This document shows positions 1-64,000 of a DNA stretch of 64,000 nucleotides, piece after piece. The notes below the pieces were generated by a model. It did no database searches, had not been told where the DNA came from, and saw only the letters and a program-made list of their open reading frames with translations. The position numbers were made by a program, and so were the translations under genes. This DNA is from Mucilaginibacter sp. (GTDB lineage: Bacteria; Bacteroidota; Bacteroidia; Sphingobacteriales; Sphingobacteriaceae): the NCBI GenBank assembly GCA_043739405.1, contig JAYUEE010000011.1:36708-100707 (forward strand), given 5' to 3'. Within the stretch, counting starts at the first letter, position 1. Each line of letters starts with the position of its first letter.

Positions 1-2154
1 CGTTCAATACGTGCTGAAGAGTGCTCCGGCCCTTGCCCCTCATAGCCATGCGGCAACAACAACACCAATCCATTACCGCGCTGCCATTTGGTTTCGGCGC
101 TTGCAATGTATTGGTCAACTATAATTTGCGCACCATTCAGGAAGTCGCCAAACTGCGCTTCCCATATTGTCAGTGCATTAGGGTTTGCCAAAGCGTACCC
201 ATACTCAAAACCCAAAACACCATATTCTGAAAGCAGTGAGTTATAGATGCTGAATTTAGCTTCTGTTCCTAATGTTTCCAGTGGTGTAAATTCATCTTCC
301 GAATCAACTAAAGTCAAAACCGCATGACGGTGCGAGAATGTCCCGCGTTTTACGTCCTCACCGCTTAACCTTACCGAATGGCCTTCTTTTAACAACGTTC
401 CATAAGCCAATAATTCGCCCATGGCCCAATCAAATACCTGGGTTTTATTTACCATTTTACTGCGTTCGTCAAACAGTTTTTCAATTTTTTTGAAGAACTC
501 TTTATCCTTTGGCAGGGTGGTTATTTTTTTACCGATCTCGATCAGCTCATCTTTTGAAACCGCGGTATTAACAGGGGCTGTAAGATCTTGTGCACCGGCC
601 AGGTGCAAGCCTTCCCACGCGCCTTCAAACATCTGTAAACTTTCGGTAAACCGGTCCTCTGCTTTTGATTCGTCCAGTTTCTGCTGTAGCAGGTCGCGGA
701 AGTTCTTTTCCATCACCTTAGCCTGGTCAGGATTAATTGTACCCTGTGCCAGCAAATGCTGGTAATATATTTCGCGCGGGTTTGGATGCGCCTCAATGGC
801 TTTGTATAATACCGGTTGCGTAAATTTCGGTTCATCCGACTCGTTATGTCCGTACCTGCGGTAGCATAAAATATCGATAAACACGTCATCATGAAATGTC
901 TGCCTGAATTCCATCGCCAGGTTTACTACATAAACCAATGCCTCTACATCATCACCATTTACATGGAATACCGGCGAAAGCACAGTTTTTGCCACATCAG
1001 TACAATAGGTACTTGATCTGGCATCTTTAAAATTCGTGGTAAAACCTATCTGGTTGTTGATTACAAGGTGGATAGTACCGCCCGTGCGGTATCCTTCCAG
1101 TTTTTCCATCTGTAATACCTCGTAAACAATACCCTGGCCCGCAACAGAGGCGTCGCCATGTATCAGTATCGGGGCTATTTTAGTGTAGTCGCTATCGTAT
1201 TTAAAGTCAATTTTTGAACGTGTTAATCCCTCAACAACCGGGTCAACAGCTTCAAGGTGCGATGGGTTAGGGCAAAGGCTCAGGTGAACGCTCTTACCGT
1301 TCCTGGCGATAACGTCAGTAGAAAAACCAAGGTGATATTTTACATCACCGCCAAAACCTGCTTCTTCATCGTAATTTTTGCCTTCAAATTCCGAGAATAT
1401 CTCTTTGTAGGTTTTCTCCATGATATTGGCCAGCACGTTCAAACGACCGCGGTGAGCCATGCCAATGATAAATTCCTGTATGCCCAGTTCGGCACCTTTC
1501 TGAATTACGGAATCCAGTGCGGGGATAGTGGCCTCGGCACCTTCCAGGGAGAAACGCTTCTGACCCAGGAACTTTGTACCCAGGAAGTTCTCAAAAATCA
1601 CCGCATGGTTCAGCTTATCCAGCATTTTCAGCTTTTCTTCGGTGGTGAACGTAGGCGTATTACGCTTGCTTTCCATGCGGTCCTCGAACCACTTTACCTT
1701 TATCGGGTTGCGGATATACTTGTATTCGGCGCCTATCGACTGGCAATAGGTTTGTTCAAGCATTTCGCGTATATCACGCAATTTCGCCGGGCCCATACCT
1801 ACTTCAACACCGGCATTGAAAACCGTGTCGAGGTCAGCATCGCTTAAACCAAAAGTCTCCAGTTCCTTCCCGGGAAAATATTTGCGGCGTTCGCGCACAG
1901 GGTTTGTTTTGGTAAACAGGTGTCCGCGGTTGCGGTAACCGTTTATCATGTTGAGCACATTTATTTCCTTCAGAAAATGCTCAGAAGTTTCACCGTCACC
2001 TGTTACCGGCCCTTTTGCATCGCGGCCAAAATCAAAGCCCTCGAAGAACTTTTGCCAGCCATAGTCAACCGATTCGGGGTTTTGGGTATATGCGTCGTAT
2101 AATGAGTTAATGTAGGCAGCGTTACCGCTGTCAATATAATTTAGGCTATCCATG
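1..2154 (-). CDS. sucA: 2-oxoglutarate dehydrogenase E1 component (N-terminal ~718 codons; C-terminus runs off the left edge)
   Basis: Not in the ORF track because it runs off the edge. My reverse-strand translation from the ATG at 2154 reads MDSLNYIDSGNAAYINSLYDAYTQNPESVDYGWQKFFEGF. The internal ILCYRRYGHNE (nt ~841-873) is the E1o hallmark. The listed + strand ORFs at 21-2102 are antisense shadows of this gene. Confidence 0.85.
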
Positions 2155-2548
2155 TAGAAACCAATCTGTAAATCGGTACAAAAATAAGCATACCGTTTTA
2201 CAAACTTTGTAATTTATTTATAAAACTTGTGTTAGTAACCGGGATTCCGAAAAAAGTTAATGCGCCTTTTTATGCCTCAGTTGATGGATAAAATCCCGGA
2301 CACGGGAAAACCCCTCGATGAGTATTGCAAGTACTCCGACAATAAGCGTATATTGTTCGAAAGGATTCATGGCTGTTTATAAATATAAGACAACCCAGCG
2401 TAAGAAAGGTTACATTAGAGCAATTATTTTTCTTTACGAAACCGACATTCTTAAAATTAAATTTCAAGAATTTATCTTCGATGGTTTGTAAACAATTTCT
2501 GATAAATTAGGTTCTCAATTCTATTAATTGCTCCATTCAATTTAATTA

Positions 2549-4582
2549 ATGACCAAAGCTCAAACATTATCTACTATCGATTACCGGTTCCTGAAAGGTG
2601 GTGGCGAGATGGGTGAATTGATACGGTCGCTCGATTGGTCCGCTACCTCACTAGGCAGTCCCGATAATTGGCCGCCCGCTTTAAAGCAAACGGTCAGCAT
2701 GATGTTGACCACCAATTTCCCCGTATTGATCTGCTGGGGCGAGGACTATATTCAATTATACAACGATAGCTTCCGGCCCATCAATGGGGTCACCAAACAC
2801 CCGAAAGCAATGGGTGGCAGTGCCAAAGATACTTATGCCGAGATTTGGGAAACTATAGGGCCGATGTTCGCCGAAGTAATGAGTGGAAAACCTATTGGCT
2901 TCCCGGATTTTATGGTGCCGCTTGACCGGAATGGCTATATGGAGGATTGTTATTTCGATTTTTCCTATAGTCCCATATATCTGGAAGACGGCCGGCCAGG
3001 AGGAGTTTTAGTTATTTGTATAGAAACCACTAACAAAGTTAGTTCTATTAAAAAGCTTCATTCGGTAAATGAAGAACTCGCTGCGGCAAATGAAGAACTG
3101 GCAGCAACCAATGAGGAACTCGCAGCAGTAAATGAGGAGTTGGCGACCACCAACGACGAACTCAGCACAGCGCAGGAAACTCTTCGTCGTAACGAACGGC
3201 TTTTTAGGTCCATCGCAATAAATATCCCCGATTCGCTGGCAATAGTTATCGACAAAGAACACCGCTATGTAATGGTCGAAGGCGACCTGATGAACAAAAT
3301 GGGCTATGAGAGAGGCGACTATGAAGGTAAACACCCGACAGAGATAGGACAAACTGAACGCTATGAAGCTTCGAAACATTTGTACGACCGAATGATGGCA
3401 GGCGAAAAGTTCTCGGTGGAGCGCACAGCGCCAACAGGCGAGAGTTTTATCGTGCATTTTGTGCCGCTTAAAAATGAACGTGGCGAAGTGGATTCGGGTC
3501 TTATTATGGCTATCGATATCACTATACATAAACAGGCCGAAGAAAAAAGCGCGAAGCTGGCAGCAATCGTTGAGTCATCGGATGACGCGATCATCAGCAA
3601 AACGCTCGAAAGTGTGATCACAAGTTGGAACGATTCGGCCGAACGCATGTTTGGGTACAGAGCCGATGAGATTATTGGTGCAACGATTTACAAGCTCATA
3701 CCTCCCGATAGGCAGGAGGAGGAACCCAAAATACTTTCTCGTTTAAAAAGCGGCGAACGGGTAGAGCATTTTGAAACAAAACGATTGACGAAAGACGGCA
3801 GGCTGATAGACGTTTCTTTAAGTATTTCGCCGGTGAAAGATAAGCAGGGTAACATTATTGGTTTGGCTAAAATAGTTAGGGACATTACCGAAAAAAAACT
3901 GGATGAGAACAGGAAGAACGATTTTATCGGTATGGCAAGCCATGAACTTAAAACCCCGCTCACGTCACTTAACGCCATTATCCAGGTGGCAAATGCCAAA
4001 TTGAAGAAAATTGATGATGCTTTCCTGGCTGGGGCCATGGACAAAGCAAACATACAGGTAAGAAGAATGACCGGGATGATAAACGGCTTCCTGAACGTCT
4101 CCCGGCTGGAAGCGGGCAAGCTTCTTATTGAAAAAGAAATCTTTGACCTCAATCAATTAATTCAAGAAATATTCGATGAAACGTGCTTGATCACCAATAC
4201 GCATACCGTTACGCTGGTACAATCAGGTACTATAATGGTAAATGCCGACCAGGACAAGATCAACTCCGTTATCTCTAACTTCGTCAGTAATGCAGTCAAA
4301 TATTCTGCAAAGGGAAAAACTATAGAAATTGGTAGCCGGTTACAAGGCAGTGAAGCAATTGTATATGTTAAAGATGACGGCATGGGTATTAAACCTCATG
4401 ACCTCGAACAAATATTTGACCGTTATTACCGGGTTGAAAATGCGGAAACACGACATATTGCAGGTTTTGGCATAGGCTTGTATTTAAGTGCCGAGATCAT
4501 TCAACGGCACGAAGGTAAAATATGGGCCGAGAGCGCAAGCGGAGAAGGTTCAACATTTTACTTTTCATTACCGCTGGCCTAA
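2549..4582 (+). CDS. PAS-domain sensor histidine kinase (cytoplasmic, no TM segment seen)
   Basis: N-terminal PAS-like sensor, then a NEELAAx heptad coiled coil and two PAS/PAC units (SWNDSAERMFGY, VRDITEKK). H-box MASHELKTPL. HATPase boxes NAVKYS, DDGMGI and GFGIGL. Confidence 0.85.
   Translation: MTKAQTLSTIDYRFLKGGGEMGELIRSLDWSATSLGSPDNWPPALKQTVSMMLTTNFPVLICWGEDYIQLYNDSFRPINGVTKHPKAMGGSAKDTYAEIWETIGPMFAEVMSGKPIGFPDFMVPLDRNGYMEDCYFDFSYSPIYLEDGRPGGVLVICIETTNKVSSIKKLHSVNEELAAANEELAATNEELAAVNEELATTNDELSTAQETLRRNERLFRSIAINIPDSLAIVIDKEHRYVMVEGDLMNKMGYERGDYEGKHPTEIGQTERYEASKHLYDRMMAGEKFSVERTAPTGESFIVHFVPLKNERGEVDSGLIMAIDITIHKQAEEKSAKLAAIVESSDDAIISKTLESVITSWNDSAERMFGYRADEIIGATIYKLIPPDRQEEEPKILSRLKSGERVEHFETKRLTKDGRLIDVSLSISPVKDKQGNIIGLAKIVRDITEKKLDENRKNDFIGMASHELKTPLTSLNAIIQVANAKLKKIDDAFLAGAMDKANIQVRRMTGMINGFLNVSRLEAGKLLIEKEIFDLNQLIQEIFDETCLITNTHTVTLVQSGTIMVNADQDKINSVISNFVSNAVKYSAKGKTIEIGSRLQGSEAIVYVKDDGMGIKPHDLEQIFDRYYRVENAETRHIAGFGIGLYLSAEIIQRHEGKIWAESASGEGSTFYFSLPLA
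3068..3172 (+). repeat. In-frame 21-bp tandem repeat x5 encoding NEELAAA/NEELAAT/NEELAAV/NEELATT/NDELSTA
   Basis: Direct reading gives aatgaagaactcgctgcggca / aatgaagaactggcagcaacc / aatgaggaactcgcagcagta / aatgaggagttggcgaccacc / aacgacgaactcagcacagcg. Confidence 0.9.
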
Positions 4583-4616
4583 TAATGATTCAGTAAAACT
4601 AAGGTACAGTTATAGG

Positions 4617-5921
4617 TTAAACTGTATCAGCATCAAAAACTTCCGGCAACCAGGTACTAATAAAATCGCTCTCTGTTTCCAGGTTATCCGCCTGCTTTAC
4701 GCCTGCAAAATACTTGTTATCGCGCGTGTCATTTCCAACGCCGGCCACAAAGGCCCAATTGCCCCTATTACTTGCGGGCGAATAATCTATAAGCTTTTCC
4801 TCAAAATAAGCCGCCCCTTTTGTCCAGTCGGCCCTTAAATGATTTACCAAAAATGCAGCTACTACCTGGCGGTTGGCGTTGCTGATATATCCTGTTGCAT
4901 TCAGTTCATGCATGGCTGCATCAATGTATCGCACACCTGTGTGGCCCTCTTTCCATTTGTCAAAAAGCGCATCTTGCTCAGCAGATAGATCAAGTGTCTC
5001 ATCCTTAAATCCTTCGGCATTAAAGAACTGCTTGCCGTATTTTTTAAACATAAACCGAAAATAATCGCGCCATAGCAGTTCCAATATCAACGGAATACCG
5101 GAGGAGTGCCCGCCGTTTACATGCTTCATTACCTCGTGGTAAACCATGCGCTGTGACAAACAACCCAGGGATATCCACGCCGAAAGTCTTGAAGGGCTCT
5201 CTGAATGTTTTGCATTTTTTTGAGCCGGGTTAAAGTCAAGGGTCGAGATATATTGTTCCAACTGCTTCAAGGCGGCTGTTTCGCCGCCGTGGTATTGAAA
5301 CAACGCACGCTGGTCGTCAACCGGCTCGGTTAGCCCAAGCTCAGGAAGCGTCGGAATATGCCCGGCGCCGTCGATATCAGGAATGCTAATATGCTGAGGC
5401 GTTTCGATACAGTGGCGTACATCACTGTCTCGCTCCACCTTCTTTTTAAAAACGGCAAAGCTATCCGGGATGTCTTTTATCGGGAATGGCAGATCCTCTT
5501 TATGATACAGGGTATGACCTATAAAATGCTTCAGGTTGAGCTTCATTTTCCACAATGCGGACTCTACTAATTCCGATATTTCAGTTTCCTCGAATGCCAC
5601 TTCGCGATGGTGATAAACCTCGCTTACCTGGTAGTGCTGTGCCAGTTGGGGCAATATTTCTGCCGGGTTGCCCATCCGCACGATCAGGTCACCGCCCAGT
5701 TTCTGCAGGTTGTTTCGGAGATCAAATACAGACTCGAGTAAAAATCGCGCGCGGATGTTACCTGTTTTCGCCAGGCCGGCAGAAGTTTGTTTGAAATAAA
5801 AGGGGTCGAAACAATAAACCGGTAATATTTTATCAGCCTTTTTTATAGCCTCAAGCAATATTTCGTTATCATGAACACGCAGATCGTTCCTGAACCAAAC
5901 CAATATTGTTTTTTCGCTCAT
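4617..5921 (-). CDS. Cryptochrome DASH family protein (photolyase/cryptochrome superfamily)
   Basis: 434 aa. N-terminal photolyase fold ILVWFRNDLRVHDNEIL. FAD-binding C-terminal half with WRDYFRF, TGYISNANRQVVAAFL and NRGNWAFVAGVGND. The overall pattern is that of DASH-type members. Confidence 0.85.
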   Translation of the reverse strand: MSEKTILVWFRNDLRVHDNEILLEAIKKADKILPVYCFDPFYFKQTSAGLAKTGNIRARFLLESVFDLRNNLQKLGGDLIVRMGNPAEILPQLAQHYQVSEVYHHREVAFEETEISELVESALWKMKLNLKHFIGHTLYHKEDLPFPIKDIPDSFAVFKKKVERDSDVRHCIETPQHISIPDIDGAGHIPTLPELGLTEPVDDQRALFQYHGGETAALKQLEQYISTLDFNPAQKNAKHSESPSRLSAWISLGCLSQRMVYHEVMKHVNGGHSSGIPLILELLWRDYFRFMFKKYGKQFFNAEGFKDETLDLSAEQDALFDKWKEGHTGVRYIDAAMHELNATGYISNANRQVVAAFLVNHLRADWTKGAAYFEEKLIDYSPASNRGNWAFVAGVGNDTRDNKYFAGVKQADNLETESDFISTWLPEVFDADTV

Positions 5922-6005
5922 AATGCTAATACCCGGCAGCTAATACAATCAATCAACCCCCAAATTTGCAATTATTTAACGTCATCGCATAATCAGCCAA
6001 TATTA

Positions 6006-6032
6006 TTTGACATCAGTACAACATTTGTCAAA
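6006..6032. promoter_or_regulatory. Candidate operator: TTTGACA-N13-TGTCAAA perfect inverted repeat in the cry-DASH/tetR divergent spacer
   Basis: Half-sites at 6006-6012 and 6026-6032, 46 nt upstream of the tetR-like ATG (6078) and ~85 nt from the cry-DASH start (5921). Confidence 0.4.
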
Positions 6033-6077
6033 ACTATAAGGCTTAGTTTTACCGTAAATTATAATAATAAATTCATC

Positions 6078-6740
6078 ATGGCAACTACAGAAAGCATCAA
6101 AAAAGCCTATATCGACTACGTGCTGACAGAAGGCAACCAGCCAAAGTCGGTTTACATCTTCGCCAAAAAGCATAAGATGGCCGAAGCTGAATTTTACAAA
6201 CACTTTGGCTCTTTTGAAGCGCTTGAACAGGATATCTGGTCAGGTTTCGCTCAAACAGCGATCGAAGAAATTAAAAAGCAGGATATTTGGAGTGGTTACT
6301 CGGCACGCGAAAAAGCTTTATCATTCTTCTACAGTTTTTTTGAACTGCTAAAAAGCAACCGAAGTTTTGCCGTTTACAGTATGAAACAACAGCCAAAAAG
6401 CATTACAATGCCGCGGGTTTTTGAAAAGCTGAAGGAAACCGTTGATAATTTCAACAATGAAATATTGACTGCGGGGCTTGAAACCGGGGAATTATCCGAC
6501 AGGAAATTCTTCTCCAACCGTTATAAGGATGCTTTGTGGGCACAGTTTGGTTTTGTACTGCACTTTTGGATAAAAGACAATTCAGCGGATTTTGAAAAAA
6601 CGGATGAAGCCATCGAAAAAGGGGTTAATGTAACGTTCGACCTTTTTGAGCGCTCGCCGATTGATAACCTTTTTGAATACGGTAAGTTTTTAGTTAAAAA
6701 TGGTGGTATAAAACAGCCAATGGGTTTTGGCAGTTTTTAA
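6078..6740 (+). CDS. TetR/AcrR family transcriptional regulator
   Basis: I start the listed ORF 5871-6740 at the internal ATG 6078 (MATTESIKKAYIDYVL...). The longer version would overlap the cry-DASH start. The N-terminal HTH pattern is IKKAYIDYVLTEGNQPKSVYIFAKKHKMAEAEFYKHFGSFEALEQDIW. Confidence 0.75.
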   Translation: MATTESIKKAYIDYVLTEGNQPKSVYIFAKKHKMAEAEFYKHFGSFEALEQDIWSGFAQTAIEEIKKQDIWSGYSAREKALSFFYSFFELLKSNRSFAVYSMKQQPKSITMPRVFEKLKETVDNFNNEILTAGLETGELSDRKFFSNRYKDALWAQFGFVLHFWIKDNSADFEKTDEAIEKGVNVTFDLFERSPIDNLFEYGKFLVKNGGIKQPMGFGSF

Positions 6741-6776
6741 TAGCCCGGCAAGAAATATAAAACGAAAAAAATCTAA

Positions 6777-8099
6777 ATGAGTGAGCAAGCTAAGGAACAA
6801 AACAGCATACCTACCACCAAAGCACAGCGTTCGGCACGGTTTGTAAAAACTGGGATGCAGGTTGGCGGAAATTACATCAAACACTATTCAAAAAAGCTTT
6901 TCAATCCCGACCTGGATAGAACAGAGCTTAACAAGGACAACGCAGCGGATATTTACAACTCGCTAAGCGAATTAAAAGGCAGCGCACTCAAGGTGGCCCA
7001 GATGCTGAGCATGGACAAAAACCTGCTGCCGCAAGCCTACACCGATAAATTTTCGCAATCGCAATACAATGCCCCGCCTCTGTCCGGCCCGCTCATTGTA
7101 CAAACCTTCAAAAAGTATTTTGGTAAATCGCCTGATAAGATTTATGATAAGTTTGACGCCAAATCATCTAATGCAGCTTCTATAGGCCAAGTGCACCAGG
7201 CCGAACTAAATGGCAAAAAACTGGCGGTTAAAATCCAATATCCCGGCGTTGCCGATTCGATATCGTCTGACCTCAAACTGGTGAAACCTTTTGCTTTCCG
7301 TATCATGGGCATCAGCGGCAAAGACCTGGATATTTATATGAACGAAGTAGAGGAACGCCTGCTGGAAGAAACGGATTATGAACTGGAAGTGCGCCGCTCA
7401 ATAGAGTTTTCTACCGCCTGCGCCAATTTGGATAACGTGGTGTTCCCTAATTATTACCCCGAACTTTCAAGCAAAAGAATCATTACGATGGACTGGCTGG
7501 AGGGCAAGCACCTCAAAGAGTTTTTGCAAACTAACCCATCTCAAAAATTACGCAACCAGGTGGGCCAGGCGTTGTGGGACTTTTACAATTTTCAGCAGCA
7601 CGAGTTACGTGCCGTACACGCCGATCCACACCCTGGTAACTTTATGATCACACCCGAAGGGAACCTGGGTGTAATTGATTTTGGCTGCATTAAGGAAATG
7701 CCGGAAGACTTTTATTACCCGTTTTTTTCACTGACAGCCTCAAACCTGCTCGAAAATAAAGAGGAAACTATAAAAGCGTTTCGCTTGCTGGATATGATAC
7801 GTCCAAACGACACACCCCAACAGATAGAGTTTTATTACGGCATGTATAAACAGATGATCGGCTTGTTTGCAAAGCCTTATATTAATGATTATTTTGACTT
7901 TGGTGATGATGCTTTTGTTAACGAGTTGTACAGCTATGGCGAAAAAATATCTAAAATGCCTGAGTTTAAACAGCCTCGCGGTGTGAAGCATTTTATCTAT
8001 GTAAACCGTACCAATTTTGGCTTATATAATATGCTGCACGATTTAAATGCCAAAGTAAAAACCAATACCTATAAACCCCACGTAGTTTTAGCATATTAA
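6777..8099 (+). CDS. ABC1/UbiB (AarF) family atypical protein kinase
   Basis: 440 aa with AASIGQVHQAELNGKKLAVKIQYPGV, HADPHPGNF and IDFG motifs typical of ABC1 kinases. Confidence 0.85.
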   Translation: MSEQAKEQNSIPTTKAQRSARFVKTGMQVGGNYIKHYSKKLFNPDLDRTELNKDNAADIYNSLSELKGSALKVAQMLSMDKNLLPQAYTDKFSQSQYNAPPLSGPLIVQTFKKYFGKSPDKIYDKFDAKSSNAASIGQVHQAELNGKKLAVKIQYPGVADSISSDLKLVKPFAFRIMGISGKDLDIYMNEVEERLLEETDYELEVRRSIEFSTACANLDNVVFPNYYPELSSKRIITMDWLEGKHLKEFLQTNPSQKLRNQVGQALWDFYNFQQHELRAVHADPHPGNFMITPEGNLGVIDFGCIKEMPEDFYYPFFSLTASNLLENKEETIKAFRLLDMIRPNDTPQQIEFYYGMYKQMIGLFAKPYINDYFDFGDDAFVNELYSYGEKISKMPEFKQPRGVKHFIYVNRTNFGLYNMLHDLNAKVKTNTYKPHVVLAY

Positions 8100-8162
8100 T
8101 AGTTTCCTGAATGAAAGGATTTTCGAACTAAAACAGATGGCTTTTTAGCCTGTTCAATCCAT

Positions 8163-9608
8163 ATGAAAGTATTACTCGCTGGCGCAAATGGCTATATCGG
8201 AACAAGGCTGATTCCAATTTTACTGGAAAAGGGCCACGATATTGTATGCCTGGTACGGGATAAAAGACGCTTTCACGAAAACAGTGATTACAGCACTCAC
8301 GTTACGCTGCTAACCGGCGACCTGCTGGATGAAAAAAGTATTGAAACTCTTCCGAAAGATATTGATGCCGCCTATTACCTGGTACATTCGATGGCCGATC
8401 ACGAAGATTTCGCTGAATTAGAAGCGACCTCGGCCGCAAACTTTGTGAAGGTTATTGACCAAACCCATTGCAAACAGATCGTTTACCTAAGCGGTATAAC
8501 TAATGACGACCATCTTTCAAAACACTTGCTCTCGCGCCGCCATGTAGAAGATGTGCTTAAGGAAAGTAAATCCGCATTAACGGTTTTGAGGGCTGCTATT
8601 ATTATCGGCTCGGGCAGTGCCTCATTTGAGATCATCAGGGACCTGACGGAGAAATTACCCATTATGACCGTACCCCGCTGGGTGAACACACGCAGTCAGC
8701 CTATTGCCATACGCGACGTACTGGCTTACCTGGAGGGCGTGTTATTAAACAAAAAAGCATTCGATAAAACTTTTGATATAGGCGGGCCGGATATTTTGAC
8801 GTTTAAAGATATGATGCTCACCTACGCTAAAGTGCGCAAGCTGAACAGGCATATTATTACCATCCCTTTTCTATCGCCTAAAATATCCTCCTACTGGCTC
8901 TATTTTGTTACCTCAACCAGTTATTCATTGGCGCAAAGTCTGGTAGACAGCATGAAAAACGAGACCATCGTTAAAGACGATGCGATAAAAAAAGTAGTGC
9001 CGCACGAATGCATGACTTATCACGAGGCATTGGAATTAGCATTTGTCAGGATCGAACAAAATTCGGTCGCATCAAGCTGGAAAGATGCTTTGAACAAGGG
9101 CTATCTGAAGCCCGGCTTTATGGACCAGTTTAAAGTACCCCAAAACGGCACACTGGAATATAAGGTAAAGGCCCCATTTAAGCGCGACTCCAAAGAAGTA
9201 TTGAATAATCTTTGGGCCATCGGCGGCAAACGGGGCTGGTATTACTGGAACTGGATATGGAACCTGCGCGGTTTTTTAGATAAGGTGGTAGGCGGCGTGG
9301 GTTCGCGGCGTGGCCGTACCAGCAACTTGAGTATCTCACCAGGCGATGCCGTTGACTTCTGGCGGGTACTTTTAGCCGATAAAATGAACAAACGCTTATT
9401 ACTATACGCAGAAATGAAATTACCCGGCGAAGCCTGGCTCGAGTTTAAAATTATAGAACGTCACAACGAAAAATTTTTGAGCCAGGTAGCTACCTTCAGG
9501 CCTACAGGCTTGTGGGGCAGGCTGTATTGGGCCGCAATGTTCCCTTTTCACATTTTTATTTTTAAAGGGATGGCTGAGCAAATCACTCAGTTTAAGGAAG
9601 CAACCTGA
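8163..9608 (+). CDS. Atypical SDR (NAD(P)H-binding Rossmann domain) fused to a DUF2867-like C-terminal domain
   Basis: 481 aa. N-terminus MKVLLAGANGYIGTRL (GxxGxxG). The C-terminal ~190 aa (WYYWNWIWNLRGFLDKVVGGVG, EAWLEF) resemble the DUF2867 fusion seen in this SDR subfamily. Confidence 0.7.
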   Translation: MKVLLAGANGYIGTRLIPILLEKGHDIVCLVRDKRRFHENSDYSTHVTLLTGDLLDEKSIETLPKDIDAAYYLVHSMADHEDFAELEATSAANFVKVIDQTHCKQIVYLSGITNDDHLSKHLLSRRHVEDVLKESKSALTVLRAAIIIGSGSASFEIIRDLTEKLPIMTVPRWVNTRSQPIAIRDVLAYLEGVLLNKKAFDKTFDIGGPDILTFKDMMLTYAKVRKLNRHIITIPFLSPKISSYWLYFVTSTSYSLAQSLVDSMKNETIVKDDAIKKVVPHECMTYHEALELAFVRIEQNSVASSWKDALNKGYLKPGFMDQFKVPQNGTLEYKVKAPFKRDSKEVLNNLWAIGGKRGWYYWNWIWNLRGFLDKVVGGVGSRRGRTSNLSISPGDAVDFWRVLLADKMNKRLLLYAEMKLPGEAWLEFKIIERHNEKFLSQVATFRPTGLWGRLYWAAMFPFHIFIFKGMAEQITQFKEAT

Positions 9609-9659
9609 GAAACATAATTATTTGTCCGCGGTACCACATTTTTTTTACCTTTATCTTCA

Positions 9660-10112
9660 ATGATAAAAGTACGGACATTCAAAATAATAGTTTTCTCGTT
9701 ATCAATTACACTATTTCTAATATCATTAACCCAGCCTGCATATTATATCGATAGAACTGATTATGACGCATGGGCAAATTCATTTTACCTCCTTATTTTC
9801 GGGTGGTCGGGTTTGTTAGCGGGCGGGGCAACAATTGCGTGGCTGGCAAATCCTCTCATCTTTTTATCCTGGATATTCTTTTTTATAAAACCAAAAGTCT
9901 CCTTAATTCTAAGCTTAGTAGCCACATTGCTTTCTGCATCGTTTTTATGTTTCAACACCATTATATCAAGCGAAGAAACTAGTTATTCAACGATAACCGA
10001 GCGTAAGGCAGGTTATTGGCTTTGGTTGATCAGTATCGCCATTTTCTCTATTTCTACTTTAATTATTTATTATTTCGAAAGAAAAGCGGCAAAAACAGAT
10101 GAATTAGGTTAG
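9660..10112 (+). CDS. Hypothetical integral membrane protein (about 4 TM segments)
   Basis: 150-aa ORF with four long hydrophobic stretches. It sits in the same-strand gene run with short spacers. No family recognised. Confidence 0.5.
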   Translation: MIKVRTFKIIVFSLSITLFLISLTQPAYYIDRTDYDAWANSFYLLIFGWSGLLAGGATIAWLANPLIFLSWIFFFIKPKVSLILSLVATLLSASFLCFNTIISSEETSYSTITERKAGYWLWLISIAIFSISTLIIYYFERKAAKTDELG

Positions 10113-10181
10113 AAGTTTATATTTGATTTTGCATTGTATTAGTTTTCTTCTCATCTTTCAATTCAAATTAATTCATATTGC

Positions 10182-10493
10182 ATGTACCTCAACAACACCT
10201 TCGTACACCATGTACATTTCTGGCTCAAAAACAAAGACGATAAGGCCAAACTGATAGAGGGCCTCAAAACACTTATCCCCATAACACACATCCGCGATAT
10301 GCATATCGGCGTACCTGCCGATACCAATCGTGATGTGATAGACCGCTCCTACGACGTGTCTCTGTTACTGCTTTTTAATACTTTGGAGGAAGAAGAAGCC
10401 TATCAGCACGATCCAACCCATGTAATTTTTGCGGAACAATACGCCAAGCCATTATGTGCAAAAGTGGTTGTGCAGGATAATATTAATATTTAA
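10182..10493 (+). CDS. Dabb (stress-responsive alpha/beta-barrel) family protein
   Basis: 103 aa. Start FVHHVHFWLK and the later YQHDPTHVIF fit the Dabb dimeric a/b barrel pattern. Confidence 0.65.
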   Translation: MYLNNTFVHHVHFWLKNKDDKAKLIEGLKTLIPITHIRDMHIGVPADTNRDVIDRSYDVSLLLLFNTLEEEEAYQHDPTHVIFAEQYAKPLCAKVVVQDNINI

Positions 10494-10564
10494 TTCGCTA
10501 AAGGCCACCTTTTTATAGAGATTATCTTTATAAATATTATCTTTAGGCAACTCTTATCACAAAG

Positions 10565-12634
10565 ATGTTTAAAGGTATATTTCTCAGCGCCTTATTGGCG
10601 TTCTCCCTGGTTTTTGCAGCAAAAGCCCAGGATGATTCCGTACACTATGACCTGGGCAGGGTTTTGGTAAACAAAAGCGCAACTCAAACCACCAGCATAT
10701 CCGGCCATGATCTCGAAAAATACCAGGCCAGCAACCTCTCCGACGCCGTAAACGTTTGGCTTTACGGAACCTATTCCACATCGTCATCGATCATTTATGT
10801 GATCGACGGTAATATTATCAGCGATGTAAATGCCTACAGCATATTCGATATTGAAGAAATCACTCTTGTGCAAACCTCGGTAGCTCAGGTAAGCGGGGCC
10901 AGTCCGGGGCAACAGATGGTACTGATAAAAACGCGCAATCACCGGCCGGGGAAAAAAGGTATCGAGTTTAACGGGCAGAGTAGCCTGGTAAATCTCCGCG
11001 ACAAAGCCGGTTCAACAAACCGCCAGAGTTCCAACAATGTCTATAGTCAATATTATGTAGCAGCTTACCGGAATTTTAAAAAAGGCGATATAGGCGCATC
11101 AGCAGAATATCAGCACGATGTCGATCCGTCTCTTAACGGAAGTGGTTTGGACCTGCTGGTACCATCCAATTATAATCGGCTAAAGTTTAACACATTTGCC
11201 AATGATACATTATGGAAAGGCACCACCCTGGTATTTGGGACGAGTTTTGTTCCGCAGGTGAATAATTCTTCTTATAGTCTTGATACGCTTATTGGGAGTC
11301 CGTCTAAAAACGAACATAGCGACGCCATTAGCCATGTATCGCAGCACTTACTCAATGTTAACATTAACCTCAAAAGCGACATCGCTAAGGGCCTGGCCAA
11401 TAGGTTCTCGGTAGCATATAATCACTATAACTATTTCGAGGAGGACGCAACCAATATGGCTGCCAATCCCAATGATACAGCAGGAAACCTAAGGGCGATC
11501 GACAGATCACATAATCTGCTGATACGCGACTATCTGTATTACCACGGGCAAGCCGGTAATTTCGACATCGAATCGACGGTAAACTTCACCTACCGTAACT
11601 TCGAAGATTCGTTAGACTACCGGTCGTCAACTTTGTATTCTGATGGTGTAAACCAGCCCGCCCTGTTCAATTCATTGCGGTATTTCGACGTCAGCTACAA
11701 AGCTCTCATGTTATCACCTTCGTTCAATATCTATTATAAAGAGATTTTTGATATGCAGGGTGGTTTCGTAGGGCTGTTAAATATACCGAAAGTGGCTACT
11801 CCTGGAACCTCCGCGAATCATATTTTCCCTTATTTTTCGAGCTCCCTCAATGTTGGAAAGCTGACGGGTATCAGCCTTATCAAATGGCGCATCAATTTTT
11901 CATTCGCCCGTCAAAGCCCGATACTTGCTGACAGTTACTCAAGCATGGCCAGTTTCAATTTGATTTCAAACTCAACGTTCCTGAACGATGTTCTAAGCAA
12001 TTTAAACCCTTACCAGCAATATAATAACTACCAGGCGGGCACGTCGGTTGGCATAACAAAAAACGTTTCGGTAAGCTACAGTTATGAGTACCGGTCATTT
12101 CACTCTCTCGCACAGGTGGTATTGCCGATCAATGTCGCCAATATAATTGGGTTCGTACCCTATAACTACAACACGCTCACAAATCATTTCAGCCTGAACT
12201 ATACCATGCATACCACGAAATTTACCTGGAACGCAACATTAAATGGTACCGAATCGGAGCTCAAGATAGTAGGCAATCCTGCGACTGTTCCGGCAGCCTA
12301 TTCGGCGTACTTAAGCAATGGTCATCGTTGGTCGGGCGGGTTCACCAACCGTATTACTTATAAAAATGTATTTACGGGGCTCGATTTTCTGTACCAAGCA
12401 GGCGAGCGCCCATTCAGCCTTTTAAATGCTGTGCCTACTGCTCAAGGTTACGTTGCCCCCTCAAACAATACATCTCTTACCCTGCAAAATGCTTATATAG
12501 GCGTGAGAGTCGCTATCCCATATATGAAATATGCGGAAATATATGCGAGCGGGCGCAATATACTACAAAACGGCAGTTCGGATATTACAGATAACCGCAG
12601 GTTCTATGGCGGCGGGGTAAAGCTCGGTCTATAA
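10565..12634 (+). CDS. Outer-membrane protein with TonB-dependent-receptor-like plug and beta-barrel (paralog A)
   Basis: 689 aa with a signal peptide (AAKA/QDD). Plug-like segment TTSISGHDLEKYQASNLSDAVNVWLYG...YVIDGNIISDVNAYSIFDIEEITLV...QQMVLIKTR. The long region of alternating residues ends GGGVKLGL. Confidence 0.7.
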   Translation: MFKGIFLSALLAFSLVFAAKAQDDSVHYDLGRVLVNKSATQTTSISGHDLEKYQASNLSDAVNVWLYGTYSTSSSIIYVIDGNIISDVNAYSIFDIEEITLVQTSVAQVSGASPGQQMVLIKTRNHRPGKKGIEFNGQSSLVNLRDKAGSTNRQSSNNVYSQYYVAAYRNFKKGDIGASAEYQHDVDPSLNGSGLDLLVPSNYNRLKFNTFANDTLWKGTTLVFGTSFVPQVNNSSYSLDTLIGSPSKNEHSDAISHVSQHLLNVNINLKSDIAKGLANRFSVAYNHYNYFEEDATNMAANPNDTAGNLRAIDRSHNLLIRDYLYYHGQAGNFDIESTVNFTYRNFEDSLDYRSSTLYSDGVNQPALFNSLRYFDVSYKALMLSPSFNIYYKEIFDMQGGFVGLLNIPKVATPGTSANHIFPYFSSSLNVGKLTGISLIKWRINFSFARQSPILADSYSSMASFNLISNSTFLNDVLSNLNPYQQYNNYQAGTSVGITKNVSVSYSYEYRSFHSLAQVVLPINVANIIGFVPYNYNTLTNHFSLNYTMHTTKFTWNATLNGTESELKIVGNPATVPAAYSAYLSNGHRWSGGFTNRITYKNVFTGLDFLYQAGERPFSLLNAVPTAQGYVAPSNNTSLTLQNAYIGVRVAIPYMKYAEIYASGRNILQNGSSDITDNRRFYGGGVKLGL

Positions 12635-12824
12635 CTCATAGTCTAAGCACCAATAAATATTCCCATTGTTACAAACCTGGTCGCGTTTTGTGAAAAAACC
12701 GCCACAGCGAACAAGCAAAACATCGAATAATGGCACTGGCATGAAATTTGGGTTGTGAGCGCAATTTGATACTTAATATAACTTAACCCTAACTTACTAT
12801 CAATCAACCACAACCCTCACAACA

Positions 12825-14909
12825 ATGTTCAAAAAATTGCTCCTTTCGGCTGTATTCGCCGTCCTGGTATTCTCTGTTGCCAATGCCCAGGATGATTCAC
12901 TGTATTATGATCTTGGTCGCGTACTGGTCAAAAAGAGTGGCACGCAAACCACCTCTATATCCGGCAAAGACCTGGAAAAATACCAGGTAAGCGACCTTTC
13001 CGATGCCATCAATGTTTGGCTTTATGGTACTTATACCACCAAAGCGTCCATTGTTTATGTGATCGATGGTAATATTATTTCCGACATCAACGCCTACAGT
13101 ATATTTGATATTGATGAGGTTACCCTGGTGCAAACCGCTGTAGCTCAGTCAAGCGGGGCTGCTGCGGGTCAGCAAATGGTTTTAATAAAAACCCGTATTG
13201 ACCGTAAAGGGAAAAAAGGAATAGAAGTGAACGGGCAAAATAGCCTCGTGAATGCACGCGATAGCCGCAACACCCTGGATGGTACCACGGGCAACAGCAG
13301 TGTTTTTAATGAATATTACGTAGCTGCTTACCGGAACTACAAAAAGGCGAATATCGGCTTAACGGCAGATTATCAGCGGGATGTAGATCCGGGCTCTAAC
13401 GGGGACGGTCTTGAATTCCTTGAACCGGCGCATTATAATCGCCTAAAACTTAACGCCTATGCGAATGTCAAACTGGGGAAGCATAGTATCCTGATATTCG
13501 GTGCTAATTATGTTCCGCAAACTAATAATCTTTCCTATAAAAAAGACACTACAGCGGCTTATACAGCGCCCCCGTTACCGGAAAACATCTTTTACAAAAG
13601 CCACGTATCGCAGCACATGACCAATGCCAATATCAACCTCAAAACCGATATTGCCAAAGGGCTCACCAACAGGTTCTCGGTAGCCTATAACCATTATAAT
13701 TATTTTGAAAGCGATTATCTTAGCGACGCTGTCGACACATTTACTAATAGGACATTGCCAAATTTTGCAGAGAACACGCATAATCTGCTGGTACGCGACT
13801 ACCTTACCTATCATAATTCGCTGCTCGACAGTTTAAAAATAAACTGGACGTTGAACATGACCTATCGGAATTTTGAAGACTCGTTAGCCTACCAGCAGAC
13901 CACTGTGTCTTTTACGCCGAATACGCCTACCTATTCAAATACATATGGTACGGGCACCCATTTCGCATATAAAAACTTCATGCTTACTCCTACTTTCGAC
14001 CTCTATTACAAGGAGGTTCTTAATGCGCAGGGAGGTTTCGTGAGTTTGCTGGACAAGGGCAAAGCCGGTCCCGGAACTGGCCCGGCAGGGCATTTTTTCC
14101 CTTTCTTTACTGCCTCATTCAACCCTGCGAAACTGCTTGGCATAACTTTTATCAAGTGGCAGATATATACTTCTTACGCCCGCCAAAGCCCGTTATTAGC
14201 TGATGATTATTCTACTTTGGCAGCATTCAACCTGATGGTACCTCCCGGTACGGTGCCATACAATCTGACGAACTTTAACCTATACCAACAGTACAATAGC
14301 TATCAAACAGGTACATCGGTAGGCATAACAAGAAATTTTTCCATTGTTTATAGCTATGAATATAAGTATTATCAGTACTACGCCGAAGACCCTAATGGTA
14401 ACTCGGACGTTAACGGGGGAATACAATATATCCCTTATAACGGGCGTGCTGTAACCAGCCGTTTTAGCCTGCACTATAACCTTCATGCACATAATTTTAC
14501 TTGGAATGCCGCTCTTAACGGTGCCGAAACACATTTGGAAGTGGTGGATAATCCGGCCCTGGCGGCCACCTTCAATGCAGCATACCTGAGTGCAGGGCAC
14601 CGCTGGTCGGGAGGGTATACCAACCGTTTTGAGATTGGAAATGTTTTTGCCGGCCTGGATTTTCTATACCAGGATGGCGCCCGTCCGGATAACCTCATCA
14701 ATGCTATTCCTACGGCAAATAATTTCATAGCGCCTTCAGCCAATGATTCGTTTACGTTGCAAAATACATACTTTGGTGTAAGGATAAATATTCCGCATAT
14801 GAAATTTGTTGAGCTATATGCAAATGGCCGGAATATATGGCAAAATAACAGTGCAAACATTGCCGACGGGCGCAGGTTCTTTGGCGGTGGTTTTAAAGCG
14901 GGTTTCTAA
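12825..14909 (+). CDS. Outer-membrane protein with TonB-dependent-receptor-like plug and beta-barrel (paralog B)
   Basis: 694 aa, colinear with 10565-12634. The plug region is nearly identical by eye. It ends in the OMP-typical aromatic residue (GGGFKAGF). Confidence 0.7.
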   Translation: MFKKLLLSAVFAVLVFSVANAQDDSLYYDLGRVLVKKSGTQTTSISGKDLEKYQVSDLSDAINVWLYGTYTTKASIVYVIDGNIISDINAYSIFDIDEVTLVQTAVAQSSGAAAGQQMVLIKTRIDRKGKKGIEVNGQNSLVNARDSRNTLDGTTGNSSVFNEYYVAAYRNYKKANIGLTADYQRDVDPGSNGDGLEFLEPAHYNRLKLNAYANVKLGKHSILIFGANYVPQTNNLSYKKDTTAAYTAPPLPENIFYKSHVSQHMTNANINLKTDIAKGLTNRFSVAYNHYNYFESDYLSDAVDTFTNRTLPNFAENTHNLLVRDYLTYHNSLLDSLKINWTLNMTYRNFEDSLAYQQTTVSFTPNTPTYSNTYGTGTHFAYKNFMLTPTFDLYYKEVLNAQGGFVSLLDKGKAGPGTGPAGHFFPFFTASFNPAKLLGITFIKWQIYTSYARQSPLLADDYSTLAAFNLMVPPGTVPYNLTNFNLYQQYNSYQTGTSVGITRNFSIVYSYEYKYYQYYAEDPNGNSDVNGGIQYIPYNGRAVTSRFSLHYNLHAHNFTWNAALNGAETHLEVVDNPALAATFNAAYLSAGHRWSGGYTNRFEIGNVFAGLDFLYQDGARPDNLINAIPTANNFIAPSANDSFTLQNTYFGVRINIPHMKFVELYANGRNIWQNNSANIADGRRFFGGGFKAGF

Positions 14910-14940
14910 AACACCTTTAACATTTTATTGTTGAGTAGGT

Positions 14941-15825
14941 ATGAAAGTATTACTTGCAGGTGCAAATAGCTATATCGGCGCCCGCCTTATCCCCTTTCTC
15001 CAGGAAAAAAGGCACCAGGTTATTTGCGTAGCAAGGGATAAGAAATACTTTTCGAATCAGAGCAAATACCAGGGGCTAACCGTTATTAACGGCGACCTCC
15101 TTCGTTCCCAAAGCATTGAGCCGTTTCCACAGGATATTGATGTTGCCTTCTACCTCGCAAACCGGTTGACGCAAACCTCTGGTTTCGCCGGGCTCGAAGC
15201 CCTTTCTGCTCAAAATTTCATGGATGCCCTCAATAAAACCTCGTGCGGCCAACTTATTACTGTAAGTGATATCAGTACTTCACGCAATCACATTGAAAAC
15301 ATCCTGGCAAACGGGAAAGCCTCTTTAACGGGCCTACAAACTTCAATGATTATTGGCGACGGCAGTATATCGCTTGAGCTTTTTGATGCGCTTACCCGCA
15401 ACGAACCCATCGTCATTACAAAATCCTGGGCCAATACGTCCATTCAGCCAGTTTTTATTGAGGATTTACTCGCTTGTTTGCACGATTGCTTGTCGAACAG
15501 CGCCACTTTTAACCGTAAATTTGATATCGGCGGCCCGCAGGTGCTTACCTTCAAGCAGATGATGCTGGTTTATATCGCCACTTATATTGAAGTAAAACCC
15601 GGGATTGTTATCCTCCCTTTTTTAAGTTCAAAGCTTGCATCGTACCTGGTCAATTTCTTATCCCCAACGAGCTACCCCGAGGCTCAAAACCTGCTGCAAA
15701 ATCTTAGTAATAATTCGGTGTGCGGCGATAGCCACATCAATGATGTCCTGCCACGCGAATATACCACATTCAAAAAAGCGCTCCGGCTGATCCATGACAA
15801 AACGGATGAAACCGTACTGATCTAA
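14941..15825 (+). CDS. Atypical SDR-like protein, shorter paralog of 8163-9608 with a degenerate dinucleotide-binding motif
   Basis: 294 aa. MKVLLAGANSYIGARL aligns with MKVLLAGANGYIGTRL of the upstream paralog, but the central Gly is replaced by Ser. The DUF2867-like C-terminal domain is absent. Confidence 0.65.
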   Translation: MKVLLAGANSYIGARLIPFLQEKRHQVICVARDKKYFSNQSKYQGLTVINGDLLRSQSIEPFPQDIDVAFYLANRLTQTSGFAGLEALSAQNFMDALNKTSCGQLITVSDISTSRNHIENILANGKASLTGLQTSMIIGDGSISLELFDALTRNEPIVITKSWANTSIQPVFIEDLLACLHDCLSNSATFNRKFDIGGPQVLTFKQMMLVYIATYIEVKPGIVILPFLSSKLASYLVNFLSPTSYPEAQNLLQNLSNNSVCGDSHINDVLPREYTTFKKALRLIHDKTDETVLI

Positions 15826-15846
15826 TTTTACGTACTTTCATAACGT

Positions 15847-16767
15847 ATGAAGAATCGTCCAGCCGATATACACATTTTGATTACCGGGGGTACAGGATCA
15901 ATCGGAAAGCTTTTAACCCTGGAACTGGTTGACAAAGGGTATCACGTAAGTCACCTGAGCCGCAAGCCCGGTAACAATCCTAATGTAAAAACTTTTTTGT
16001 GGGACGTGCCCAGTGGCAAAATAGATGAACATTGCATTGATGATGTTGATATCATAATACACCTGGCCGGCGCCGGCATTGCAGACAAACGATGGACCTA
16101 TAAACGCAAAAAGGAGCTGATTGAAAGTCGCACCAAATCAATCGAATTAATTTACGGTCTTATAAAAAGCAGGCCCAATAAAGTAAACTCCGTTATCTCG
16201 GCAGCAGCCGTTGGTTATTATGGCGACCGCGACAATGATTTGATGACCGAAAAAAGCGCAGCAGGTTCAGGCTTTTTATCCGAATGCTGTGTGGCATGGG
16301 AAAAAGCTATCGACGAGGGAAAACCCCTCGGTCTGCGGATAGTCAAATTCCGTACCGGTGTGGTGCTGGATAAAAAAGGCGGTGCCTTACTACCAATGGC
16401 TACGCCGGTTAAGTTATATGCAGGTGCGGCATTAGGAAGCGGCAAACAATGGATTCCATGGATACATTGGCAGGATGTGGTAGATATGTACCTGCAGGCC
16501 GTAACGGACATAAACCTTTCAGGAGTTTATAACATGGTTGCGCCCAACCCGGTAACCAATAAACAACTGATGAAGGCCATAGCCCAGCAATTGCACAGGC
16601 CATTGTGGCCAATAAATGTGCCGGCTTTTGTATTTAAATTACTTTTTGGCGAAATGAGCATGGTCATTTTGGCAAGCACCAAAGTATCGGCACAAAAGAT
16701 ACTCGATGACGGCTTTACTTTTAAATATCCTGAACTTGCAGACGCACTAAAGCAAATCTATGGCTGA
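15847..16767 (+). CDS. TIGR01777 (YfcH-like) epimerase-family SDR with DUF1731 C-terminus
   Basis: 306 aa with ILITGGTGSIGKLL and a C-terminal FTFKYPELADALKQIY typical of this family. The stop overlaps the photolyase start by 8 nt. Confidence 0.8.
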   Translation: MKNRPADIHILITGGTGSIGKLLTLELVDKGYHVSHLSRKPGNNPNVKTFLWDVPSGKIDEHCIDDVDIIIHLAGAGIADKRWTYKRKKELIESRTKSIELIYGLIKSRPNKVNSVISAAAVGYYGDRDNDLMTEKSAAGSGFLSECCVAWEKAIDEGKPLGLRIVKFRTGVVLDKKGGALLPMATPVKLYAGAALGSGKQWIPWIHWQDVVDMYLQAVTDINLSGVYNMVAPNPVTNKQLMKAIAQQLHRPLWPINVPAFVFKLLFGEMSMVILASTKVSAQKILDDGFTFKYPELADALKQIYG

Positions 16768-18073
16768 AACTCCTTTGATCAATATTTTCTGGTTCCGGCG
16801 CGATTTGCGGTTGAACGATAACGCCGGGCTTTACCACGCCCTCAAGGGGCATAATCCGGTACTTTGCCTTTTTGTTTTCGACCGCGAAATACTGGACAAA
16901 CTGGAGGATAAAAATGATGCCCGCGTTACTTTTATTCATCAAACCATTGAGCAGCTAAATCAAGACCTGGAAAAGCTGGGAAGCAGCTTACTGGTAAAAT
17001 ATAACACCCCTGAAAATGCCTGGGATGAAATATTGAAGGAATACAAAGTCGGAATAGTTTATTCCAATCATGATTATGAACCGTATGCTGCCAAACGCGA
17101 TAAGGCAATCGCAGCAAAACTAAAAAAGCATGATATCGATTTCAAAACCTATAAGGACCAGGTAGTATTTGAAAAGAATGAAGTGGCAAAAGATGACGGT
17201 ACTCCTTACACCGTTTACACCCCCTACATGCGCAAATGGTATCAAACCCTAAAGCCGTTCTATCTAAAATCTTATCCCACCGAAAAGTACTTCAACAACC
17301 TCTATAAGTTCATAAGCTCTGCTCTCCCTCCGCTGAAAGCTATGGGGTTTGAAAAGAGCAAATTAGAATTTCCCGACCAGAGTTATGAAAAAATAATAGC
17401 TGCTTATCGGGATAAAAGGGATTTTCCTGCAATTGAAGGAACATCACGTATTGGGCTGCACCTGCGTTTTGGCACGGTAAGCATCCGCGAACTTGCCCGT
17501 AAAGCCAACAGCTATCCTGAAAAAACATGGCTGAATGAATTGATTTGGCGCGAGTTTTATATGATGATATTATATCATTTTCCCCACACAATGGATCATG
17601 CGTTTAAACCGGAGTATGACCGTATTAAATGGGTAAACGACGAAAAGCAATATAAAGCCTGGTGCGACGGCCAAACCGGTTACCCGCTCGTTGATGCAGG
17701 CATGCGCGAGCTGAACGCCACGGGTTACATGCACAATCGTGTGCGCATGGTAGTTGCCAGTTTTTTGAGTAAGGATCTGCTCATTGACTGGCGATGGGGC
17801 GAACACTATTTGGCCCGAAAATTATTGGATTACGAAATGGCTAGCAACGTAGGCGGCTGGCAATGGTCGGCGGGCTGCGGAACGGACGCTGCGCCTTATT
17901 TTAGGATTTTCAGCCCTGATGCTCAACTCAAAAAATTCGACCCCGATTTTGCCTACCTAAAAAAATGGGTTCCGGAGTATGCTGATTTCAGCAAATATCC
18001 AAAACCCATTGTTGATCATGCCTTTGCCCGCGAACGCTGCCTAAAAGTGTTTAAGGAGGCGTTGAGCAAATAG
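16760..18073 (+). CDS. phrB: Deoxyribodipyrimidine (CPD) photolyase, class I type
   Basis: 437 aa with IFWFRRDLRLNDNAGL, WREFY, TGYPLVDAGMRELNATGYMHNRVRMVVASFL and GGWQWSAGCGTDAAPYFRIFSP. Confidence 0.88.
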   Translation: MAETPLINIFWFRRDLRLNDNAGLYHALKGHNPVLCLFVFDREILDKLEDKNDARVTFIHQTIEQLNQDLEKLGSSLLVKYNTPENAWDEILKEYKVGIVYSNHDYEPYAAKRDKAIAAKLKKHDIDFKTYKDQVVFEKNEVAKDDGTPYTVYTPYMRKWYQTLKPFYLKSYPTEKYFNNLYKFISSALPPLKAMGFEKSKLEFPDQSYEKIIAAYRDKRDFPAIEGTSRIGLHLRFGTVSIRELARKANSYPEKTWLNELIWREFYMMILYHFPHTMDHAFKPEYDRIKWVNDEKQYKAWCDGQTGYPLVDAGMRELNATGYMHNRVRMVVASFLSKDLLIDWRWGEHYLARKLLDYEMASNVGGWQWSAGCGTDAAPYFRIFSPDAQLKKFDPDFAYLKKWVPEYADFSKYPKPIVDHAFARERCLKVFKEALSK

Positions 18074-18991
18074 TTAGTTTGTAATTGCGGTTACAGTCAC
18101 TTCAAATCTTATGCACGCATTGGACGGAATGCTTGTGGTAACACCTGAGGATCCGGCCGCGCCATATCCCAAACGCGATGGAACTATCATTGAAATAGCT
18201 CCACCCGTTTTAAGCATTTGCAACCCTTCTCTAAAGCCCGAGGTGAGTCCGCTGATGTCTGTAAATGTAGCTGTAGTACTTACGTGGGTATTGTCAAAAA
18301 AGGCATTATTCATCAGCTGCCCTGTATAATTCATAGTCACAGTAGAGTTTAAATCAATAAGGGCACCGGTACCGGGCTTTATTATCTTATACCATAAACC
18401 ATCCGCTGTTCTTGTATAGCCTGTAAGGCTATTTGCGGTAAGGTAGTTTTGTATGACAGCATCATCGTACTTGTCTTGGTTATCTATCAACTCTATCGTA
18501 TAATCAAGGCATTGGTTACCGGCAATACGGCCGTTTGTAATGGTTTTGCTCCCGCTTCCCACACCATTTACACCGTAACCCAGGTGCGATGGGATAATTA
18601 CCCTCATCTTGCCGCCTTTATGTTTCAGTATGTTGCGGATAGCCAAAATCAGCCCGTTAGGTGCAAGGTGCCCCAGCAAGCCGTCAAAATGGTTAACTAC
18701 AGTATCGGTCGAATTGTTGAGCCCATCAAACGTTTTCATCGTATAAACAAAAGATAATTCCGTCGGGTAATCCACGACAGCGCCGGTGCCCGGCGTAATT
18801 ATTTTATACCAGATACCGGTGGTATCCTTTCCAGAGGTATCTTTTACCATATCAGTTATACCGTTAGCGGCAATATAGCTGGCTATCTGTTGCTGATCGT
18901 ATGTTTTTATATCAGGGTAATTTTTGTCTTTCCGGCACGCAGTCAAACCAATCGCTAAAAGTAGTACCAGGGTAAAAAGTATGGATTTCAT
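18074..18991 (-). CDS. FKBP-type peptidyl-prolyl cis-trans isomerase lipoprotein (two FKBP-like halves)
   Basis: 305 aa. Lipobox IGLTAC. Two repeats of the pattern G(I/L)WYKII.PGTGA ... GYG. Confidence 0.75.
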   Translation of the reverse strand: MKSILFTLVLLLAIGLTACRKDKNYPDIKTYDQQQIASYIAANGITDMVKDTSGKDTTGIWYKIITPGTGAVVDYPTELSFVYTMKTFDGLNNSTDTVVNHFDGLLGHLAPNGLILAIRNILKHKGGKMRVIIPSHLGYGVNGVGSGSKTITNGRIAGNQCLDYTIELIDNQDKYDDAVIQNYLTANSLTGYTRTADGLWYKIIKPGTGALIDLNSTVTMNYTGQLMNNAFFDNTHVSTTATFTDISGLTSGFREGLQMLKTGGAISMIVPSRLGYGAAGSSGVTTSIPSNACIRFEVTVTAITN

Positions 18992-18996
18992 TTATA

Positions 18997-19494
18997 TTAA
19001 TTCGTTACATTATAAAGTTGTATATCAAAATCCAGGATCGCGTTTGCAGGCAATCCCAAATTTGGCTGCGCATTGGGGCCGTATGCATAGCGCGATGGGA
19101 TAAGCAGCCTTACTATCCCTCCCGTATTTATTTTTGGTATGCCTAATTGCCAGCCCAAAATCACCTGCCCCAGTACATAGGATGGGTGAAAAGTATTGGT
19201 TTGTGTAAATATTGTCCCGGTACTTAGCAGCTTGCCTGTATCACCTACTGTTACCTGGGTAGACGTGGTGAACAAATCGTTCCCCTGCCCCTGCTGCAAT
19301 ACGATATAATAAACACCCGCCGTGTCGTTAACTTTTTTGGCTACCCCGGTCAAGTTTTTTTCAGCAATATAATTCGCCACTATCTTGTCGTCAATTGCGG
19401 CCTGTGCCCTGTACTGCGCCAAGCCGCTTTGGGTCTTTCCACACCCCGCCATCACAACGCAAAACAATAATATAGGCAATAACCACTTATTCAT
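18997..19494 (-). CDS. FKBP-type peptidyl-prolyl cis-trans isomerase lipoprotein
   Basis: 165 aa. Lipobox VVMAGC, then GVYYIVLQQGQG and LLIPSRYAYGP. Confidence 0.75.
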   Translation of the reverse strand: MNKWLLPILLFCVVMAGCGKTQSGLAQYRAQAAIDDKIVANYIAEKNLTGVAKKVNDTAGVYYIVLQQGQGNDLFTTSTQVTVGDTGKLLSTGTIFTQTNTFHPSYVLGQVILGWQLGIPKINTGGIVRLLIPSRYAYGPNAQPNLGLPANAILDFDIQLYNVTN

Positions 19495-19711
19495 TTATTT
19501 TTCACCGTTAATTTTTTTCTTAATGGTGGTGAAGCATCCATACCGCTGCGCGCGATGGGTGTTTCAACCGGCAAATTTATCGTTTTATAATTCAAAAACG
19601 ACAGCTTAACACTTTTTAACAAATTGGCATCAAAATGAGGGCTAAGCTATGGCCTGTATAATCGTTTTATCTGTTGTCAGCTCCTGGAATTATAACGAGC
19701 TGCTCTTGCTT

Positions 19712-20170
19712 TTATTTCAGGTTCTGTTCAGGCTTATAATTATTGGTGAGACGATTTATTTTCTTGAGCATATCGATCAGGTATTGCTTATCATGCTCAT
19801 TAATGTGCTTATTTAAGTAATTATTGAATTGTTTTACCACCACGCGGGCCAGGTGCCGTTTTTCTTTCCCCAATTCGGTAAGATATATTTTTACCGACCG
19901 TTTATCTCCCTGGTTCGATTCGCGGTATATCAAACCCGTTTCTTCCAGTTGGTTTAGCATTCGGGATAAACTAGTTGATTTAAGCCCAAGCAATGATGCC
20001 GCCTGAGAAACAGTTGTTCCCTCCTGTTCATCAATATTAATGAGCAGGTAACCGATAGATTGCGTAATACCAAATTCCGTCACAATCTGGTTGTACCTGT
20101 TGGCCATGGTTTGCCAACCAACCTTCAGAAAGTAGTCAATGGTTTCCTGGTGTTTTACCTGTGCGGGCAT
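19712..20170 (-). CDS. MarR family transcriptional regulator
   Basis: 152 aa with the winged-helix segment TVSQAASLLGLKSTSLSRMLNQLEETGLIYRESNQGDKRSVKIYLTELG. Confidence 0.85.
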   Translation of the reverse strand: MPAQVKHQETIDYFLKVGWQTMANRYNQIVTEFGITQSIGYLLINIDEQEGTTVSQAASLLGLKSTSLSRMLNQLEETGLIYRESNQGDKRSVKIYLTELGKEKRHLARVVVKQFNNYLNKHINEHDKQYLIDMLKKINRLTNNYKPEQNLK

Positions 20171-20296
20171 GCCTTATTTTTATAATTGTTGCAAGTATAA
20201 TATTTGTTGATGGTTCATAGTTCATAGTTCATGGATTTTTTGTCGGTAACCTATCGACTATTGACCTTACAATGAACCATCATCTATGAACTAACC

Positions 20297-22015
20297 TCAC
20301 CACCCCAGTTTAGTATCATCCCCACGCGGGTCGGCGCCACCTTCATAATACCCCCATTTGGTTTTTAAAATAGCATCAACCCTGCCACTGGGACCACCTT
20401 CTTTAATTTTATACCCTTTTTTTGCCAATTTAATTTTGGTGACGCTATCCAGCGCGCCGCGTTCTGTGAAAATCGTATCCGGCAGCCATTGATGATGAAA
20501 ACGTTTGGAGTTTACCGCCTGCTGCATACTTTGATTAAACTCGGTTACGTTCAGTATCGTTTGAAAAACTGAGGTGATAATGGTTGAACCACCCGGCGTG
20601 CCTACCACCATAAATAATTTACCATCCTTCTCCAGGATAGTTGGAGTCATTGACGATAACATCCTTTTGTTTGGCTGTATGCTATTAGCCTTACCGCCTA
20701 CCAGGCCAAACATATTGGGTACACCAGGTTTCGAACTGAAATCATCCATCTCATCATTCAGCAAAAACCCGGCGCCCTTAACAAATATCCTGGAGCCAAA
20801 ACTGTTATTCAATGTGGTGGTAATAGCTACCGCATTCCCCTCCCGGTCTACTATGGAATAGTGGGTTGTCTGATCGCTTTCGTAACCAGCAAGTTTGCCG
20901 GGCAAAATGTCCGAACTCAATGTGGCTTTATCCCAGTTAAAATTGCTCATCCGCAATGTATTATAACCCGGCTTTAATAAGCTATCAACCGGCACTTTAT
21001 AAAAATCAGGATCACCCAGATATTTCGACCGGTCGGCATACACCCTGCGTTCGGCCTCAACCGCTAACTGCACCGTCGAATCACTATTGAAACCCCAGCG
21101 CGTTAAAGGGTATTTTTCCACCGATTGCAGCAACTGCAGCAAAGCAACCCCTCCGCTTGATGGCGGCGGCATCGTGATGATCTTATAGCCCTTGAATTGA
21201 CCGGTAAGTGCTTTGCGCCATACGGAATGATAATTTTTCAAGTCTTCTTTTGATATCAAACCGGCCCCACTTTGCATTTCAGTCACCAGTTCGTCAGCCA
21301 CCTTACCTTCATAAAAACCGGCACGGCCCTTATCGCGTATCAGTTCCAATGTTTTTGCCAGGTCTTCTTGAACCAGCAAGTCGCCCTCCTGCCATTGGCC
21401 ATCTTTTACCAGGTAGTTTTTCCCAGGGTTCAGCTTTCTGAATTCTGCGGCAGTCTCATTAAGTCCGTTGGCCAGGTGTTTAGTGATTTTAAACCCGTTG
21501 CGGGCAAGATCGATCGCCGGCTGCACTAACTCTTCCCATTTCAAATGTCCATATTTTTGATGTGCCTCAAACATACCATCAACCGAGCCGGGAACACCCG
21601 ACGCCTGGTGTGTGGATAAGCTCATATCGGGTATAACATTCTTCGCCGGATCCAGAAACATATCCTGGCTTGCCCCGGAAGGGGCTTTCTCACGAAAATC
21701 CAGCGTGTTGGTACTGCCGCTTGCCGAACGGTAGACCATAAAACCGCCTCCGCCAATATTCCCGGCTTCGGGCAGGGTCACCGTTAGTGCAAACTGTACG
21801 GCTACAGCGGCGTCAACCGCATTACCTCCTTTTTTTAATACATCCAAACCCACTTTAGCGGCATCCGGAAATGCGCAAACTACCATACCGTTGCGGTATT
21901 CGTCGCCGTTATCATGGCCAAGTGTGCCCCGCGTACAGCTTAAAGGCACAAAACATACCATCAATATAAGCAGCAATAATTGATAATTCCATTTTCTTTT
22001 GGGGAAATGCGCCAT
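20297..22015 (-). CDS. ggt: Gamma-glutamyltransferase
   Basis: 572 aa with a signal/lipobox region, the autoprocessing and catalytic Thr context DQTTHYSIVD, and PGGSTIITSV. Confidence 0.9.
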   Translation of the reverse strand: MAHFPKRKWNYQLLLLILMVCFVPLSCTRGTLGHDNGDEYRNGMVVCAFPDAAKVGLDVLKKGGNAVDAAVAVQFALTVTLPEAGNIGGGGFMVYRSASGSTNTLDFREKAPSGASQDMFLDPAKNVIPDMSLSTHQASGVPGSVDGMFEAHQKYGHLKWEELVQPAIDLARNGFKITKHLANGLNETAAEFRKLNPGKNYLVKDGQWQEGDLLVQEDLAKTLELIRDKGRAGFYEGKVADELVTEMQSGAGLISKEDLKNYHSVWRKALTGQFKGYKIITMPPPSSGGVALLQLLQSVEKYPLTRWGFNSDSTVQLAVEAERRVYADRSKYLGDPDFYKVPVDSLLKPGYNTLRMSNFNWDKATLSSDILPGKLAGYESDQTTHYSIVDREGNAVAITTTLNNSFGSRIFVKGAGFLLNDEMDDFSSKPGVPNMFGLVGGKANSIQPNKRMLSSMTPTILEKDGKLFMVVGTPGGSTIITSVFQTILNVTEFNQSMQQAVNSKRFHHQWLPDTIFTERGALDSVTKIKLAKKGYKIKEGGPSGRVDAILKTKWGYYEGGADPRGDDTKLGW

Positions 22016-22238
22016 CGTTAAATTTATTGATTGGCCTAATTTAGCCTATTTTTTAATTAAACAATCGTAACAAATTGGTGCATATGATTGTTATGATAGC
22101 AAATATTATTGCTATTGTTTTTTCTTCCCATTGTAAAATAAATAAGTTTTACTATTGAAAATCAGCAATATACAGCGTGCAATTACAGTCATTTATAATT
22201 AAACAGGAAAAACTAACGTTATTTGTAATAAAAAATCT

Positions 22239-22748
22239 ATGAACAAAGCTGCTTACATCTTATTTCTTTTGGGTGCATTTTTATTGATTGGAAAAACATC
22301 AAACGCACAGGATTACAAACCCGATTACCAGTTTGCCGCTGGCCTTAAATTCGGCGGGTACGAGAACGGTTTCTCGGGTAAATACTTTATGGACAAAACC
22401 ACCGCTATCGAAGCTGAGTTAGGGCTTCGCTCTCCGCACGGCCTGGTTATAACCGGCCTGTACGAGATCAATCACCAGATCGGCAACATACCGGGGTTCA
22501 AATTCTACTATGGTTTCGGTGCGCATATCGGCGCAGTTGGCGCCGGGTTTTACAAAAGGTTCAATGGTGATAACCAACTGTACACCAGCAGCCAGATATT
22601 ATTGGGTGCCGATGGGGTTGTGGGCCTTGAATATGTGATTCCGCAATCGCCTATTGCGGTCAGTTTTGATCTTAACCCAAGGCTCGAACTTGCCACAGGG
22701 CCGTTTTTTGATATCGCGCCGGGTTTAGGGATAAAATACTGTTTCTGA
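22239..22748 (+). CDS. Small outer-membrane beta-barrel protein (hypothetical)
   Basis: 169 aa with a signal peptide (SNA/QDY), alternating Gly/aromatic strands and a C-terminal KYCF. Confidence 0.55.
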   Translation: MNKAAYILFLLGAFLLIGKTSNAQDYKPDYQFAAGLKFGGYENGFSGKYFMDKTTAIEAELGLRSPHGLVITGLYEINHQIGNIPGFKFYYGFGAHIGAVGAGFYKRFNGDNQLYTSSQILLGADGVVGLEYVIPQSPIAVSFDLNPRLELATGPFFDIAPGLGIKYCF

Positions 22749-22770
22749 TAAATTAGTTAAGTGGTTGATT

Positions 22771-22853
22771 GGGTTGGATTAAGTTGATTGAGTTTGATAT
22801 TCATTCAAAAACTTAACTCAATCAACCATTCAACTTAATCAACTATTCAACCC
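22771..22853. terminator. Long imperfect word-like hairpin between convergent genes
   Basis: Core 12-bp perfect stem GTTGATTGAGTT (22783-22794) / AACTCAATCAAC (22815-22826). Outer pairings are GATTAA/TTAATC and GGGTT/AACCC. Both arms are built from GTTGATT-like words. Confidence 0.5.
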
Positions 22854-22858
22854 ACCCG

Positions 22859-25800
22859 CTACCTGTCAATAATCACCTTGCGGGTATATTTCTTCTGATT
22901 TAGCAGCAGCTTCAAAACATAAGTTCCCGGGGGAAGCTGGCTCACATTGATCACCGTACTAAAGTTTCCGGCAGGCAATATCTTTTGCTCTGAATAGGTC
23001 GGTTGCCCGGCACTATTTACCAGCGAGAGGTCCATACTGGCAGCGTTTTTTGCTGCAAATACCACATTTAACTGGCCATTAGCTGGTACAGGAAAAAGCG
23101 TAAGTCCGATGTCATTAGCACCCGGGTTGGCTGAAAGTACCACGTAAACAAAATTAGCCGATTGTGCTATACAACCATTGCTTAACGGAACATCAACCCG
23201 GTAATTGCCGCTTTGCGTCGGGGTATAAGTCTGACCGGTAGCCCCGCCAATTGCCACACCATCCAGGTACCATTGATTCCCCGCTGTGAAATTCGAACTT
23301 AAAACTGTGCCATTTTGCGTGATGATTGGATTGATCACCGAAACGGCCTGCTTAGCAACTGAGGCACATCCCGGGCTCATCAAATGCATATCGTAAAAAA
23401 AGTAATAGAAGTGTTTATAATAAGCGGTATCGGTAGAGGACGTGGCCGTATTGCTCACGATGCTGACCACATCACCAATTTTGAAAGGATAGCCTGTTAC
23501 ACCACCGTTATTACGGTAAATAGTTGCCGTATTGTCGTACGATGCGCTGATGCTGTATAAGCCCGCGGAGGGTAGTAATAAATTCAAATCATATACCTGC
23601 CCTGTATCATTAGGGTCGTCAGCCTGCGCGCCGGGCTGCGGGTTTGTACTCGTGGCCACTGCATTTATAGTAGTGGATGATACCACTTCGCCTGTTGAGT
23701 CGGCAACGGAAAAAGTTATTTTACCTGAGTTGCCAATATACAAGCGCGCGCGTGAAATAATTATCGGAATACGTGTAAATACATTCATTGCAGGCGTAAA
23801 CTGGTTATACCCACCGGCGGTAAAGGCAGTTTTTGCAGCGGGGCCTACCGTTCCGCTGAAATCATTCAAACCGACATAGTAGGTATTATTGATAGGAGCC
23901 TGGGTTATAATAGTCGGGTTACCATAAGCAAATGGTATAACATCCGTATTGTTGTGATACCAGAGTAGCTCGCCATCCCCGATTCCCGATAATAACCAGG
24001 CATTGCTTGAATTACAATAATTTGCGTTTAATGCGCTTGCAACCGGCGGACTTGGCATCGTAACCGTATCTGCTACCTGGTTATTACCAGGTACCAGGTC
24101 GCCGGCCAGATTGGTGGCTGCTGTAATGGTATAGGTAGTTCCGGGACTAATGTTAAACGGCGTGCTGAAAGTAAAATTATCTTGTGCAGAAGGTGCCAGG
24201 GTGCTGGTATAAGTCCCGTTGAAGGTGGTTACTGTGCCATTAGCGGCAGTTATCGTCACAACTACCGGGATGGCGTTAAGAGGCGAGCTTCCATAGTTTT
24301 TAATCGTGACGGTGACCGGCACTGCGCCTGAACAGCTACCTCCGGAGGCGGGGCTAACCACTGCAATTGCCCCGGCATCAGTGCTCGTTTGCAAAAACTG
24401 CACCCTGTAATCCTGGGTTTCGCCTTTGGCGTAGTTGCCGCAGGCCAGGATGGTTGAGGGATCTGTCGTTTCCGTTAGTACCACCCGCATAAGGCTGTAA
24501 TTACCCGGCGTTACTGTACCGGGAACAGTGATATTTGTTGTATAGGTTCCTGTACTGCTTAACACCGGGGTTGTGGCAACTAATTCACCTGGGGCAAAGG
24601 TCCCGTCGCCATTCCAGTCAATAAATACTTTCGCTATCTTGTTAAAATCCGCGCCACAGGTACCCAAAGTAAGACTCAAAGGATAAGTTTTACCTTGTTC
24701 CAGTTGCACTGTAAGGTTGGTAAAGTCTGAATAAGCAGTGCAGCCTGCAGGGGGTGTATTATTTAAATTCGACAAGGTGACATTGTTAATACGCGAATCG
24801 GCGCTCGACAGCGGCCCGGATGCGCAATAAGCGGCGCCGCCGACACCCGTAGCGATAAGCGAATAAGCCTGTGAGCCCGAGTTTAGAGTTCCCTTATGCG
24901 AAACCGTAATAGTATAGGCCCTTCCGGGGATCGCACCCAAAATATAAACCTGCTCCACGTTATCCCTGATATTATCCCCTTTAGTTGCCGCAACAGAAGG
25001 GTTATTTGGGTCAAGCACCCAGGGGAAAAACGTGTTGGTACCGTCGCTTATCCTGATATCAAGGTCGTTCACCAGCTTAGGCGTGCGGTCATTAATAGTG
25101 CCATCCGGAGTTATATTGCCTTCAGGGTCGGTCCACGCAATCGTCGCTACAAGGGGCCCGTTGCCTGACGCAACTACGTTAAGCGTCTGCGTCTGTCCTT
25201 GAGTTAAGGTATTTTCTTTTATGATGCTTTTCGTGCCATTATCGGTAACGGCCTGTGCAGCGCCCTTCATATCAAGCAGCCCCCATCCGTAAATATAATC
25301 GGGACCAATATTGCCCGCATCAAAGGCGGTATGGCAAGCTAAGCCTTTAAGCGTTGCGGAACGCATAAAAACGCCCCCGTTTTTTTTACCGTAATATTCC
25401 TGTAACAAGTACAACGAGCCCGTAACATTAGGCGCCGCCTGCGATGTACCCGATAACGTAATATAACTTGTAGGGCTTGCGCTGCCACATGACAATACAT
25501 TCAGGCCATTGGCGACAATGTCAGGCTTTACACGGCCATCGTCCGTAGGGCCCCAACTGCTAAAGAACGTTGTTGATATATTTTGCGAACTCGTTGGACC
25601 GTAGGGAAGGGGATTTATCGCTCCAACTGTTAAAATATTTTTGGCATTCCCGGTTGTACTAATACAGTCGTAGCTATTGTTACTACTAATGTTTGCAGGC
25701 CGTGGACCCTTATCAACAAAAGTTTGGTTGCTGGCACTTTGAAAACCATAATAATCGGCCCCAACTGCCGGACCGGTATTGCCACGCGCGTTTCCAGCCG

Positions 25801-26596
25801 ATTCAACTATCAAATAATAAGGTGCTTTATAGGCTATCTGGTCAAACGCCTGCGTGCGGTCTGAATAAAATCCGAACGAATAATCTACGGTATCACCCGG
25901 CAAACCCAGCCATTCCCAGCGGTTATTGGCATCGTCAAAATTCCAGCCCGCTTCATCGCCGTAGGAGTGATTGGAAAGCAGCAAATTTGGTGATGCAGCT
26001 GCCATTTCACCAACGTCATTGTTAAAATCGTAGGATTGCAGGGTAGTGGCATTAAAAGCCATCCCCTTTACGGGAGCATAAACACCTTTTGCGAGCATGG
26101 TACCACTTACATGGGTGGCGTGGTCTATTACGGTGGAGTTGTTGTCCCCGATTGTAATTGCTTTACCTGCAAATTCCTGGTGTGCCTTATATACCCAACC
26201 GCCATCCCAGATCGCTAATTTATTATTCAAAAATGCACTTGAGCCGGATAAATTCAATCCTAGCGAACCACCAGGCTGCACGGCTGTAGTATTTGTAGTT
26301 GCAGCGGATATAATGTTGTCATCGGTGATCAAATAAATAGGGAAACCCAATTTATTAACCCCTTGCAGGGATAAAAAACCGCCGTTTTTTGTTTTCCTGC
26401 TCACGGGCCATCCATATAGATGCGCAAGTGCGAGGGCTTTTTGATGGGCCGATAGATAAGTTGTATTGGCTTTGGCAGATAAAGCATCCAGTTCCCTTTT
26501 TTTATCCGGCGATACCAACACCTGCTGGCAAAAAGCTTCCCCGGTAACAAAAAATAAAAAAATGCCTGTAAGTAGTGAAGTAAATCTTATCCTCAT
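22859..26596 (-). CDS. S8 (subtilisin-like) serine peptidase, multidomain, with T9SS type A C-terminal sorting domain
   Basis: 1245 aa with a signal peptide. Triad contexts are AIWDGG (Asp), DHATHVSGTM (His) and SGTSQAAPNVTGS (Ser). A long beta-sandwich region follows. The C-terminus reads LFPVPANGQLNVVF...GTYVLKLL...KVIIDR. Confidence 0.85.
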   Translation of the reverse strand: MRIRFTSLLTGIFLFFVTGEAFCQQVLVSPDKKRELDALSAKANTTYLSAHQKALALAHLYGWPVSRKTKNGGFLSLQGVNKLGFPIYLITDDNIISAATTNTTAVQPGGSLGLNLSGSSAFLNNKLAIWDGGWVYKAHQEFAGKAITIGDNNSTVIDHATHVSGTMLAKGVYAPVKGMAFNATTLQSYDFNNDVGEMAAASPNLLLSNHSYGDEAGWNFDDANNRWEWLGLPGDTVDYSFGFYSDRTQAFDQIAYKAPYYLIVESAGNARGNTGPAVGADYYGFQSASNQTFVDKGPRPANISSNNSYDCISTTGNAKNILTVGAINPLPYGPTSSQNISTTFFSSWGPTDDGRVKPDIVANGLNVLSCGSASPTSYITLSGTSQAAPNVTGSLYLLQEYYGKKNGGVFMRSATLKGLACHTAFDAGNIGPDYIYGWGLLDMKGAAQAVTDNGTKSIIKENTLTQGQTQTLNVVASGNGPLVATIAWTDPEGNITPDGTINDRTPKLVNDLDIRISDGTNTFFPWVLDPNNPSVAATKGDNIRDNVEQVYILGAIPGRAYTITVSHKGTLNSGSQAYSLIATGVGGAAYCASGPLSSADSRINNVTLSNLNNTPPAGCTAYSDFTNLTVQLEQGKTYPLSLTLGTCGADFNKIAKVFIDWNGDGTFAPGELVATTPVLSSTGTYTTNITVPGTVTPGNYSLMRVVLTETTDPSTILACGNYAKGETQDYRVQFLQTSTDAGAIAVVSPASGGSCSGAVPVTVTIKNYGSSPLNAIPVVVTITAANGTVTTFNGTYTSTLAPSAQDNFTFSTPFNISPGTTYTITAATNLAGDLVPGNNQVADTVTMPSPPVASALNANYCNSSNAWLLSGIGDGELLWYHNNTDVIPFAYGNPTIITQAPINNTYYVGLNDFSGTVGPAAKTAFTAGGYNQFTPAMNVFTRIPIIISRARLYIGNSGKITFSVADSTGEVVSSTTINAVATSTNPQPGAQADDPNDTGQVYDLNLLLPSAGLYSISASYDNTATIYRNNGGVTGYPFKIGDVVSIVSNTATSSTDTAYYKHFYYFFYDMHLMSPGCASVAKQAVSVINPIITQNGTVLSSNFTAGNQWYLDGVAIGGATGQTYTPTQSGNYRVDVPLSNGCIAQSANFVYVVLSANPGANDIGLTLFPVPANGQLNVVFAAKNAASMDLSLVNSAGQPTYSEQKILPAGNFSTVINVSQLPPGTYVLKLLLNQKKYTRKVIIDR

Positions 26597-26838
26597 TTGC
26601 CGGTCAATAATAAAGAATTTCGCTCACATTGGCATTCTCCGCTATCTTTTACAGGATTTCATACTGAAAAGTTGCCCGTTGGCTGGGATATTCTTTTAAT
26701 TATACCTGCGCTTAAAACCAAACAAATGAAACTTAACGTATATTATTTGACTCATTATCAGTTTTTTTATTAATTTAAAGCAACATTTTAAAGGAGCATT
26801 TCGTATAAAGGTTGTGTTATAATTATAAAACGTTAAAA

Positions 26839-26846
26839 TAATTTTG
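26839..26846 (+). promoter_or_regulatory. Bacteroidota-type -7 promoter box TAATTTTG upstream of the 64-aa ORF
   Basis: Matches the TAnnTTTG consensus 28 nt upstream of ATG 26874. A TTG lies at 26813-26815 in roughly the -33 position. Confidence 0.35.
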
Positions 26847-26873
26847 TAACATTGATGTTTTAAACTAAAAACG

Positions 26874-27068
26874 ATGAAACTGAAAGCCGGGATAAGTTTA
26901 TTTGTATTAGTTCTAATAAGCGTAATTACGGCTCATGCTCAGGGCTTGCCTTGCGGTGGTGATGACCCCGATGCTACCTGTCCGCTTGATACCTGGGTAA
27001 TAGTGCTGGTTGCCGTTTCATCTGTTTTTGCTGCTCTTACTTTATTCAGAAGAAAAAGAGCTATCTGA
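26874..27068 (+). CDS. 64-aa secreted mini-protein: signal peptide + ~15-aa Cys-x10-Cys core + PLD/TM/RRKR C-terminal tail
   Basis: MKLKAGISLFVLVLISVITAHA/QGLPCGGDDPDATCPLDTWVIVLVAVSSVFAALTLFRRKRAI. It has its own promoter-like box and sits alone in a 950-nt spacer. Confidence 0.5.
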   Translation: MKLKAGISLFVLVLISVITAHAQGLPCGGDDPDATCPLDTWVIVLVAVSSVFAALTLFRRKRAI

Positions 27069-27334
27069 ATTCCCTTAAAATTCTTGTAAATTATAAACTT
27101 ACGCTGCAGACTTGGCGGACCCGTCGATTTTCTTTTTTTAACTTTTATTTAATTTTTCCAAGGAGAAAAGGCAATTTCTGAATTTTATAACGTGCCGATT
27201 CATAACGAGTTATAGAATTCACTTATTGCTGCTTTCGGCGAATATTATTGTTAATTTTGGCGATTAATAATATTACGGGCCAAATTCCGAAAAATGCCTT
27301 TTTAGCCTAATTAGACCGCATTTTCACGAATTTA

Positions 27335-27367
27335 ACGTGGGGAATATTTCTCAAAACGGGGAATATT
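27335..27367 (+). promoter_or_regulatory. Conserved upstream boxes ACGTGGGGAATATT ... GGGGAATATT, ~215 nt before paralog 1
   Basis: The same arrangement recurs before paralog 2 (31614-31647). Here it is flanked by a 9-bp inverted repeat, CACGAATTT 27325-27333 / AAATTCGTG 27377-27385. Confidence 0.45.
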
Positions 27368-27549
27368 AGCGCATCAAAATTCGTGTTACGGCACCGAATA
27401 TTGTCCAAAACAGCCACTTTCCGCGATTTTATCCACAAAAAGCACAAATTTCGCTGTAATTAAATCCTTTTTGCATTTAGTGCACAGTTATTGCCTGTAT
27501 CAGTACGCATACTATTATTCATTAATTAAAAGTTACTCGCAGGAGCTTT

Positions 27550-30500
27550 ATGAAAATTTTGAAAATACATTTACTACATATATTATTTACTACCAGCCTA
27601 CTATGCCTATTCGGTATGAACAGCTATGCCCAAACCACATATGATTGGTTAGGAACAGGTGCTCCGGGTAATAGACAAGACTGGACCAACGTGAAAAACT
27701 GGCGATCAACAACTGGTGGAGTAACTACCAATCCGGCAACCACCTACCCCGGGCAAAGCGGATCGACCGATATCGTTAACATCGGCGTAAATGTCACGTT
27801 TCACGCCGTTGGCCTTCAGCCTGTAATAAACACAGGCGCGACCATTAACATAGCTTCGCTTAATATGGGCGACAACATGGTAACGGTTGGGAATCAGTGG
27901 TCAATAATATTAACGATAAACGGGACATTGAATATCACCGGTGCCTTCACACAAATGCACAGCACGGTTGGTACGGCGGGTTCAGGAAATACTGCTGTTA
28001 CCCGGCCCATTCAAAATTATCTTATTGGTTCAGGCACTATGACCTGTGGTTCTATTGTAATGGGGGACAATACCGTGCCAGCGGCCAGCAATGTGGTTAA
28101 TGCTACAGGTTTTAAAATGGGCAGTAATGGCGCCGGTGGTTCGACACTAACAGTAATAGATAACGGTGATTTTATTCTCAACTCACCGGGCAGCAAAGAC
28201 GCTAGCAATAATATTTTAAGCGAGAGTTTTAGTGAGTTCTCATTTGCTGCAGGTACATTAAGCATTACTGGCCAGATCAAAATAACTGATATTGCGGCTC
28301 CATATGTTGTTCCCTCTCCTTCGGTAATTTATACACCCCTGGCATGGTTTTCCATGGACCTTTTTGCCAATGCTGATAGTCCCGTTTTAAACTTATACAA
28401 TGCGTCACCATTGTCAATTCAAACAGGCAACAACAGAAATAGCGTCGATTTTTATAATATAAACGCTTCTGGCGGTACCGGTACATCTACTGTTAATTAT
28501 GCTGGTACAGGTGCAACGCAGGATATTCCCGTATATAAAAACAACGGCACTGTGTATAGTTTTGTGGAGACTAACCCAAGCGTCTACCAGAATGTTACGT
28601 TTTCCGGCGCAGGGACTAAATCAGTATCAGCAAGTGCGAGTTCAGGTACGTTTTCTGTTGCAGGTAATTTCACCCTTGCGGCTGGCACCGAAACGGTCAA
28701 CGTTTCGACAAATACTCCTATACTAACGATAGGGGGGAACTACTCCTCTGCAAGTGGCACAAACCTGATTAAAAGCGATGCGGCAGCTTTAACAATACCT
28801 GGCACAACAACTAACGGAGGTACGTTTACCCATTCAGGCGGTGCAGCTATTACCTTTACCGGCGCATTTACTAATACAGCCACGGGCATTTACAACCAGA
28901 CAGGGAGCGGTACGGTTACCGCGAGCAGCACAACAAGCAATGCGGGTACTTATAATCAATCGGGCACCGCACTTGCCACTTTTACAGGCGCGGTAACCAA
29001 TACAGGTACCATCAATCAAACCAATACAGGTAACATTTTATTTTCGGCCGCTTTTACCAATTCAGGTTCAGGTTCGGTACTATCACAAACCGGTGGCGCA
29101 ACAATAAATTTCGCCAATACCGCTTCCAATGACGGTACCATTACCCAAAACAATGCCAGCGGGATATTCAATTTTAACAATACATTTTCTAATACCCTTA
29201 GCGGCTCAAAATTTACTTTGACCACGGGCACCTCTAATTTCCTCAATTCGTATAGTAATAGCGGCACATTCAGGCAAACCGGCGGTACGGTTAACTTTAA
29301 CCAGCCTACTTCACAAAGTTTAACTGATAATAGTACGTCCTCACCCGGCACGTCATTAACAGCGGCGTTTGGCGGAACCACGTTTAGTAATGTTAATATG
29401 AAAAACGGGGGAACGATTGCCATGTCTGGAACAGGGCGATTCTATATTTCAGACGCAGGTTTTCTGAATATGAGTAATAATACAACACTGGCTGCCGGCG
29501 GTGTATTAACCTTAATTTCTGATGCAAGCGGTTCTGCGACAGTGCCAGCGATACCCACAGGCTGCAGCATTACTGGCAATGTAACCGTGCAGCGCTATAT
29601 ATCTGCAAACAGGGCTTACCGCCTGATTTCGTCGCCCGTTTTTGCCGGCAACGATGGTACAAACAATTATTACAGCGTAAATTATTTGTTAACTAATTCT
29701 GTGGTAACAGGTGACGGCGGCGGCCCTTTCAGCAAAGCTGGCAACCCGACGTTGTACCTATGGCGCGAAAATATTGTACCTCAAAATACATCCTTTTTTA
29801 GTGGAAATTTCAGGGGTGTAGCCAATATTAGTAGCCCTGCCTCTTATGGCATGGATGATGCCGCTTACCCGACAACCAATATACCTGTTGGTAATGGTTA
29901 CCTGTTTTATTACAGGGGAAGTATTAAACAGGCCAGCCTTGCTGCGCTAACTACCGCCGGTGCGGCAGCAACAACTGACACGTTAAATGCCACAGGTACC
30001 TTAAACCAGGGGAACATAACCGTACATGACTGGTACACGCCAGCTTCGGCCAACCTTGGTTGGACGACAACAAACGCGGGAAACGCTTCCATCCAGGGTA
30101 TTAACCTGGTTGGTAATCCTTATGCAAGCGCTATTGATTGGGATAAGATAGATTCGGTAAGCAGCGCAGGGGCCATTTATACTCAGAATGTAGCTCCGTT
30201 CAGTTACCAGCTTGTCCCATCCGGGCTGCAGGGTAGCGGGAACTACAATGTATACAGAGCAGGTTCAGGAGGAATCGGCACCCAGGGCACAGCTAACAGT
30301 AATATTATCCCCAGCGGCGAGGGCTTCCTGATACAAGCGGAGAACGCATCTGCTTCCATAACTTTCAGCGAAGCAGCAAAATTAAATACAGTGGTAACCG
30401 GGAGTAGCTTATATCTTGCAAAAAAAATACCTTCTGTTACCCAACCGCAGTTTCTGCGGCTGCAACTATCTATGGATTCAATAAATACAGACGGAACAAT

Positions 30501-31437
30501 AATCAGCTTTGTAGCTAATGCCAAAACAAGCTTTAACAAAGCAGAAGATGCACATTACCACTCAGGCACAGGCAAAGTGAACCTGGCAAGTCTTTCAAGT
30601 GACAATCAGCCCCTGGCCATCAACCAGCTTCCCTTAGCTTTAAAGGGCGACACCATAAAGCTAAAGGTTGGCGCTACAGCAAGCGGTAATTATACGTTGA
30701 ATCTGAAATCGATAACAGGCATTCCGCAGATCTACGACGTGTGGCTTAAGGATGCACATACCAAAGATTCGGTTAATTTGCGTACCACCGCTACTTATAG
30801 CTTTACCATTAAGACCACCGACACCTCTACTTTCGGTTCAAATCGCTTTTCGCTGGTGATTGTACAGGACCCCGATTTGGCTTACAAACTATTAAGCTTT
30901 GATGCGGCAAAGGCCGGCAATAACGATAAACAGGTACAGGTAACCTGGAAAAGCATAAACGAACAAAACTATACACATTTCACTGTTGAGCGTAGTAACG
31001 ATAACGGGAAGACTTTTGATGTGATTGGCGGCATGCTTTCATCAAACGCCGGGACTTACTCTCTTTTGGATAAGAGCCCGCTGAAAGGCGCTAACCTGTA
31101 TCGTTTGAAACAGCTTGATTTTAACGATAACATCACCTATTCAAGTGTGGTGGAAGTTGCATTTAACGGCAACAATAATATAACCGGGCATTTAAGCTGT
31201 TACCCTAACCCAGCCTTTACTGTCATCCACTTAAGTTTTGACCCGAAAGACCCGGGGAAAACCAGTTACGATGTTAAAGTTACAAACAGCAGCGGCATGA
31301 TCGTCAGGTTCGCCGTGATAACCGAACCTAACTGGCAGGCAAGTGTAAGCAATCTGCTTACCGGTACGTACCTGATACAGGTAACGGACAAGAAAGATGG
31401 CAGCGTAATTGGACAGACAAAATTTGTGAAACTATAA
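27550..31437 (+). CDS. Giant T9SS-sorted surface protein, paralog 1 (PATR-like beta-solenoid head + conserved tail + type A CTD)
   Basis: 1295 aa. Signal peptide ...SYA/Q. N-terminal YDWLG...WTNVKNW motif. About 20-aa repeats such as TFTGAVTNTGTINQT. The conserved tail starts at VTVQRY (nt 29581). The CTD reads CYPNPAF...GTYLIQV...KFVKL. Confidence 0.85.
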   Translation: MKILKIHLLHILFTTSLLCLFGMNSYAQTTYDWLGTGAPGNRQDWTNVKNWRSTTGGVTTNPATTYPGQSGSTDIVNIGVNVTFHAVGLQPVINTGATINIASLNMGDNMVTVGNQWSIILTINGTLNITGAFTQMHSTVGTAGSGNTAVTRPIQNYLIGSGTMTCGSIVMGDNTVPAASNVVNATGFKMGSNGAGGSTLTVIDNGDFILNSPGSKDASNNILSESFSEFSFAAGTLSITGQIKITDIAAPYVVPSPSVIYTPLAWFSMDLFANADSPVLNLYNASPLSIQTGNNRNSVDFYNINASGGTGTSTVNYAGTGATQDIPVYKNNGTVYSFVETNPSVYQNVTFSGAGTKSVSASASSGTFSVAGNFTLAAGTETVNVSTNTPILTIGGNYSSASGTNLIKSDAAALTIPGTTTNGGTFTHSGGAAITFTGAFTNTATGIYNQTGSGTVTASSTTSNAGTYNQSGTALATFTGAVTNTGTINQTNTGNILFSAAFTNSGSGSVLSQTGGATINFANTASNDGTITQNNASGIFNFNNTFSNTLSGSKFTLTTGTSNFLNSYSNSGTFRQTGGTVNFNQPTSQSLTDNSTSSPGTSLTAAFGGTTFSNVNMKNGGTIAMSGTGRFYISDAGFLNMSNNTTLAAGGVLTLISDASGSATVPAIPTGCSITGNVTVQRYISANRAYRLISSPVFAGNDGTNNYYSVNYLLTNSVVTGDGGGPFSKAGNPTLYLWRENIVPQNTSFFSGNFRGVANISSPASYGMDDAAYPTTNIPVGNGYLFYYRGSIKQASLAALTTAGAAATTDTLNATGTLNQGNITVHDWYTPASANLGWTTTNAGNASIQGINLVGNPYASAIDWDKIDSVSSAGAIYTQNVAPFSYQLVPSGLQGSGNYNVYRAGSGGIGTQGTANSNIIPSGEGFLIQAENASASITFSEAAKLNTVVTGSSLYLAKKIPSVTQPQFLRLQLSMDSINTDGTIISFVANAKTSFNKAEDAHYHSGTGKVNLASLSSDNQPLAINQLPLALKGDTIKLKVGATASGNYTLNLKSITGIPQIYDVWLKDAHTKDSVNLRTTATYSFTIKTTDTSTFGSNRFSLVIVQDPDLAYKLLSFDAAKAGNNDKQVQVTWKSINEQNYTHFTVERSNDNGKTFDVIGGMLSSNAGTYSLLDKSPLKGANLYRLKQLDFNDNITYSSVVEVAFNGNNNITGHLSCYPNPAFTVIHLSFDPKDPGKTSYDVKVTNSSGMIVRFAVITEPNWQASVSNLLTGTYLIQVTDKKDGSVIGQTKFVKL

Positions 31438-31477
31438 CCGTAAGAACCCAAAAACAATTTAATTACTATACCAGATC

Positions 31478-31509
31478 AGGCCGGCTTGAGGAATCAGGCC
31501 GGCTTTTTT
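31478..31509 (+). terminator. Rho-independent terminator after paralog 1
   Basis: AGGCCGGC - TTGAGGAATCAG - GCCGGCTT followed by a T-run. It is homologous to the terminator after paralog 2. Confidence 0.65.
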
Positions 31510-31613
31510 ATAGGCAGCCATTAGGGATATAAAGTTTACGGTAAATAATATCGTTTAATACGCTTCAAAAAAACGTCACTATGTCCTGCTAAACAACACC
31601 TTATACTTTAAAA

Positions 31614-31647
31614 ACGTGGGAAAACTTACCCAATATGGGGGAATATT
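31614..31647 (+). promoter_or_regulatory. Conserved upstream boxes ACGTGGGAAAACTT ... GGGGGAATATT, ~223 nt before paralog 2
   Basis: Aligns with 27335-27367. The offset from ACGTGGG to the AATATT core is 28 nt here and 27 nt there. Confidence 0.45.
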
Positions 31648-31836
31648 GACACAGCAATAATACTTCAAGTGGCGGTTTTTAGAAAAAACGAAAAACTTTT
31701 AGTTTTTTTTCTTACGTCCCTGCTTTAGAAATAGATAAAATCCTAATAATTAAATATTTCCGGCGATTACTTGCATGATTTTTGTCGTATACGTTGGCCC
31801 TCTACGGCCCATTCAGTAAAAGCAGTCATATACCCT

Positions 31837-34800
31837 ATGAAAATATTGGTAAAACTTGTACGCTTTATATTTCTTATAAGTGTTCTGGTATGCCTTTTCG
31901 GAATTAACAGCTATAGCCAAACCGTTTATGATTGGACGGGTCTGATAAATACTAATTGGACAAACGTCGGTAACTGGCAGGTAGGGGGTGTTGCAGCAAC
32001 TGTCTACCCCGGACAAACGTCTTCAACAGATATCGCTGATTTCGGTGTTAACCACAGCTATTTCGGTCATAATCAGCCTGTAATAAATAGCGGTAACAAT
32101 ATTACCATAGCTTCGCTAAATATGGGCGATAATGGCTGGCAGGATCTGCTTTCGACAACACCCCAACCAGGCAGAACAGGTAGTACCGGTTACGAAATGA
32201 ATTTGAGAGTAAATGGCATCCTTACCATCACCGGTACATTTACACAAATACATAGCACCCAGGGTATAGCTTTATCGGGCGAACAAGTTAACGACGGCTC
32301 AAATGCACCTTACACTTACAGTATTCAGAATGCCCTGGTTGGTTCGGGCATCATTAACTGCGGCTCCTTTACAGTCGGAGATGGTACCACACCTGCAAAT
32401 AACTATGTTATCGGCATTACCCGGGTTAAGGTAGGCTCAGCCTCTACATTTACCATAAATATTGCAGGCGACCTCACGTGCTATACCCCGATAAGGGGCG
32501 ATGGTACCGGCGCCAATAACATCATCAGCGAAAATTTTGCTGAACTTTCATTTGTTGGTGGTACGATCAATCTCAGCGGCCAGTTAAAATTAATGGAAAG
32601 CACGACCGCATTTACTGCCCAATGGACACCACAATATTCCCCTTTGGCGTCTTATTCGATGGACCTTTTTAAGACCGCCGATAGCCCCACCATTAATTTT
32701 TTTAATGCCACCCCGGTATCCATCCAAATCGGGGCAGTCAGAAATGGCTGTGACTTTTATAATATAGTTACTACTGGGGGTACGGGTACAACAAATGTTA
32801 ACTACGTTAATACAGGTGTGGCACAGGATGTGCCTATTTACCGAACAGGGGGAACGATTTATAATTTTATTGACCACACCCCCTCTGTTTATAATAATGT
32901 TGGTTTTGGCGGAAATGGAACGAAATCAGTGTCCCCTACGAATGGCACGTTTTCAGTAAATGGCCAGTTGATCGGTTCGACACTTTACGGCGGCAACTTT
33001 ACACTGGCGGCCGGTAATGAAATCGTTGACATTTCAACAAATAATCCCATATTAACAATCGGGCAAAATTATTCATCCGGTACCGGAAGCACACTCACCA
33101 AGAGCAACACATCGGCTTTAACCATACCGGGCACTACCAACAACGGTGGTACTTTTAACCATTCCGGCAACGCGACAATTACGCTTACCGGGGCATTCAA
33201 CAATTCGGGCGTTTATAATCAAACAGGCGGAGGAGCCGTTACCGCAAACAGCACAACAAATAATACGGGCATTTATAACCAATCGGGCACGGGGCAGCTC
33301 ACTTTTACCGGCGCGGTCACCAATATAAATACCATCAATCAAACCAGCAGCGGCAACATCCTGTTCAGCAATACATTTTACAATTCAGGTTCATCTTCCT
33401 CGTTCTCACAAACGGGTGGCGGAACTTCAACCTTTACCGGCGCGGTTACCAATGACGGGCAAATAAGTCAAAACGGTACCGGCGTGCTTACCTTTAACAA
33501 CACCTTTAGTAATACCCTTGGCGGCTCGGCATTTAGTGTCAGTTCAGGCATCACTAACTTTAATAACACCTATACCAATAATGGTACGTTTACCCAAACC
33601 GGCGGAACGGTTAATATAAATCAATCCGGCGCGCAAAGCTTGATCGACAACAGCGCTGGTGGTACTACTTTCAGTAATGTCTTCTTTCAAAACGGCGGTA
33701 CAAAAACGCTGTCAGGCATAGGCGGTTTTTTTATCTCGGATATTGGTGTGCTCAATATGGCTGCTAGTACTACCCTTGCATCAGGCGATATTTTGACTAT
33801 TAACTCTGACGTCGACGGGTCTGGCACGGTAGCAGCGATACCATCGGGCTGCAGTATTACGGGTAATGTAACTGTACAGCGTTATATATCAGCAAACAGG
33901 GCCTATCGTTTAATGTCTTCGCCGGTTTTTGCAGCTAATGACGGTACAAACAATTATTACAGTATAAATTATTTGCTTGCCAATACGGTTATAGAAGGTG
34001 ACGGAGGCGGGCCCTATACCAAACCAGGGAATCCTACTCTTTATTTATGGCGCGAAAATATTGTGCCGCAATACACCACTTTCCTTAATAGTAATTACAG
34101 GGGCATCAGCGATATTAGTGACCCTGCCTCTTATGGTATGGATGATGCCGCGTACCCTACGACCAACATCCCGGTAGGTAACGGTTATTTATTCTTTTAT
34201 CGCGGCAGTACCAACCAGGCCAGCGTTGCAGATCTGACCATCCCCGGAGCACCCTCGACAACCGATACCTTAAGTGCTGTGGGGACTTTGAACCAGGGCA
34301 ATGTAACTGTGCACGACTGGTATACCCCGGGATCAGCCAACCTCGGCTGGACAACCACAAATGCCGGCAATGCTTCGGTACAGGGAATTAACCTGATGGG
34401 TAACCCGTATGCAAGCTCTATCGACTGGGATAAAATAGACTCTGTTGTCAGTACCGGCCCAATATACGTACAGCACCTTGCTCCATTCAGCTACCAGCTT
34501 ATACCAACTGGCCTCCAGGGGGCCGGAAACTATAATGTTTACCAGGCCGGCACTGGCGGTGTTGGCACAGTAGGCACGGCCAACAGTAACATAATAGCCA
34601 GCGGCGAGGGATTCTTAGTCCAGGCCCTTAGCGCATCCGCTTCGATAACTTTCAGCGAATTAGCAAAATCAAATACGGTAGTCACAGGCGCCAATTTGTA
34701 TATGGCCAAAAAAATGCCGGCTGCTAACCCACCTCAATTCTTGCGGTTGCAACTGGCAAAGGATAGTATAAACACCGATGGTATTATAATTCGCTTTGCG

Positions 34801-35721
34801 CCTAACACACAATCGAAATTTAATCCTGCCGAGGACGCGCACTACCATAAAGGTTTAGGTAAAGTGAGCCTGGCAAGTCTTTCCAGTGACGACCAGCCGC
34901 TCGCCATCAACCAGCTTCCTTTAGCGTTAAAGGGCGATACGATAAAGCTTAATGTCGGTGCCAGGGCAAACGGTAATTATACTCTAAATCTGAAATCAAT
35001 AACCGGGGTGCCTCAAATCTATGCCGTTTGGCTTAAAGATGCGCACAACAAAGATTTGGTGAATATGCGCACGACCGCGTCTTACAGCTTTGCCATCGAT
35101 ACTGCTGATACAACCACTTTTGGTTCCAGCCGATTTTCGCTGATGATCCTGCAGGACCCTGCTTTGGCTTACAAATTATTAAGCTTTGATGCGACAAAGG
35201 CCGGCAACGACAATAAACAGGTGCAATTAACCTGGAAAACCAAAAACGAAGAAAATTATACGAATTTCACCGTTGAACGCAGCAACGATAATGGGAAACA
35301 TTTTGATATCGTCGGCGGCATGCTTTCATCCGGCGTTGGTTCTTACAGCTTGGTGGACAAAGATCCGCTAAAAGGCCACAACCTGTATCGTTTAAAACAA
35401 TTGGATTTTAACAATACCGCCACCTATTCCAACCTAGTTGAAATTGACTTTAATGGCAACAACGATAGCGGACATTTAAGCTGTTATCCCAACCCTGCCT
35501 TTAGCGACATTCATTTAAGTTTTGACCCTAAAGTACCGGGGAAAACCAGTTACGATGTTAAAGTGACAAATAGCAGCGGCATGATCGTAAGGTACGCCGT
35601 AATAACCGAACCAGATTGGCAGGCAAATGTAAGTAACCTGCTTACCGGCACCTACCTGATACAAGTGACCGATAAGAAAGACAATAGTGTGGTGGGACAG
35701 GCTAAATTTGTAAAACTGTAA
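31837..35721 (+). CDS. Giant T9SS-sorted surface protein, paralog 2
   Basis: The listed ORF begins at TTG 31771. I start at ATG 31837 (MKILVKLVRFIFLISVLVCLFGINSYS/Q), which aligns with the paralog 1 N-terminus. 1294 aa. The tail starts at VTVQRY (nt 33868) and the CTD ends KFVKL. Confidence 0.85.
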   Translation: MKILVKLVRFIFLISVLVCLFGINSYSQTVYDWTGLINTNWTNVGNWQVGGVAATVYPGQTSSTDIADFGVNHSYFGHNQPVINSGNNITIASLNMGDNGWQDLLSTTPQPGRTGSTGYEMNLRVNGILTITGTFTQIHSTQGIALSGEQVNDGSNAPYTYSIQNALVGSGIINCGSFTVGDGTTPANNYVIGITRVKVGSASTFTINIAGDLTCYTPIRGDGTGANNIISENFAELSFVGGTINLSGQLKLMESTTAFTAQWTPQYSPLASYSMDLFKTADSPTINFFNATPVSIQIGAVRNGCDFYNIVTTGGTGTTNVNYVNTGVAQDVPIYRTGGTIYNFIDHTPSVYNNVGFGGNGTKSVSPTNGTFSVNGQLIGSTLYGGNFTLAAGNEIVDISTNNPILTIGQNYSSGTGSTLTKSNTSALTIPGTTNNGGTFNHSGNATITLTGAFNNSGVYNQTGGGAVTANSTTNNTGIYNQSGTGQLTFTGAVTNINTINQTSSGNILFSNTFYNSGSSSSFSQTGGGTSTFTGAVTNDGQISQNGTGVLTFNNTFSNTLGGSAFSVSSGITNFNNTYTNNGTFTQTGGTVNINQSGAQSLIDNSAGGTTFSNVFFQNGGTKTLSGIGGFFISDIGVLNMAASTTLASGDILTINSDVDGSGTVAAIPSGCSITGNVTVQRYISANRAYRLMSSPVFAANDGTNNYYSINYLLANTVIEGDGGGPYTKPGNPTLYLWRENIVPQYTTFLNSNYRGISDISDPASYGMDDAAYPTTNIPVGNGYLFFYRGSTNQASVADLTIPGAPSTTDTLSAVGTLNQGNVTVHDWYTPGSANLGWTTTNAGNASVQGINLMGNPYASSIDWDKIDSVVSTGPIYVQHLAPFSYQLIPTGLQGAGNYNVYQAGTGGVGTVGTANSNIIASGEGFLVQALSASASITFSELAKSNTVVTGANLYMAKKMPAANPPQFLRLQLAKDSINTDGIIIRFAPNTQSKFNPAEDAHYHKGLGKVSLASLSSDDQPLAINQLPLALKGDTIKLNVGARANGNYTLNLKSITGVPQIYAVWLKDAHNKDLVNMRTTASYSFAIDTADTTTFGSSRFSLMILQDPALAYKLLSFDATKAGNDNKQVQLTWKTKNEENYTNFTVERSNDNGKHFDIVGGMLSSGVGSYSLVDKDPLKGHNLYRLKQLDFNNTATYSNLVEIDFNGNNDSGHLSCYPNPAFSDIHLSFDPKVPGKTSYDVKVTNSSGMIVRYAVITEPDWQANVSNLLTGTYLIQVTDKKDNSVVGQAKFVKL

Positions 35722-35761
35722 CCGCGAATAATCAGAAACAATCTAATTGCCATAACGGGTT

Positions 35762-35792
35762 GGCCGACTTGAGAAATCAGGTCGGCCTTTTT
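35762..35792 (+). terminator. Rho-independent terminator after paralog 2
   Basis: GGCCGAC - TTGAGAAATCAG - GTCGGCC followed by TTTTT. The loop matches the paralog 1 terminator and the stem differs by a compensatory pair. Confidence 0.7.
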
Positions 35793-36123
35793 GTGCTTCT
35801 TCTATCGCAATAATTAATGCCTAAAAGGTTAGTTAAATAAAACCGATCTATGTATATTTCTCAACATTTTAACATTTGTCGTAGTGATGGTATTCTCCTT
35901 TCGGGAATCTTACCAACCCTCGCTATTAATTAATAATTACCAATATTAATCAATGAATATTATATTAATTATTAATACATAATTACAATTATTATTTAAT
36001 TATAACGAAATATATAATTGCAACTTAGCTACTTATGTTTCCGTAAAACACTATTTTCAATAGTTTAAAGCAAAAATTTCTCAAAAAAAAATCCTTAACT
36101 TCGACTTTAAATACCAAAAAACC

Positions 36124-39100
36124 GTGCTGTTTTCGAAAAAGATATTGTTGTATTTTGGGGCCATATTTACCGTAAATTCTGGTATTTTCTCCGCTTCGGC
36201 GCAGGCCCCTGCTATTTCTTATAGCACACCAACTAATGTATATACTACCGGTGTTGCTATCACTGCATTAACCCCAACCAATACTGGCGGGGCGGTGCCA
36301 GCAACCGTCTATGGCACCGTTTCAACTTATGCCGGGAGTACTGCAGGTACAGCCGGCACCACAAATGCGTCAGGTACTGCTGCGCGGTTCAATTCGCCAA
36401 GGTGGGTAACATTTGATGGATCAGGTAATATGTTCGTGACTGATGCCGCCAACCAGGAAGTGAGGAAAATAGTTGTCTCGACAGCGGCCGTAACATTACT
36501 TGCCGGAAGCACTACCGGCGTTACGGGAACGACCAATGCCACCGGATCAGCCGCCCTTTTCAATGGACCTTATGCCTGCACAGATGATGGCGCAGGAAAC
36601 TTATATGTAGCTGATTTTACCAATAACGAAATACGAAAGATAGTTGAATCCACAGGAGCTGTAACCTTATTTGCAGGTAGCCCAACCAGCGCATCGGGTA
36701 CAACTAACGCCACAGGGAACGCCGCGCTTTTTTTCAACCCGGCTGGTATCGTATATGACCCGGTAAATAACGTTTTTTACATAAGTGACTTTAGCAATAA
36801 CCAGATCAGGAAAATGACGACGGCCGGTGTTGTGACATTATTTGCTGGCAGTGCCGCAGGTACTGCCGGTTCAGCAGACGGAACCGGTTCGGCGGCTACA
36901 TTCACCGGTCCAAACGGTATAGCAGTGGATGCTTCGGGCAATGTATATGTTGCTGACCAAAACAACAATGAGATCAGGAAGATAACTCCTCTCGGCGCAG
37001 TAACAACTTTTGCGGGCAATACGACAGCTGGTTCAGCGGACGGCACGGGAACCGCAGCATCTTTCACTACTCCAAGGGGGATTTGCGTAGATATTTCAGG
37101 AAATCTTTATGTCACCGACAGTGGCAATGACCTCATTAGGATGATTACGCCAGCAGCGGTGGTAACTACCGTGGCTGGAACAGGGGCCTCAGGGTACGTG
37201 AACGGTGTTGGTACGGTAGCGTCATTCAATGCGAGCAGGGGGATTGCAGTGGACCAATCTTCAGGGCATATTTATATATCGGACTACAGTAATAACGCTA
37301 TCAGGAAGATGATAGGCACCGGTTACAGCATATATCCTACTACTTTACCCACAGGCCTAACCTTTAACAGCACCACAGGTGTCATATCAGGTACGCCTAC
37401 TGCAACACAAGCTGCTACCACATATACCATAACTGGATTTAACGTTTCCGGCAGCAGCAGCACTACCGTAAGCATAGCTGTCGGGCAAACCGTGGCATGG
37501 ACAGGAGGCGCCAATTCGACTGCCTGGGCAACCGGTGGTAATTGGAGCACAGGGTCACAACCGGGCGTAAATGATGCTGTAAGTATAGGGGTTTCAAATT
37601 ATACAAAAAATGTGCAGCCGTCTATAACCGCTGCAAATGTCATTATAAATTCATTAACCTTAAGCAATGCGCACAGTGTTACTTTAACAGTAACGTCGCC
37701 GAGAACGTTGACGATTAATTCTGCGTTGACAGTTAGCGCAGGTACAGAAACTATAACGGGAACAGGCGCGGTTAATATCGCTCCGGGAGGGGTAGTTAAT
37801 ATACCAGGAACAGCATTAAATCTCACGCTGACAGGCCTTTTCACGCTGCAGTCCAGTGCTGCGGGCGATGCTTCAATCGGGCAGATCACAGCTACATCAA
37901 TTACAGGAAGCACAGCTAGTTCAATTAATGTACAGCGTTACTTAACCGGTGGGGCCTCCAAATACCGCGGGTTTCGTTTAATATCTTCTCCTGTGACTTC
38001 AGGGAGCGGCGATTACACCATAAACTACTTGAAAAATTCAATTTATATTACATCCACCATTACTACCGGTGGATTTGATAATGTGGTTGCGGCTAATCCA
38101 ACCATATACCTATACCGGGAAAATCTGACTACTCCTTCAAACACCACGTTTACAGGCAGTAATTTCAGGGCGGTTACCAATATAACCACAAGCCCGCTTT
38201 ACGGCGTGAGTGATGCCACGTACCCAACAACCAATATCCCTGTCGGCAACGGGTTTTTATGTTTTTTCAGAGGCGACAGGAATATTGGGCAGACTTTCGC
38301 CCAGGAAACAGTTACAACATATGTTCCTACCAGCACCACGCTGACTACCAGCGGCACTTTAAATATTGGGAATATTACTGTTAAAGACTGGTTTACTCCT
38401 GGATTATCAAACCTTAGTTACACGGCTGCTTCGCCATATGCTGGTTTCAACCTGGTAGGTAATCCCTATGCTTCACCCATTAACTGGGATACATTCCAGG
38501 GCACCTCAATAGCGACCGGTGGCATATATGGTACTTTTATAAATAATAATACAATGTATATTCTTGATCCCTCCAGCCATAATTATGGCGCTTATAAAGC
38601 GGGTTCAGGAGGTGTTGGGACAAACAACGCAACAAATATCATATCCAGCGGTCAAGGCTTTTTTGTTAAAGCGACGAGCACATCGGCGCAGTTGGTCTTT
38701 ACCGAATCGGCTAAAACAACTACTCAAAATACCGGTAGTAATTTAACTATGGGACGGCCCGTCAACTTGGCCAGCAATCAATATTTCCGTTTAAAATTAG
38801 CTAAAGATTCTGTCAATGTTGATGAAACAATGGTTCGTTTTAATAACCAGGCTACTACGAATTTTGATGAAACGCTTTACGCCGTTTACCGCCAGGGATA
38901 TGGTAGTGTAAGTTTATCCGGGCTGACAAGTGACAAGGTTAACTTTGCAATTGGCACTATACCGTTACCAAAGCAACAATCCGAAACCCTCGGGCTAAAT
39001 GTAAATGCCAATACTGACGGCATATATAGCCTAACCTTAAAAGACATTACCGCTGTACCACGCCTTTATGATGTATGGCTGATGGACGCCTACAAAAAGG

Positions 39101-39774
39101 ATTCACTGGAGATGCGGCAAAACAAAACTTATAACTTTAACATATATAAAAGCGACAGCGCAAGTTTTGGCCCTAAACGTTTTAGCCTGGTTATAAGGCA
39201 AAATACTGCTTACGCTTACCGGTTGCTAAGTTTTGCAGCCGCAAAAATACCTGTTGCCAGGCAAGTACAAATTACCTGGAACGCCGTTAACGAAGAGAAT
39301 TATACCAATTTTACGGTGGAGCGGAGTATTGATGGCGGTAAAACTTTTAATGTGCTGGGAGGCATAACTGCAACAGGAGCGAGCGAGTACACCATGACAG
39401 ATAAAAGTCCAGTATTAGGTCAAAACCTATATCGCCTTAAACAGGAAGACATCAATGGCACAATTACCTATTCAAGTGTTGTCAACATACAGTATTCTGA
39501 TCTAAGTAACAGTCTTGTCAGCAATAGACTTAGCATTTATCCAAACCCGGTAATTAATAATATAAGCCTTACTATCGCTGAGCAGGCGCCCGACAATACC
39601 TCTTATAATATCAAATTTATGAACAGCTCTGGTATTGTAATAAAACAGGTTTCATCGGCGCAACCAACCTGGCAGGGCAATGTTAGCAGCCTGCAACCAG
39701 GCACTTATATCGTACAAGTTTTGAACGGTAAAAATGAAACACTAATCGGTCAAACGAAATTCGTAAAGTTGTAA
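36124..39774 (+). CDS. Giant T9SS-sorted surface protein, paralog 3 (six NHL repeats + short head + conserved tail + type A CTD)
   Basis: 1216 aa. GTG start, with no in-frame ATG upstream. Signal peptide ...SASA/QA. Six repeats end in N(Q/N)E(V/I)RK(I/M). The tail starts at INVQRY (nt 37924). The CTD reads IYPNPV...GTYIVQV...KFVKL. Confidence 0.8.
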   Translation: MLFSKKILLYFGAIFTVNSGIFSASAQAPAISYSTPTNVYTTGVAITALTPTNTGGAVPATVYGTVSTYAGSTAGTAGTTNASGTAARFNSPRWVTFDGSGNMFVTDAANQEVRKIVVSTAAVTLLAGSTTGVTGTTNATGSAALFNGPYACTDDGAGNLYVADFTNNEIRKIVESTGAVTLFAGSPTSASGTTNATGNAALFFNPAGIVYDPVNNVFYISDFSNNQIRKMTTAGVVTLFAGSAAGTAGSADGTGSAATFTGPNGIAVDASGNVYVADQNNNEIRKITPLGAVTTFAGNTTAGSADGTGTAASFTTPRGICVDISGNLYVTDSGNDLIRMITPAAVVTTVAGTGASGYVNGVGTVASFNASRGIAVDQSSGHIYISDYSNNAIRKMIGTGYSIYPTTLPTGLTFNSTTGVISGTPTATQAATTYTITGFNVSGSSSTTVSIAVGQTVAWTGGANSTAWATGGNWSTGSQPGVNDAVSIGVSNYTKNVQPSITAANVIINSLTLSNAHSVTLTVTSPRTLTINSALTVSAGTETITGTGAVNIAPGGVVNIPGTALNLTLTGLFTLQSSAAGDASIGQITATSITGSTASSINVQRYLTGGASKYRGFRLISSPVTSGSGDYTINYLKNSIYITSTITTGGFDNVVAANPTIYLYRENLTTPSNTTFTGSNFRAVTNITTSPLYGVSDATYPTTNIPVGNGFLCFFRGDRNIGQTFAQETVTTYVPTSTTLTTSGTLNIGNITVKDWFTPGLSNLSYTAASPYAGFNLVGNPYASPINWDTFQGTSIATGGIYGTFINNNTMYILDPSSHNYGAYKAGSGGVGTNNATNIISSGQGFFVKATSTSAQLVFTESAKTTTQNTGSNLTMGRPVNLASNQYFRLKLAKDSVNVDETMVRFNNQATTNFDETLYAVYRQGYGSVSLSGLTSDKVNFAIGTIPLPKQQSETLGLNVNANTDGIYSLTLKDITAVPRLYDVWLMDAYKKDSLEMRQNKTYNFNIYKSDSASFGPKRFSLVIRQNTAYAYRLLSFAAAKIPVARQVQITWNAVNEENYTNFTVERSIDGGKTFNVLGGITATGASEYTMTDKSPVLGQNLYRLKQEDINGTITYSSVVNIQYSDLSNSLVSNRLSIYPNPVINNISLTIAEQAPDNTSYNIKFMNSSGIVIKQVSSAQPTWQGNVSSLQPGTYIVQVLNGKNETLIGQTKFVKL

Positions 39775-40050
39775 TATTTTTCCCCTATTTACTGATAAAT
39801 CGGAACGTTTTTGAACTCTATTTTCAAGATTTAAGCGATAAATCCTTCCTGAATTTTCAATCATGGTCCGGCTTGAGCCCTGGTGAAAAATAGTCGCTTT
39901 TTTTCTCATTTTTTTACAAAATCATAACGTGCTGTATATCAGCCAGCAACCAAAACTCATTTAATGTAATCCGCGTGTTTTAGGTCTTTTCACACTGAAC
40001 CTAATTAAAAAATCGCCGTAAAAGATTAGCTAAAGTGCTGATAATCTACT

Positions 40051-43000
40051 GTGAAAGCGATACTATATAGGTTCATATTAATTGTTTTACTGCTGGTTGT
40101 AATTGGCGGGAAGGCTTATAGTGTAACCACTTATGATTGGGTAGGCACAACTGCAACCTCAGGAGTTTATAATTGGAACAATAAATTAAATTGGCAGGTT
40201 GCCGGCGTTGCCGCTGCAACTATTCCCGGGCCAACAGATATTGTCCAAATAGCCGTAAATTCCTTCACAAACTACCCCACGGTTACCGATGCAGAATCAT
40301 GCGGGTCAATTGTATTCGGCACTTTTGACAACTTTACACTCACCGTGACCGGGGCCCTTACCGTTAGCGGAAATATCACCCAAAAAAACGACGCTAATTT
40401 TTATCAATATACCGTGTTGGCCGGAACCGGCACAATTACCTGCGGCAGCTTTACACTGGGTGATAATACCCAGCCGAATAGCGGGTTGGGAATAGTAAAC
40501 AATGTAAGCAGCCAGGTAGCCCAATTGAACATAAACGGTAACCTAACACTAAACTCTGTGGGCAACGCCACAGGCGATGGCATTGTGTACCCTTATTTCT
40601 CACTGGATGCAAACAAAATCACCCTTACCGGCCAAATTATAACTACAACTTTCAGCGGCCCGTTATCGGGAGGTGTGGGTGACCCGAATTTTCCTGGCTT
40701 AGGCCTTTTCCAGATGGATACGGGTGCCGCCGCTACAACACTCGAGCTTTTAAGCGCGACCCCTGTTTTAACGCCGATCACCAGCGGCTTTACAATCGAT
40801 TTTACCAACAATGGAGCCGGGACAGGAACTGTCCTATATGATGCGCCCCTGGGCACACAAACAATTTACACCACCGGAACAACCGGCCTGGGTATAAATA
40901 GCTATAATTACGATTACCTAACTTTTAGCGGGGCAAGTAAAAAAACAGTTAGTGGAGGTTCACTCACCATTGGCAATAACTGGACAACCGGCGGAGCAGG
41001 CGCAGTGGATTTAAACACCAATAACCCAACTATAACGGTAACAGGAAACTTAGTAAACACAACCAATATAACACAGGGATCGGGAAATATAACTATAACC
41101 AACATCCTGCAAAACAATTCAAACACTATCACGCTTGGTTCGGGCACATTTACCGTCGGCAATATTATGCAGATAAACGGTGGAACGGTAAGCACCGGTT
41201 CGGGTACATTAACAGTTTCAGGTACCTATCAGAACATTGGGGGAACATTGGTATGTGGCTCAGGCAGTGTAATATTTGATGGCAATTACACGAACAACAG
41301 CATTTTTACAGCCGGCACGGGAACTGTTTACTTTTCGGGTGCATCGCAAAATCTCGTCGATAACAGCACAGCCGGCACCATATTTAACAACGTAACGTTT
41401 AACTGCAGCGGAACCGCCACTATAACTGTGGGGATTGGTAATTTTTCCGTTTCAGCAACCGGGGTTCTGACAATGGTAAGCCCGGCAAAATTAGTAGCAG
41501 GAACAGCCACTACGGCTTACTTAACCTTAAACTCTAATGCAACTGGTTCCGCAACAATTGCTGCGATTTCCGGAACATCATTGATTACCGGCTTTGTCAA
41601 TGTGCAGCGCTTCATCACCGGTGGCAGCTCTATCTACAGGGGCTATCGTTTGTTATCGTCGCCAGTATATGCCAGTACAGTAAGCAGTAACAATGTTTTC
41701 AGTATCAACTATTTGCAAAACTCGGCATACCTCGCTGGATCAACGGGTGTTGCCGGAGGCTGGGATAAAACAGGAAACCCAACTATCTACCTTTACCGCG
41801 AAAATCTCGCGCCTGGCAATGCCAACTTTGTTGTTGGAAATTTCAGGGGCGTCAATAATATAACAGCCTCGCCGGGATACCAGCTTGATAACGAAGCAGG
41901 TACATTTAATATACCCGCGGGTAATGGCTATCTATTTTTCTTTCGCGGAAACCGGAGCACTTCATTGACAAGTAAAACCGTTTCGCCATACGCCACACCC
42001 GAAAATACCACTTTAACGGCGACTGGTGTATTGAACCAGGGACAAGTAACCGTGCACGACTGGTACACCCCTGCATCAGTAAATTTGGGCTATACAGTAA
42101 TGGCTGGAAACACCACGGTAAGGGGTTTCAACCTTATTGGGAACCCATATGCGAGCTCTATAGATTGGGATCAGCTTAATAACGTGACGACAACCACAGG
42201 TATATATGAGCAAGGGGTAAGTAATACCATCTATGTGTTCGACCCGGTGAGTAAAAATTATGGCGCCTACACCAAAGGCAGTGGTGGCGTGGGTACACAT
42301 AACACCAGTAATATATTGCCAAGCGGGCAAGCCTTTTTTGTGCAGGCCAGCGCCGCGACAGCCAAGCTGGTTTTTAACGAATCAGCAAAAGTAAACACAC
42401 AGGTTACAGGGGCAACCCTCCTGATGGGCCTGCCGGTTGACTATGCCGTGAATCAATATCTGCGCTTGCAATTAGCAAAAGACTCTGTCAATACCGATGA
42501 TATCATTGTTCGTTTTAAGGACAATGCCGTTACAACATACGATCCCAATGTTGATGGTCAATACAAACCGGGTTACGGAGCAGTAAACCTTTATAGCAGG
42601 TCGAGTGATGGTGTACCACTTGCGATCAGTGTCCTTCCTTTACCAAAAACGAGGGAAATTATACCGTTAACAGCCCAGGCTACCGCTAGTGGCACATACC
42701 AGTTTCAGCTGAAGAATATTGTTGCTATCCCAAAGATTTACAGTATCATGCTTACCGACGCTTATACAAAAGATTCAGTAAATATTCGTGAGAGCATTGT
42801 ATACAGTTTTTCAATCGATAAAACCGATACGAATTCTTACGGGCCCAACCGTTTTAAACTGGTTATAAGTCAAAACCCGGCTTACAATTACAGCTTATTG
42901 AATTTCAACGCTGTGCCGATCGAATCGGCAAGGCAGGTGCAATTGACATGGAAAACAGCCAACGAGGAGAATTACACCTATTTTACCGTTGAACGCAGCA

Positions 43001-43449
43001 ACGACAATGGGAATACTTTTAATGTAGTAGGCGGGATACAATCCCGCGGACAAGGAAGCTACTCCCTGCCTGATAAGAACCCAACTGCAGGGCTCAATCT
43101 TTACCGGCTGAAGCAAATCGACATCGATAATAATATCAGCTATTCAAAAGTAATACCTGTCGAATATTCAGCTTTGAGCAATAGCCTTGTTAATTATAAT
43201 ATAAACGTGTACCCTAATCCGGCTAGAAATGTCATCAATCTCGCTGTTACAAATATTACCAGTACACCCAGCAATAACTATAATATACGTATAACCAACA
43301 GCAGCGGCTTTGTTGTGAAAGACATAACGTCAGGGCAACCTAGCTGGCAGGGAAGTGTAAGCGATCTGCTCACCGGCACTTACATCATCCAGGTGGTGAA
43401 TACAAAAGATCAAACCCTGGTAGGGAAAGCCAAATTCGTAAAACTGTAG
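40051..43449 (+). CDS. Giant T9SS-sorted surface protein, paralog 4 (shorter solenoid head + conserved tail + type A CTD)
   Basis: 1132 aa with a GTG start and signal peptide ...KAYS/V. It has the TYDWVGT...NWNNKLNWQVAG motif. The tail starts at VNVQRF (nt 41596). The CTD reads VYPNPA...GTYIIQV...KFVKL. Confidence 0.8.
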   Translation: MKAILYRFILIVLLLVVIGGKAYSVTTYDWVGTTATSGVYNWNNKLNWQVAGVAAATIPGPTDIVQIAVNSFTNYPTVTDAESCGSIVFGTFDNFTLTVTGALTVSGNITQKNDANFYQYTVLAGTGTITCGSFTLGDNTQPNSGLGIVNNVSSQVAQLNINGNLTLNSVGNATGDGIVYPYFSLDANKITLTGQIITTTFSGPLSGGVGDPNFPGLGLFQMDTGAAATTLELLSATPVLTPITSGFTIDFTNNGAGTGTVLYDAPLGTQTIYTTGTTGLGINSYNYDYLTFSGASKKTVSGGSLTIGNNWTTGGAGAVDLNTNNPTITVTGNLVNTTNITQGSGNITITNILQNNSNTITLGSGTFTVGNIMQINGGTVSTGSGTLTVSGTYQNIGGTLVCGSGSVIFDGNYTNNSIFTAGTGTVYFSGASQNLVDNSTAGTIFNNVTFNCSGTATITVGIGNFSVSATGVLTMVSPAKLVAGTATTAYLTLNSNATGSATIAAISGTSLITGFVNVQRFITGGSSIYRGYRLLSSPVYASTVSSNNVFSINYLQNSAYLAGSTGVAGGWDKTGNPTIYLYRENLAPGNANFVVGNFRGVNNITASPGYQLDNEAGTFNIPAGNGYLFFFRGNRSTSLTSKTVSPYATPENTTLTATGVLNQGQVTVHDWYTPASVNLGYTVMAGNTTVRGFNLIGNPYASSIDWDQLNNVTTTTGIYEQGVSNTIYVFDPVSKNYGAYTKGSGGVGTHNTSNILPSGQAFFVQASAATAKLVFNESAKVNTQVTGATLLMGLPVDYAVNQYLRLQLAKDSVNTDDIIVRFKDNAVTTYDPNVDGQYKPGYGAVNLYSRSSDGVPLAISVLPLPKTREIIPLTAQATASGTYQFQLKNIVAIPKIYSIMLTDAYTKDSVNIRESIVYSFSIDKTDTNSYGPNRFKLVISQNPAYNYSLLNFNAVPIESARQVQLTWKTANEENYTYFTVERSNDNGNTFNVVGGIQSRGQGSYSLPDKNPTAGLNLYRLKQIDIDNNISYSKVIPVEYSALSNSLVNYNINVYPNPARNVINLAVTNITSTPSNNYNIRITNSSGFVVKDITSGQPSWQGSVSDLLTGTYIIQVVNTKDQTLVGKAKFVKL

Positions 43450-43530
43450 TCCTGGTCAAAAAAAATCCCCGCTGCACAAATGCACAGAAGGGATAATTAA
43501 AACAATAATATATAAAGGGGTGATTTTTTC

Positions 43531-44151
43531 TTATGACCTGTTAGGTGGACTAAGCTGTAACTGGCTGATAATCCCATCAACAACCTTAGGGATATCTTCA
43601 ATATTTTTTTGTGGGTTATTATGCACCTCTCCTACGCCGTAACCACGCCACACAACTCGGTGCGTACGGGTATCTATTAAATCAATAATAATAGTTCCTT
43701 CCTTGTAATGCTCCTTGCCGGTAGCGGTTGATCCGCCATAATAAAGAAACGAGCTGCCAAAGCCATAATAATATGGACGATACCCCCAACCCCAGCCAAA
43801 TCCTAAACCAAACCCGGGATAAAATCCTGTACCATAATAGGTAGGCGAATAAACCGTTTTCGACCCCGTGCCCACAGTTGCAGTATAAGTTGCAAGCAAG
43901 TCGGGGTTGCTGGTTTGCATGCGCAATCCCTTAGCGCTGAGCGAAGCCACAGCAGCGTCTTTGATCTTAAGGTCGGCGACATTGCCAGCACCAGATGGGT
44001 TGTTCGTTTTTCCTTGCGGCAACCAGGCAAATGAGTGGTATCCGCTCATGTTAGTCCTGTTGAGACCGGCAGTATAATAGTTATAGCTGCTACAGGCCGA
44101 TAAACAAACGGTGATGAAAGATACAAGCACCAGGTAGAGTGATGTTTTCAT
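43531..44151 (-). CDS. DUF4136-like lipoprotein
   Basis: 206 aa with lipobox CLSAC, a Gly/Tyr/Trp-rich middle, and C-terminal GTIIIDLIDTRTHRVVWRG typical of DUF4136. Confidence 0.6.
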   Translation of the reverse strand: MKTSLYLVLVSFITVCLSACSSYNYYTAGLNRTNMSGYHSFAWLPQGKTNNPSGAGNVADLKIKDAAVASLSAKGLRMQTSNPDLLATYTATVGTGSKTVYSPTYYGTGFYPGFGLGFGWGWGYRPYYYGFGSSFLYYGGSTATGKEHYKEGTIIIDLIDTRTHRVVWRGYGVGEVHNNPQKNIEDIPKVVDGIISQLQLSPPNRS

Positions 44152-44219
44152 GGCTATTTTCCTCGAATTTATTTGTTAGACTATTTAAAATAAAAAGGTT
44201 TAATCGAAAAAAAAGTTTT

Positions 44220-45869
44220 TTATGATAAATACTTGCCAACTATTGGCATACGGCGGCCCATTCCAAAAGCCTTAGGCGAAACCCTTAGTATTGGTGGCGT
44301 CTGGTAACGTTTATGTTCGGCAATATTTACCAGGCGCAATACCCTGCGCACGGTTTGTTCGTCAAAGCCCATCTTTGCTATTTCGCCCGATGAACACCTG
44401 TTTTCGATGTATTGCATCAATATCGCATCAAGTATATCATACTCAGGCAACGAGTCTGTATCCTTTTGATTGGGACGCAACTCTGCTGAAGGGGGTTTTA
44501 CAATGGTATTAATAGGGATTATTTCACGTTCCCGGTTCAGGTAACGCGCCAACTCAAAAACCTGTGTCTTGTAAACATCCCCTATAACCGAAATACCGCC
44601 GCACATATCGCCATACAATGTCCCATAACCTACAGCTGCTTCGCTTTTGTTTGATGTGTTCAATAATATATAGCCAAACTTATTGCACATGGCCATCAAC
44701 ACAACAGCCCTGCTTCGCGATTGTATATTTTCCTCGGCAATATTAAACGGCAGGTTCTGAAATTGCGGGTGAAGCGCCGCTTCAAATGCTTCGGTAATAC
44801 TCCTGATGGCGACTATCTCGTGCTTACATCCTAAGTTTTTGACCAGGTCCTCGGCATCTTTTATCGAATGGTCGCTTGAAAAACGCGACGGCAGCAAAAC
44901 TGACATCACATTTTGTGGGCCGAGTGCTTCTGCGGCCAGTGCGCATACCACAGCAGAATCTATTCCACCGGATAAGCCGAGTATAGCATTTTTGAATCCT
45001 GACTTGTAAAAATAGTCTCGTATACCAAGCACTAATGCCTGGTGTATTTGCTCAATATTATCCTGTTTCGTTTTGCGGATAGTTACAGGCTGCAAAGGCT
45101 TCACTTCAGATTTATCCTCAAGTGTATAATAAGCTACGCTTTCCCCGAAGTAAGGCAGTTCATCAACCATCGCTCCTGTGTTGTCAAATACAAGCGAGCC
45201 ACCGTCAAATATCAGTTCAGTTTGCGCCCCTACATGATTGACATAGAAAAGCGGCAGTTGGTAGCGTTTTGCATTGTCACTTAATATGTTAATGCGTTCC
45301 TCGTCGTGATTATAGGCAAATGGCGATGCAGCTATATTGATCATTACATCCGGATTCTCCTTTATCAGCACGTCCATCGGGCGTGTAACATACAAAGGGT
45401 TTTCAAAGGTGTTCCAAAGGTCTTCGCATATCGTTAGTGCTATGCGGTGTCCTTTAAAATCGATACACTTAAAAGTTGTTGATGGTTCGAAATAGCGGTA
45501 TTCATCAAATATGTCGTAGTTGGGAAGTAATGCTTTATTTACAACAGCTTTTACCTCGCCATTTTCAATAAAGTAAGCGGAGTTATTTAGTTCCTTTCCT
45601 TCGGGGTTATGATTATAGGTAGGCAGTCCGATAATACAGGCAATGCCAATACATTCCGCAGCAATCTTTTTTACTGCATCGTCGCAAAGCCCAATAAACT
45701 CTTTAAATTCTAGAAAATCACGTGAAGGGTAGCCACACACGCACAATTCGGCAAACACAACAAGGTCGGCACCACGGTCTTTGGCCTGGTTTATTTGGCC
45801 GATAATTTTCGTGGTATTTGATTCAAAATTACCAACATGATAGTTAAGCTGTGCCAGTGCGATCTTCAT
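44220..45869 (-). CDS. nadE: Glutamine-dependent NAD+ synthetase
   Basis: 549 aa. The N-terminal carbon-nitrogen hydrolase domain starts MKIALAQLNYHVGN. The C-terminal PP-loop is LGLSGGIDSAV. Confidence 0.9.
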   Translation of the reverse strand: MKIALAQLNYHVGNFESNTTKIIGQINQAKDRGADLVVFAELCVCGYPSRDFLEFKEFIGLCDDAVKKIAAECIGIACIIGLPTYNHNPEGKELNNSAYFIENGEVKAVVNKALLPNYDIFDEYRYFEPSTTFKCIDFKGHRIALTICEDLWNTFENPLYVTRPMDVLIKENPDVMINIAASPFAYNHDEERINILSDNAKRYQLPLFYVNHVGAQTELIFDGGSLVFDNTGAMVDELPYFGESVAYYTLEDKSEVKPLQPVTIRKTKQDNIEQIHQALVLGIRDYFYKSGFKNAILGLSGGIDSAVVCALAAEALGPQNVMSVLLPSRFSSDHSIKDAEDLVKNLGCKHEIVAIRSITEAFEAALHPQFQNLPFNIAEENIQSRSRAVVLMAMCNKFGYILLNTSNKSEAAVGYGTLYGDMCGGISVIGDVYKTQVFELARYLNREREIIPINTIVKPPSAELRPNQKDTDSLPEYDILDAILMQYIENRCSSGEIAKMGFDEQTVRRVLRLVNIAEHKRYQTPPILRVSPKAFGMGRRMPIVGKYLS

Positions 45870-45937
45870 ATAATGGATGATAACGATTTGCTTTCGGTAA
45901 TGCGGATTAAAAAATTATTTTTGCTAAAACGATAAAA

Positions 45938-46981
45938 ATGGTATTTCATTTTCCCAAAGCAAAGCAAATTTACCTAATTTTTCTGACGAGTGTGTTATTA
46001 ACGGCCTGCGGTCGCTCTAAAAAAATTGATGTAAGCAATATTGAGGTCAATGTGACCATCGAGCGATTCGACAAAGACCTTGAGGCAATGCGTACAAAAC
46101 CCATGGCTGCCCAGGCTGCTTTTATGAAAAAAAAATACGGCGCTTTTTATGACGATTTTATGGAGCGCATTATCCAGGTCGGTAGTACCAGGGACACAAA
46201 CTATCTCAAGACCCTGCACGAAATACTGGTTGCGGAGCCATACAATGATGTAAAACACGAGGTGGATTCAATATTTCCGAACCTTGACAAAGAAAACGAA
46301 GAACTAACAGATGCCTTTAGGCATATCAAATATTATTACCCACAGAAAGCTTTACCAAAATTATATGCTTATTTTTCGGGTTTCCAGGTGGGAAGAGCCA
46401 ATGGCAGTGGCTACTTTGGTATAGGGCTTGATTTCTTTTTGGGTGCGCACTCAAAATTTTATACTGCCTCCGCCATAACCGAACTTTTTCCGCATTACAT
46501 GTCACGCAGGTTTACGCCCGAAAATATTACGCCGAGGGTGGTTGAAGGAATAGCACGCGACGATATGTTCCCGGAAAGTGACCAGGATAAGTCATTGCTG
46601 GCAAAAATGATTTATAATGGTAAGATATTATATTATATGGATAAAATATTACCTGATGAACCTGACTCTCTCAAAATAGGTTATACCGCTAAGCAGGCTA
46701 AATGGTGTGTTGATTATAAAGCGCAGATATGGGGGTTTTTTTTGGAAGAGAAACTGCTTTACGAAACTGACTATAACAAAATACAAAAGTATCTTGGTGA
46801 AGCTCCTTTCACCCCTGGTCTTGGCGAGAATAATGATGCTTCGCCGAAATTAGCTTCATGGACCGGTTGGCAGATAGTAAGGGAATACATGGATAAGCAC
46901 CCCGAAGTTACATTGCAGCAATTAATGCTTGAACATGATGCTCAAAAAATATTGAACGAATCGAAATACAGGCCTAAATAA
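45938..46981 (+). CDS. gldB: Gliding motility lipoprotein GldB family
   Basis: 347 aa with lipobox LLTAC. The stretch IDVSNIEVNVTIERFDKDL and the overall length and pattern match my memory of GldB. Confidence 0.65.
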   Translation: MVFHFPKAKQIYLIFLTSVLLTACGRSKKIDVSNIEVNVTIERFDKDLEAMRTKPMAAQAAFMKKKYGAFYDDFMERIIQVGSTRDTNYLKTLHEILVAEPYNDVKHEVDSIFPNLDKENEELTDAFRHIKYYYPQKALPKLYAYFSGFQVGRANGSGYFGIGLDFFLGAHSKFYTASAITELFPHYMSRRFTPENITPRVVEGIARDDMFPESDQDKSLLAKMIYNGKILYYMDKILPDEPDSLKIGYTAKQAKWCVDYKAQIWGFFLEEKLLYETDYNKIQKYLGEAPFTPGLGENNDASPKLASWTGWQIVREYMDKHPEVTLQQLMLEHDAQKILNESKYRPK

Positions 46982-47088
46982 GTTGTCTGAACACCTATTT
47001 GCTGAATTAATGGATTACCGGTATGATTTCAATTCATCGTCCTTTAATCATGTTAATTTATTAAATCCTATGAATCGTGTTCAGGCAA

Positions 47089-47124
47089 TAAAAAAGCGTG
47101 CTGAATTTATCAGCACGCTTTTTT
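47089..47124. terminator. Bidirectional rho-independent terminator
   Basis: A-run, GCGTGCTGA (47096-47104), loop ATTTA, TCAGCACGC (47110-47118), then a T-run. It lies between convergent gldB and the 67-aa ORF. Confidence 0.8.
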
Positions 47125-47144
47125 ATTTTATGTAGAAATAAGAT

Positions 47145-47348
47145 TTACTTTAAGATCGCGAAAATAGCTTTCAGGGCAACTACTACGCCGAGTACCAATA
47201 GAATATTGGCAATACAGTTGTAAAAAAATTGATGTCCCGAAGCCGGGTCGCCCGCAAAACGAAAATATACGCCCACCATGCCGATAATAACGGCTACAAC
47301 TATCAAAAGGTAATGACGTTCGTCGTTTGCTTCTTCTGTTTTGTTCAT
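47145..47348 (-). CDS. Small two-TM membrane protein (hypothetical)
   Basis: 67-aa ORF with two clear hydrophobic helices. It is followed by the bidirectional terminator. Confidence 0.45.
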   Translation of the reverse strand: MNKTEEANDERHYLLIVVAVIIGMVGVYFRFAGDPASGHQFFYNCIANILLVLGVVVALKAIFAILK

Positions 47349-47406
47349 ATTCTTTTAGTATTGAAAGATTTCCGACAAAAATAGAAATGTTTACCGAATA
47401 TTTATA

Positions 47407-47438
47407 GATTACACCGATTATTTTATGATTACACCGAT
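47407..47438. repeat. Direct repeat pair GATTACACCGAT x2 (20-nt period)
   Basis: Exact 12-mers at 47407-47418 and 47427-47438, separated by TATTTTAT. The second copy abuts the DUF4349 stop codon. Confidence 0.8.
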
Positions 47439-48322
47439 CAATTTGTTGTGGCTTTGCTCACCGGCCGAACCTTACTGCGATAGTAAACAAGCAGGCGCCA
47501 GGCAACAAATCCCGTTATGATAAACATCCACAAATTAACCAACCCCACCACCATATCCACAAAAATAGCCCAGCCATTTTCCAAAGCCAACGCAAGCCTT
47601 TGGAACAAAGGAATATTGTAAGCTGATGGGTCGTCGTTAGCGATAGTCTCTTTGCTGATCGTATCGCTTTGGTAGAAATTCAGGCTAATGACACTGAATT
47701 TCACAGCTTGGTCAGTCCGGAGATTATTAATTTTTTGATCAACCATGTCATCTTTTAATAAAAGCACATCGGTCGGGTTTTTTATTCTGATCTTCCCGCT
47801 TTTTTGCTGGCTCACCAATTCCTGCCGATCCTTCAATTTAAGTTGTTCGGATAAGTAGTCAAGCGATCTATCATCAATATCCATCCGACTGATATTTACA
47901 TAAATGCCCATCTTGCTTACTCTAGTCATAAATTCCTCCAGTTTATCTGACGGCACCCTTACTGTCATTTCTCCAGTGGTATTAAAAGCTGCTATACGCA
48001 TAATAGAATCATTGCTGATATGGACATCCCTTGTTGAGCTTGCCGACGATTGTACCTGGTGATGCATGACCATACCGCCATATTGACTTGTAAGGGTTGC
48101 AATATTTTCGCCCACCTGACGTACATCTTTTACCTTGAAGTTTATCTCGGCTGTCTTTACCAACTTCGATACTACTTTGGTCGAATCTGCTTCCGCAGTG
48201 GTGTAATCGGCAGTACCTCGTTTGTCGTTATTTACAACCTCATAATCTTTGGATGCTTTCCCTTTGCAGGCTGCCAGCAAAGCAATAGCCGCCGGCAGTA
48301 TCAGTAACATTTTTGTTTTCAT
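47438..48322 (-). CDS. DUF4349-like lipoprotein with C-terminal TM anchor
   Basis: 294 aa with lipobox LLAAC, a coiled middle, and a C-terminal hydrophobic pair WAIFVDMVVGLVNLWMFIITGFVAW. Confidence 0.55.
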   Translation of the reverse strand: MKTKMLLILPAAIALLAACKGKASKDYEVVNNDKRGTADYTTAEADSTKVVSKLVKTAEINFKVKDVRQVGENIATLTSQYGGMVMHHQVQSSASSTRDVHISNDSIMRIAAFNTTGEMTVRVPSDKLEEFMTRVSKMGIYVNISRMDIDDRSLDYLSEQLKLKDRQELVSQQKSGKIRIKNPTDVLLLKDDMVDQKINNLRTDQAVKFSVISLNFYQSDTISKETIANDDPSAYNIPLFQRLALALENGWAIFVDMVVGLVNLWMFIITGFVAWRLLVYYRSKVRPVSKATTN

Positions 48323-48631
48323 GATTGGTAAGTTTAAATTGATTTTTCAATTAATACCGATCAAAACAGAATGGTAACCCTATTTAACATATTTTAACAA
48401 AACATTATTCCGATAAATATAAATAAACAGAATTTTATTTCAAAAGAATAGCGTCGCGGCACAAGCGCGGGAGGAAATTTGAACAATATTTAATTAATAC
48501 TGATTGGGCGGAAAGGTAACCCGATTATCAATAATTAACCCCAACCTGGCGAACGGTGATATTCTATGGTTTACATACTTTTTAGTTAAAAAATTAACAA
48601 TCAATACATTAACTGTAAAATACCCCAAATT

Positions 48632-48652
48632 ATGTAAACCATGTAAACCATG
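48632..48652. repeat. 9-bp tandem repeat ATGTAAACC x2.3
   Basis: Direct reading of atgtaaacc atgtaaacc atg inside a 400-nt non-coding gap. Confidence 0.8.
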
Positions 48653-48670
48653 TTTTCGGGTAACGTCCAC

Positions 48671-48699
48671 AAAAAAGGCCCCTCTTTTCAGAGAAGCCT
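48671..48699 (-). terminator. Rho-independent terminator of the atp operon
   Basis: On the minus strand: GGCTTCTCT - GAAA - AGAGGGGCC (two G-U pairs) followed by TTTTTT, 24 nt after the atpG stop. Confidence 0.7.
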
Positions 48700-48722
48700 T
48701 CAAAATATTTATTTGATAATGC

Positions 48723-49607
48723 TTAATTTGATGACAAAGCTGCTGCACCGCTCACAATTTCGGTAAGTTCGGTAGTAATGGCTGCCTGGCGCGCCTGGTT
48801 GTATGACAGTTTTAGCTGCTTCAACAACTCGCCTGCGTTATCAGTAGCCTTATCCATAGCCGTCATACGTGCACCATGTTCGGATGCATGTGAATCCAGT
48901 ACTGCCTTGTAAAGCTGTGTCTTGATATTCTTGGGTATCAATTGTGCAACAATTTCTTCCTGCGAAGGCTCAAGAATATAGTCAACCTGGGTTGCTTTTG
49001 CATCTGGTTTCTTTTCTGATTTAGGTACGGGTAACAATTGCTCCACTGTCAGAATTTGTACCGCAGCGTTTTTGAATTGATTGTAAACCAACTCAACGCG
49101 GTCATATTCGCCATTCAAAAAGCCCTCCATTATGGCTTCCGTTATTTTGGAAACGTTGAGAAAATTAAGCTCGTTGAACAATTCGTTGTTATCCCCAATC
49201 ACGTCATACTTGCGCCGCTGAAAATACTCCTGCCCTTTTTTACCGATACCTATGATAGAAATATTGCCGGCTTTATGTTGCGCGTTATATTTTTCAGAGA
49301 TCAGGACATTGGCGGTTTTAATAGCGTTCATATTGAACGCGCCAGCCAAGCCACGGTTTGAGGTTACAACTACGATCAAAACCTTAACCGGCTCGCGCTC
49401 CTGCAAAAAAGGAGATGACCCATCTTCGAGTGATGCAGAAAGATTAGCCAGTATATCCTTTAGCTTAGTGGCATAAGGGCGCAACTGTAAAATAGCATTT
49501 GTAGCTCGCTTCAACTTGGCAGCCGAAACCATTTTCATAGCCTTGGTGATCTGCTGCGTTGAGCTTACCGACGCAATCCTGTTTCTTACTTCTTTTAAAT
49601 TAGCCAT
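48723..49607 (-). CDS. atpG: F0F1 ATP synthase subunit gamma
   Basis: 294 aa. MANLKEVRNRIASVSSTQQITKAMKMVSAAKL at the start and ITTELTEIVSGAAAL at the end. Confidence 0.95.
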   Translation of the reverse strand: MANLKEVRNRIASVSSTQQITKAMKMVSAAKLKRATNAILQLRPYATKLKDILANLSASLEDGSSPFLQEREPVKVLIVVVTSNRGLAGAFNMNAIKTANVLISEKYNAQHKAGNISIIGIGKKGQEYFQRRKYDVIGDNNELFNELNFLNVSKITEAIMEGFLNGEYDRVELVYNQFKNAAVQILTVEQLLPVPKSEKKPDAKATQVDYILEPSQEEIVAQLIPKNIKTQLYKAVLDSHASEHGARMTAMDKATDNAGELLKQLKLSYNQARQAAITTELTEIVSGAAALSSN

Positions 49608-49630
49608 TCTTTTCTGAGCATCAAGTATTC

Positions 49631-49669
49631 AGTATCAAGTATCAGGACTTTGTCTTGCTACTTGATACT
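49631..49669 (-). other. Intercistronic stem-loop between atpA and atpG
   Basis: AGTATCAAGTATCAGGAC / GTCTTGCTACTTGATACT. Of 18 positions, 16 are Watson-Crick, 1 is G-T and 1 is a mismatch. The loop is TTT and no U-run follows. Confidence 0.6.
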
Positions 49670-49685
49670 TGCTACTAAGTACTAA

Positions 49686-51260
49686 TTAATATTTACCCGA
49701 CAGTTCTTTAGCCACTGTTTCCAGTACGCCTGTAATTTCATCATCCAGTTTACCTGCTTTTAAAGCGGCCAGTATTTTAGGGTGACGCATTTCTAACTGC
49801 GAGGTATATTCGATTTCAAATTCTTTGATCTTGTTGATAGGCACGTTACGCATAAGGTTCTTCGTACCCGCGTAAACGATTGCCACCTGCTTTTCAACCG
49901 TTACCGGCGAATATTGGCCTTGTTTCAATATCTCAACGTTACGTGCACCTTTATCAATTACGTTCTTGGTAGCAGCATCAAGGTCAGAACCGAATTTGGA
50001 GAAAGCTTCCAGTTCGCGGAACTGCGCCTGGTCCAATTTCAAAGTACCGGCAACTTTCTTCATCGATTTGATCTGCGCGTTACCACCTACACGTGATACC
50101 GAAATACCCACGTTGATAGCCGGACGCACACCTGCGTTGAATAAGTTTGACTCAAGGAATATCTGTCCGTCGGTAATCGAAATTACGTTGGTTGGGATAT
50201 ACGCTGATACGTCACCGGCTTGTGTTTCAATGATAGGCAATGCAGTTAATGAACCGCCGCCTTTTACAATGCTCCTGATCGATTCAGGTAAATCATTCAT
50301 CGACTTAGCGATCTCATCGTTCTGGCTGATCTTAGCAGCACGCTCTAACAAACGGCTGTGCAGGTAAAATACGTCACCTGGATAAGCCTCGCGGCCCGGT
50401 GGACGACGTAACAATAACGACACTTCGCGGTAAGCAACAGCCTGTTTTGACAAGTCATCATAGATGATCAAAGCAGGGCGACCCGTATCACGGAAGTACT
50501 CGCCGATTGCAGCACCTGCAAATGGCGCAAAGAACTGCATTGGCGCAGGGTCAGCCGCGCTGGCGGTTACTACAATGGTATAAGCCATAGCGCCATTTTC
50601 TTCAAGCGTACGAACGATGTTCGCAACAGTTGAAGCCTTTTGGCCGCAAGCTACATATATACATATTACCGGTTCGCCGGCAGCATAAAATTCTTTTTGA
50701 TTGATAATGGTATCGATACAAACGGCAGTTTTACCTGTTTGGCGGTCGCCAATTACGAGCTCACGTTGTCCGCGACCGATAGGGATCATCGCATCGATTG
50801 CTTTGATACCAGTTTGTAATGGCTCGGTTACCGGTTGACGATAAATTACACCAGGAGCTTTGCGCTCAAGCGGCATTTCGTAAACTTTGCCGGTGATAGG
50901 GCCCTTACCATCAATTGGCGCACCCAAAGTGTTAACCACGCGGCCAAGCATTCCTTCGCCAACGTTGATGGAAGCAATTTTTTGCGTACGTTTAATCGTA
51001 TCGCCTTCCTTTACGCCATCAGACTGGCCAAGCAATACGATACCAACGTTATCTTCTTCCAGGTTAAGTACAATACCCTGTAACCCTTTTGAGAATTCAA
51101 CCAGCTCTCCTGATTGAACTTTTGTTAGTCCGTAAGCACGGGCAATACCGTCGCCCACCTGTAATACAGTACCTACTTCTTCTAATTCAGATTCCGACTT
51201 GAAGCCCGATAATTGCTGGCGCAAAATTGCTGATACTTCGTCTGGTCTAACCTCTACCAT
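49686..51260 (-). CDS. atpA: F0F1 ATP synthase subunit alpha
   Basis: 524 aa with Walker A GDRQTGKT, plus the typical [21 protein letters not shown]. Confidence 0.95.
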
Positions 51261-51298
51261 TTTTTATCTATTTAGAGTTTTGTTATTAATTTATTGAT

Positions 51299-51838
51299 TT
51301 ACGCGTGAGCAAAATCGTTTTGTAATCTTCTTAAACTGCTGGATATACTGGTATCTACCTGCCTGTCACCAATGGTAAGTACAAAACCTCCTATCAATTC
51401 CTTGTCTACCTTAGTGTGCAGTTCGATCTTTCCACCGGTTGCTGCTTCCAACTCAGCTTTTATGGTCTTTTTATTTCCCTCAGACAATGGCGCTGCCGAG
51501 GTTACATAAGCCCTGGAAATATGTTTGATGATATTGTACTGGTTGATGAACTCCGTAGAGGTAGCGTATAAAATGCCAGCCCTGCTTTTATTGACCATTA
51601 TCTTAAAAAAGGAGTTGGTCATTTTATTGATCTTGCTTCCAAAAATAGCTTCCAGTATCCTGATCTTACGGGCATGGCCAATAATAGGGTTAGCTAATAC
51701 CGCCTGAAGCTCATGATTGGCCCTTACGGTTTGCGAAAAAAGCTCCATATCTTTCTTGATCTCCTCGAGGGACTTCTGTTCCTCTGCAAGATCAATGATT
51801 GACTTGGCGTACCTGGTTGCAACTGTTAATTCAGACAT
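51299..51838 (-). CDS. atpH: F0F1 ATP synthase subunit delta
   Basis: 179 aa. It sits between atpF and atpA and has the OSCP-like pattern RYAKSIIDLA...GGFVLTIGDRQVDTSI. Confidence 0.85.
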   Translation of the reverse strand: MSELTVATRYAKSIIDLAEEQKSLEEIKKDMELFSQTVRANHELQAVLANPIIGHARKIRILEAIFGSKINKMTNSFFKIMVNKSRAGILYATSTEFINQYNIIKHISRAYVTSAAPLSEGNKKTIKAELEAATGGKIELHTKVDKELIGGFVLTIGDRQVDTSISSSLRRLQNDFAHA

Positions 51839-51848
51839 ATCTTTTCAA

Positions 51849-51907
51849 GTTGTGAGTGATGGGTTGTGAGTGATGATACTCAAAACTTATAACTCAATAC
51901 TCATAAC
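51849..51907. other. Word-like imperfect hairpin between atpF and atpH (direct 13-mer GTTGTGAGTGATG x2 forms the left arm)
   Basis: Hand pairing gives 28 stem positions on the + strand: 20 Watson-Crick, 5 G-T and 3 mismatches. The G-T pairs become C-A mismatches on the mRNA (-) strand. Confidence 0.5.
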
Positions 51908-52401
51908 TATTTTAAATTCACTTCCTTTAAAAGATCCGTTACTAATTGGTCTTGTTTCTTTTGATCTTCAAATTGCTTGCGCAATATTTTTTCGGCGATC
52001 TCTATCGATAAAGTTGCTACCTGGTTTTTTACGTCGGCCATAGCAATAGCTTTCTGATTATCAATTTCAATACGTGCGATTTCAATCATACGCGCGCCTT
52101 CAGTTTGAGCTGAAGTTTTGGCTTCATTTATAATATTATCCTTCATCTGGCGTGCCTCGCGTAAAATCAGATCGCGTTCAATGCGAGCCTGTTTAAGCAG
52201 CTCGTCATTTTCGCTGGTCAGGCGTGCCATTTCATCTTTGGCCGCTTCAGCCATAGAAAGTGCACTTTCAATTGATTTTTCGCGTTCGCTGATAGCAGCT
52301 AATATCGGCTTCCAGGCAAATTTGCCTAACAGGAATATTAATATTGCAAAGCAGACCGTTGTCCAGAAAACCAATCCAATATTAGGAGTAACCAAATCCA
52401 T
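51907..52401 (-). CDS. atpF: F0F1 ATP synthase subunit b
   Basis: 164 aa with one N-terminal TM segment and a long charged helix. Operon position supports the call. Confidence 0.85.
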   Translation of the reverse strand: MDLVTPNIGLVFWTTVCFAILIFLLGKFAWKPILAAISEREKSIESALSMAEAAKDEMARLTSENDELLKQARIERDLILREARQMKDNIINEAKTSAQTEGARMIEIARIEIDNQKAIAMADVKNQVATLSIEIAEKILRKQFEDQKKQDQLVTDLLKEVNLK

Positions 52402-52478
52402 ATTCTAAGTATTTATTAATTAAGTAATCAATTTTTAAAATAGCCCGGTGCCAATCGCACCGGGTTATTTTTTGTTCC

Positions 52479-52733
<255 letters not shown>

Positions 52734-52775
52734 TTAAATTTAACTTGTATATATTAATAGATAATTAATTCGAAA

Positions 52776-53852
52776 TTAATGATGCTCCTCAATAGCCATC
52801 CCAATGAACAGCGCCGAAAGCAATGTAAAAATGTAAGCCTGTAGGAATGCCACCAGCAATTCAATCGCATCCATAAATACAACGAAAACAACTGAAACCG
52901 GCGACACCCAAATTGTATTTAAAATAAATATCAGGGATATCAGGCTTAATATCAAAATGTGCCCCGCGGTAATGTTGGCAAATAAACGAATCATCAAAGC
53001 GATGGGCTTTGAGAATATGCCTACAAGCTCGACTGGTATCATGATGATGAACAACCACCATGGATTGGGTACAAATATGTGTTTCCAGTAATATTTATTA
53101 CCATTCAGGTTCACCACAAAAAAGATCGTGATCGACAATACTGCTGTTACAGCAATATTACCCGTAAGGTTAAAGCCACCCGGAAAAATAGGAATCATCC
53201 CCAGCAGGTTATTGAGCAGTATAAAAAAGAAGACCGTGAGCAGCAAAGGCATAAACCTTGCATATTTAATACCCATGTTGGGGATGGCGATGTCATCACG
53301 TACAAACATAATAAGAGGCTCAAGGAACGATTGCAAACCTTTGGGGGCCTTGCCCTCGCGCTTTTTGTAAGACGATGCGATACTAAAAAACACGATGAGT
53401 AAAACACTCATCGACATAAACATACTTATTACGTTACGGGTGATGGAAAAGTCCCAAACCTTTTTGCTCGCCGCTTCGTCAACATTGCCCGATGCATCAA
53501 CCACCACGATCTTGTTCTCTGCCAATTTATAGCTGTGGTACGCGCCCTGGTATATACCTTTATCTTTTATAGTATCTTCAGTCGTCACTTTGGCCGATGA
53601 AAATATTTCAAGGCCCTTATCGGTATAAAGTATAATCGGCAGTGGAATATGCTTTTCTTTTACAAAAGGGAAAGCGAATGGCCAGGAGTGCGAATCACTG
53701 ATGTGTTCGAGGATAGTTTTCTTGGCGTCAAACTTGTTTTCTTTGCTTTCCTGCGCCGAAACTTGTTTTGGAAACAGCCCTGCGGCTAAAAAAAACGCGC
53801 AAATTAAGAGAATGTTAAAAAAATTTGATTTCAAAATCGAGCCGCTTGCCAT
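52776..53852 (-). CDS. atpB: F0F1 ATP synthase subunit a (with the long N-terminal extension usual in Bacteroidota)
   Basis: 358 aa. The C-terminal half carries LMIRLFANITAGHIL (the essential Arg context). Confidence 0.9.
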   Translation of the reverse strand: MASGSILKSNFFNILLICAFFLAAGLFPKQVSAQESKENKFDAKKTILEHISDSHSWPFAFPFVKEKHIPLPIILYTDKGLEIFSSAKVTTEDTIKDKGIYQGAYHSYKLAENKIVVVDASGNVDEAASKKVWDFSITRNVISMFMSMSVLLIVFFSIASSYKKREGKAPKGLQSFLEPLIMFVRDDIAIPNMGIKYARFMPLLLTVFFFILLNNLLGMIPIFPGGFNLTGNIAVTAVLSITIFFVVNLNGNKYYWKHIFVPNPWWLFIIMIPVELVGIFSKPIALMIRLFANITAGHILILSLISLIFILNTIWVSPVSVVFVVFMDAIELLVAFLQAYIFTLLSALFIGMAIEEHH

Positions 53853-53867
53853 CTATAATGAAGTTTT

Positions 53868-54254
53868 CTACCTTAAATTTTTGTGCCGCAAGTTACGTAA
53901 CAGAAGATAAACTTCAAAGGCCATATTTAAGAAATATATATAAATAAAATCGCCTATAAAAACGTTCTTACCGACCTTGTTTTTCATCAGAAAAACCACG
54001 ATAAAAATCATACAAGCCAATATTTTTACTGTTGTACCGGCAAGGAAAGCGGCCGCGTAATAATCAGCATTCTTGAGCTGCACAAAAAGAATTGCCCCTA
54101 CAACCAAAAAAGTAAGGCCCGAAATATAGAAAAACAGCAGCCAAAACTTAGGCGTCAGGAACTCTGCGTAACCGTTATACTGCAAAATGATGGGTGGTAT
54201 AGCAAGCAATAGAACGAAGACAATATAAGACAGTATGGAAGGAAAAACTTTCAT
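53868..54254 (-). CDS. Hypothetical 4-TM membrane protein at the head of the atp operon (AtpI-like position)
   Basis: 128 aa and entirely hydrophobic. The gap to atpB is 15 nt. No family name recognised with certainty. Confidence 0.5.
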   Translation of the reverse strand: MKVFPSILSYIVFVLLLAIPPIILQYNGYAEFLTPKFWLLFFYISGLTFLVVGAILFVQLKNADYYAAAFLAGTTVKILACMIFIVVFLMKNKVGKNVFIGDFIYIYFLNMAFEVYLLLRNLRHKNLR

Positions 54255-54268
54255 TTAATTTTAATTAA

Positions 54269-54303
54269 GATTACGCCGATTCTATTTTAGTGATTGCACT
54301 GAT
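54269..54303. repeat. Direct repeat pair GATTACGCCGAT / GATTGCACTGAT (23-nt period)
   Basis: Located at 54269-54280 and 54292-54303, separated by TCTATTTTAGT. The word family and AT-rich spacer match 47407-47438. Confidence 0.6.
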
Positions 54304-54352
54304 CAGGTATTTTACTTTGGACTTTTAGCTTTATGCCTTCCACCTAAAAAGA

Positions 54353-54583
54353 TTATTTTTTCAAAGATACAATTACTATATATATGGACGCAATAACCCC
54401 GACAAGAGAGAGTATTGCAGTTACCCACCTAACGGTGTGATGTGCTGATTCATCGATCTTATAGCCCGCAAAAGTAAACAGGCCAATGACGGCAATCATC
54501 TGGAAGCCCATGCTCCCGTACTTTGCATAGGCATTTACCTGCTCGCTGTCGTTTTCATCCTGTTCATTTTTAGCCATGTGCAA
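54353..54583 (-). CDS. AtpZ/AtpI family small membrane protein
   Basis: 76 aa (or 74 from the second Met). A charged N-terminus is followed by two TM helices, YAKYGSMGFQMIAVIGLFTFAGYKID. It is the first gene of the atp run. Confidence 0.6.
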   Translation of the reverse strand: MHMAKNEQDENDSEQVNAYAKYGSMGFQMIAVIGLFTFAGYKIDESAHHTVRWVTAILSLVGVIASIYIVIVSLKK

Positions 54584-54648
54584 ATTTATTAATCCTATTG
54601 CATACTATTTAGTAAATTAGCGAGGCTTTTATAAACTGTTGTTTTACA

Positions 54649-57552
54649 TTGGGGCGCATCTCTAAAATTTCTGTCTTTAGACGAATATACTTCCTGGTTT
54701 TTGTGCTGCTGGTGGCGGGGTGTTCGCTCGAAAAGAAAACTGCCGTTAATCGTGCCCTGCAAAACTTAACTGCGCATTACAATATTCTTTTTAATGCCAA
54801 TGAACTATTGAGGCAAAAGCAGGATAGCTATGCATTGTCCTTTGTCGACTCGTACAACGAGATTCTCAGTGTCTACCAGGATACGACGACTCAGTCTAAA
54901 ACCGCCGATAAGGAACTGGAAGAAGTTAAAATTAAAGGCGGGAAGATCATCAACATTAAGGAACAAAGCCACTACCTGGGCGATGCTTACCTGGTGTTGG
55001 GTAAGGCCAATTATCTCGAGGGCGATTATTTCCAGGCTGTGGAGTACTTTAGTTATGTGATACGGTCGTTCCCAAACCAAACTAAGCTCACTGAAGAAGC
55101 CCTGGTTTGGAAGGCCCGGACGATGATCCATTTAAACCAGCTTCCCCAGGCAAAACTGGTTGTGGACTCAGCCATACAAAATATTAGCAAAAAAACTAAA
55201 AAAAGCATTATTGCCGATGCTTATGCTACCAAATTGCAATACGATATTGATGTTCAGAACTATGAAGAGGGTGAGGAAATGGCCAAACAGGCGGTACATT
55301 ACGCACGTGATAAAAGTCAACGCCTTCGATGGACATTTATTATGGGTCAATTACAGGAGCTAAACAATAAACCCGGCGATGCATATAAAAGCTATTCGCG
55401 CATTGTAAACAGTAACGCGCTTTTCGAAATGGCTTTCAATGCCAATTTGAATCGTATCAGGATACAGGATAATCAAAATGGATCTAAAGTAGACCGCATT
55501 GCCTTGCTGAAGAGTTTGATAAAGAATGCAAACAACAAGGATTTCATCGACCAGATATATTACCAAATAGCCGAACTTAATTATACGGATAAGAATATCA
55601 ATGAGGCTATTAAAAATTACCGTCTTTCTGTTCGCTACAGCCGCAAAAATCAAAACCAAAAAGGTTTATCGTACCTACGGCTTGCTGACATCTTTTTTAA
55701 AGATAAGGCTGATTATATAAGCGCCAAAAAATACTATGACAGCACCTTGTTTAGCTTGTCACCAGGCTATCCAGGCTACCCGGGTATAAAAAAGAAAAGT
55801 GACAACCTACAGCTTCTTGCCGATAGGTATGGCATCATAGCAAGGGAAGACACCTTGCAAATGTTGGCTAAGCTGGATGATAAGGCACGCACAGCTAAAA
55901 TTGATGCGATGGTAAATGCCGAGATTTTAAAACAACAGGCGCAAACAGCCTATGTCGATAATTCAAACAGTTCGGTCGGCAATGGCCCGGGAGCAGTCAG
56001 CCCAGGTAGTAGTTTTTACTTTTATAATTCAAACGCTATAAGCCAGGGATTCAACGATTTTAAACGACGCTGGGGCAATCGGAAACTGGAAGATAATTGG
56101 CGCCGGAGCAATAGGGCCAGCAGCGATATTACCAGCAGTAGCTCGCAAACTATTGACCCGGATGCCCCGGTTGACCAGGCCGCCAAAGGCAAAAATGCAA
56201 GCACTGCCGGTGATTATCGCAAACAGCTTATCACAAATTTGCCGCTTACACCTGATTTGCTGGACAAGTCAAACACGCGCATTTATAACGCCTATTTTGA
56301 CATTGCGAATTTTTACCGGGATGTTTTAGGCGATAAAAAAGAAGCTATTGCTATTTATGAACTATTATTAAGCCGTTTCCCCGATTCGCCTGACAAGCCA
56401 GCATTATACTATAACCTTTACAGGTTGTATGCCGATGATAACCCTACGAAATCAGAACAATACAAAAACATGCTGCTTAAGGGCTACCCGGATACGCCTT
56501 TTGCCAAAATAATTATTGACCCCGAATATGGTAAAAAATTGAATGACGCCGATGCAGAATTGACTGGCTTATATAACCAGGTTTATGATGCCTATGCAGG
56601 CAAGGATTATAAAAATGCCATTACGTTAATTGATGCCTTGCAAAAACAGCGCCCCGATAATAAATGGGCCGCGCAGCTTGTTTATCTAAAAGTAATATCA
56701 GAGGGGCACCTGGAAAAATTTAACCCTTTCAGGGACAGCCTGGCTAAACTGGTTGCCAAATATCCTAACGACCGTTTAATAACACCTCTCGTAAAACAGC
56801 ATATCGCCTACCTTGATGCGCATAAAAGCGCATTGATGCCCCGCCCGTTTGTACTTACGGACAAAGACCCCAATGAAGAGCCGTTTATACCGGCGGTGGT
56901 AGCAGCAGATAAAGCTACGGCAAGTTATAATGCATTCGCCGACCAGCAACAGAAAGCATTTAAACAAGCAGAAGCGGATAAACAAGCCGCGGCGGCAAAA
57001 TTGGCAAAACAGAATTCGGCAACAAATCAACCCGCGGTGAGTCCGCCACCGGTTGATAAATCAACAGTTTTTCAACCGGTTATAAAACAATTGGATACTA
57101 CGAGTCATGTTGTGACTAATCCCGCAAAGACCGATTCCATTGCAAACAATAAAGCTGTAAATAATCCGCCCAAGCGTGAAGTGCCTTCTATATTTTCGAT
57201 GCGCGACAGTACAAACTATTATTTTGTAATTAATGTAGGAAGTACCACTACCGACTTGGCATCTTCCCGTTTCGGTATCGGGCAATTTAATCGTGCTAAT
57301 TTTGAAAACAGCACAATAAAACACCAGCTAGTAGGCGTTGGTGATGATAACCAGCTTATTTATGTGGGAAGGTTCTACAGCATCGGTGCGGTAAAGGATT
57401 ATGCGAAAGCTATAATTCCGTTACTGCCTGACATTATGAAAGTGCCGAAGAATTTGTACGGATTTTTTATCATAACCAAAGAGAATTTAGATAAATTGAA
57501 AAATAAAACCATGCTGGATAGTTACATGGAATATTATCAAAACAACTATTGA
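54649..57552 (+). CDS. porW: TPR-repeat lipoprotein, probable T9SS component PorW/SprE
   Basis: 967 aa with a TTG start and lipobox LVAGC. CSLEKKTAVNRALQNLTAHYNILFNANE resembles the PorW/SprE N-terminus as I remember it. There are many TPR-like Y/A-rich repeats and a low-complexity Q/A/P linker. Confidence 0.55.
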   Translation: MGRISKISVFRRIYFLVFVLLVAGCSLEKKTAVNRALQNLTAHYNILFNANELLRQKQDSYALSFVDSYNEILSVYQDTTTQSKTADKELEEVKIKGGKIINIKEQSHYLGDAYLVLGKANYLEGDYFQAVEYFSYVIRSFPNQTKLTEEALVWKARTMIHLNQLPQAKLVVDSAIQNISKKTKKSIIADAYATKLQYDIDVQNYEEGEEMAKQAVHYARDKSQRLRWTFIMGQLQELNNKPGDAYKSYSRIVNSNALFEMAFNANLNRIRIQDNQNGSKVDRIALLKSLIKNANNKDFIDQIYYQIAELNYTDKNINEAIKNYRLSVRYSRKNQNQKGLSYLRLADIFFKDKADYISAKKYYDSTLFSLSPGYPGYPGIKKKSDNLQLLADRYGIIAREDTLQMLAKLDDKARTAKIDAMVNAEILKQQAQTAYVDNSNSSVGNGPGAVSPGSSFYFYNSNAISQGFNDFKRRWGNRKLEDNWRRSNRASSDITSSSSQTIDPDAPVDQAAKGKNASTAGDYRKQLITNLPLTPDLLDKSNTRIYNAYFDIANFYRDVLGDKKEAIAIYELLLSRFPDSPDKPALYYNLYRLYADDNPTKSEQYKNMLLKGYPDTPFAKIIIDPEYGKKLNDADAELTGLYNQVYDAYAGKDYKNAITLIDALQKQRPDNKWAAQLVYLKVISEGHLEKFNPFRDSLAKLVAKYPNDRLITPLVKQHIAYLDAHKSALMPRPFVLTDKDPNEEPFIPAVVAADKATASYNAFADQQQKAFKQAEADKQAAAAKLAKQNSATNQPAVSPPPVDKSTVFQPVIKQLDTTSHVVTNPAKTDSIANNKAVNNPPKREVPSIFSMRDSTNYYFVINVGSTTTDLASSRFGIGQFNRANFENSTIKHQLVGVGDDNQLIYVGRFYSIGAVKDYAKAIIPLLPDIMKVPKNLYGFFIITKENLDKLKNKTMLDSYMEYYQNNY

Positions 57553-57588
57553 AATACCTACTATTGAAAAATATTAAGCATCAAAAAG

Positions 57589-59841
57589 ATGGTCACTAAA
57601 TTAACACCACAAGATATCAGGAGATATAATGGATACATCTGGAAATTTTTCGGAGGCTGTTTTGCGCTATTAGTATTAATGATCGCCGCCACTTTTTTGG
57701 GGGTATTCGGCGAACTGCCCCCATTCCGCGACCTCGAAAACCCTAAAAGCAACCAGGCAACGGAAGTTATATCATCTGATAAACAGGTTTTGGGTACCTA
57801 CTATGTAGAAAACCGGTCTAGCGTAACTTATAAGGAGATATCGCCAAACGTAATCAATGCCCTGGTAGCCACCGAGGATGAACGTTTTTACGAACATTCA
57901 GGGATCGATTTCAGAAGGCAATTCAGCATCATTTTCCTAAACATCTTTAAGTCGCAGGGAGGCAGCACTATTACCCAGCAACTGGCTAAAAATCTGTTTA
58001 CCGTGCAACCTTCTCATAACAAAATTGTACGTATAACCCAAAAGTTCAAGGAGTGGATAACCGCTGTGCAATTAGAGCGCCGCTATACCAAGCAGGAGAT
58101 CGTCACCATGTATTTGAATACGGTCAATTTTGGCGCTTACAATACCTTTGGCATCAAATCGGCCGCGCGCACCTATTTCAGTACCACACCGGATAAATTG
58201 ACACCCGACCAGGCTGCGTTATTAGTGGCGATGGTGAATGCCCCAAGTAAATACAATCCAATTAATCATCCGGACAAAGCACTGGCCCGCCGTAATAATG
58301 TGGTGCTTCCGCTAATGGCAAAACGGGGATATCTGAGCGATGGTCAATTGGCCGAGTTTAAAGCTAAGCCATTGGGGTTGGATTTTAACCCGATAACGCA
58401 TAACGACGGGCCGGCACCTTATTTCAGGGCGGTACTTAAAAGAGAGGTTCAGAAAATATTCCAGGACGAATCTATAACAAGGGCCGATGGCTCTGCTTAC
58501 GACCTGGACAGGGACGGGTTAAAAATATATACTACCATTAATGCAACGATGCAGGAGTATGCCGAAGAGGCACAGGCTGAATATATGCGCCAGTTACAGG
58601 TAGTATTTAATAACCACTGGAAGGGTTATAGCCTGTATAAAAGCATCAAAAATTTCAAGCTGCTGATAAGCGAGGGTATGCATCGTTCTGATCGTTATAA
58701 GTCTGACACCCTGCAGGGGATGACACAGGAACAGATCAAAAAGGATTTTAATACACCTACTGAAGTAGACCTGTTTACCTGGAAGGGTGATACCACCATG
58801 ACCATGAAACCAATAGACTCTATTGTTTATTCAAAATTGCTGCTGCGGAATTCGTTAATGAGCATGGACCCCACTACGGGCTACATAAAAGCGTGGGTGG
58901 GTGGTATCAGCTTCGAACATTTTAAATACGACCAGGTTAAAGTGGGCGCCCGACAGGTTGGATCAACTGCCAAGCCATTTACGTATGCCGTGGCTATTGA
59001 TAACGGGTTTTCGCCCTGCATGAAAGTGAATAATGTACCCGTTACTATAGAAATGCCGGGTTCGCCATCATGGACACCAAGGCAATCGTTATCAGACCTC
59101 CAACCCGGGGAGATAACACTGAGGACAGCACTATCCTATTCCCAAAACTGGGTGACAGCCTATGTAATGAAAGAAGTAGGCCCGGTATTAGTAATGAACC
59201 AGATCAAAAAAATGGGTATTACTACCGCTGTTCCGCCTTACCCATCAATTTGCCTGGGTGTGTTTGATGCCTCTGTTTACGATATGTGTGGTGCTTATTC
59301 GGCATTTGCCAATCACGGTGTATGGACCGAGCCTACTTTTATACTTCGGATAGAGGACAGAAAAGGCAATGTGCTTTACACACACAAACCCAGGATCGTA
59401 CAGGCTTTGAACGAGCAGACCGCATACGTGATGACTGACATGATGAAGGGCGTAATACAGAATGGAACCGGCTCGAGACTGATGTACCGGTATGGTATCA
59501 GGAACCCGGTAGCGGGTAAAACAGGAACTCCGCAGGATAACTCAGATGGTTGGTTCATTGGGATGGTGCCGCAATTAGTTACGGGCGTTTGGACAGGGTG
59601 CGAAGACCCTGATATCCATTTTCGTTCGACCTCGCTTGGTGAGGGGGCCAACTCTGCCTTACCTATATTTGCACTATATATGAAAAAGGTGTATGCCAAC
59701 CAAGAGTTAGGTATCAAAAAGAATGTTGATTTCGACCTGCCAAAGGCGCCGCTGACTATTACGATCGACTGTAGTGCTTACGATCAGAAAGCACAAGGCA
59801 CTCCTCCTGCAACAGACGTGGATAAGAAGCTTGGGTTTTGA
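57589..59841 (+). CDS. mrcA: Penicillin-binding protein 1A (bifunctional glycosyltransferase/transpeptidase)
   Basis: 750 aa. GT51 motifs EDERFYEHSGID and GGSTITQQLAKN. Transpeptidase motifs STAKP, SQN and KTGT. Confidence 0.9.
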   Translation: MVTKLTPQDIRRYNGYIWKFFGGCFALLVLMIAATFLGVFGELPPFRDLENPKSNQATEVISSDKQVLGTYYVENRSSVTYKEISPNVINALVATEDERFYEHSGIDFRRQFSIIFLNIFKSQGGSTITQQLAKNLFTVQPSHNKIVRITQKFKEWITAVQLERRYTKQEIVTMYLNTVNFGAYNTFGIKSAARTYFSTTPDKLTPDQAALLVAMVNAPSKYNPINHPDKALARRNNVVLPLMAKRGYLSDGQLAEFKAKPLGLDFNPITHNDGPAPYFRAVLKREVQKIFQDESITRADGSAYDLDRDGLKIYTTINATMQEYAEEAQAEYMRQLQVVFNNHWKGYSLYKSIKNFKLLISEGMHRSDRYKSDTLQGMTQEQIKKDFNTPTEVDLFTWKGDTTMTMKPIDSIVYSKLLLRNSLMSMDPTTGYIKAWVGGISFEHFKYDQVKVGARQVGSTAKPFTYAVAIDNGFSPCMKVNNVPVTIEMPGSPSWTPRQSLSDLQPGEITLRTALSYSQNWVTAYVMKEVGPVLVMNQIKKMGITTAVPPYPSICLGVFDASVYDMCGAYSAFANHGVWTEPTFILRIEDRKGNVLYTHKPRIVQALNEQTAYVMTDMMKGVIQNGTGSRLMYRYGIRNPVAGKTGTPQDNSDGWFIGMVPQLVTGVWTGCEDPDIHFRSTSLGEGANSALPIFALYMKKVYANQELGIKKNVDFDLPKAPLTITIDCSAYDQKAQGTPPATDVDKKLGF

Positions 59842-59845
59842 GAAC

Positions 59846-59876
59846 GAAGTCTGAAGTCCGAAGTCTGAAGTCTGAA
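59846..59876. repeat. Heptamer tandem repeat GAAGTCT/GAAGTCC x4.4, followed by GACTAAA x2-3 (59879-59913)
   Basis: Direct reading of the PBP1A-uvrC spacer. Confidence 0.85.
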
Positions 59877-59917
59877 ACGACTAAAGACTAAAGACCCTGA
59901 ACTTAAGACTAAAAAGA

Positions 59918-61723
59918 ATGAGCAAAGATTTCGACTACAAGGCTGCCTTAAAGAATATACCGCACAAACCGGGGGTATACCAATATTGGGATGCCGATAA
60001 CGAGCTGATCTACATCGGCAAAGCGAAGGACTTGCGCAACCGCGTTACATCCTATTTTAATAAGGATCTAAATATAAATGCCAAAACAAAAGTTTTGGTT
60101 TCCAAAATCCGCAACATCACTTTCACTATTGTGGATACGGAGGTGGATGCCTGGCTGCTGGAAAACAGCATGATAAAAAAGCATCAGCCGCGGTATAATG
60201 TGATGCTGAAAGATGATAAGACCTATCCCTGGATCATCATCAGAAACGAAAATTTCCCCCGTATATTCTGGACAAGACGAATCGTGCGTGATGGCTCAAA
60301 ATACCTTGGGCCTTACGCCTCGGTGAGCATGATGCATAACATTTTAGACCTGATCAAGGAAACCTATCCCTTGCGAACCTGTAGTTTAAATTTAACCCGC
60401 CAAAATATTGACGCCGGTAAATTCAAAGTATGCCTCGAATATCAATTAGGCAATTGCAAGGGCCCATGCCAGAATTACCAGACGGAAGATGATTATGAGC
60501 ACAATATTGAAGAGATAACAAATATACTAAGCGGCAAAATAGGGGCCGTTTTACGAAACCTAAAATCGGATATTGATACCGCAGTGGCCAGCCTGAATTT
60601 TGAGGCGGCGCATAAGCTAAAACGAAAAGCCGACCTGCTTGAAAACTATCAGAGCAAGTCGACTGTGGTTAATTCGTCCATTACCGACGTAGATGTTTTC
60701 AATATTGCATCGGATGAAAAATATGCCTTTGTCAATTTCCTGAAGGTGATGAATGGTACCATCATCCAGACGCAGACAATCGAACTAAAAAAACGCCTCG
60801 ACGAAAGTGACCAGGAATTACTTACGCTGGCTATTTCAGAATTCAGGACCCGGTATAACAGTAAGTCTAAAGAAGTAATCGTGCCATTTCATCCTGATAT
60901 TGACGATGGGTTGATCAAATTCACTGTGCCTAAATTGGGTGAAAAGAAAAAGCTGCTTGATCTTTCACATAAAAATGTGCTCTTCTTCAAAAAAGAAAGA
61001 ATTGACCAATATGAAAAATTAAATCCAGATATCCGTACCGATAGGTTGCTGACGACCATGATGAAGGATCTGCGTATGAACCAGTTACCCCGGCATATCG
61101 AATGCTTTGATAATTCCAATTTCCAGGGTAAATACCCGGTTTCTGCAATCGTAGTTTTTCGGGATGGTAAGCCATCTAAAAAAGACTACCGCCACTTTAA
61201 CGTGAAAACCGTTGAAGGGCCAAATGATTTCGCTACGATGGAAGAAGCCGTTCATAGAAGATACCGGCGGATGCTGGATGAAGGAACCGAATTACCTCAA
61301 CTGATCATCATTGACGGTGGCAAAGGGCAATTATCATCCGCTATCAAAAGTTTGAAGCAATTAGGCATTGATAAACAAGTTACGGTTATTGGGATAGCCA
61401 AGCGCCTGGAAGAACTGTATTATCCCGGCGATCAATACCCTTTATACCTAGATAAAAAATCGGAAACATTGAAAATCATCCAGCAATTGCGTGATGAGGC
61501 CCACCGGTTCGGGATCACTTTTCACCGCAAAAAACGCGATAAAGGAACCCTTGCCACTGAACTTGAATTGATTGAAGGTATAGGCAAAATGTCCGCTGAA
61601 AAATTGCTAAATCATTTCAGGTCGGTAAAAAAAATACGCGAGGCTGCTATTGAGGATTTGCAGGAAGTAGTAAATACCAAGCAAGCTGCTGCGATAAGAA
61701 ATTATTTTAGTCCGAAGTCTTAA
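59918..61723 (+). CDS. uvrC: Excinuclease ABC subunit C
   Basis: 601 aa with a GIY-YIG N-terminus GVYQYWDADNELIYIGKAKDLRNRV, a UvrBC domain, and a C-terminal HhH IEGIGKMSAEKLL. Confidence 0.92.
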   Translation: MSKDFDYKAALKNIPHKPGVYQYWDADNELIYIGKAKDLRNRVTSYFNKDLNINAKTKVLVSKIRNITFTIVDTEVDAWLLENSMIKKHQPRYNVMLKDDKTYPWIIIRNENFPRIFWTRRIVRDGSKYLGPYASVSMMHNILDLIKETYPLRTCSLNLTRQNIDAGKFKVCLEYQLGNCKGPCQNYQTEDDYEHNIEEITNILSGKIGAVLRNLKSDIDTAVASLNFEAAHKLKRKADLLENYQSKSTVVNSSITDVDVFNIASDEKYAFVNFLKVMNGTIIQTQTIELKKRLDESDQELLTLAISEFRTRYNSKSKEVIVPFHPDIDDGLIKFTVPKLGEKKKLLDLSHKNVLFFKKERIDQYEKLNPDIRTDRLLTTMMKDLRMNQLPRHIECFDNSNFQGKYPVSAIVVFRDGKPSKKDYRHFNVKTVEGPNDFATMEEAVHRRYRRMLDEGTELPQLIIIDGGKGQLSSAIKSLKQLGIDKQVTVIGIAKRLEELYYPGDQYPLYLDKKSETLKIIQQLRDEAHRFGITFHRKKRDKGTLATELELIEGIGKMSAEKLLNHFRSVKKIREAAIEDLQEVVNTKQAAAIRNYFSPKS

Positions 61724-61740
61724 GTCCAATCTCAAATTAA

Positions 61741-61833
61741 AATGTCATTTCGAACGAGCATAGCGAGGAGAAATCTTCGACAAGATACAGGGTGAACTGT
61801 GCATGGCGGACTATGCATGCGTTTAAGATTTCT
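61741..61833. repeat. Palindromic intergenic element (half-site GTCATTTCGAACGAG..GAGGAGAAATCTT with partner AAGATTTCT)
   Basis: 9-bp inverted repeat AGAAATCTT (61769-61777) / AAGATTTCT (61825-61833). An inner GCATG/CATGC pairing is also present. It resembles a dispersed Sphingobacteriia repeat family that I recall but cannot verify. Confidence 0.45.
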
Positions 61834-61842
61834 GGTAGTGTC

Positions 61843-62040
61843 TCAGTTTGAATTTTGTTCTTTTTTTTCTTTAGGTTTCTTCATAGCCATGAGCATGCAG
61901 AGTATACCTACAATTAATAACGAAAAAGTATAAATGTTATCCGTGTTCTTTGCGGTGGAAAAGTATGTTCCAACAGACATGAAAATCGCTCCTACATACA
62001 CGTAGGTCTTATTGTAAACGTTTAATTCGTGAAGATTCAT
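61843..62040 (-). CDS. Small two-TM membrane protein (hypothetical)
   Basis: The listed ORF starts at GTG 62061, inside the terminator T-run. I prefer ATG 62040 (MNLHELNVYNK...). There are two hydrophobic helices and a Lys/Glu tail. Confidence 0.35.
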   Translation of the reverse strand: MNLHELNVYNKTYVYVGAIFMSVGTYFSTAKNTDNIYTFSLLIVGILCMLMAMKKPKEKKEQNSN

Positions 62041-62049
62041 TTTTTCAAT

Positions 62050-62074
62050 AAAAAAAGCCACTTGTTAAGTGGCT
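62050..62074 (-). terminator. Rho-independent terminator after the transposase gene
   Basis: AGCCACTT - GTT - AAGTGGCT (62056-62074), a perfect 8-bp stem, followed on the minus strand by a T-run (62050-62056). Confidence 0.65.
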
Positions 62075-62098
62075 TAAATCTATGAATAAGTTTGCGAA

Positions 62099-62965
62099 TT
62101 AATCTGCCAGTCTTACAATTTCCTCAATAGTCATAACGTCTTTAGTTAACCCTGCTTCCATTGCCGGGGTTACTCTTAGCGTCTTGTGTATTTTAGCGAA
62201 GTTGTAATAAACGAAGTGTAATGCGATTGCATGGCAATGATTTTCCATTTTCTTAGAGAAAGCGTTGGTTAACCTTGTGAACCTACGCATGTGCATACGC
62301 ATAGTTAGGTTTTGGCGTTCAACGTAGCTTGTAGATACATTTTCCGCTACTGGCTTACCAATTATCCTCTTCTTTTCAAAGCCAGTACAATCACCGGGAC
62401 TATATTTCCTTTCTGTTTGATTTGCGCCCATTGGCTCACCGTAAATTTTAATAAGCATTGCGTAGTCTATCTTAGAACCGAAAGCGTCAGGAACGGCGTT
62501 TAAATAAGCCTTGTGGCCGTCAGTAGTTAACTGTACTCTATTCCTTAAACGGCTTTTTACATCTTTCATAAATGTATAGGCAGATTCAGCGTCACGGTCA
62601 CCTACAAACCACGATACAATCATTTTACTATCGGCATCAATCGCTGTCCAAGTCCAAACGTCACCTGCACCCTCAACATCAGCTACGTTATTTTCAACGC
62701 TTTTCTGCTTCGAATATATAAAGCTCCAAATTTCATCCGCTTCTATTCTTGTTGAATTTAACCCGTGTACGGTCTCATCGTGAAAATTTTGACAGGCCTT
62801 ACCAGTATCAACCAGTAATTTTGTTACTGTATTGATGCTTACATCTGCAATACGTGACGTAGCACGTAATGACATCCCCTCAACAAGCATGTTGATGATT
62901 TGTACTTTTTTGGCGATTGGTAACTTGTTCATACAACAAATATACTGATTTATTTTAATTGTCAA
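62099..62965 (-). CDS. IS1-family DDE transposase (single-ORF type); likely true start at Met-12 (62932)
   Basis: HTH LRATSRIADVSINTVTKLL, then IEADEIWSF, WTWTAIDADSKMIVSW and LTTDGHKAY. YVERQNLTMRMHMRRFTRLTNAFSKKMENH parallels the IS1 InsB motif IERHNLNLRQHLARL..SFSKS. Confidence 0.7.
   Translation of the reverse strand: MTIKINQYICCMNKLPIAKKVQIINMLVEGMSLRATSRIADVSINTVTKLLVDTGKACQNFHDETVHGLNSTRIEADEIWSFIYSKQKSVENNVADVEGAGDVWTWTAIDADSKMIVSWFVGDRDAESAYTFMKDVKSRLRNRVQLTTDGHKAYLNAVPDAFGSKIDYAMLIKIYGEPMGANQTERKYSPGDCTGFEKKRIIGKPVAENVSTSYVERQNLTMRMHMRRFTRLTNAFSKKMENHCHAIALHFVYYNFAKIHKTLRVTPAMEAGLTKDVMTIEEIVRLAD
62099..62965 (-). mobile_element. IS1-like insertion sequence, ends not resolved
   Basis: A transposase gene is present. 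I could not find convincing terminal inverted repeats or a target-site duplication by eye. Confidence 0.4.
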
Positions 62966-63081
62966 GCATAAAAATCATTTTAATATAAAATCTATGTAAA
63001 ATTACATTTATTTTTTATAATAGCTTGTTTTATAGCTATTTTTTAGTATATTTGCTATGTTAAAATACAGATTTAAATAAC

Positions 63082-64000
63082 ATGAAGTCAGAAGAAGATG
63101 AAATGGATAAATTGCTTAATGGCGTTTTAGCTTCTTTTAAATCTAATAAATTCGATACCCTTCGGGAGGTGTTCGATAAACGGATAAAGGAATTAAACGT
63201 ATCACAGGCTCAGGTAGAAAAGACGCTAAAAATAGAATACCGAACCCTAAATGGAATTTTAGACGGGACAACTAAAAAGTTTGATTTAGGCAACCTTGTA
63301 AAAATCGCCAAATTTTTGGATTTAGAGGTTGAAGATTTGGTTCAGAGGTATGTTTCAGAGGCTTTATCATCTTCAAAGGTCTATGATAGAGATATTGAAA
63401 AAAAGAATTTTATTGTAAATAACTTTGATTTACCACGATTAAAAAAGGATAAATTAATCGATAGTATTTCAGATTACGACCATATAGAAAAAAGAATATG
63501 TGATCTCTTTGGATTTGATTCGGTTTTTGAATACAAAAGAAATAGGGTAAATCCTGCGTATTGGAGCGTTAAGGAAATGGTAAGTAATCGCACAAGGGAT
63601 TTATGGATAGAATGGTCGTATCAAAGTTTGAAAGCACTTAATAATCCATATAAGTATGATAGGGATAAACTAATTGCCCTTTTCCCGAATATTAGAATGC
63701 ATACTACAAATGTTGAAAAGGGACTTTATTCAATCATCAGACTTCTTTACAAGGCCGGAATAACCGTAATATATCAACCCTACCAATCTAATTTAGATAT
63801 TCGTGGTGCAACCTTCTCAGTAAATGAAAAGCCATGCATCGTCCTTACCAATTATAAAAAGAAGTATCCATCCTTATGGTTCGCGTTATTACATGAACTA
63901 CACCATGTATTATTTGATTGGGATGAAATTTTAGTTAATACATTTCATGTATCAGAATCAGATGGTAGTCTCATAGACAAGGAGAAAAAAGCGAATGAAT
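63082..64000 (+). CDS. XRE-type HTH fused to ImmA/IrrE family metallopeptidase (truncated by the window edge)
   Basis: Not in the ORF track because it runs off the edge. My translation from ATG 63082 reads MKSEEDEMDKLLNGV...RIKELNVSQAQVEKTLKIEYRTLNGILDG (HTH) ... LWFALLHELHHVLFDWDE (HExxH). Confidence 0.7.
   Translation, partial: MKSEEDEMDKLLNGVLASFKSNKFDTLREVFDKRIKELNVSQAQVEKTLKIEYRTLNGILDGTTKKFDLGNLVKIAKFLDLEVEDLVQRYVSEALSSSKVYDRDIEKKNFIVNNFDLPRLKKDKLIDSISDYDHIEKRICDLFGFDSVFEYKRNRVNPAYWSVKEMVSNRTRDLWIEWSYQSLKALNNPYKYDRDKLIALFPNIRMHTTNVEKGLYSIIRLLYKAGITVIYQPYQSNLDIRGATFSVNEKPCIVLTNYKKKYPSLWFALLHELHHVLFDWDEILVNTFHVSESDGSLIDKEKKANE

Follow-up and report, generated by a model that had tools for sequence, protein, structure and literature searches.

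A candidate array of RemA-type T9SS adhesin paralogs with a conserved C-terminal module and variable heads in Mucilaginibacter

Four tandem genes in a 64,000-nt stretch of Mucilaginibacter DNA (the window, by which we mean the whole stretch analysed) probably encode paralogous T9SS surface adhesins of the RemA type (P1-P4), built on a shared C-terminal base and carrying variable binding heads. From the features described below we infer that these proteins are retained at the surface and act as adhesins, and what domains A and B of their tail would do. The genes are arranged as follows:

27550 to 31437, plus strand: P1, 1295 aa; signal peptide, W-motif, solenoid head, tail
31837 to 35721, plus strand: P2, 1294 aa from ATG 31837; W-motif, solenoid head, tail
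36124 to 39774, plus strand: P3, 1216 aa, GTG start; NHL region, He_PIG-like segment, W-motif, short solenoid, tail
40051 to 43449, plus strand: P4, 1132 aa, GTG start; W-motif, shorter solenoid head, tail

The original prediction of an uninterrupted set of large same-strand ORFs with short spacers is borne out, as the intergenic spacers measure 399, 402 and 276 nt and none of them fully encloses an ORF of ≥40 aa. The ORF of P2 begins at TTG 31771, and taking ATG 31837 as the start makes its N-terminus parallel to that of P1. An Rfam scan of the whole 64,000-nt window returned no RNA family.

The motif (V/I)(T/N)VQR(Y/F) is found in frame at nt 29581, 33868, 37924 and 41596, exactly where the tails had been predicted to begin, and separates heads of 677, 677, 600 and 515 aa from tails of 618, 617, 616 and 617 aa. 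These near-equal lengths are not an artefact of anchoring motifs by eye: in a MAFFT alignment the tails are colinear, each pair showing 1-33 columns with gaps. P1 and P2 share 79% identity in the tail and the remaining pairs 47-53%, pairwise head identities are 58%, 36-38% and 20-25%, and over their whole length P1 and P2 are 65% identical. Modelled with AlphaFold (pLDDT 86.9), the tail has four beta domains, in the order domain A (about 270 aa, tail aa 1-270), domain B (tail aa 291-430, a β-sandwich), an Fn3-like domain (C) and the T9SS type A C-terminal domain (CTD); A and B are both all-beta. The positions of these parts, approximate for the CTDs of P2-P4, are:

29581 to 30873, plus strand: tail core of P1, domains A and B, 431 aa
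33868 to 35160, plus strand: equivalent tail core of P2
37924 to 39207, plus strand: equivalent tail core of P3
41596 to 42879, plus strand: equivalent tail core of P4
30883 to 31191, plus strand: Fn3-like domain C of P1, VQ.TW...NE.NYT.FTVERS.D.G..F ... NLYRLKQ
35170, 39217 and 42889, plus strand: start of the equivalent Fn3-like domain in P2, P3 and P4
31192 to 31434, plus strand: T9SS type A CTD of P1, YPNP ... GTYLIQV ... KFVKL; PF18962
35476 to 35718, 39526 to 39771 and 43198 to 43446, plus strand: equivalent CTDs of P2, P3 and P4; PF18962

Both ends of the proteins point to export by the T9SS. A Sec signal peptide, which starts with basic residues, continues with a hydrophobic core and ends at a cleavage site of small residues, can be recognised in all four by reading the sequences directly rather than with a predictor, as the original prediction had it, the putative cleavage sites being SYA↓Q (NSYA↓Q in P1), SYS↓Q, ASA↓Q and AYS↓V. 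The type A CTD claimed for each protein is likewise found, Pfam Por_Secre_tail (PF18962) scoring 31.3, 31.5, 34.1 and 33.3 bits in P1-P4 with a gathering cut-off of 27; NCBIfam TIGR04183 exceeds its cut-off in P3 only. The same window holds two further genes of this kind, for a PorW/SprE equivalog (54649-57552; E 2e-172, 575 bits, cut-off 250) and for the gliding protein GldB (45938-46981; E 3e-104). The assignment of P1-P4 as T9SS type A cargo is thus supported at the level of sequence, export itself being predicted.

The core formed by domains A and B (about 430 aa) matches no Pfam or NCBIfam model, in P1-P4 or in 44 tails. Searched with Foldseek against the PDB, the whole tail recovers only generic strings of Fn3/Ig domains (TM <0.2), and domain A alone finds no relative of solved structure (best E 0.39), its weak matches being jelly-roll or cupin-like; phmmer of the P1 tail against PDB sequences gave no meaningful match. 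The single match of domain A in BFVD is a 587-aa 'hemin binding protein' of an uncultured marine phage, which we read as a member of the tail family on a contig called viral, carrying no functional information. A profile of the four A+B cores does match 8,199 Bacteroidota protein clusters (50% identity representatives), 772 of them at E ≤1e-30, which makes P1-P4 ordinary members of a protein family that is very large but has no name. Among the best 150 of these 8,199 clusters, 181-212 aa separate the end of the core from the C-terminus, and the heads in front of it measure 157-2987 aa, so that a constant tail behind a variable head, as proposed for the array, is real and is the rule across the family. 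A plain homologue search returned proteins of 751 aa at most, mostly N-terminally truncated calls unsuited to the question of head diversity, which was judged instead from cluster representatives and genome loci. Across 35 family members, the domains recognised in the heads are NHL (12), He_PIG (10), LamG_3, Ig_7, DUF2341, MBG_2, F5/8-C, cadherin and PKD, which by family assignment are binding-type modules; none of the 35 has a clear enzyme family in its head.

The closest characterised relatives emerge only when the profile is widened. When the profile is built from P1-P4 only, it has no match in the PDB, whereas broader family profiles match RemZ (Fjoh_0803) and the gliding adhesin to which it is homologous, RemA (Fjoh_0808), both of Flavobacterium johnsoniae, and nothing else among all PDB chain sequences. 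Positions 83-395 of a 15-sequence core profile (401 positions) align with aa 708-1022 of RemZ at E 6e-25, the same profile matches aa 1070-1344 of RemA at E 2e-22, and a 44-sequence profile matches RemZ and RemA at E = 2e-19 and 2.6e-20. In both proteins the match sits directly before the CTD. The W-motif described below is also visible in RemA in the profile alignment (KVWNGNTNTDWNTASNW), and GNITYRRD...YWSTPV in the alignments corresponds to GNVTVQRY...SSPV. On this profile evidence the A+B core is a remote homologue of the RemA/RemZ pre-CTD region, and the tail, which had not been recognised as a named family, has no name in Pfam or NCBIfam. In the structures of RemA and RemZ the matching part is unresolved, the CTD alone being visible (PMC10994853).

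Like P1-P4, RemA and RemZ have a Sec signal peptide and a type A CTD. The homologous module, some 300-350 aa long, comes immediately before the CTD region and is itself preceded by a W-x-G...W...NW motif and short solenoid, with binding-type domains at the N-terminal side. P1-P4 differ from them in having an additional Fn3-like domain between B and the CTD, and either much longer solenoids or an added NHL propeller; moreover, RemA and RemZ are from Flavobacteriia, whereas P1-P4 are from Sphingobacteriia. P1-P4 also lack the SUEL/Gal_Lectin domain of RemA, and no lectin family was found in them with Pfam at E ≤0.1. The lectin of RemA is reported in the title of a 2012 publication by Shrivastava, to which PMC10994853 refers. 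SprB-type adhesins of gliding Bacteroidota are, as predicted for P1-P4, large and repetitive proteins that the T9SS exports to the surface, but the CTD of P1-P4 is of type A and their repeats are unrelated. SprB has a CTD of type B and depends on its cognate carrier SprF, encoded downstream (PMC12618676); no PorP/SprF-like gene follows the array.

The W-motif (W-x-G...W...NW) is present in all four heads:

27646 to 27702, plus strand: W-motif of P1
31933 to 31977, plus strand: W-motif of P2
37498 to 37545, plus strand: W-motif of P3
40138 to 40194, plus strand: W-motif of P4

It leads into a solenoid, which in P1 is Thr/Gly/Asn/Ser-rich and extends to nt 29580. The heads had been described as differing in architecture, which is an overstatement: the W-motif, solenoid and tail are common to all four, and P3 adds an NHL propeller in front. 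The propeller itself is predicted from its repeats (Pfam NHL PF01436, E 1.7e-27, 4 scored stretches), with six blades recognisable by sequence pattern at aa 89, 146, 203, 260, 314 and 368 (aa 89-396, nt 36388-37311). It does not make up the whole head of P3, however, as had been supposed: a He_PIG-like segment, recognised by eye and matching no Pfam model, occupies nt 37345-37485, and the W-motif (aa 459-474) is followed by about 130 aa of solenoid up to the tail. The solenoid heads match no family, and their proposed membership in the PATR repeat family is rejected, since PF12951 is absent from P1-P4 (E ≤0.1) and from the 35 family members (E ≤0.001). The W-motif opening, the Thr/Gly/Asn-rich composition and a weak periodicity of 20/42 aa recall PATR proteins, from which P1-P4 differ in having no autotransporter barrel and in their predicted T9SS export.

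The array occupies a conserved site, in the order S8 peptidase, array, DUF4136-NadE-GldB. The DUF4136 gene is directly downstream at 20 other loci as well, with NadE and GldB in 15 of them, and 7 have the upstream S8 peptidase in common. Positional orthologues of P4 are the last array gene in at least eight other genomes, full length at 63-77% identity and always in the final position; full-length positional orthologues of P3 (52-70% identity) usually lie directly upstream of a P4-type gene. The genes recurring beside arrays (DUF4136, NadE, GldB, ATP synthase and S8 peptidase) do not recur together at non-syntenic loci of the family; they therefore mark one syntenic locus, and no functional partner can be inferred from them. 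P1 and P2 are also alike outside their coding regions, where the following features are found:

31478 to 31505, plus strand: terminator-like hairpin 40 nt past the P1 stop, with a stem of 12 bp and then a T run
35762 to 35787, plus strand: terminator-like hairpin past the P2 stop, homologous to that of P1
27330 to 27380, plus strand: conserved block upstream of P1
about 31610 to 31660, plus strand: conserved block upstream of P2

The homology of the two hairpins indicates that the duplicated unit included the terminator, and a putative terminator behind each gene speaks for separate transcription and against a cassette. In the upstream block GGGGAATATT is present in two copies before P1 and in one before P2, and the block may serve as promoter or in regulation; a scan for sigma-70 promoters gave scattered matches, with a model that does not cover Bacteroidota promoters.

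The duplication itself is old, as originally proposed: differences between the P1 and P2 tails are mainly synonymous (of 457 changed nucleotides, 293 are third codon positions; pN 0.117, pS 0.685, dN/dS 0.07), which supports purifying selection. In the head dN/dS is 0.14, and synonymous sites are saturated. These values bear on whether the array could be a variation system, in which recombination, gene conversion or on/off switching would produce alternative surface proteins. Tandem same-strand genes sharing a tail are what such a system might look like, and the number of copies at a locus, which depends on the genome, ranges from 1 to at least 6; 33 of 73 loci (the window's locus counted) have 2-6 copies arrayed on the same strand. 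However, the longest DNA shared between copies is 286 nt at 82% identity, no inverted repeats or recombination tracts were found in the array, no recombinase gene adjoins it, pS is about 0.7 even in the closest pair, and positional orthologues are conserved between genomes. A recombination cassette or invertible switch is thus rejected, along with the 'cassette-like' description of the array in its recombinational sense; the variation-system explanation is largely refuted and we regard it as highly improbable. Old duplications and separately kept copies suggest instead a fixed repertoire of different adhesins.

Two other explanations accept T9SS export but assign the proteins a different role. 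They could be released as soluble or matrix proteins (biofilm matrix, an S-layer-like coat or scavenging binders), the tail acting after CTD removal as a self-association or polysaccharide-binding module rather than as a surface base. Many type A CTD cargos of F. johnsoniae are indeed released, and RemA is partly so, RemA-HaloTag being found in spent medium too (PMC12618676); the jelly-roll or cupin-like matches of domain A also belong to a fold class common among carbohydrate-binding modules. On the other hand, the nearest characterised relative, RemA, is a PorV-dependent, T9SS-secreted mobile adhesin of the cell surface (PMC10202324, PMC9127263), the fixed distance of the module to the CTD across thousands of clusters fits a cell-proximal role, and the tail matches no carbohydrate-binding family, which leaves release rather unlikely in our view. 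The heads could also be enzymes: those of P1, P2 and P4 would be polysaccharide lyases or hydrolases of beta-helix fold and that of P3 a lactonase- or arylesterase-like propeller, the tail would serve for substrate binding or display, and the array would amount to a group of degradative enzymes shown at the surface. Many enzymes are built on a right-handed beta-helix, and solenoid heads with no family match could be catalytic; P3 has a marginal Arylesterase match (25 bits against 21.3, no single stretch significant) and an SGL match of 21.5 bits, below the cut-off of 26.3. Yet both P3 matches lie under the far stronger NHL match, as is usual for cross-hits among propeller families, P1, P2 and P4 match no enzyme family in Pfam or NCBIfam, and the head domains across the 35 family members are of binding type, so that catalytic heads seem improbable.

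The RemA-type adhesin reading, which we favour, would work as follows. The Sec signal peptide would carry each protein over the inner membrane, and the PorV/SprA translocon would then recognise the type A CTD. All four share one chassis, running from the W-motif and a solenoid of variable length through the A+B core of about 430 aa and the Fn3-like domain to the CTD. The conserved C-terminal module would be the cell-proximal base, providing surface retention and orientation, with the solenoid as a spacer and ligand specificity residing in the distal N-terminal part; the tips would be bare solenoid in P1, P2 and P4, whereas P3 would present an NHL propeller of six blades with an Ig-like segment. 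The description of the tail as a 'stalk' or anchor belongs to this inference. The array goes back to old tandem duplications at a chromosomal site that is itself conserved, and purifying selection keeps each copy, which would be its own transcription unit.

How adhesins with a type A CTD remain on the cell and get to the gliding machinery has not been worked out, according to a review (PMC10202324). A domain model of the module would offer a concrete target for this question. It is conceivable, though we think it unlikely, that A+B is an undescribed domain pair that holds exported type A CTD adhesins on the cell and might couple them to the gliding track or another outer-membrane partner. If true, this would address how RemA-type adhesins reach the motility machinery, and it would account for the immobile surface foci formed by the RemA CTD on its own, whereas RemA-HaloTag-CTD(RemA), in which the rest of RemA is kept, is partly mobile (PMC12618676). 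More generally, the module (W-motif, solenoid, A, B, sometimes an Fn3-like domain, CTD) ties thousands of unannotated T9SS type A proteins to RemA and RemZ, and a domain model of it would improve annotation across Bacteroidota. For Mucilaginibacter, a glider that colonises roots and of which at least one member glides by means of the T9SS and gld genes (PMC13440311), the array provides candidate adhesins. Fjoh_0803 and Fjoh_0808 are five locus tags apart, which suggests that paralogs of this kind may be clustered in F. johnsoniae too.

The array comprises four paralogous genes for large T9SS cargo proteins (P1 to P4), and the four plus-strand ORFs expected within 16 kb were recovered with the predicted coordinates and lengths:

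27550-31437 (+), P1, ORF of 1295 aa
31771/31837-35721 (+), P2, ORF of 1294 aa counted from the ATG at 31837
36124-39774 (+), P3, ORF of 1216 aa with a GTG start
40051-43449 (+), P4, ORF of 1132 aa with a GTG start

The intergenic gaps P1-P2, P2-P3 and P3-P4 measure 399, 402 and 276 nt; no ORF of at least 40 aa is contained entirely in any of these spacers, and an Rfam search of the whole window returned zero RNA families. Gln directly follows the predicted signal-peptide cleavage site in three of the four paralogs, which we take to fit the Bacteroidetes 'Q-rule'. The T9SS C-terminal domain (CTD) proposed for the other end is present in all four (Pfam Por_Secre_tail, above gathering score).

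The motif (V/I)(T/N)VQR(Y/F), which opens the tail, is in frame at nt 29581, 33868, 37924 and 41596, and a MAFFT alignment shows that the tails are indeed colinear and of near-equal length (618, 617, 616 and 617 aa from motif to stop in P1 to P4). The tails of P1 and P2 are 79% identical and those of every other pair 47-53%; the heads, meaning everything N-terminal to the tail, are 58% identical in P1-P2, 36-38% between P4 and either P1 or P2, and 20-25% in pairs with P3. P1 and P2 tail DNA differs mostly at third codon positions, as anticipated (293 of 457 nucleotide differences), with pN 0.117, pS 0.685 and dN/dS 0.07; the dN/dS of the head is 0.14, and no window of P1-P2 DNA has unusually high identity in a sliding-window comparison. 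As an observation, the original prediction is confirmed.

The P1 tail as modelled by AlphaFold2 with 44 homologues (mean pLDDT 86.9, pTM 0.75) is made up of four all-beta domains:

tail aa 1-270, domain A
tail aa 291-430, domain B
tail aa 436-528, domain C, Fn3-like
tail aa 538-618, CTD

Foldseek with the whole tail retrieved nothing but generic Fn3/Ig domain strings. Domain A modelled separately (pLDDT 85, pTM 0.86) had no significant Foldseek match in the PDB (best E 0.39) and a single match in BFVD, A0A8D9C8P8 (TM 0.57, E 5e-9), a 587-aa 'putative hemin binding protein' of an 'uncultured marine phage'. Judged by its size, this protein is most likely another family member reduced to its tail, either from a bacterial contig called viral or from a copy of the module carried by a phage. 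That the tail belongs to no named family holds insofar as no Pfam or NCBIfam model covers domain A or B, but has to be qualified by a remote homology to RemA, a gliding adhesin of Flavobacterium johnsoniae, and to RemZ, described as a RemA homologue (PMC10994853).

A 44-sequence tail profile searched against all PDB chain sequences matched RemA (8gl6_D, aa 1090-1345, E 2.6e-20) and RemZ (8gl8_D, aa 760-1020, E 2e-19), the other matches being CTD-only and set aside. Trimmed to the core (domains A and B, ~430 aa), a profile of 15 sequences matched only RemZ (aa 708-1022, E 6e-25, profile positions 83-395 of 401) and RemA (aa 1070-1344, E 2e-22), stopping just short of the CTD in both. That a profile built from just the four window sequences found no match among PDB sequences marks the homology as remote. 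In the profile alignments RemA, like the window proteins, carries a W-motif (W-x-G...W...NW), in the form KVWNGNTNTDWNTASNW, and ~100 residues past it GNITYRRDT..RRYDFTYWSTPV, which corresponds to GNVTVQRY...YRLISSPV of the family; RemA and the window proteins therefore follow one order, W-motif, solenoid, A, B, CTD. The Fn3-like domain C of the window tails, in contrast, is absent from RemA and RemZ. Domains A and B are without a solved structure, because the cryo-EM entries of RemA and RemZ resolve the CTD alone (PMC10994853).

RemA is a 'minor' gliding adhesin, T9SS-secreted and PorV-dependent (PMC10202324, PMC9127263). In a 2025 study, foci of RemA-HaloTag-CTD(RemA) were both immobile and highly mobile, whereas SprB-HaloTag-CTD(RemA) remained immobile (PMC12618676), a contrast which suggests that some part of RemA other than its CTD may help to make it mobile. 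One candidate for this determinant is the conserved module; that A and B serve to retain type A adhesins or to couple them to the track seems rather unlikely.

A profile of the four window cores matched 8,199 of 1.84 billion cluster representatives at E <= 1e-3, 4,733 at E <= 1e-10 and 772 at E <= 1e-30. Among the best 150 of the 8,199, the full core is found in 137, its end lies 181-212 aa from the C-terminus in 134 of these, and the part preceding it is between 157 and 2987 aa long in proteins that seem complete. Because the distance from core to C-terminus is fixed family-wide, the near-constant tail length is a trait of the whole family, not an oddity of the locus. In the giant members the W-motif lies ~340-490 aa N-terminal to the core; the conserved chassis therefore begins at the W-motif, and the variable part of the family is whatever precedes it. 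In 35 full-length members Pfam recognised the CTD (35/35), NHL (12), He_PIG (10), LamG_3, Ig_7 and DUF2341 (3 each), and further MBG_2, YDG, F5/8 type C, cadherin and PKD domains; the head domains in this list are modules of binding and adhesion. A tail module that is very common yet without a domain model, and a domain A without a solved-structure relative, are worth recording.

Two descriptions of the heads have to be amended. The PATR-like repeats proposed for P1, P2 and P4 lack the support of the Pfam PATR model, which matches none of the four paralogs. The NHL propeller of P3 was recovered (Pfam, E 1.7e-27) but is not the entire head: its six blades (aa 89-396) are followed by a He_PIG-like segment, spotted by eye and with no Pfam match, by the W-motif WTGGANSTAWATGGNW (aa 459-474), and by a solenoid of ~130 aa that can be aligned, though weakly, with the start and the end of the P4 head.

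The array lies in ordinary chromosome (PAS histidine kinase, photolyases, gamma-glutamyltranspeptidase, NadE, ATP synthase operon, PBP1, UvrC), with two genes of the T9SS/gliding machinery, GldB and PorW/SprE, within 11 kb, and a further T9SS cargo gene on its upstream side:

22859-26596 (-), S8 subtilase of 1245 aa with a GEVED domain and a T9SS type A CTD, divergent, upstream of the array
45938-46981 (+), GldB, gliding gene
54649-57552 (+), PorW/SprE equivalog (E 2e-172)

A scan of one genome per species yielded 72 loci, all from Mucilaginibacter or unclassified Sphingobacteriales/Bacteroidetes MAGs, with a best core identity of 68%. Same-strand arrays of 2-6 family genes occur at 33 of 73 loci (window included), and several genomes have at least four separate family loci. 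The S8 peptidase gene is likewise upstream of the array at seven other loci. A DUF4136 gene directly 3' of the array is shared by the window and 20 other loci, 15 of which also have NadE and GldB, and 7-10 of which also have the ATP synthase genes. P4 has full-length orthologues (63-77% identity), always the last gene of the array and adjoining DUF4136, and P3 has full-length NHL-bearing orthologues (52-70% identity), usually directly upstream of a P4-type gene; the array therefore predates the divergence of these species, each position being conserved. P1 and P2 are 65% identical, and the best match of either outside the window is 59-62%. Three overlapping loci (L013, L021 and L043; contig NZ_DATJJC010000017.1, 327763-366839) suggest one same-strand array of about seven full family genes and a 406-aa tail-only fragment in this Mucilaginibacter MAG. 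Tail fragments at several loci (ORFs of 380-430 aa covering only profile positions ~231 or 283 to 429) are likely pseudogene remnants.

On the best-supported reading, the array would supply a fixed repertoire of surface adhesins, RemA-type and exported by T9SS. Sec would carry each protein across the inner membrane, and PorV/SprA would recognise the CTD. Once displayed on the surface, the protein would stand on a cell-proximal base of A, B and the Fn3-like domain, its solenoid would serve as spacer, and its N-terminal end would bind the ligand. Architecture and homology are demonstrated by the analysis; retention at the surface, adhesion and what domains A and B do are what we infer. We also considered that the proteins could be released matrix or binding proteins, and that the beta-helix or propeller heads could be enzymes; Pfam found no clear catalytic family in the 35 full-length members. 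The evidence is largely against a variation system. The cassette-like set of the original prediction is not borne out in the recombinational sense: there are no inverted repeats at the array, and the longest DNA shared between paralogs is 286 nt at 82% identity. Together with strong terminator hairpins after P1 and P2, homologous to each other, and an upstream block conserved between these two genes, this points to independently transcribed genes and not to a recombinational cassette. The sequence GGGGAATATT occurs within that common block, in two copies 19 nt apart upstream of P1 (27339-27367, +) and in a single copy upstream of P2 (31638-31647, +); its 14 window-wide matches at <=1 mismatch, against ~7 expected, are not a clear enrichment.

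P1-P4 are new, distant members of a class already known, that of RemA-like type A CTD adhesins. According to passages of an RB-TnSeq study (PMC13440311), which name no adhesin, gliding occurs in at least one Mucilaginibacter and relies on T9SS and gld genes; arrays like P1-P4 are plausible, probably redundant, candidates.

Elsewhere in the window, a 64-aa ORF between the S8 peptidase gene and P1 (26874-27068, +) begins with a signal peptide, continues with a short stretch that contains Cys, then PLD and a hydrophobic helix, and closes with an RRKR tail; it matches nothing in NCBIfam and looks, from this arrangement, like a PEP-CTERM-style sorting-signal miniprotein. Two paralogs in tandem, 689 and 694 aa long (10565-12634 and 12825-14909, +; 57% identity), both with a signal peptide and no Pfam or NCBIfam match, are a second unexplained duplicated pair of exported proteins. 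An IS1/IS240-like DDE transposase ORF (62099-62965, -) is found at the low-GC end (0.345 over 62-64 kb). Two photolyase/cryptochrome-family genes (4617-5921, -, and 16760-18073, +) enclose NAD-binding epimerase-like genes, a TetR_C_23-domain protein and an ABC1 kinase, a block which may be a light- or UV-response neighbourhood.
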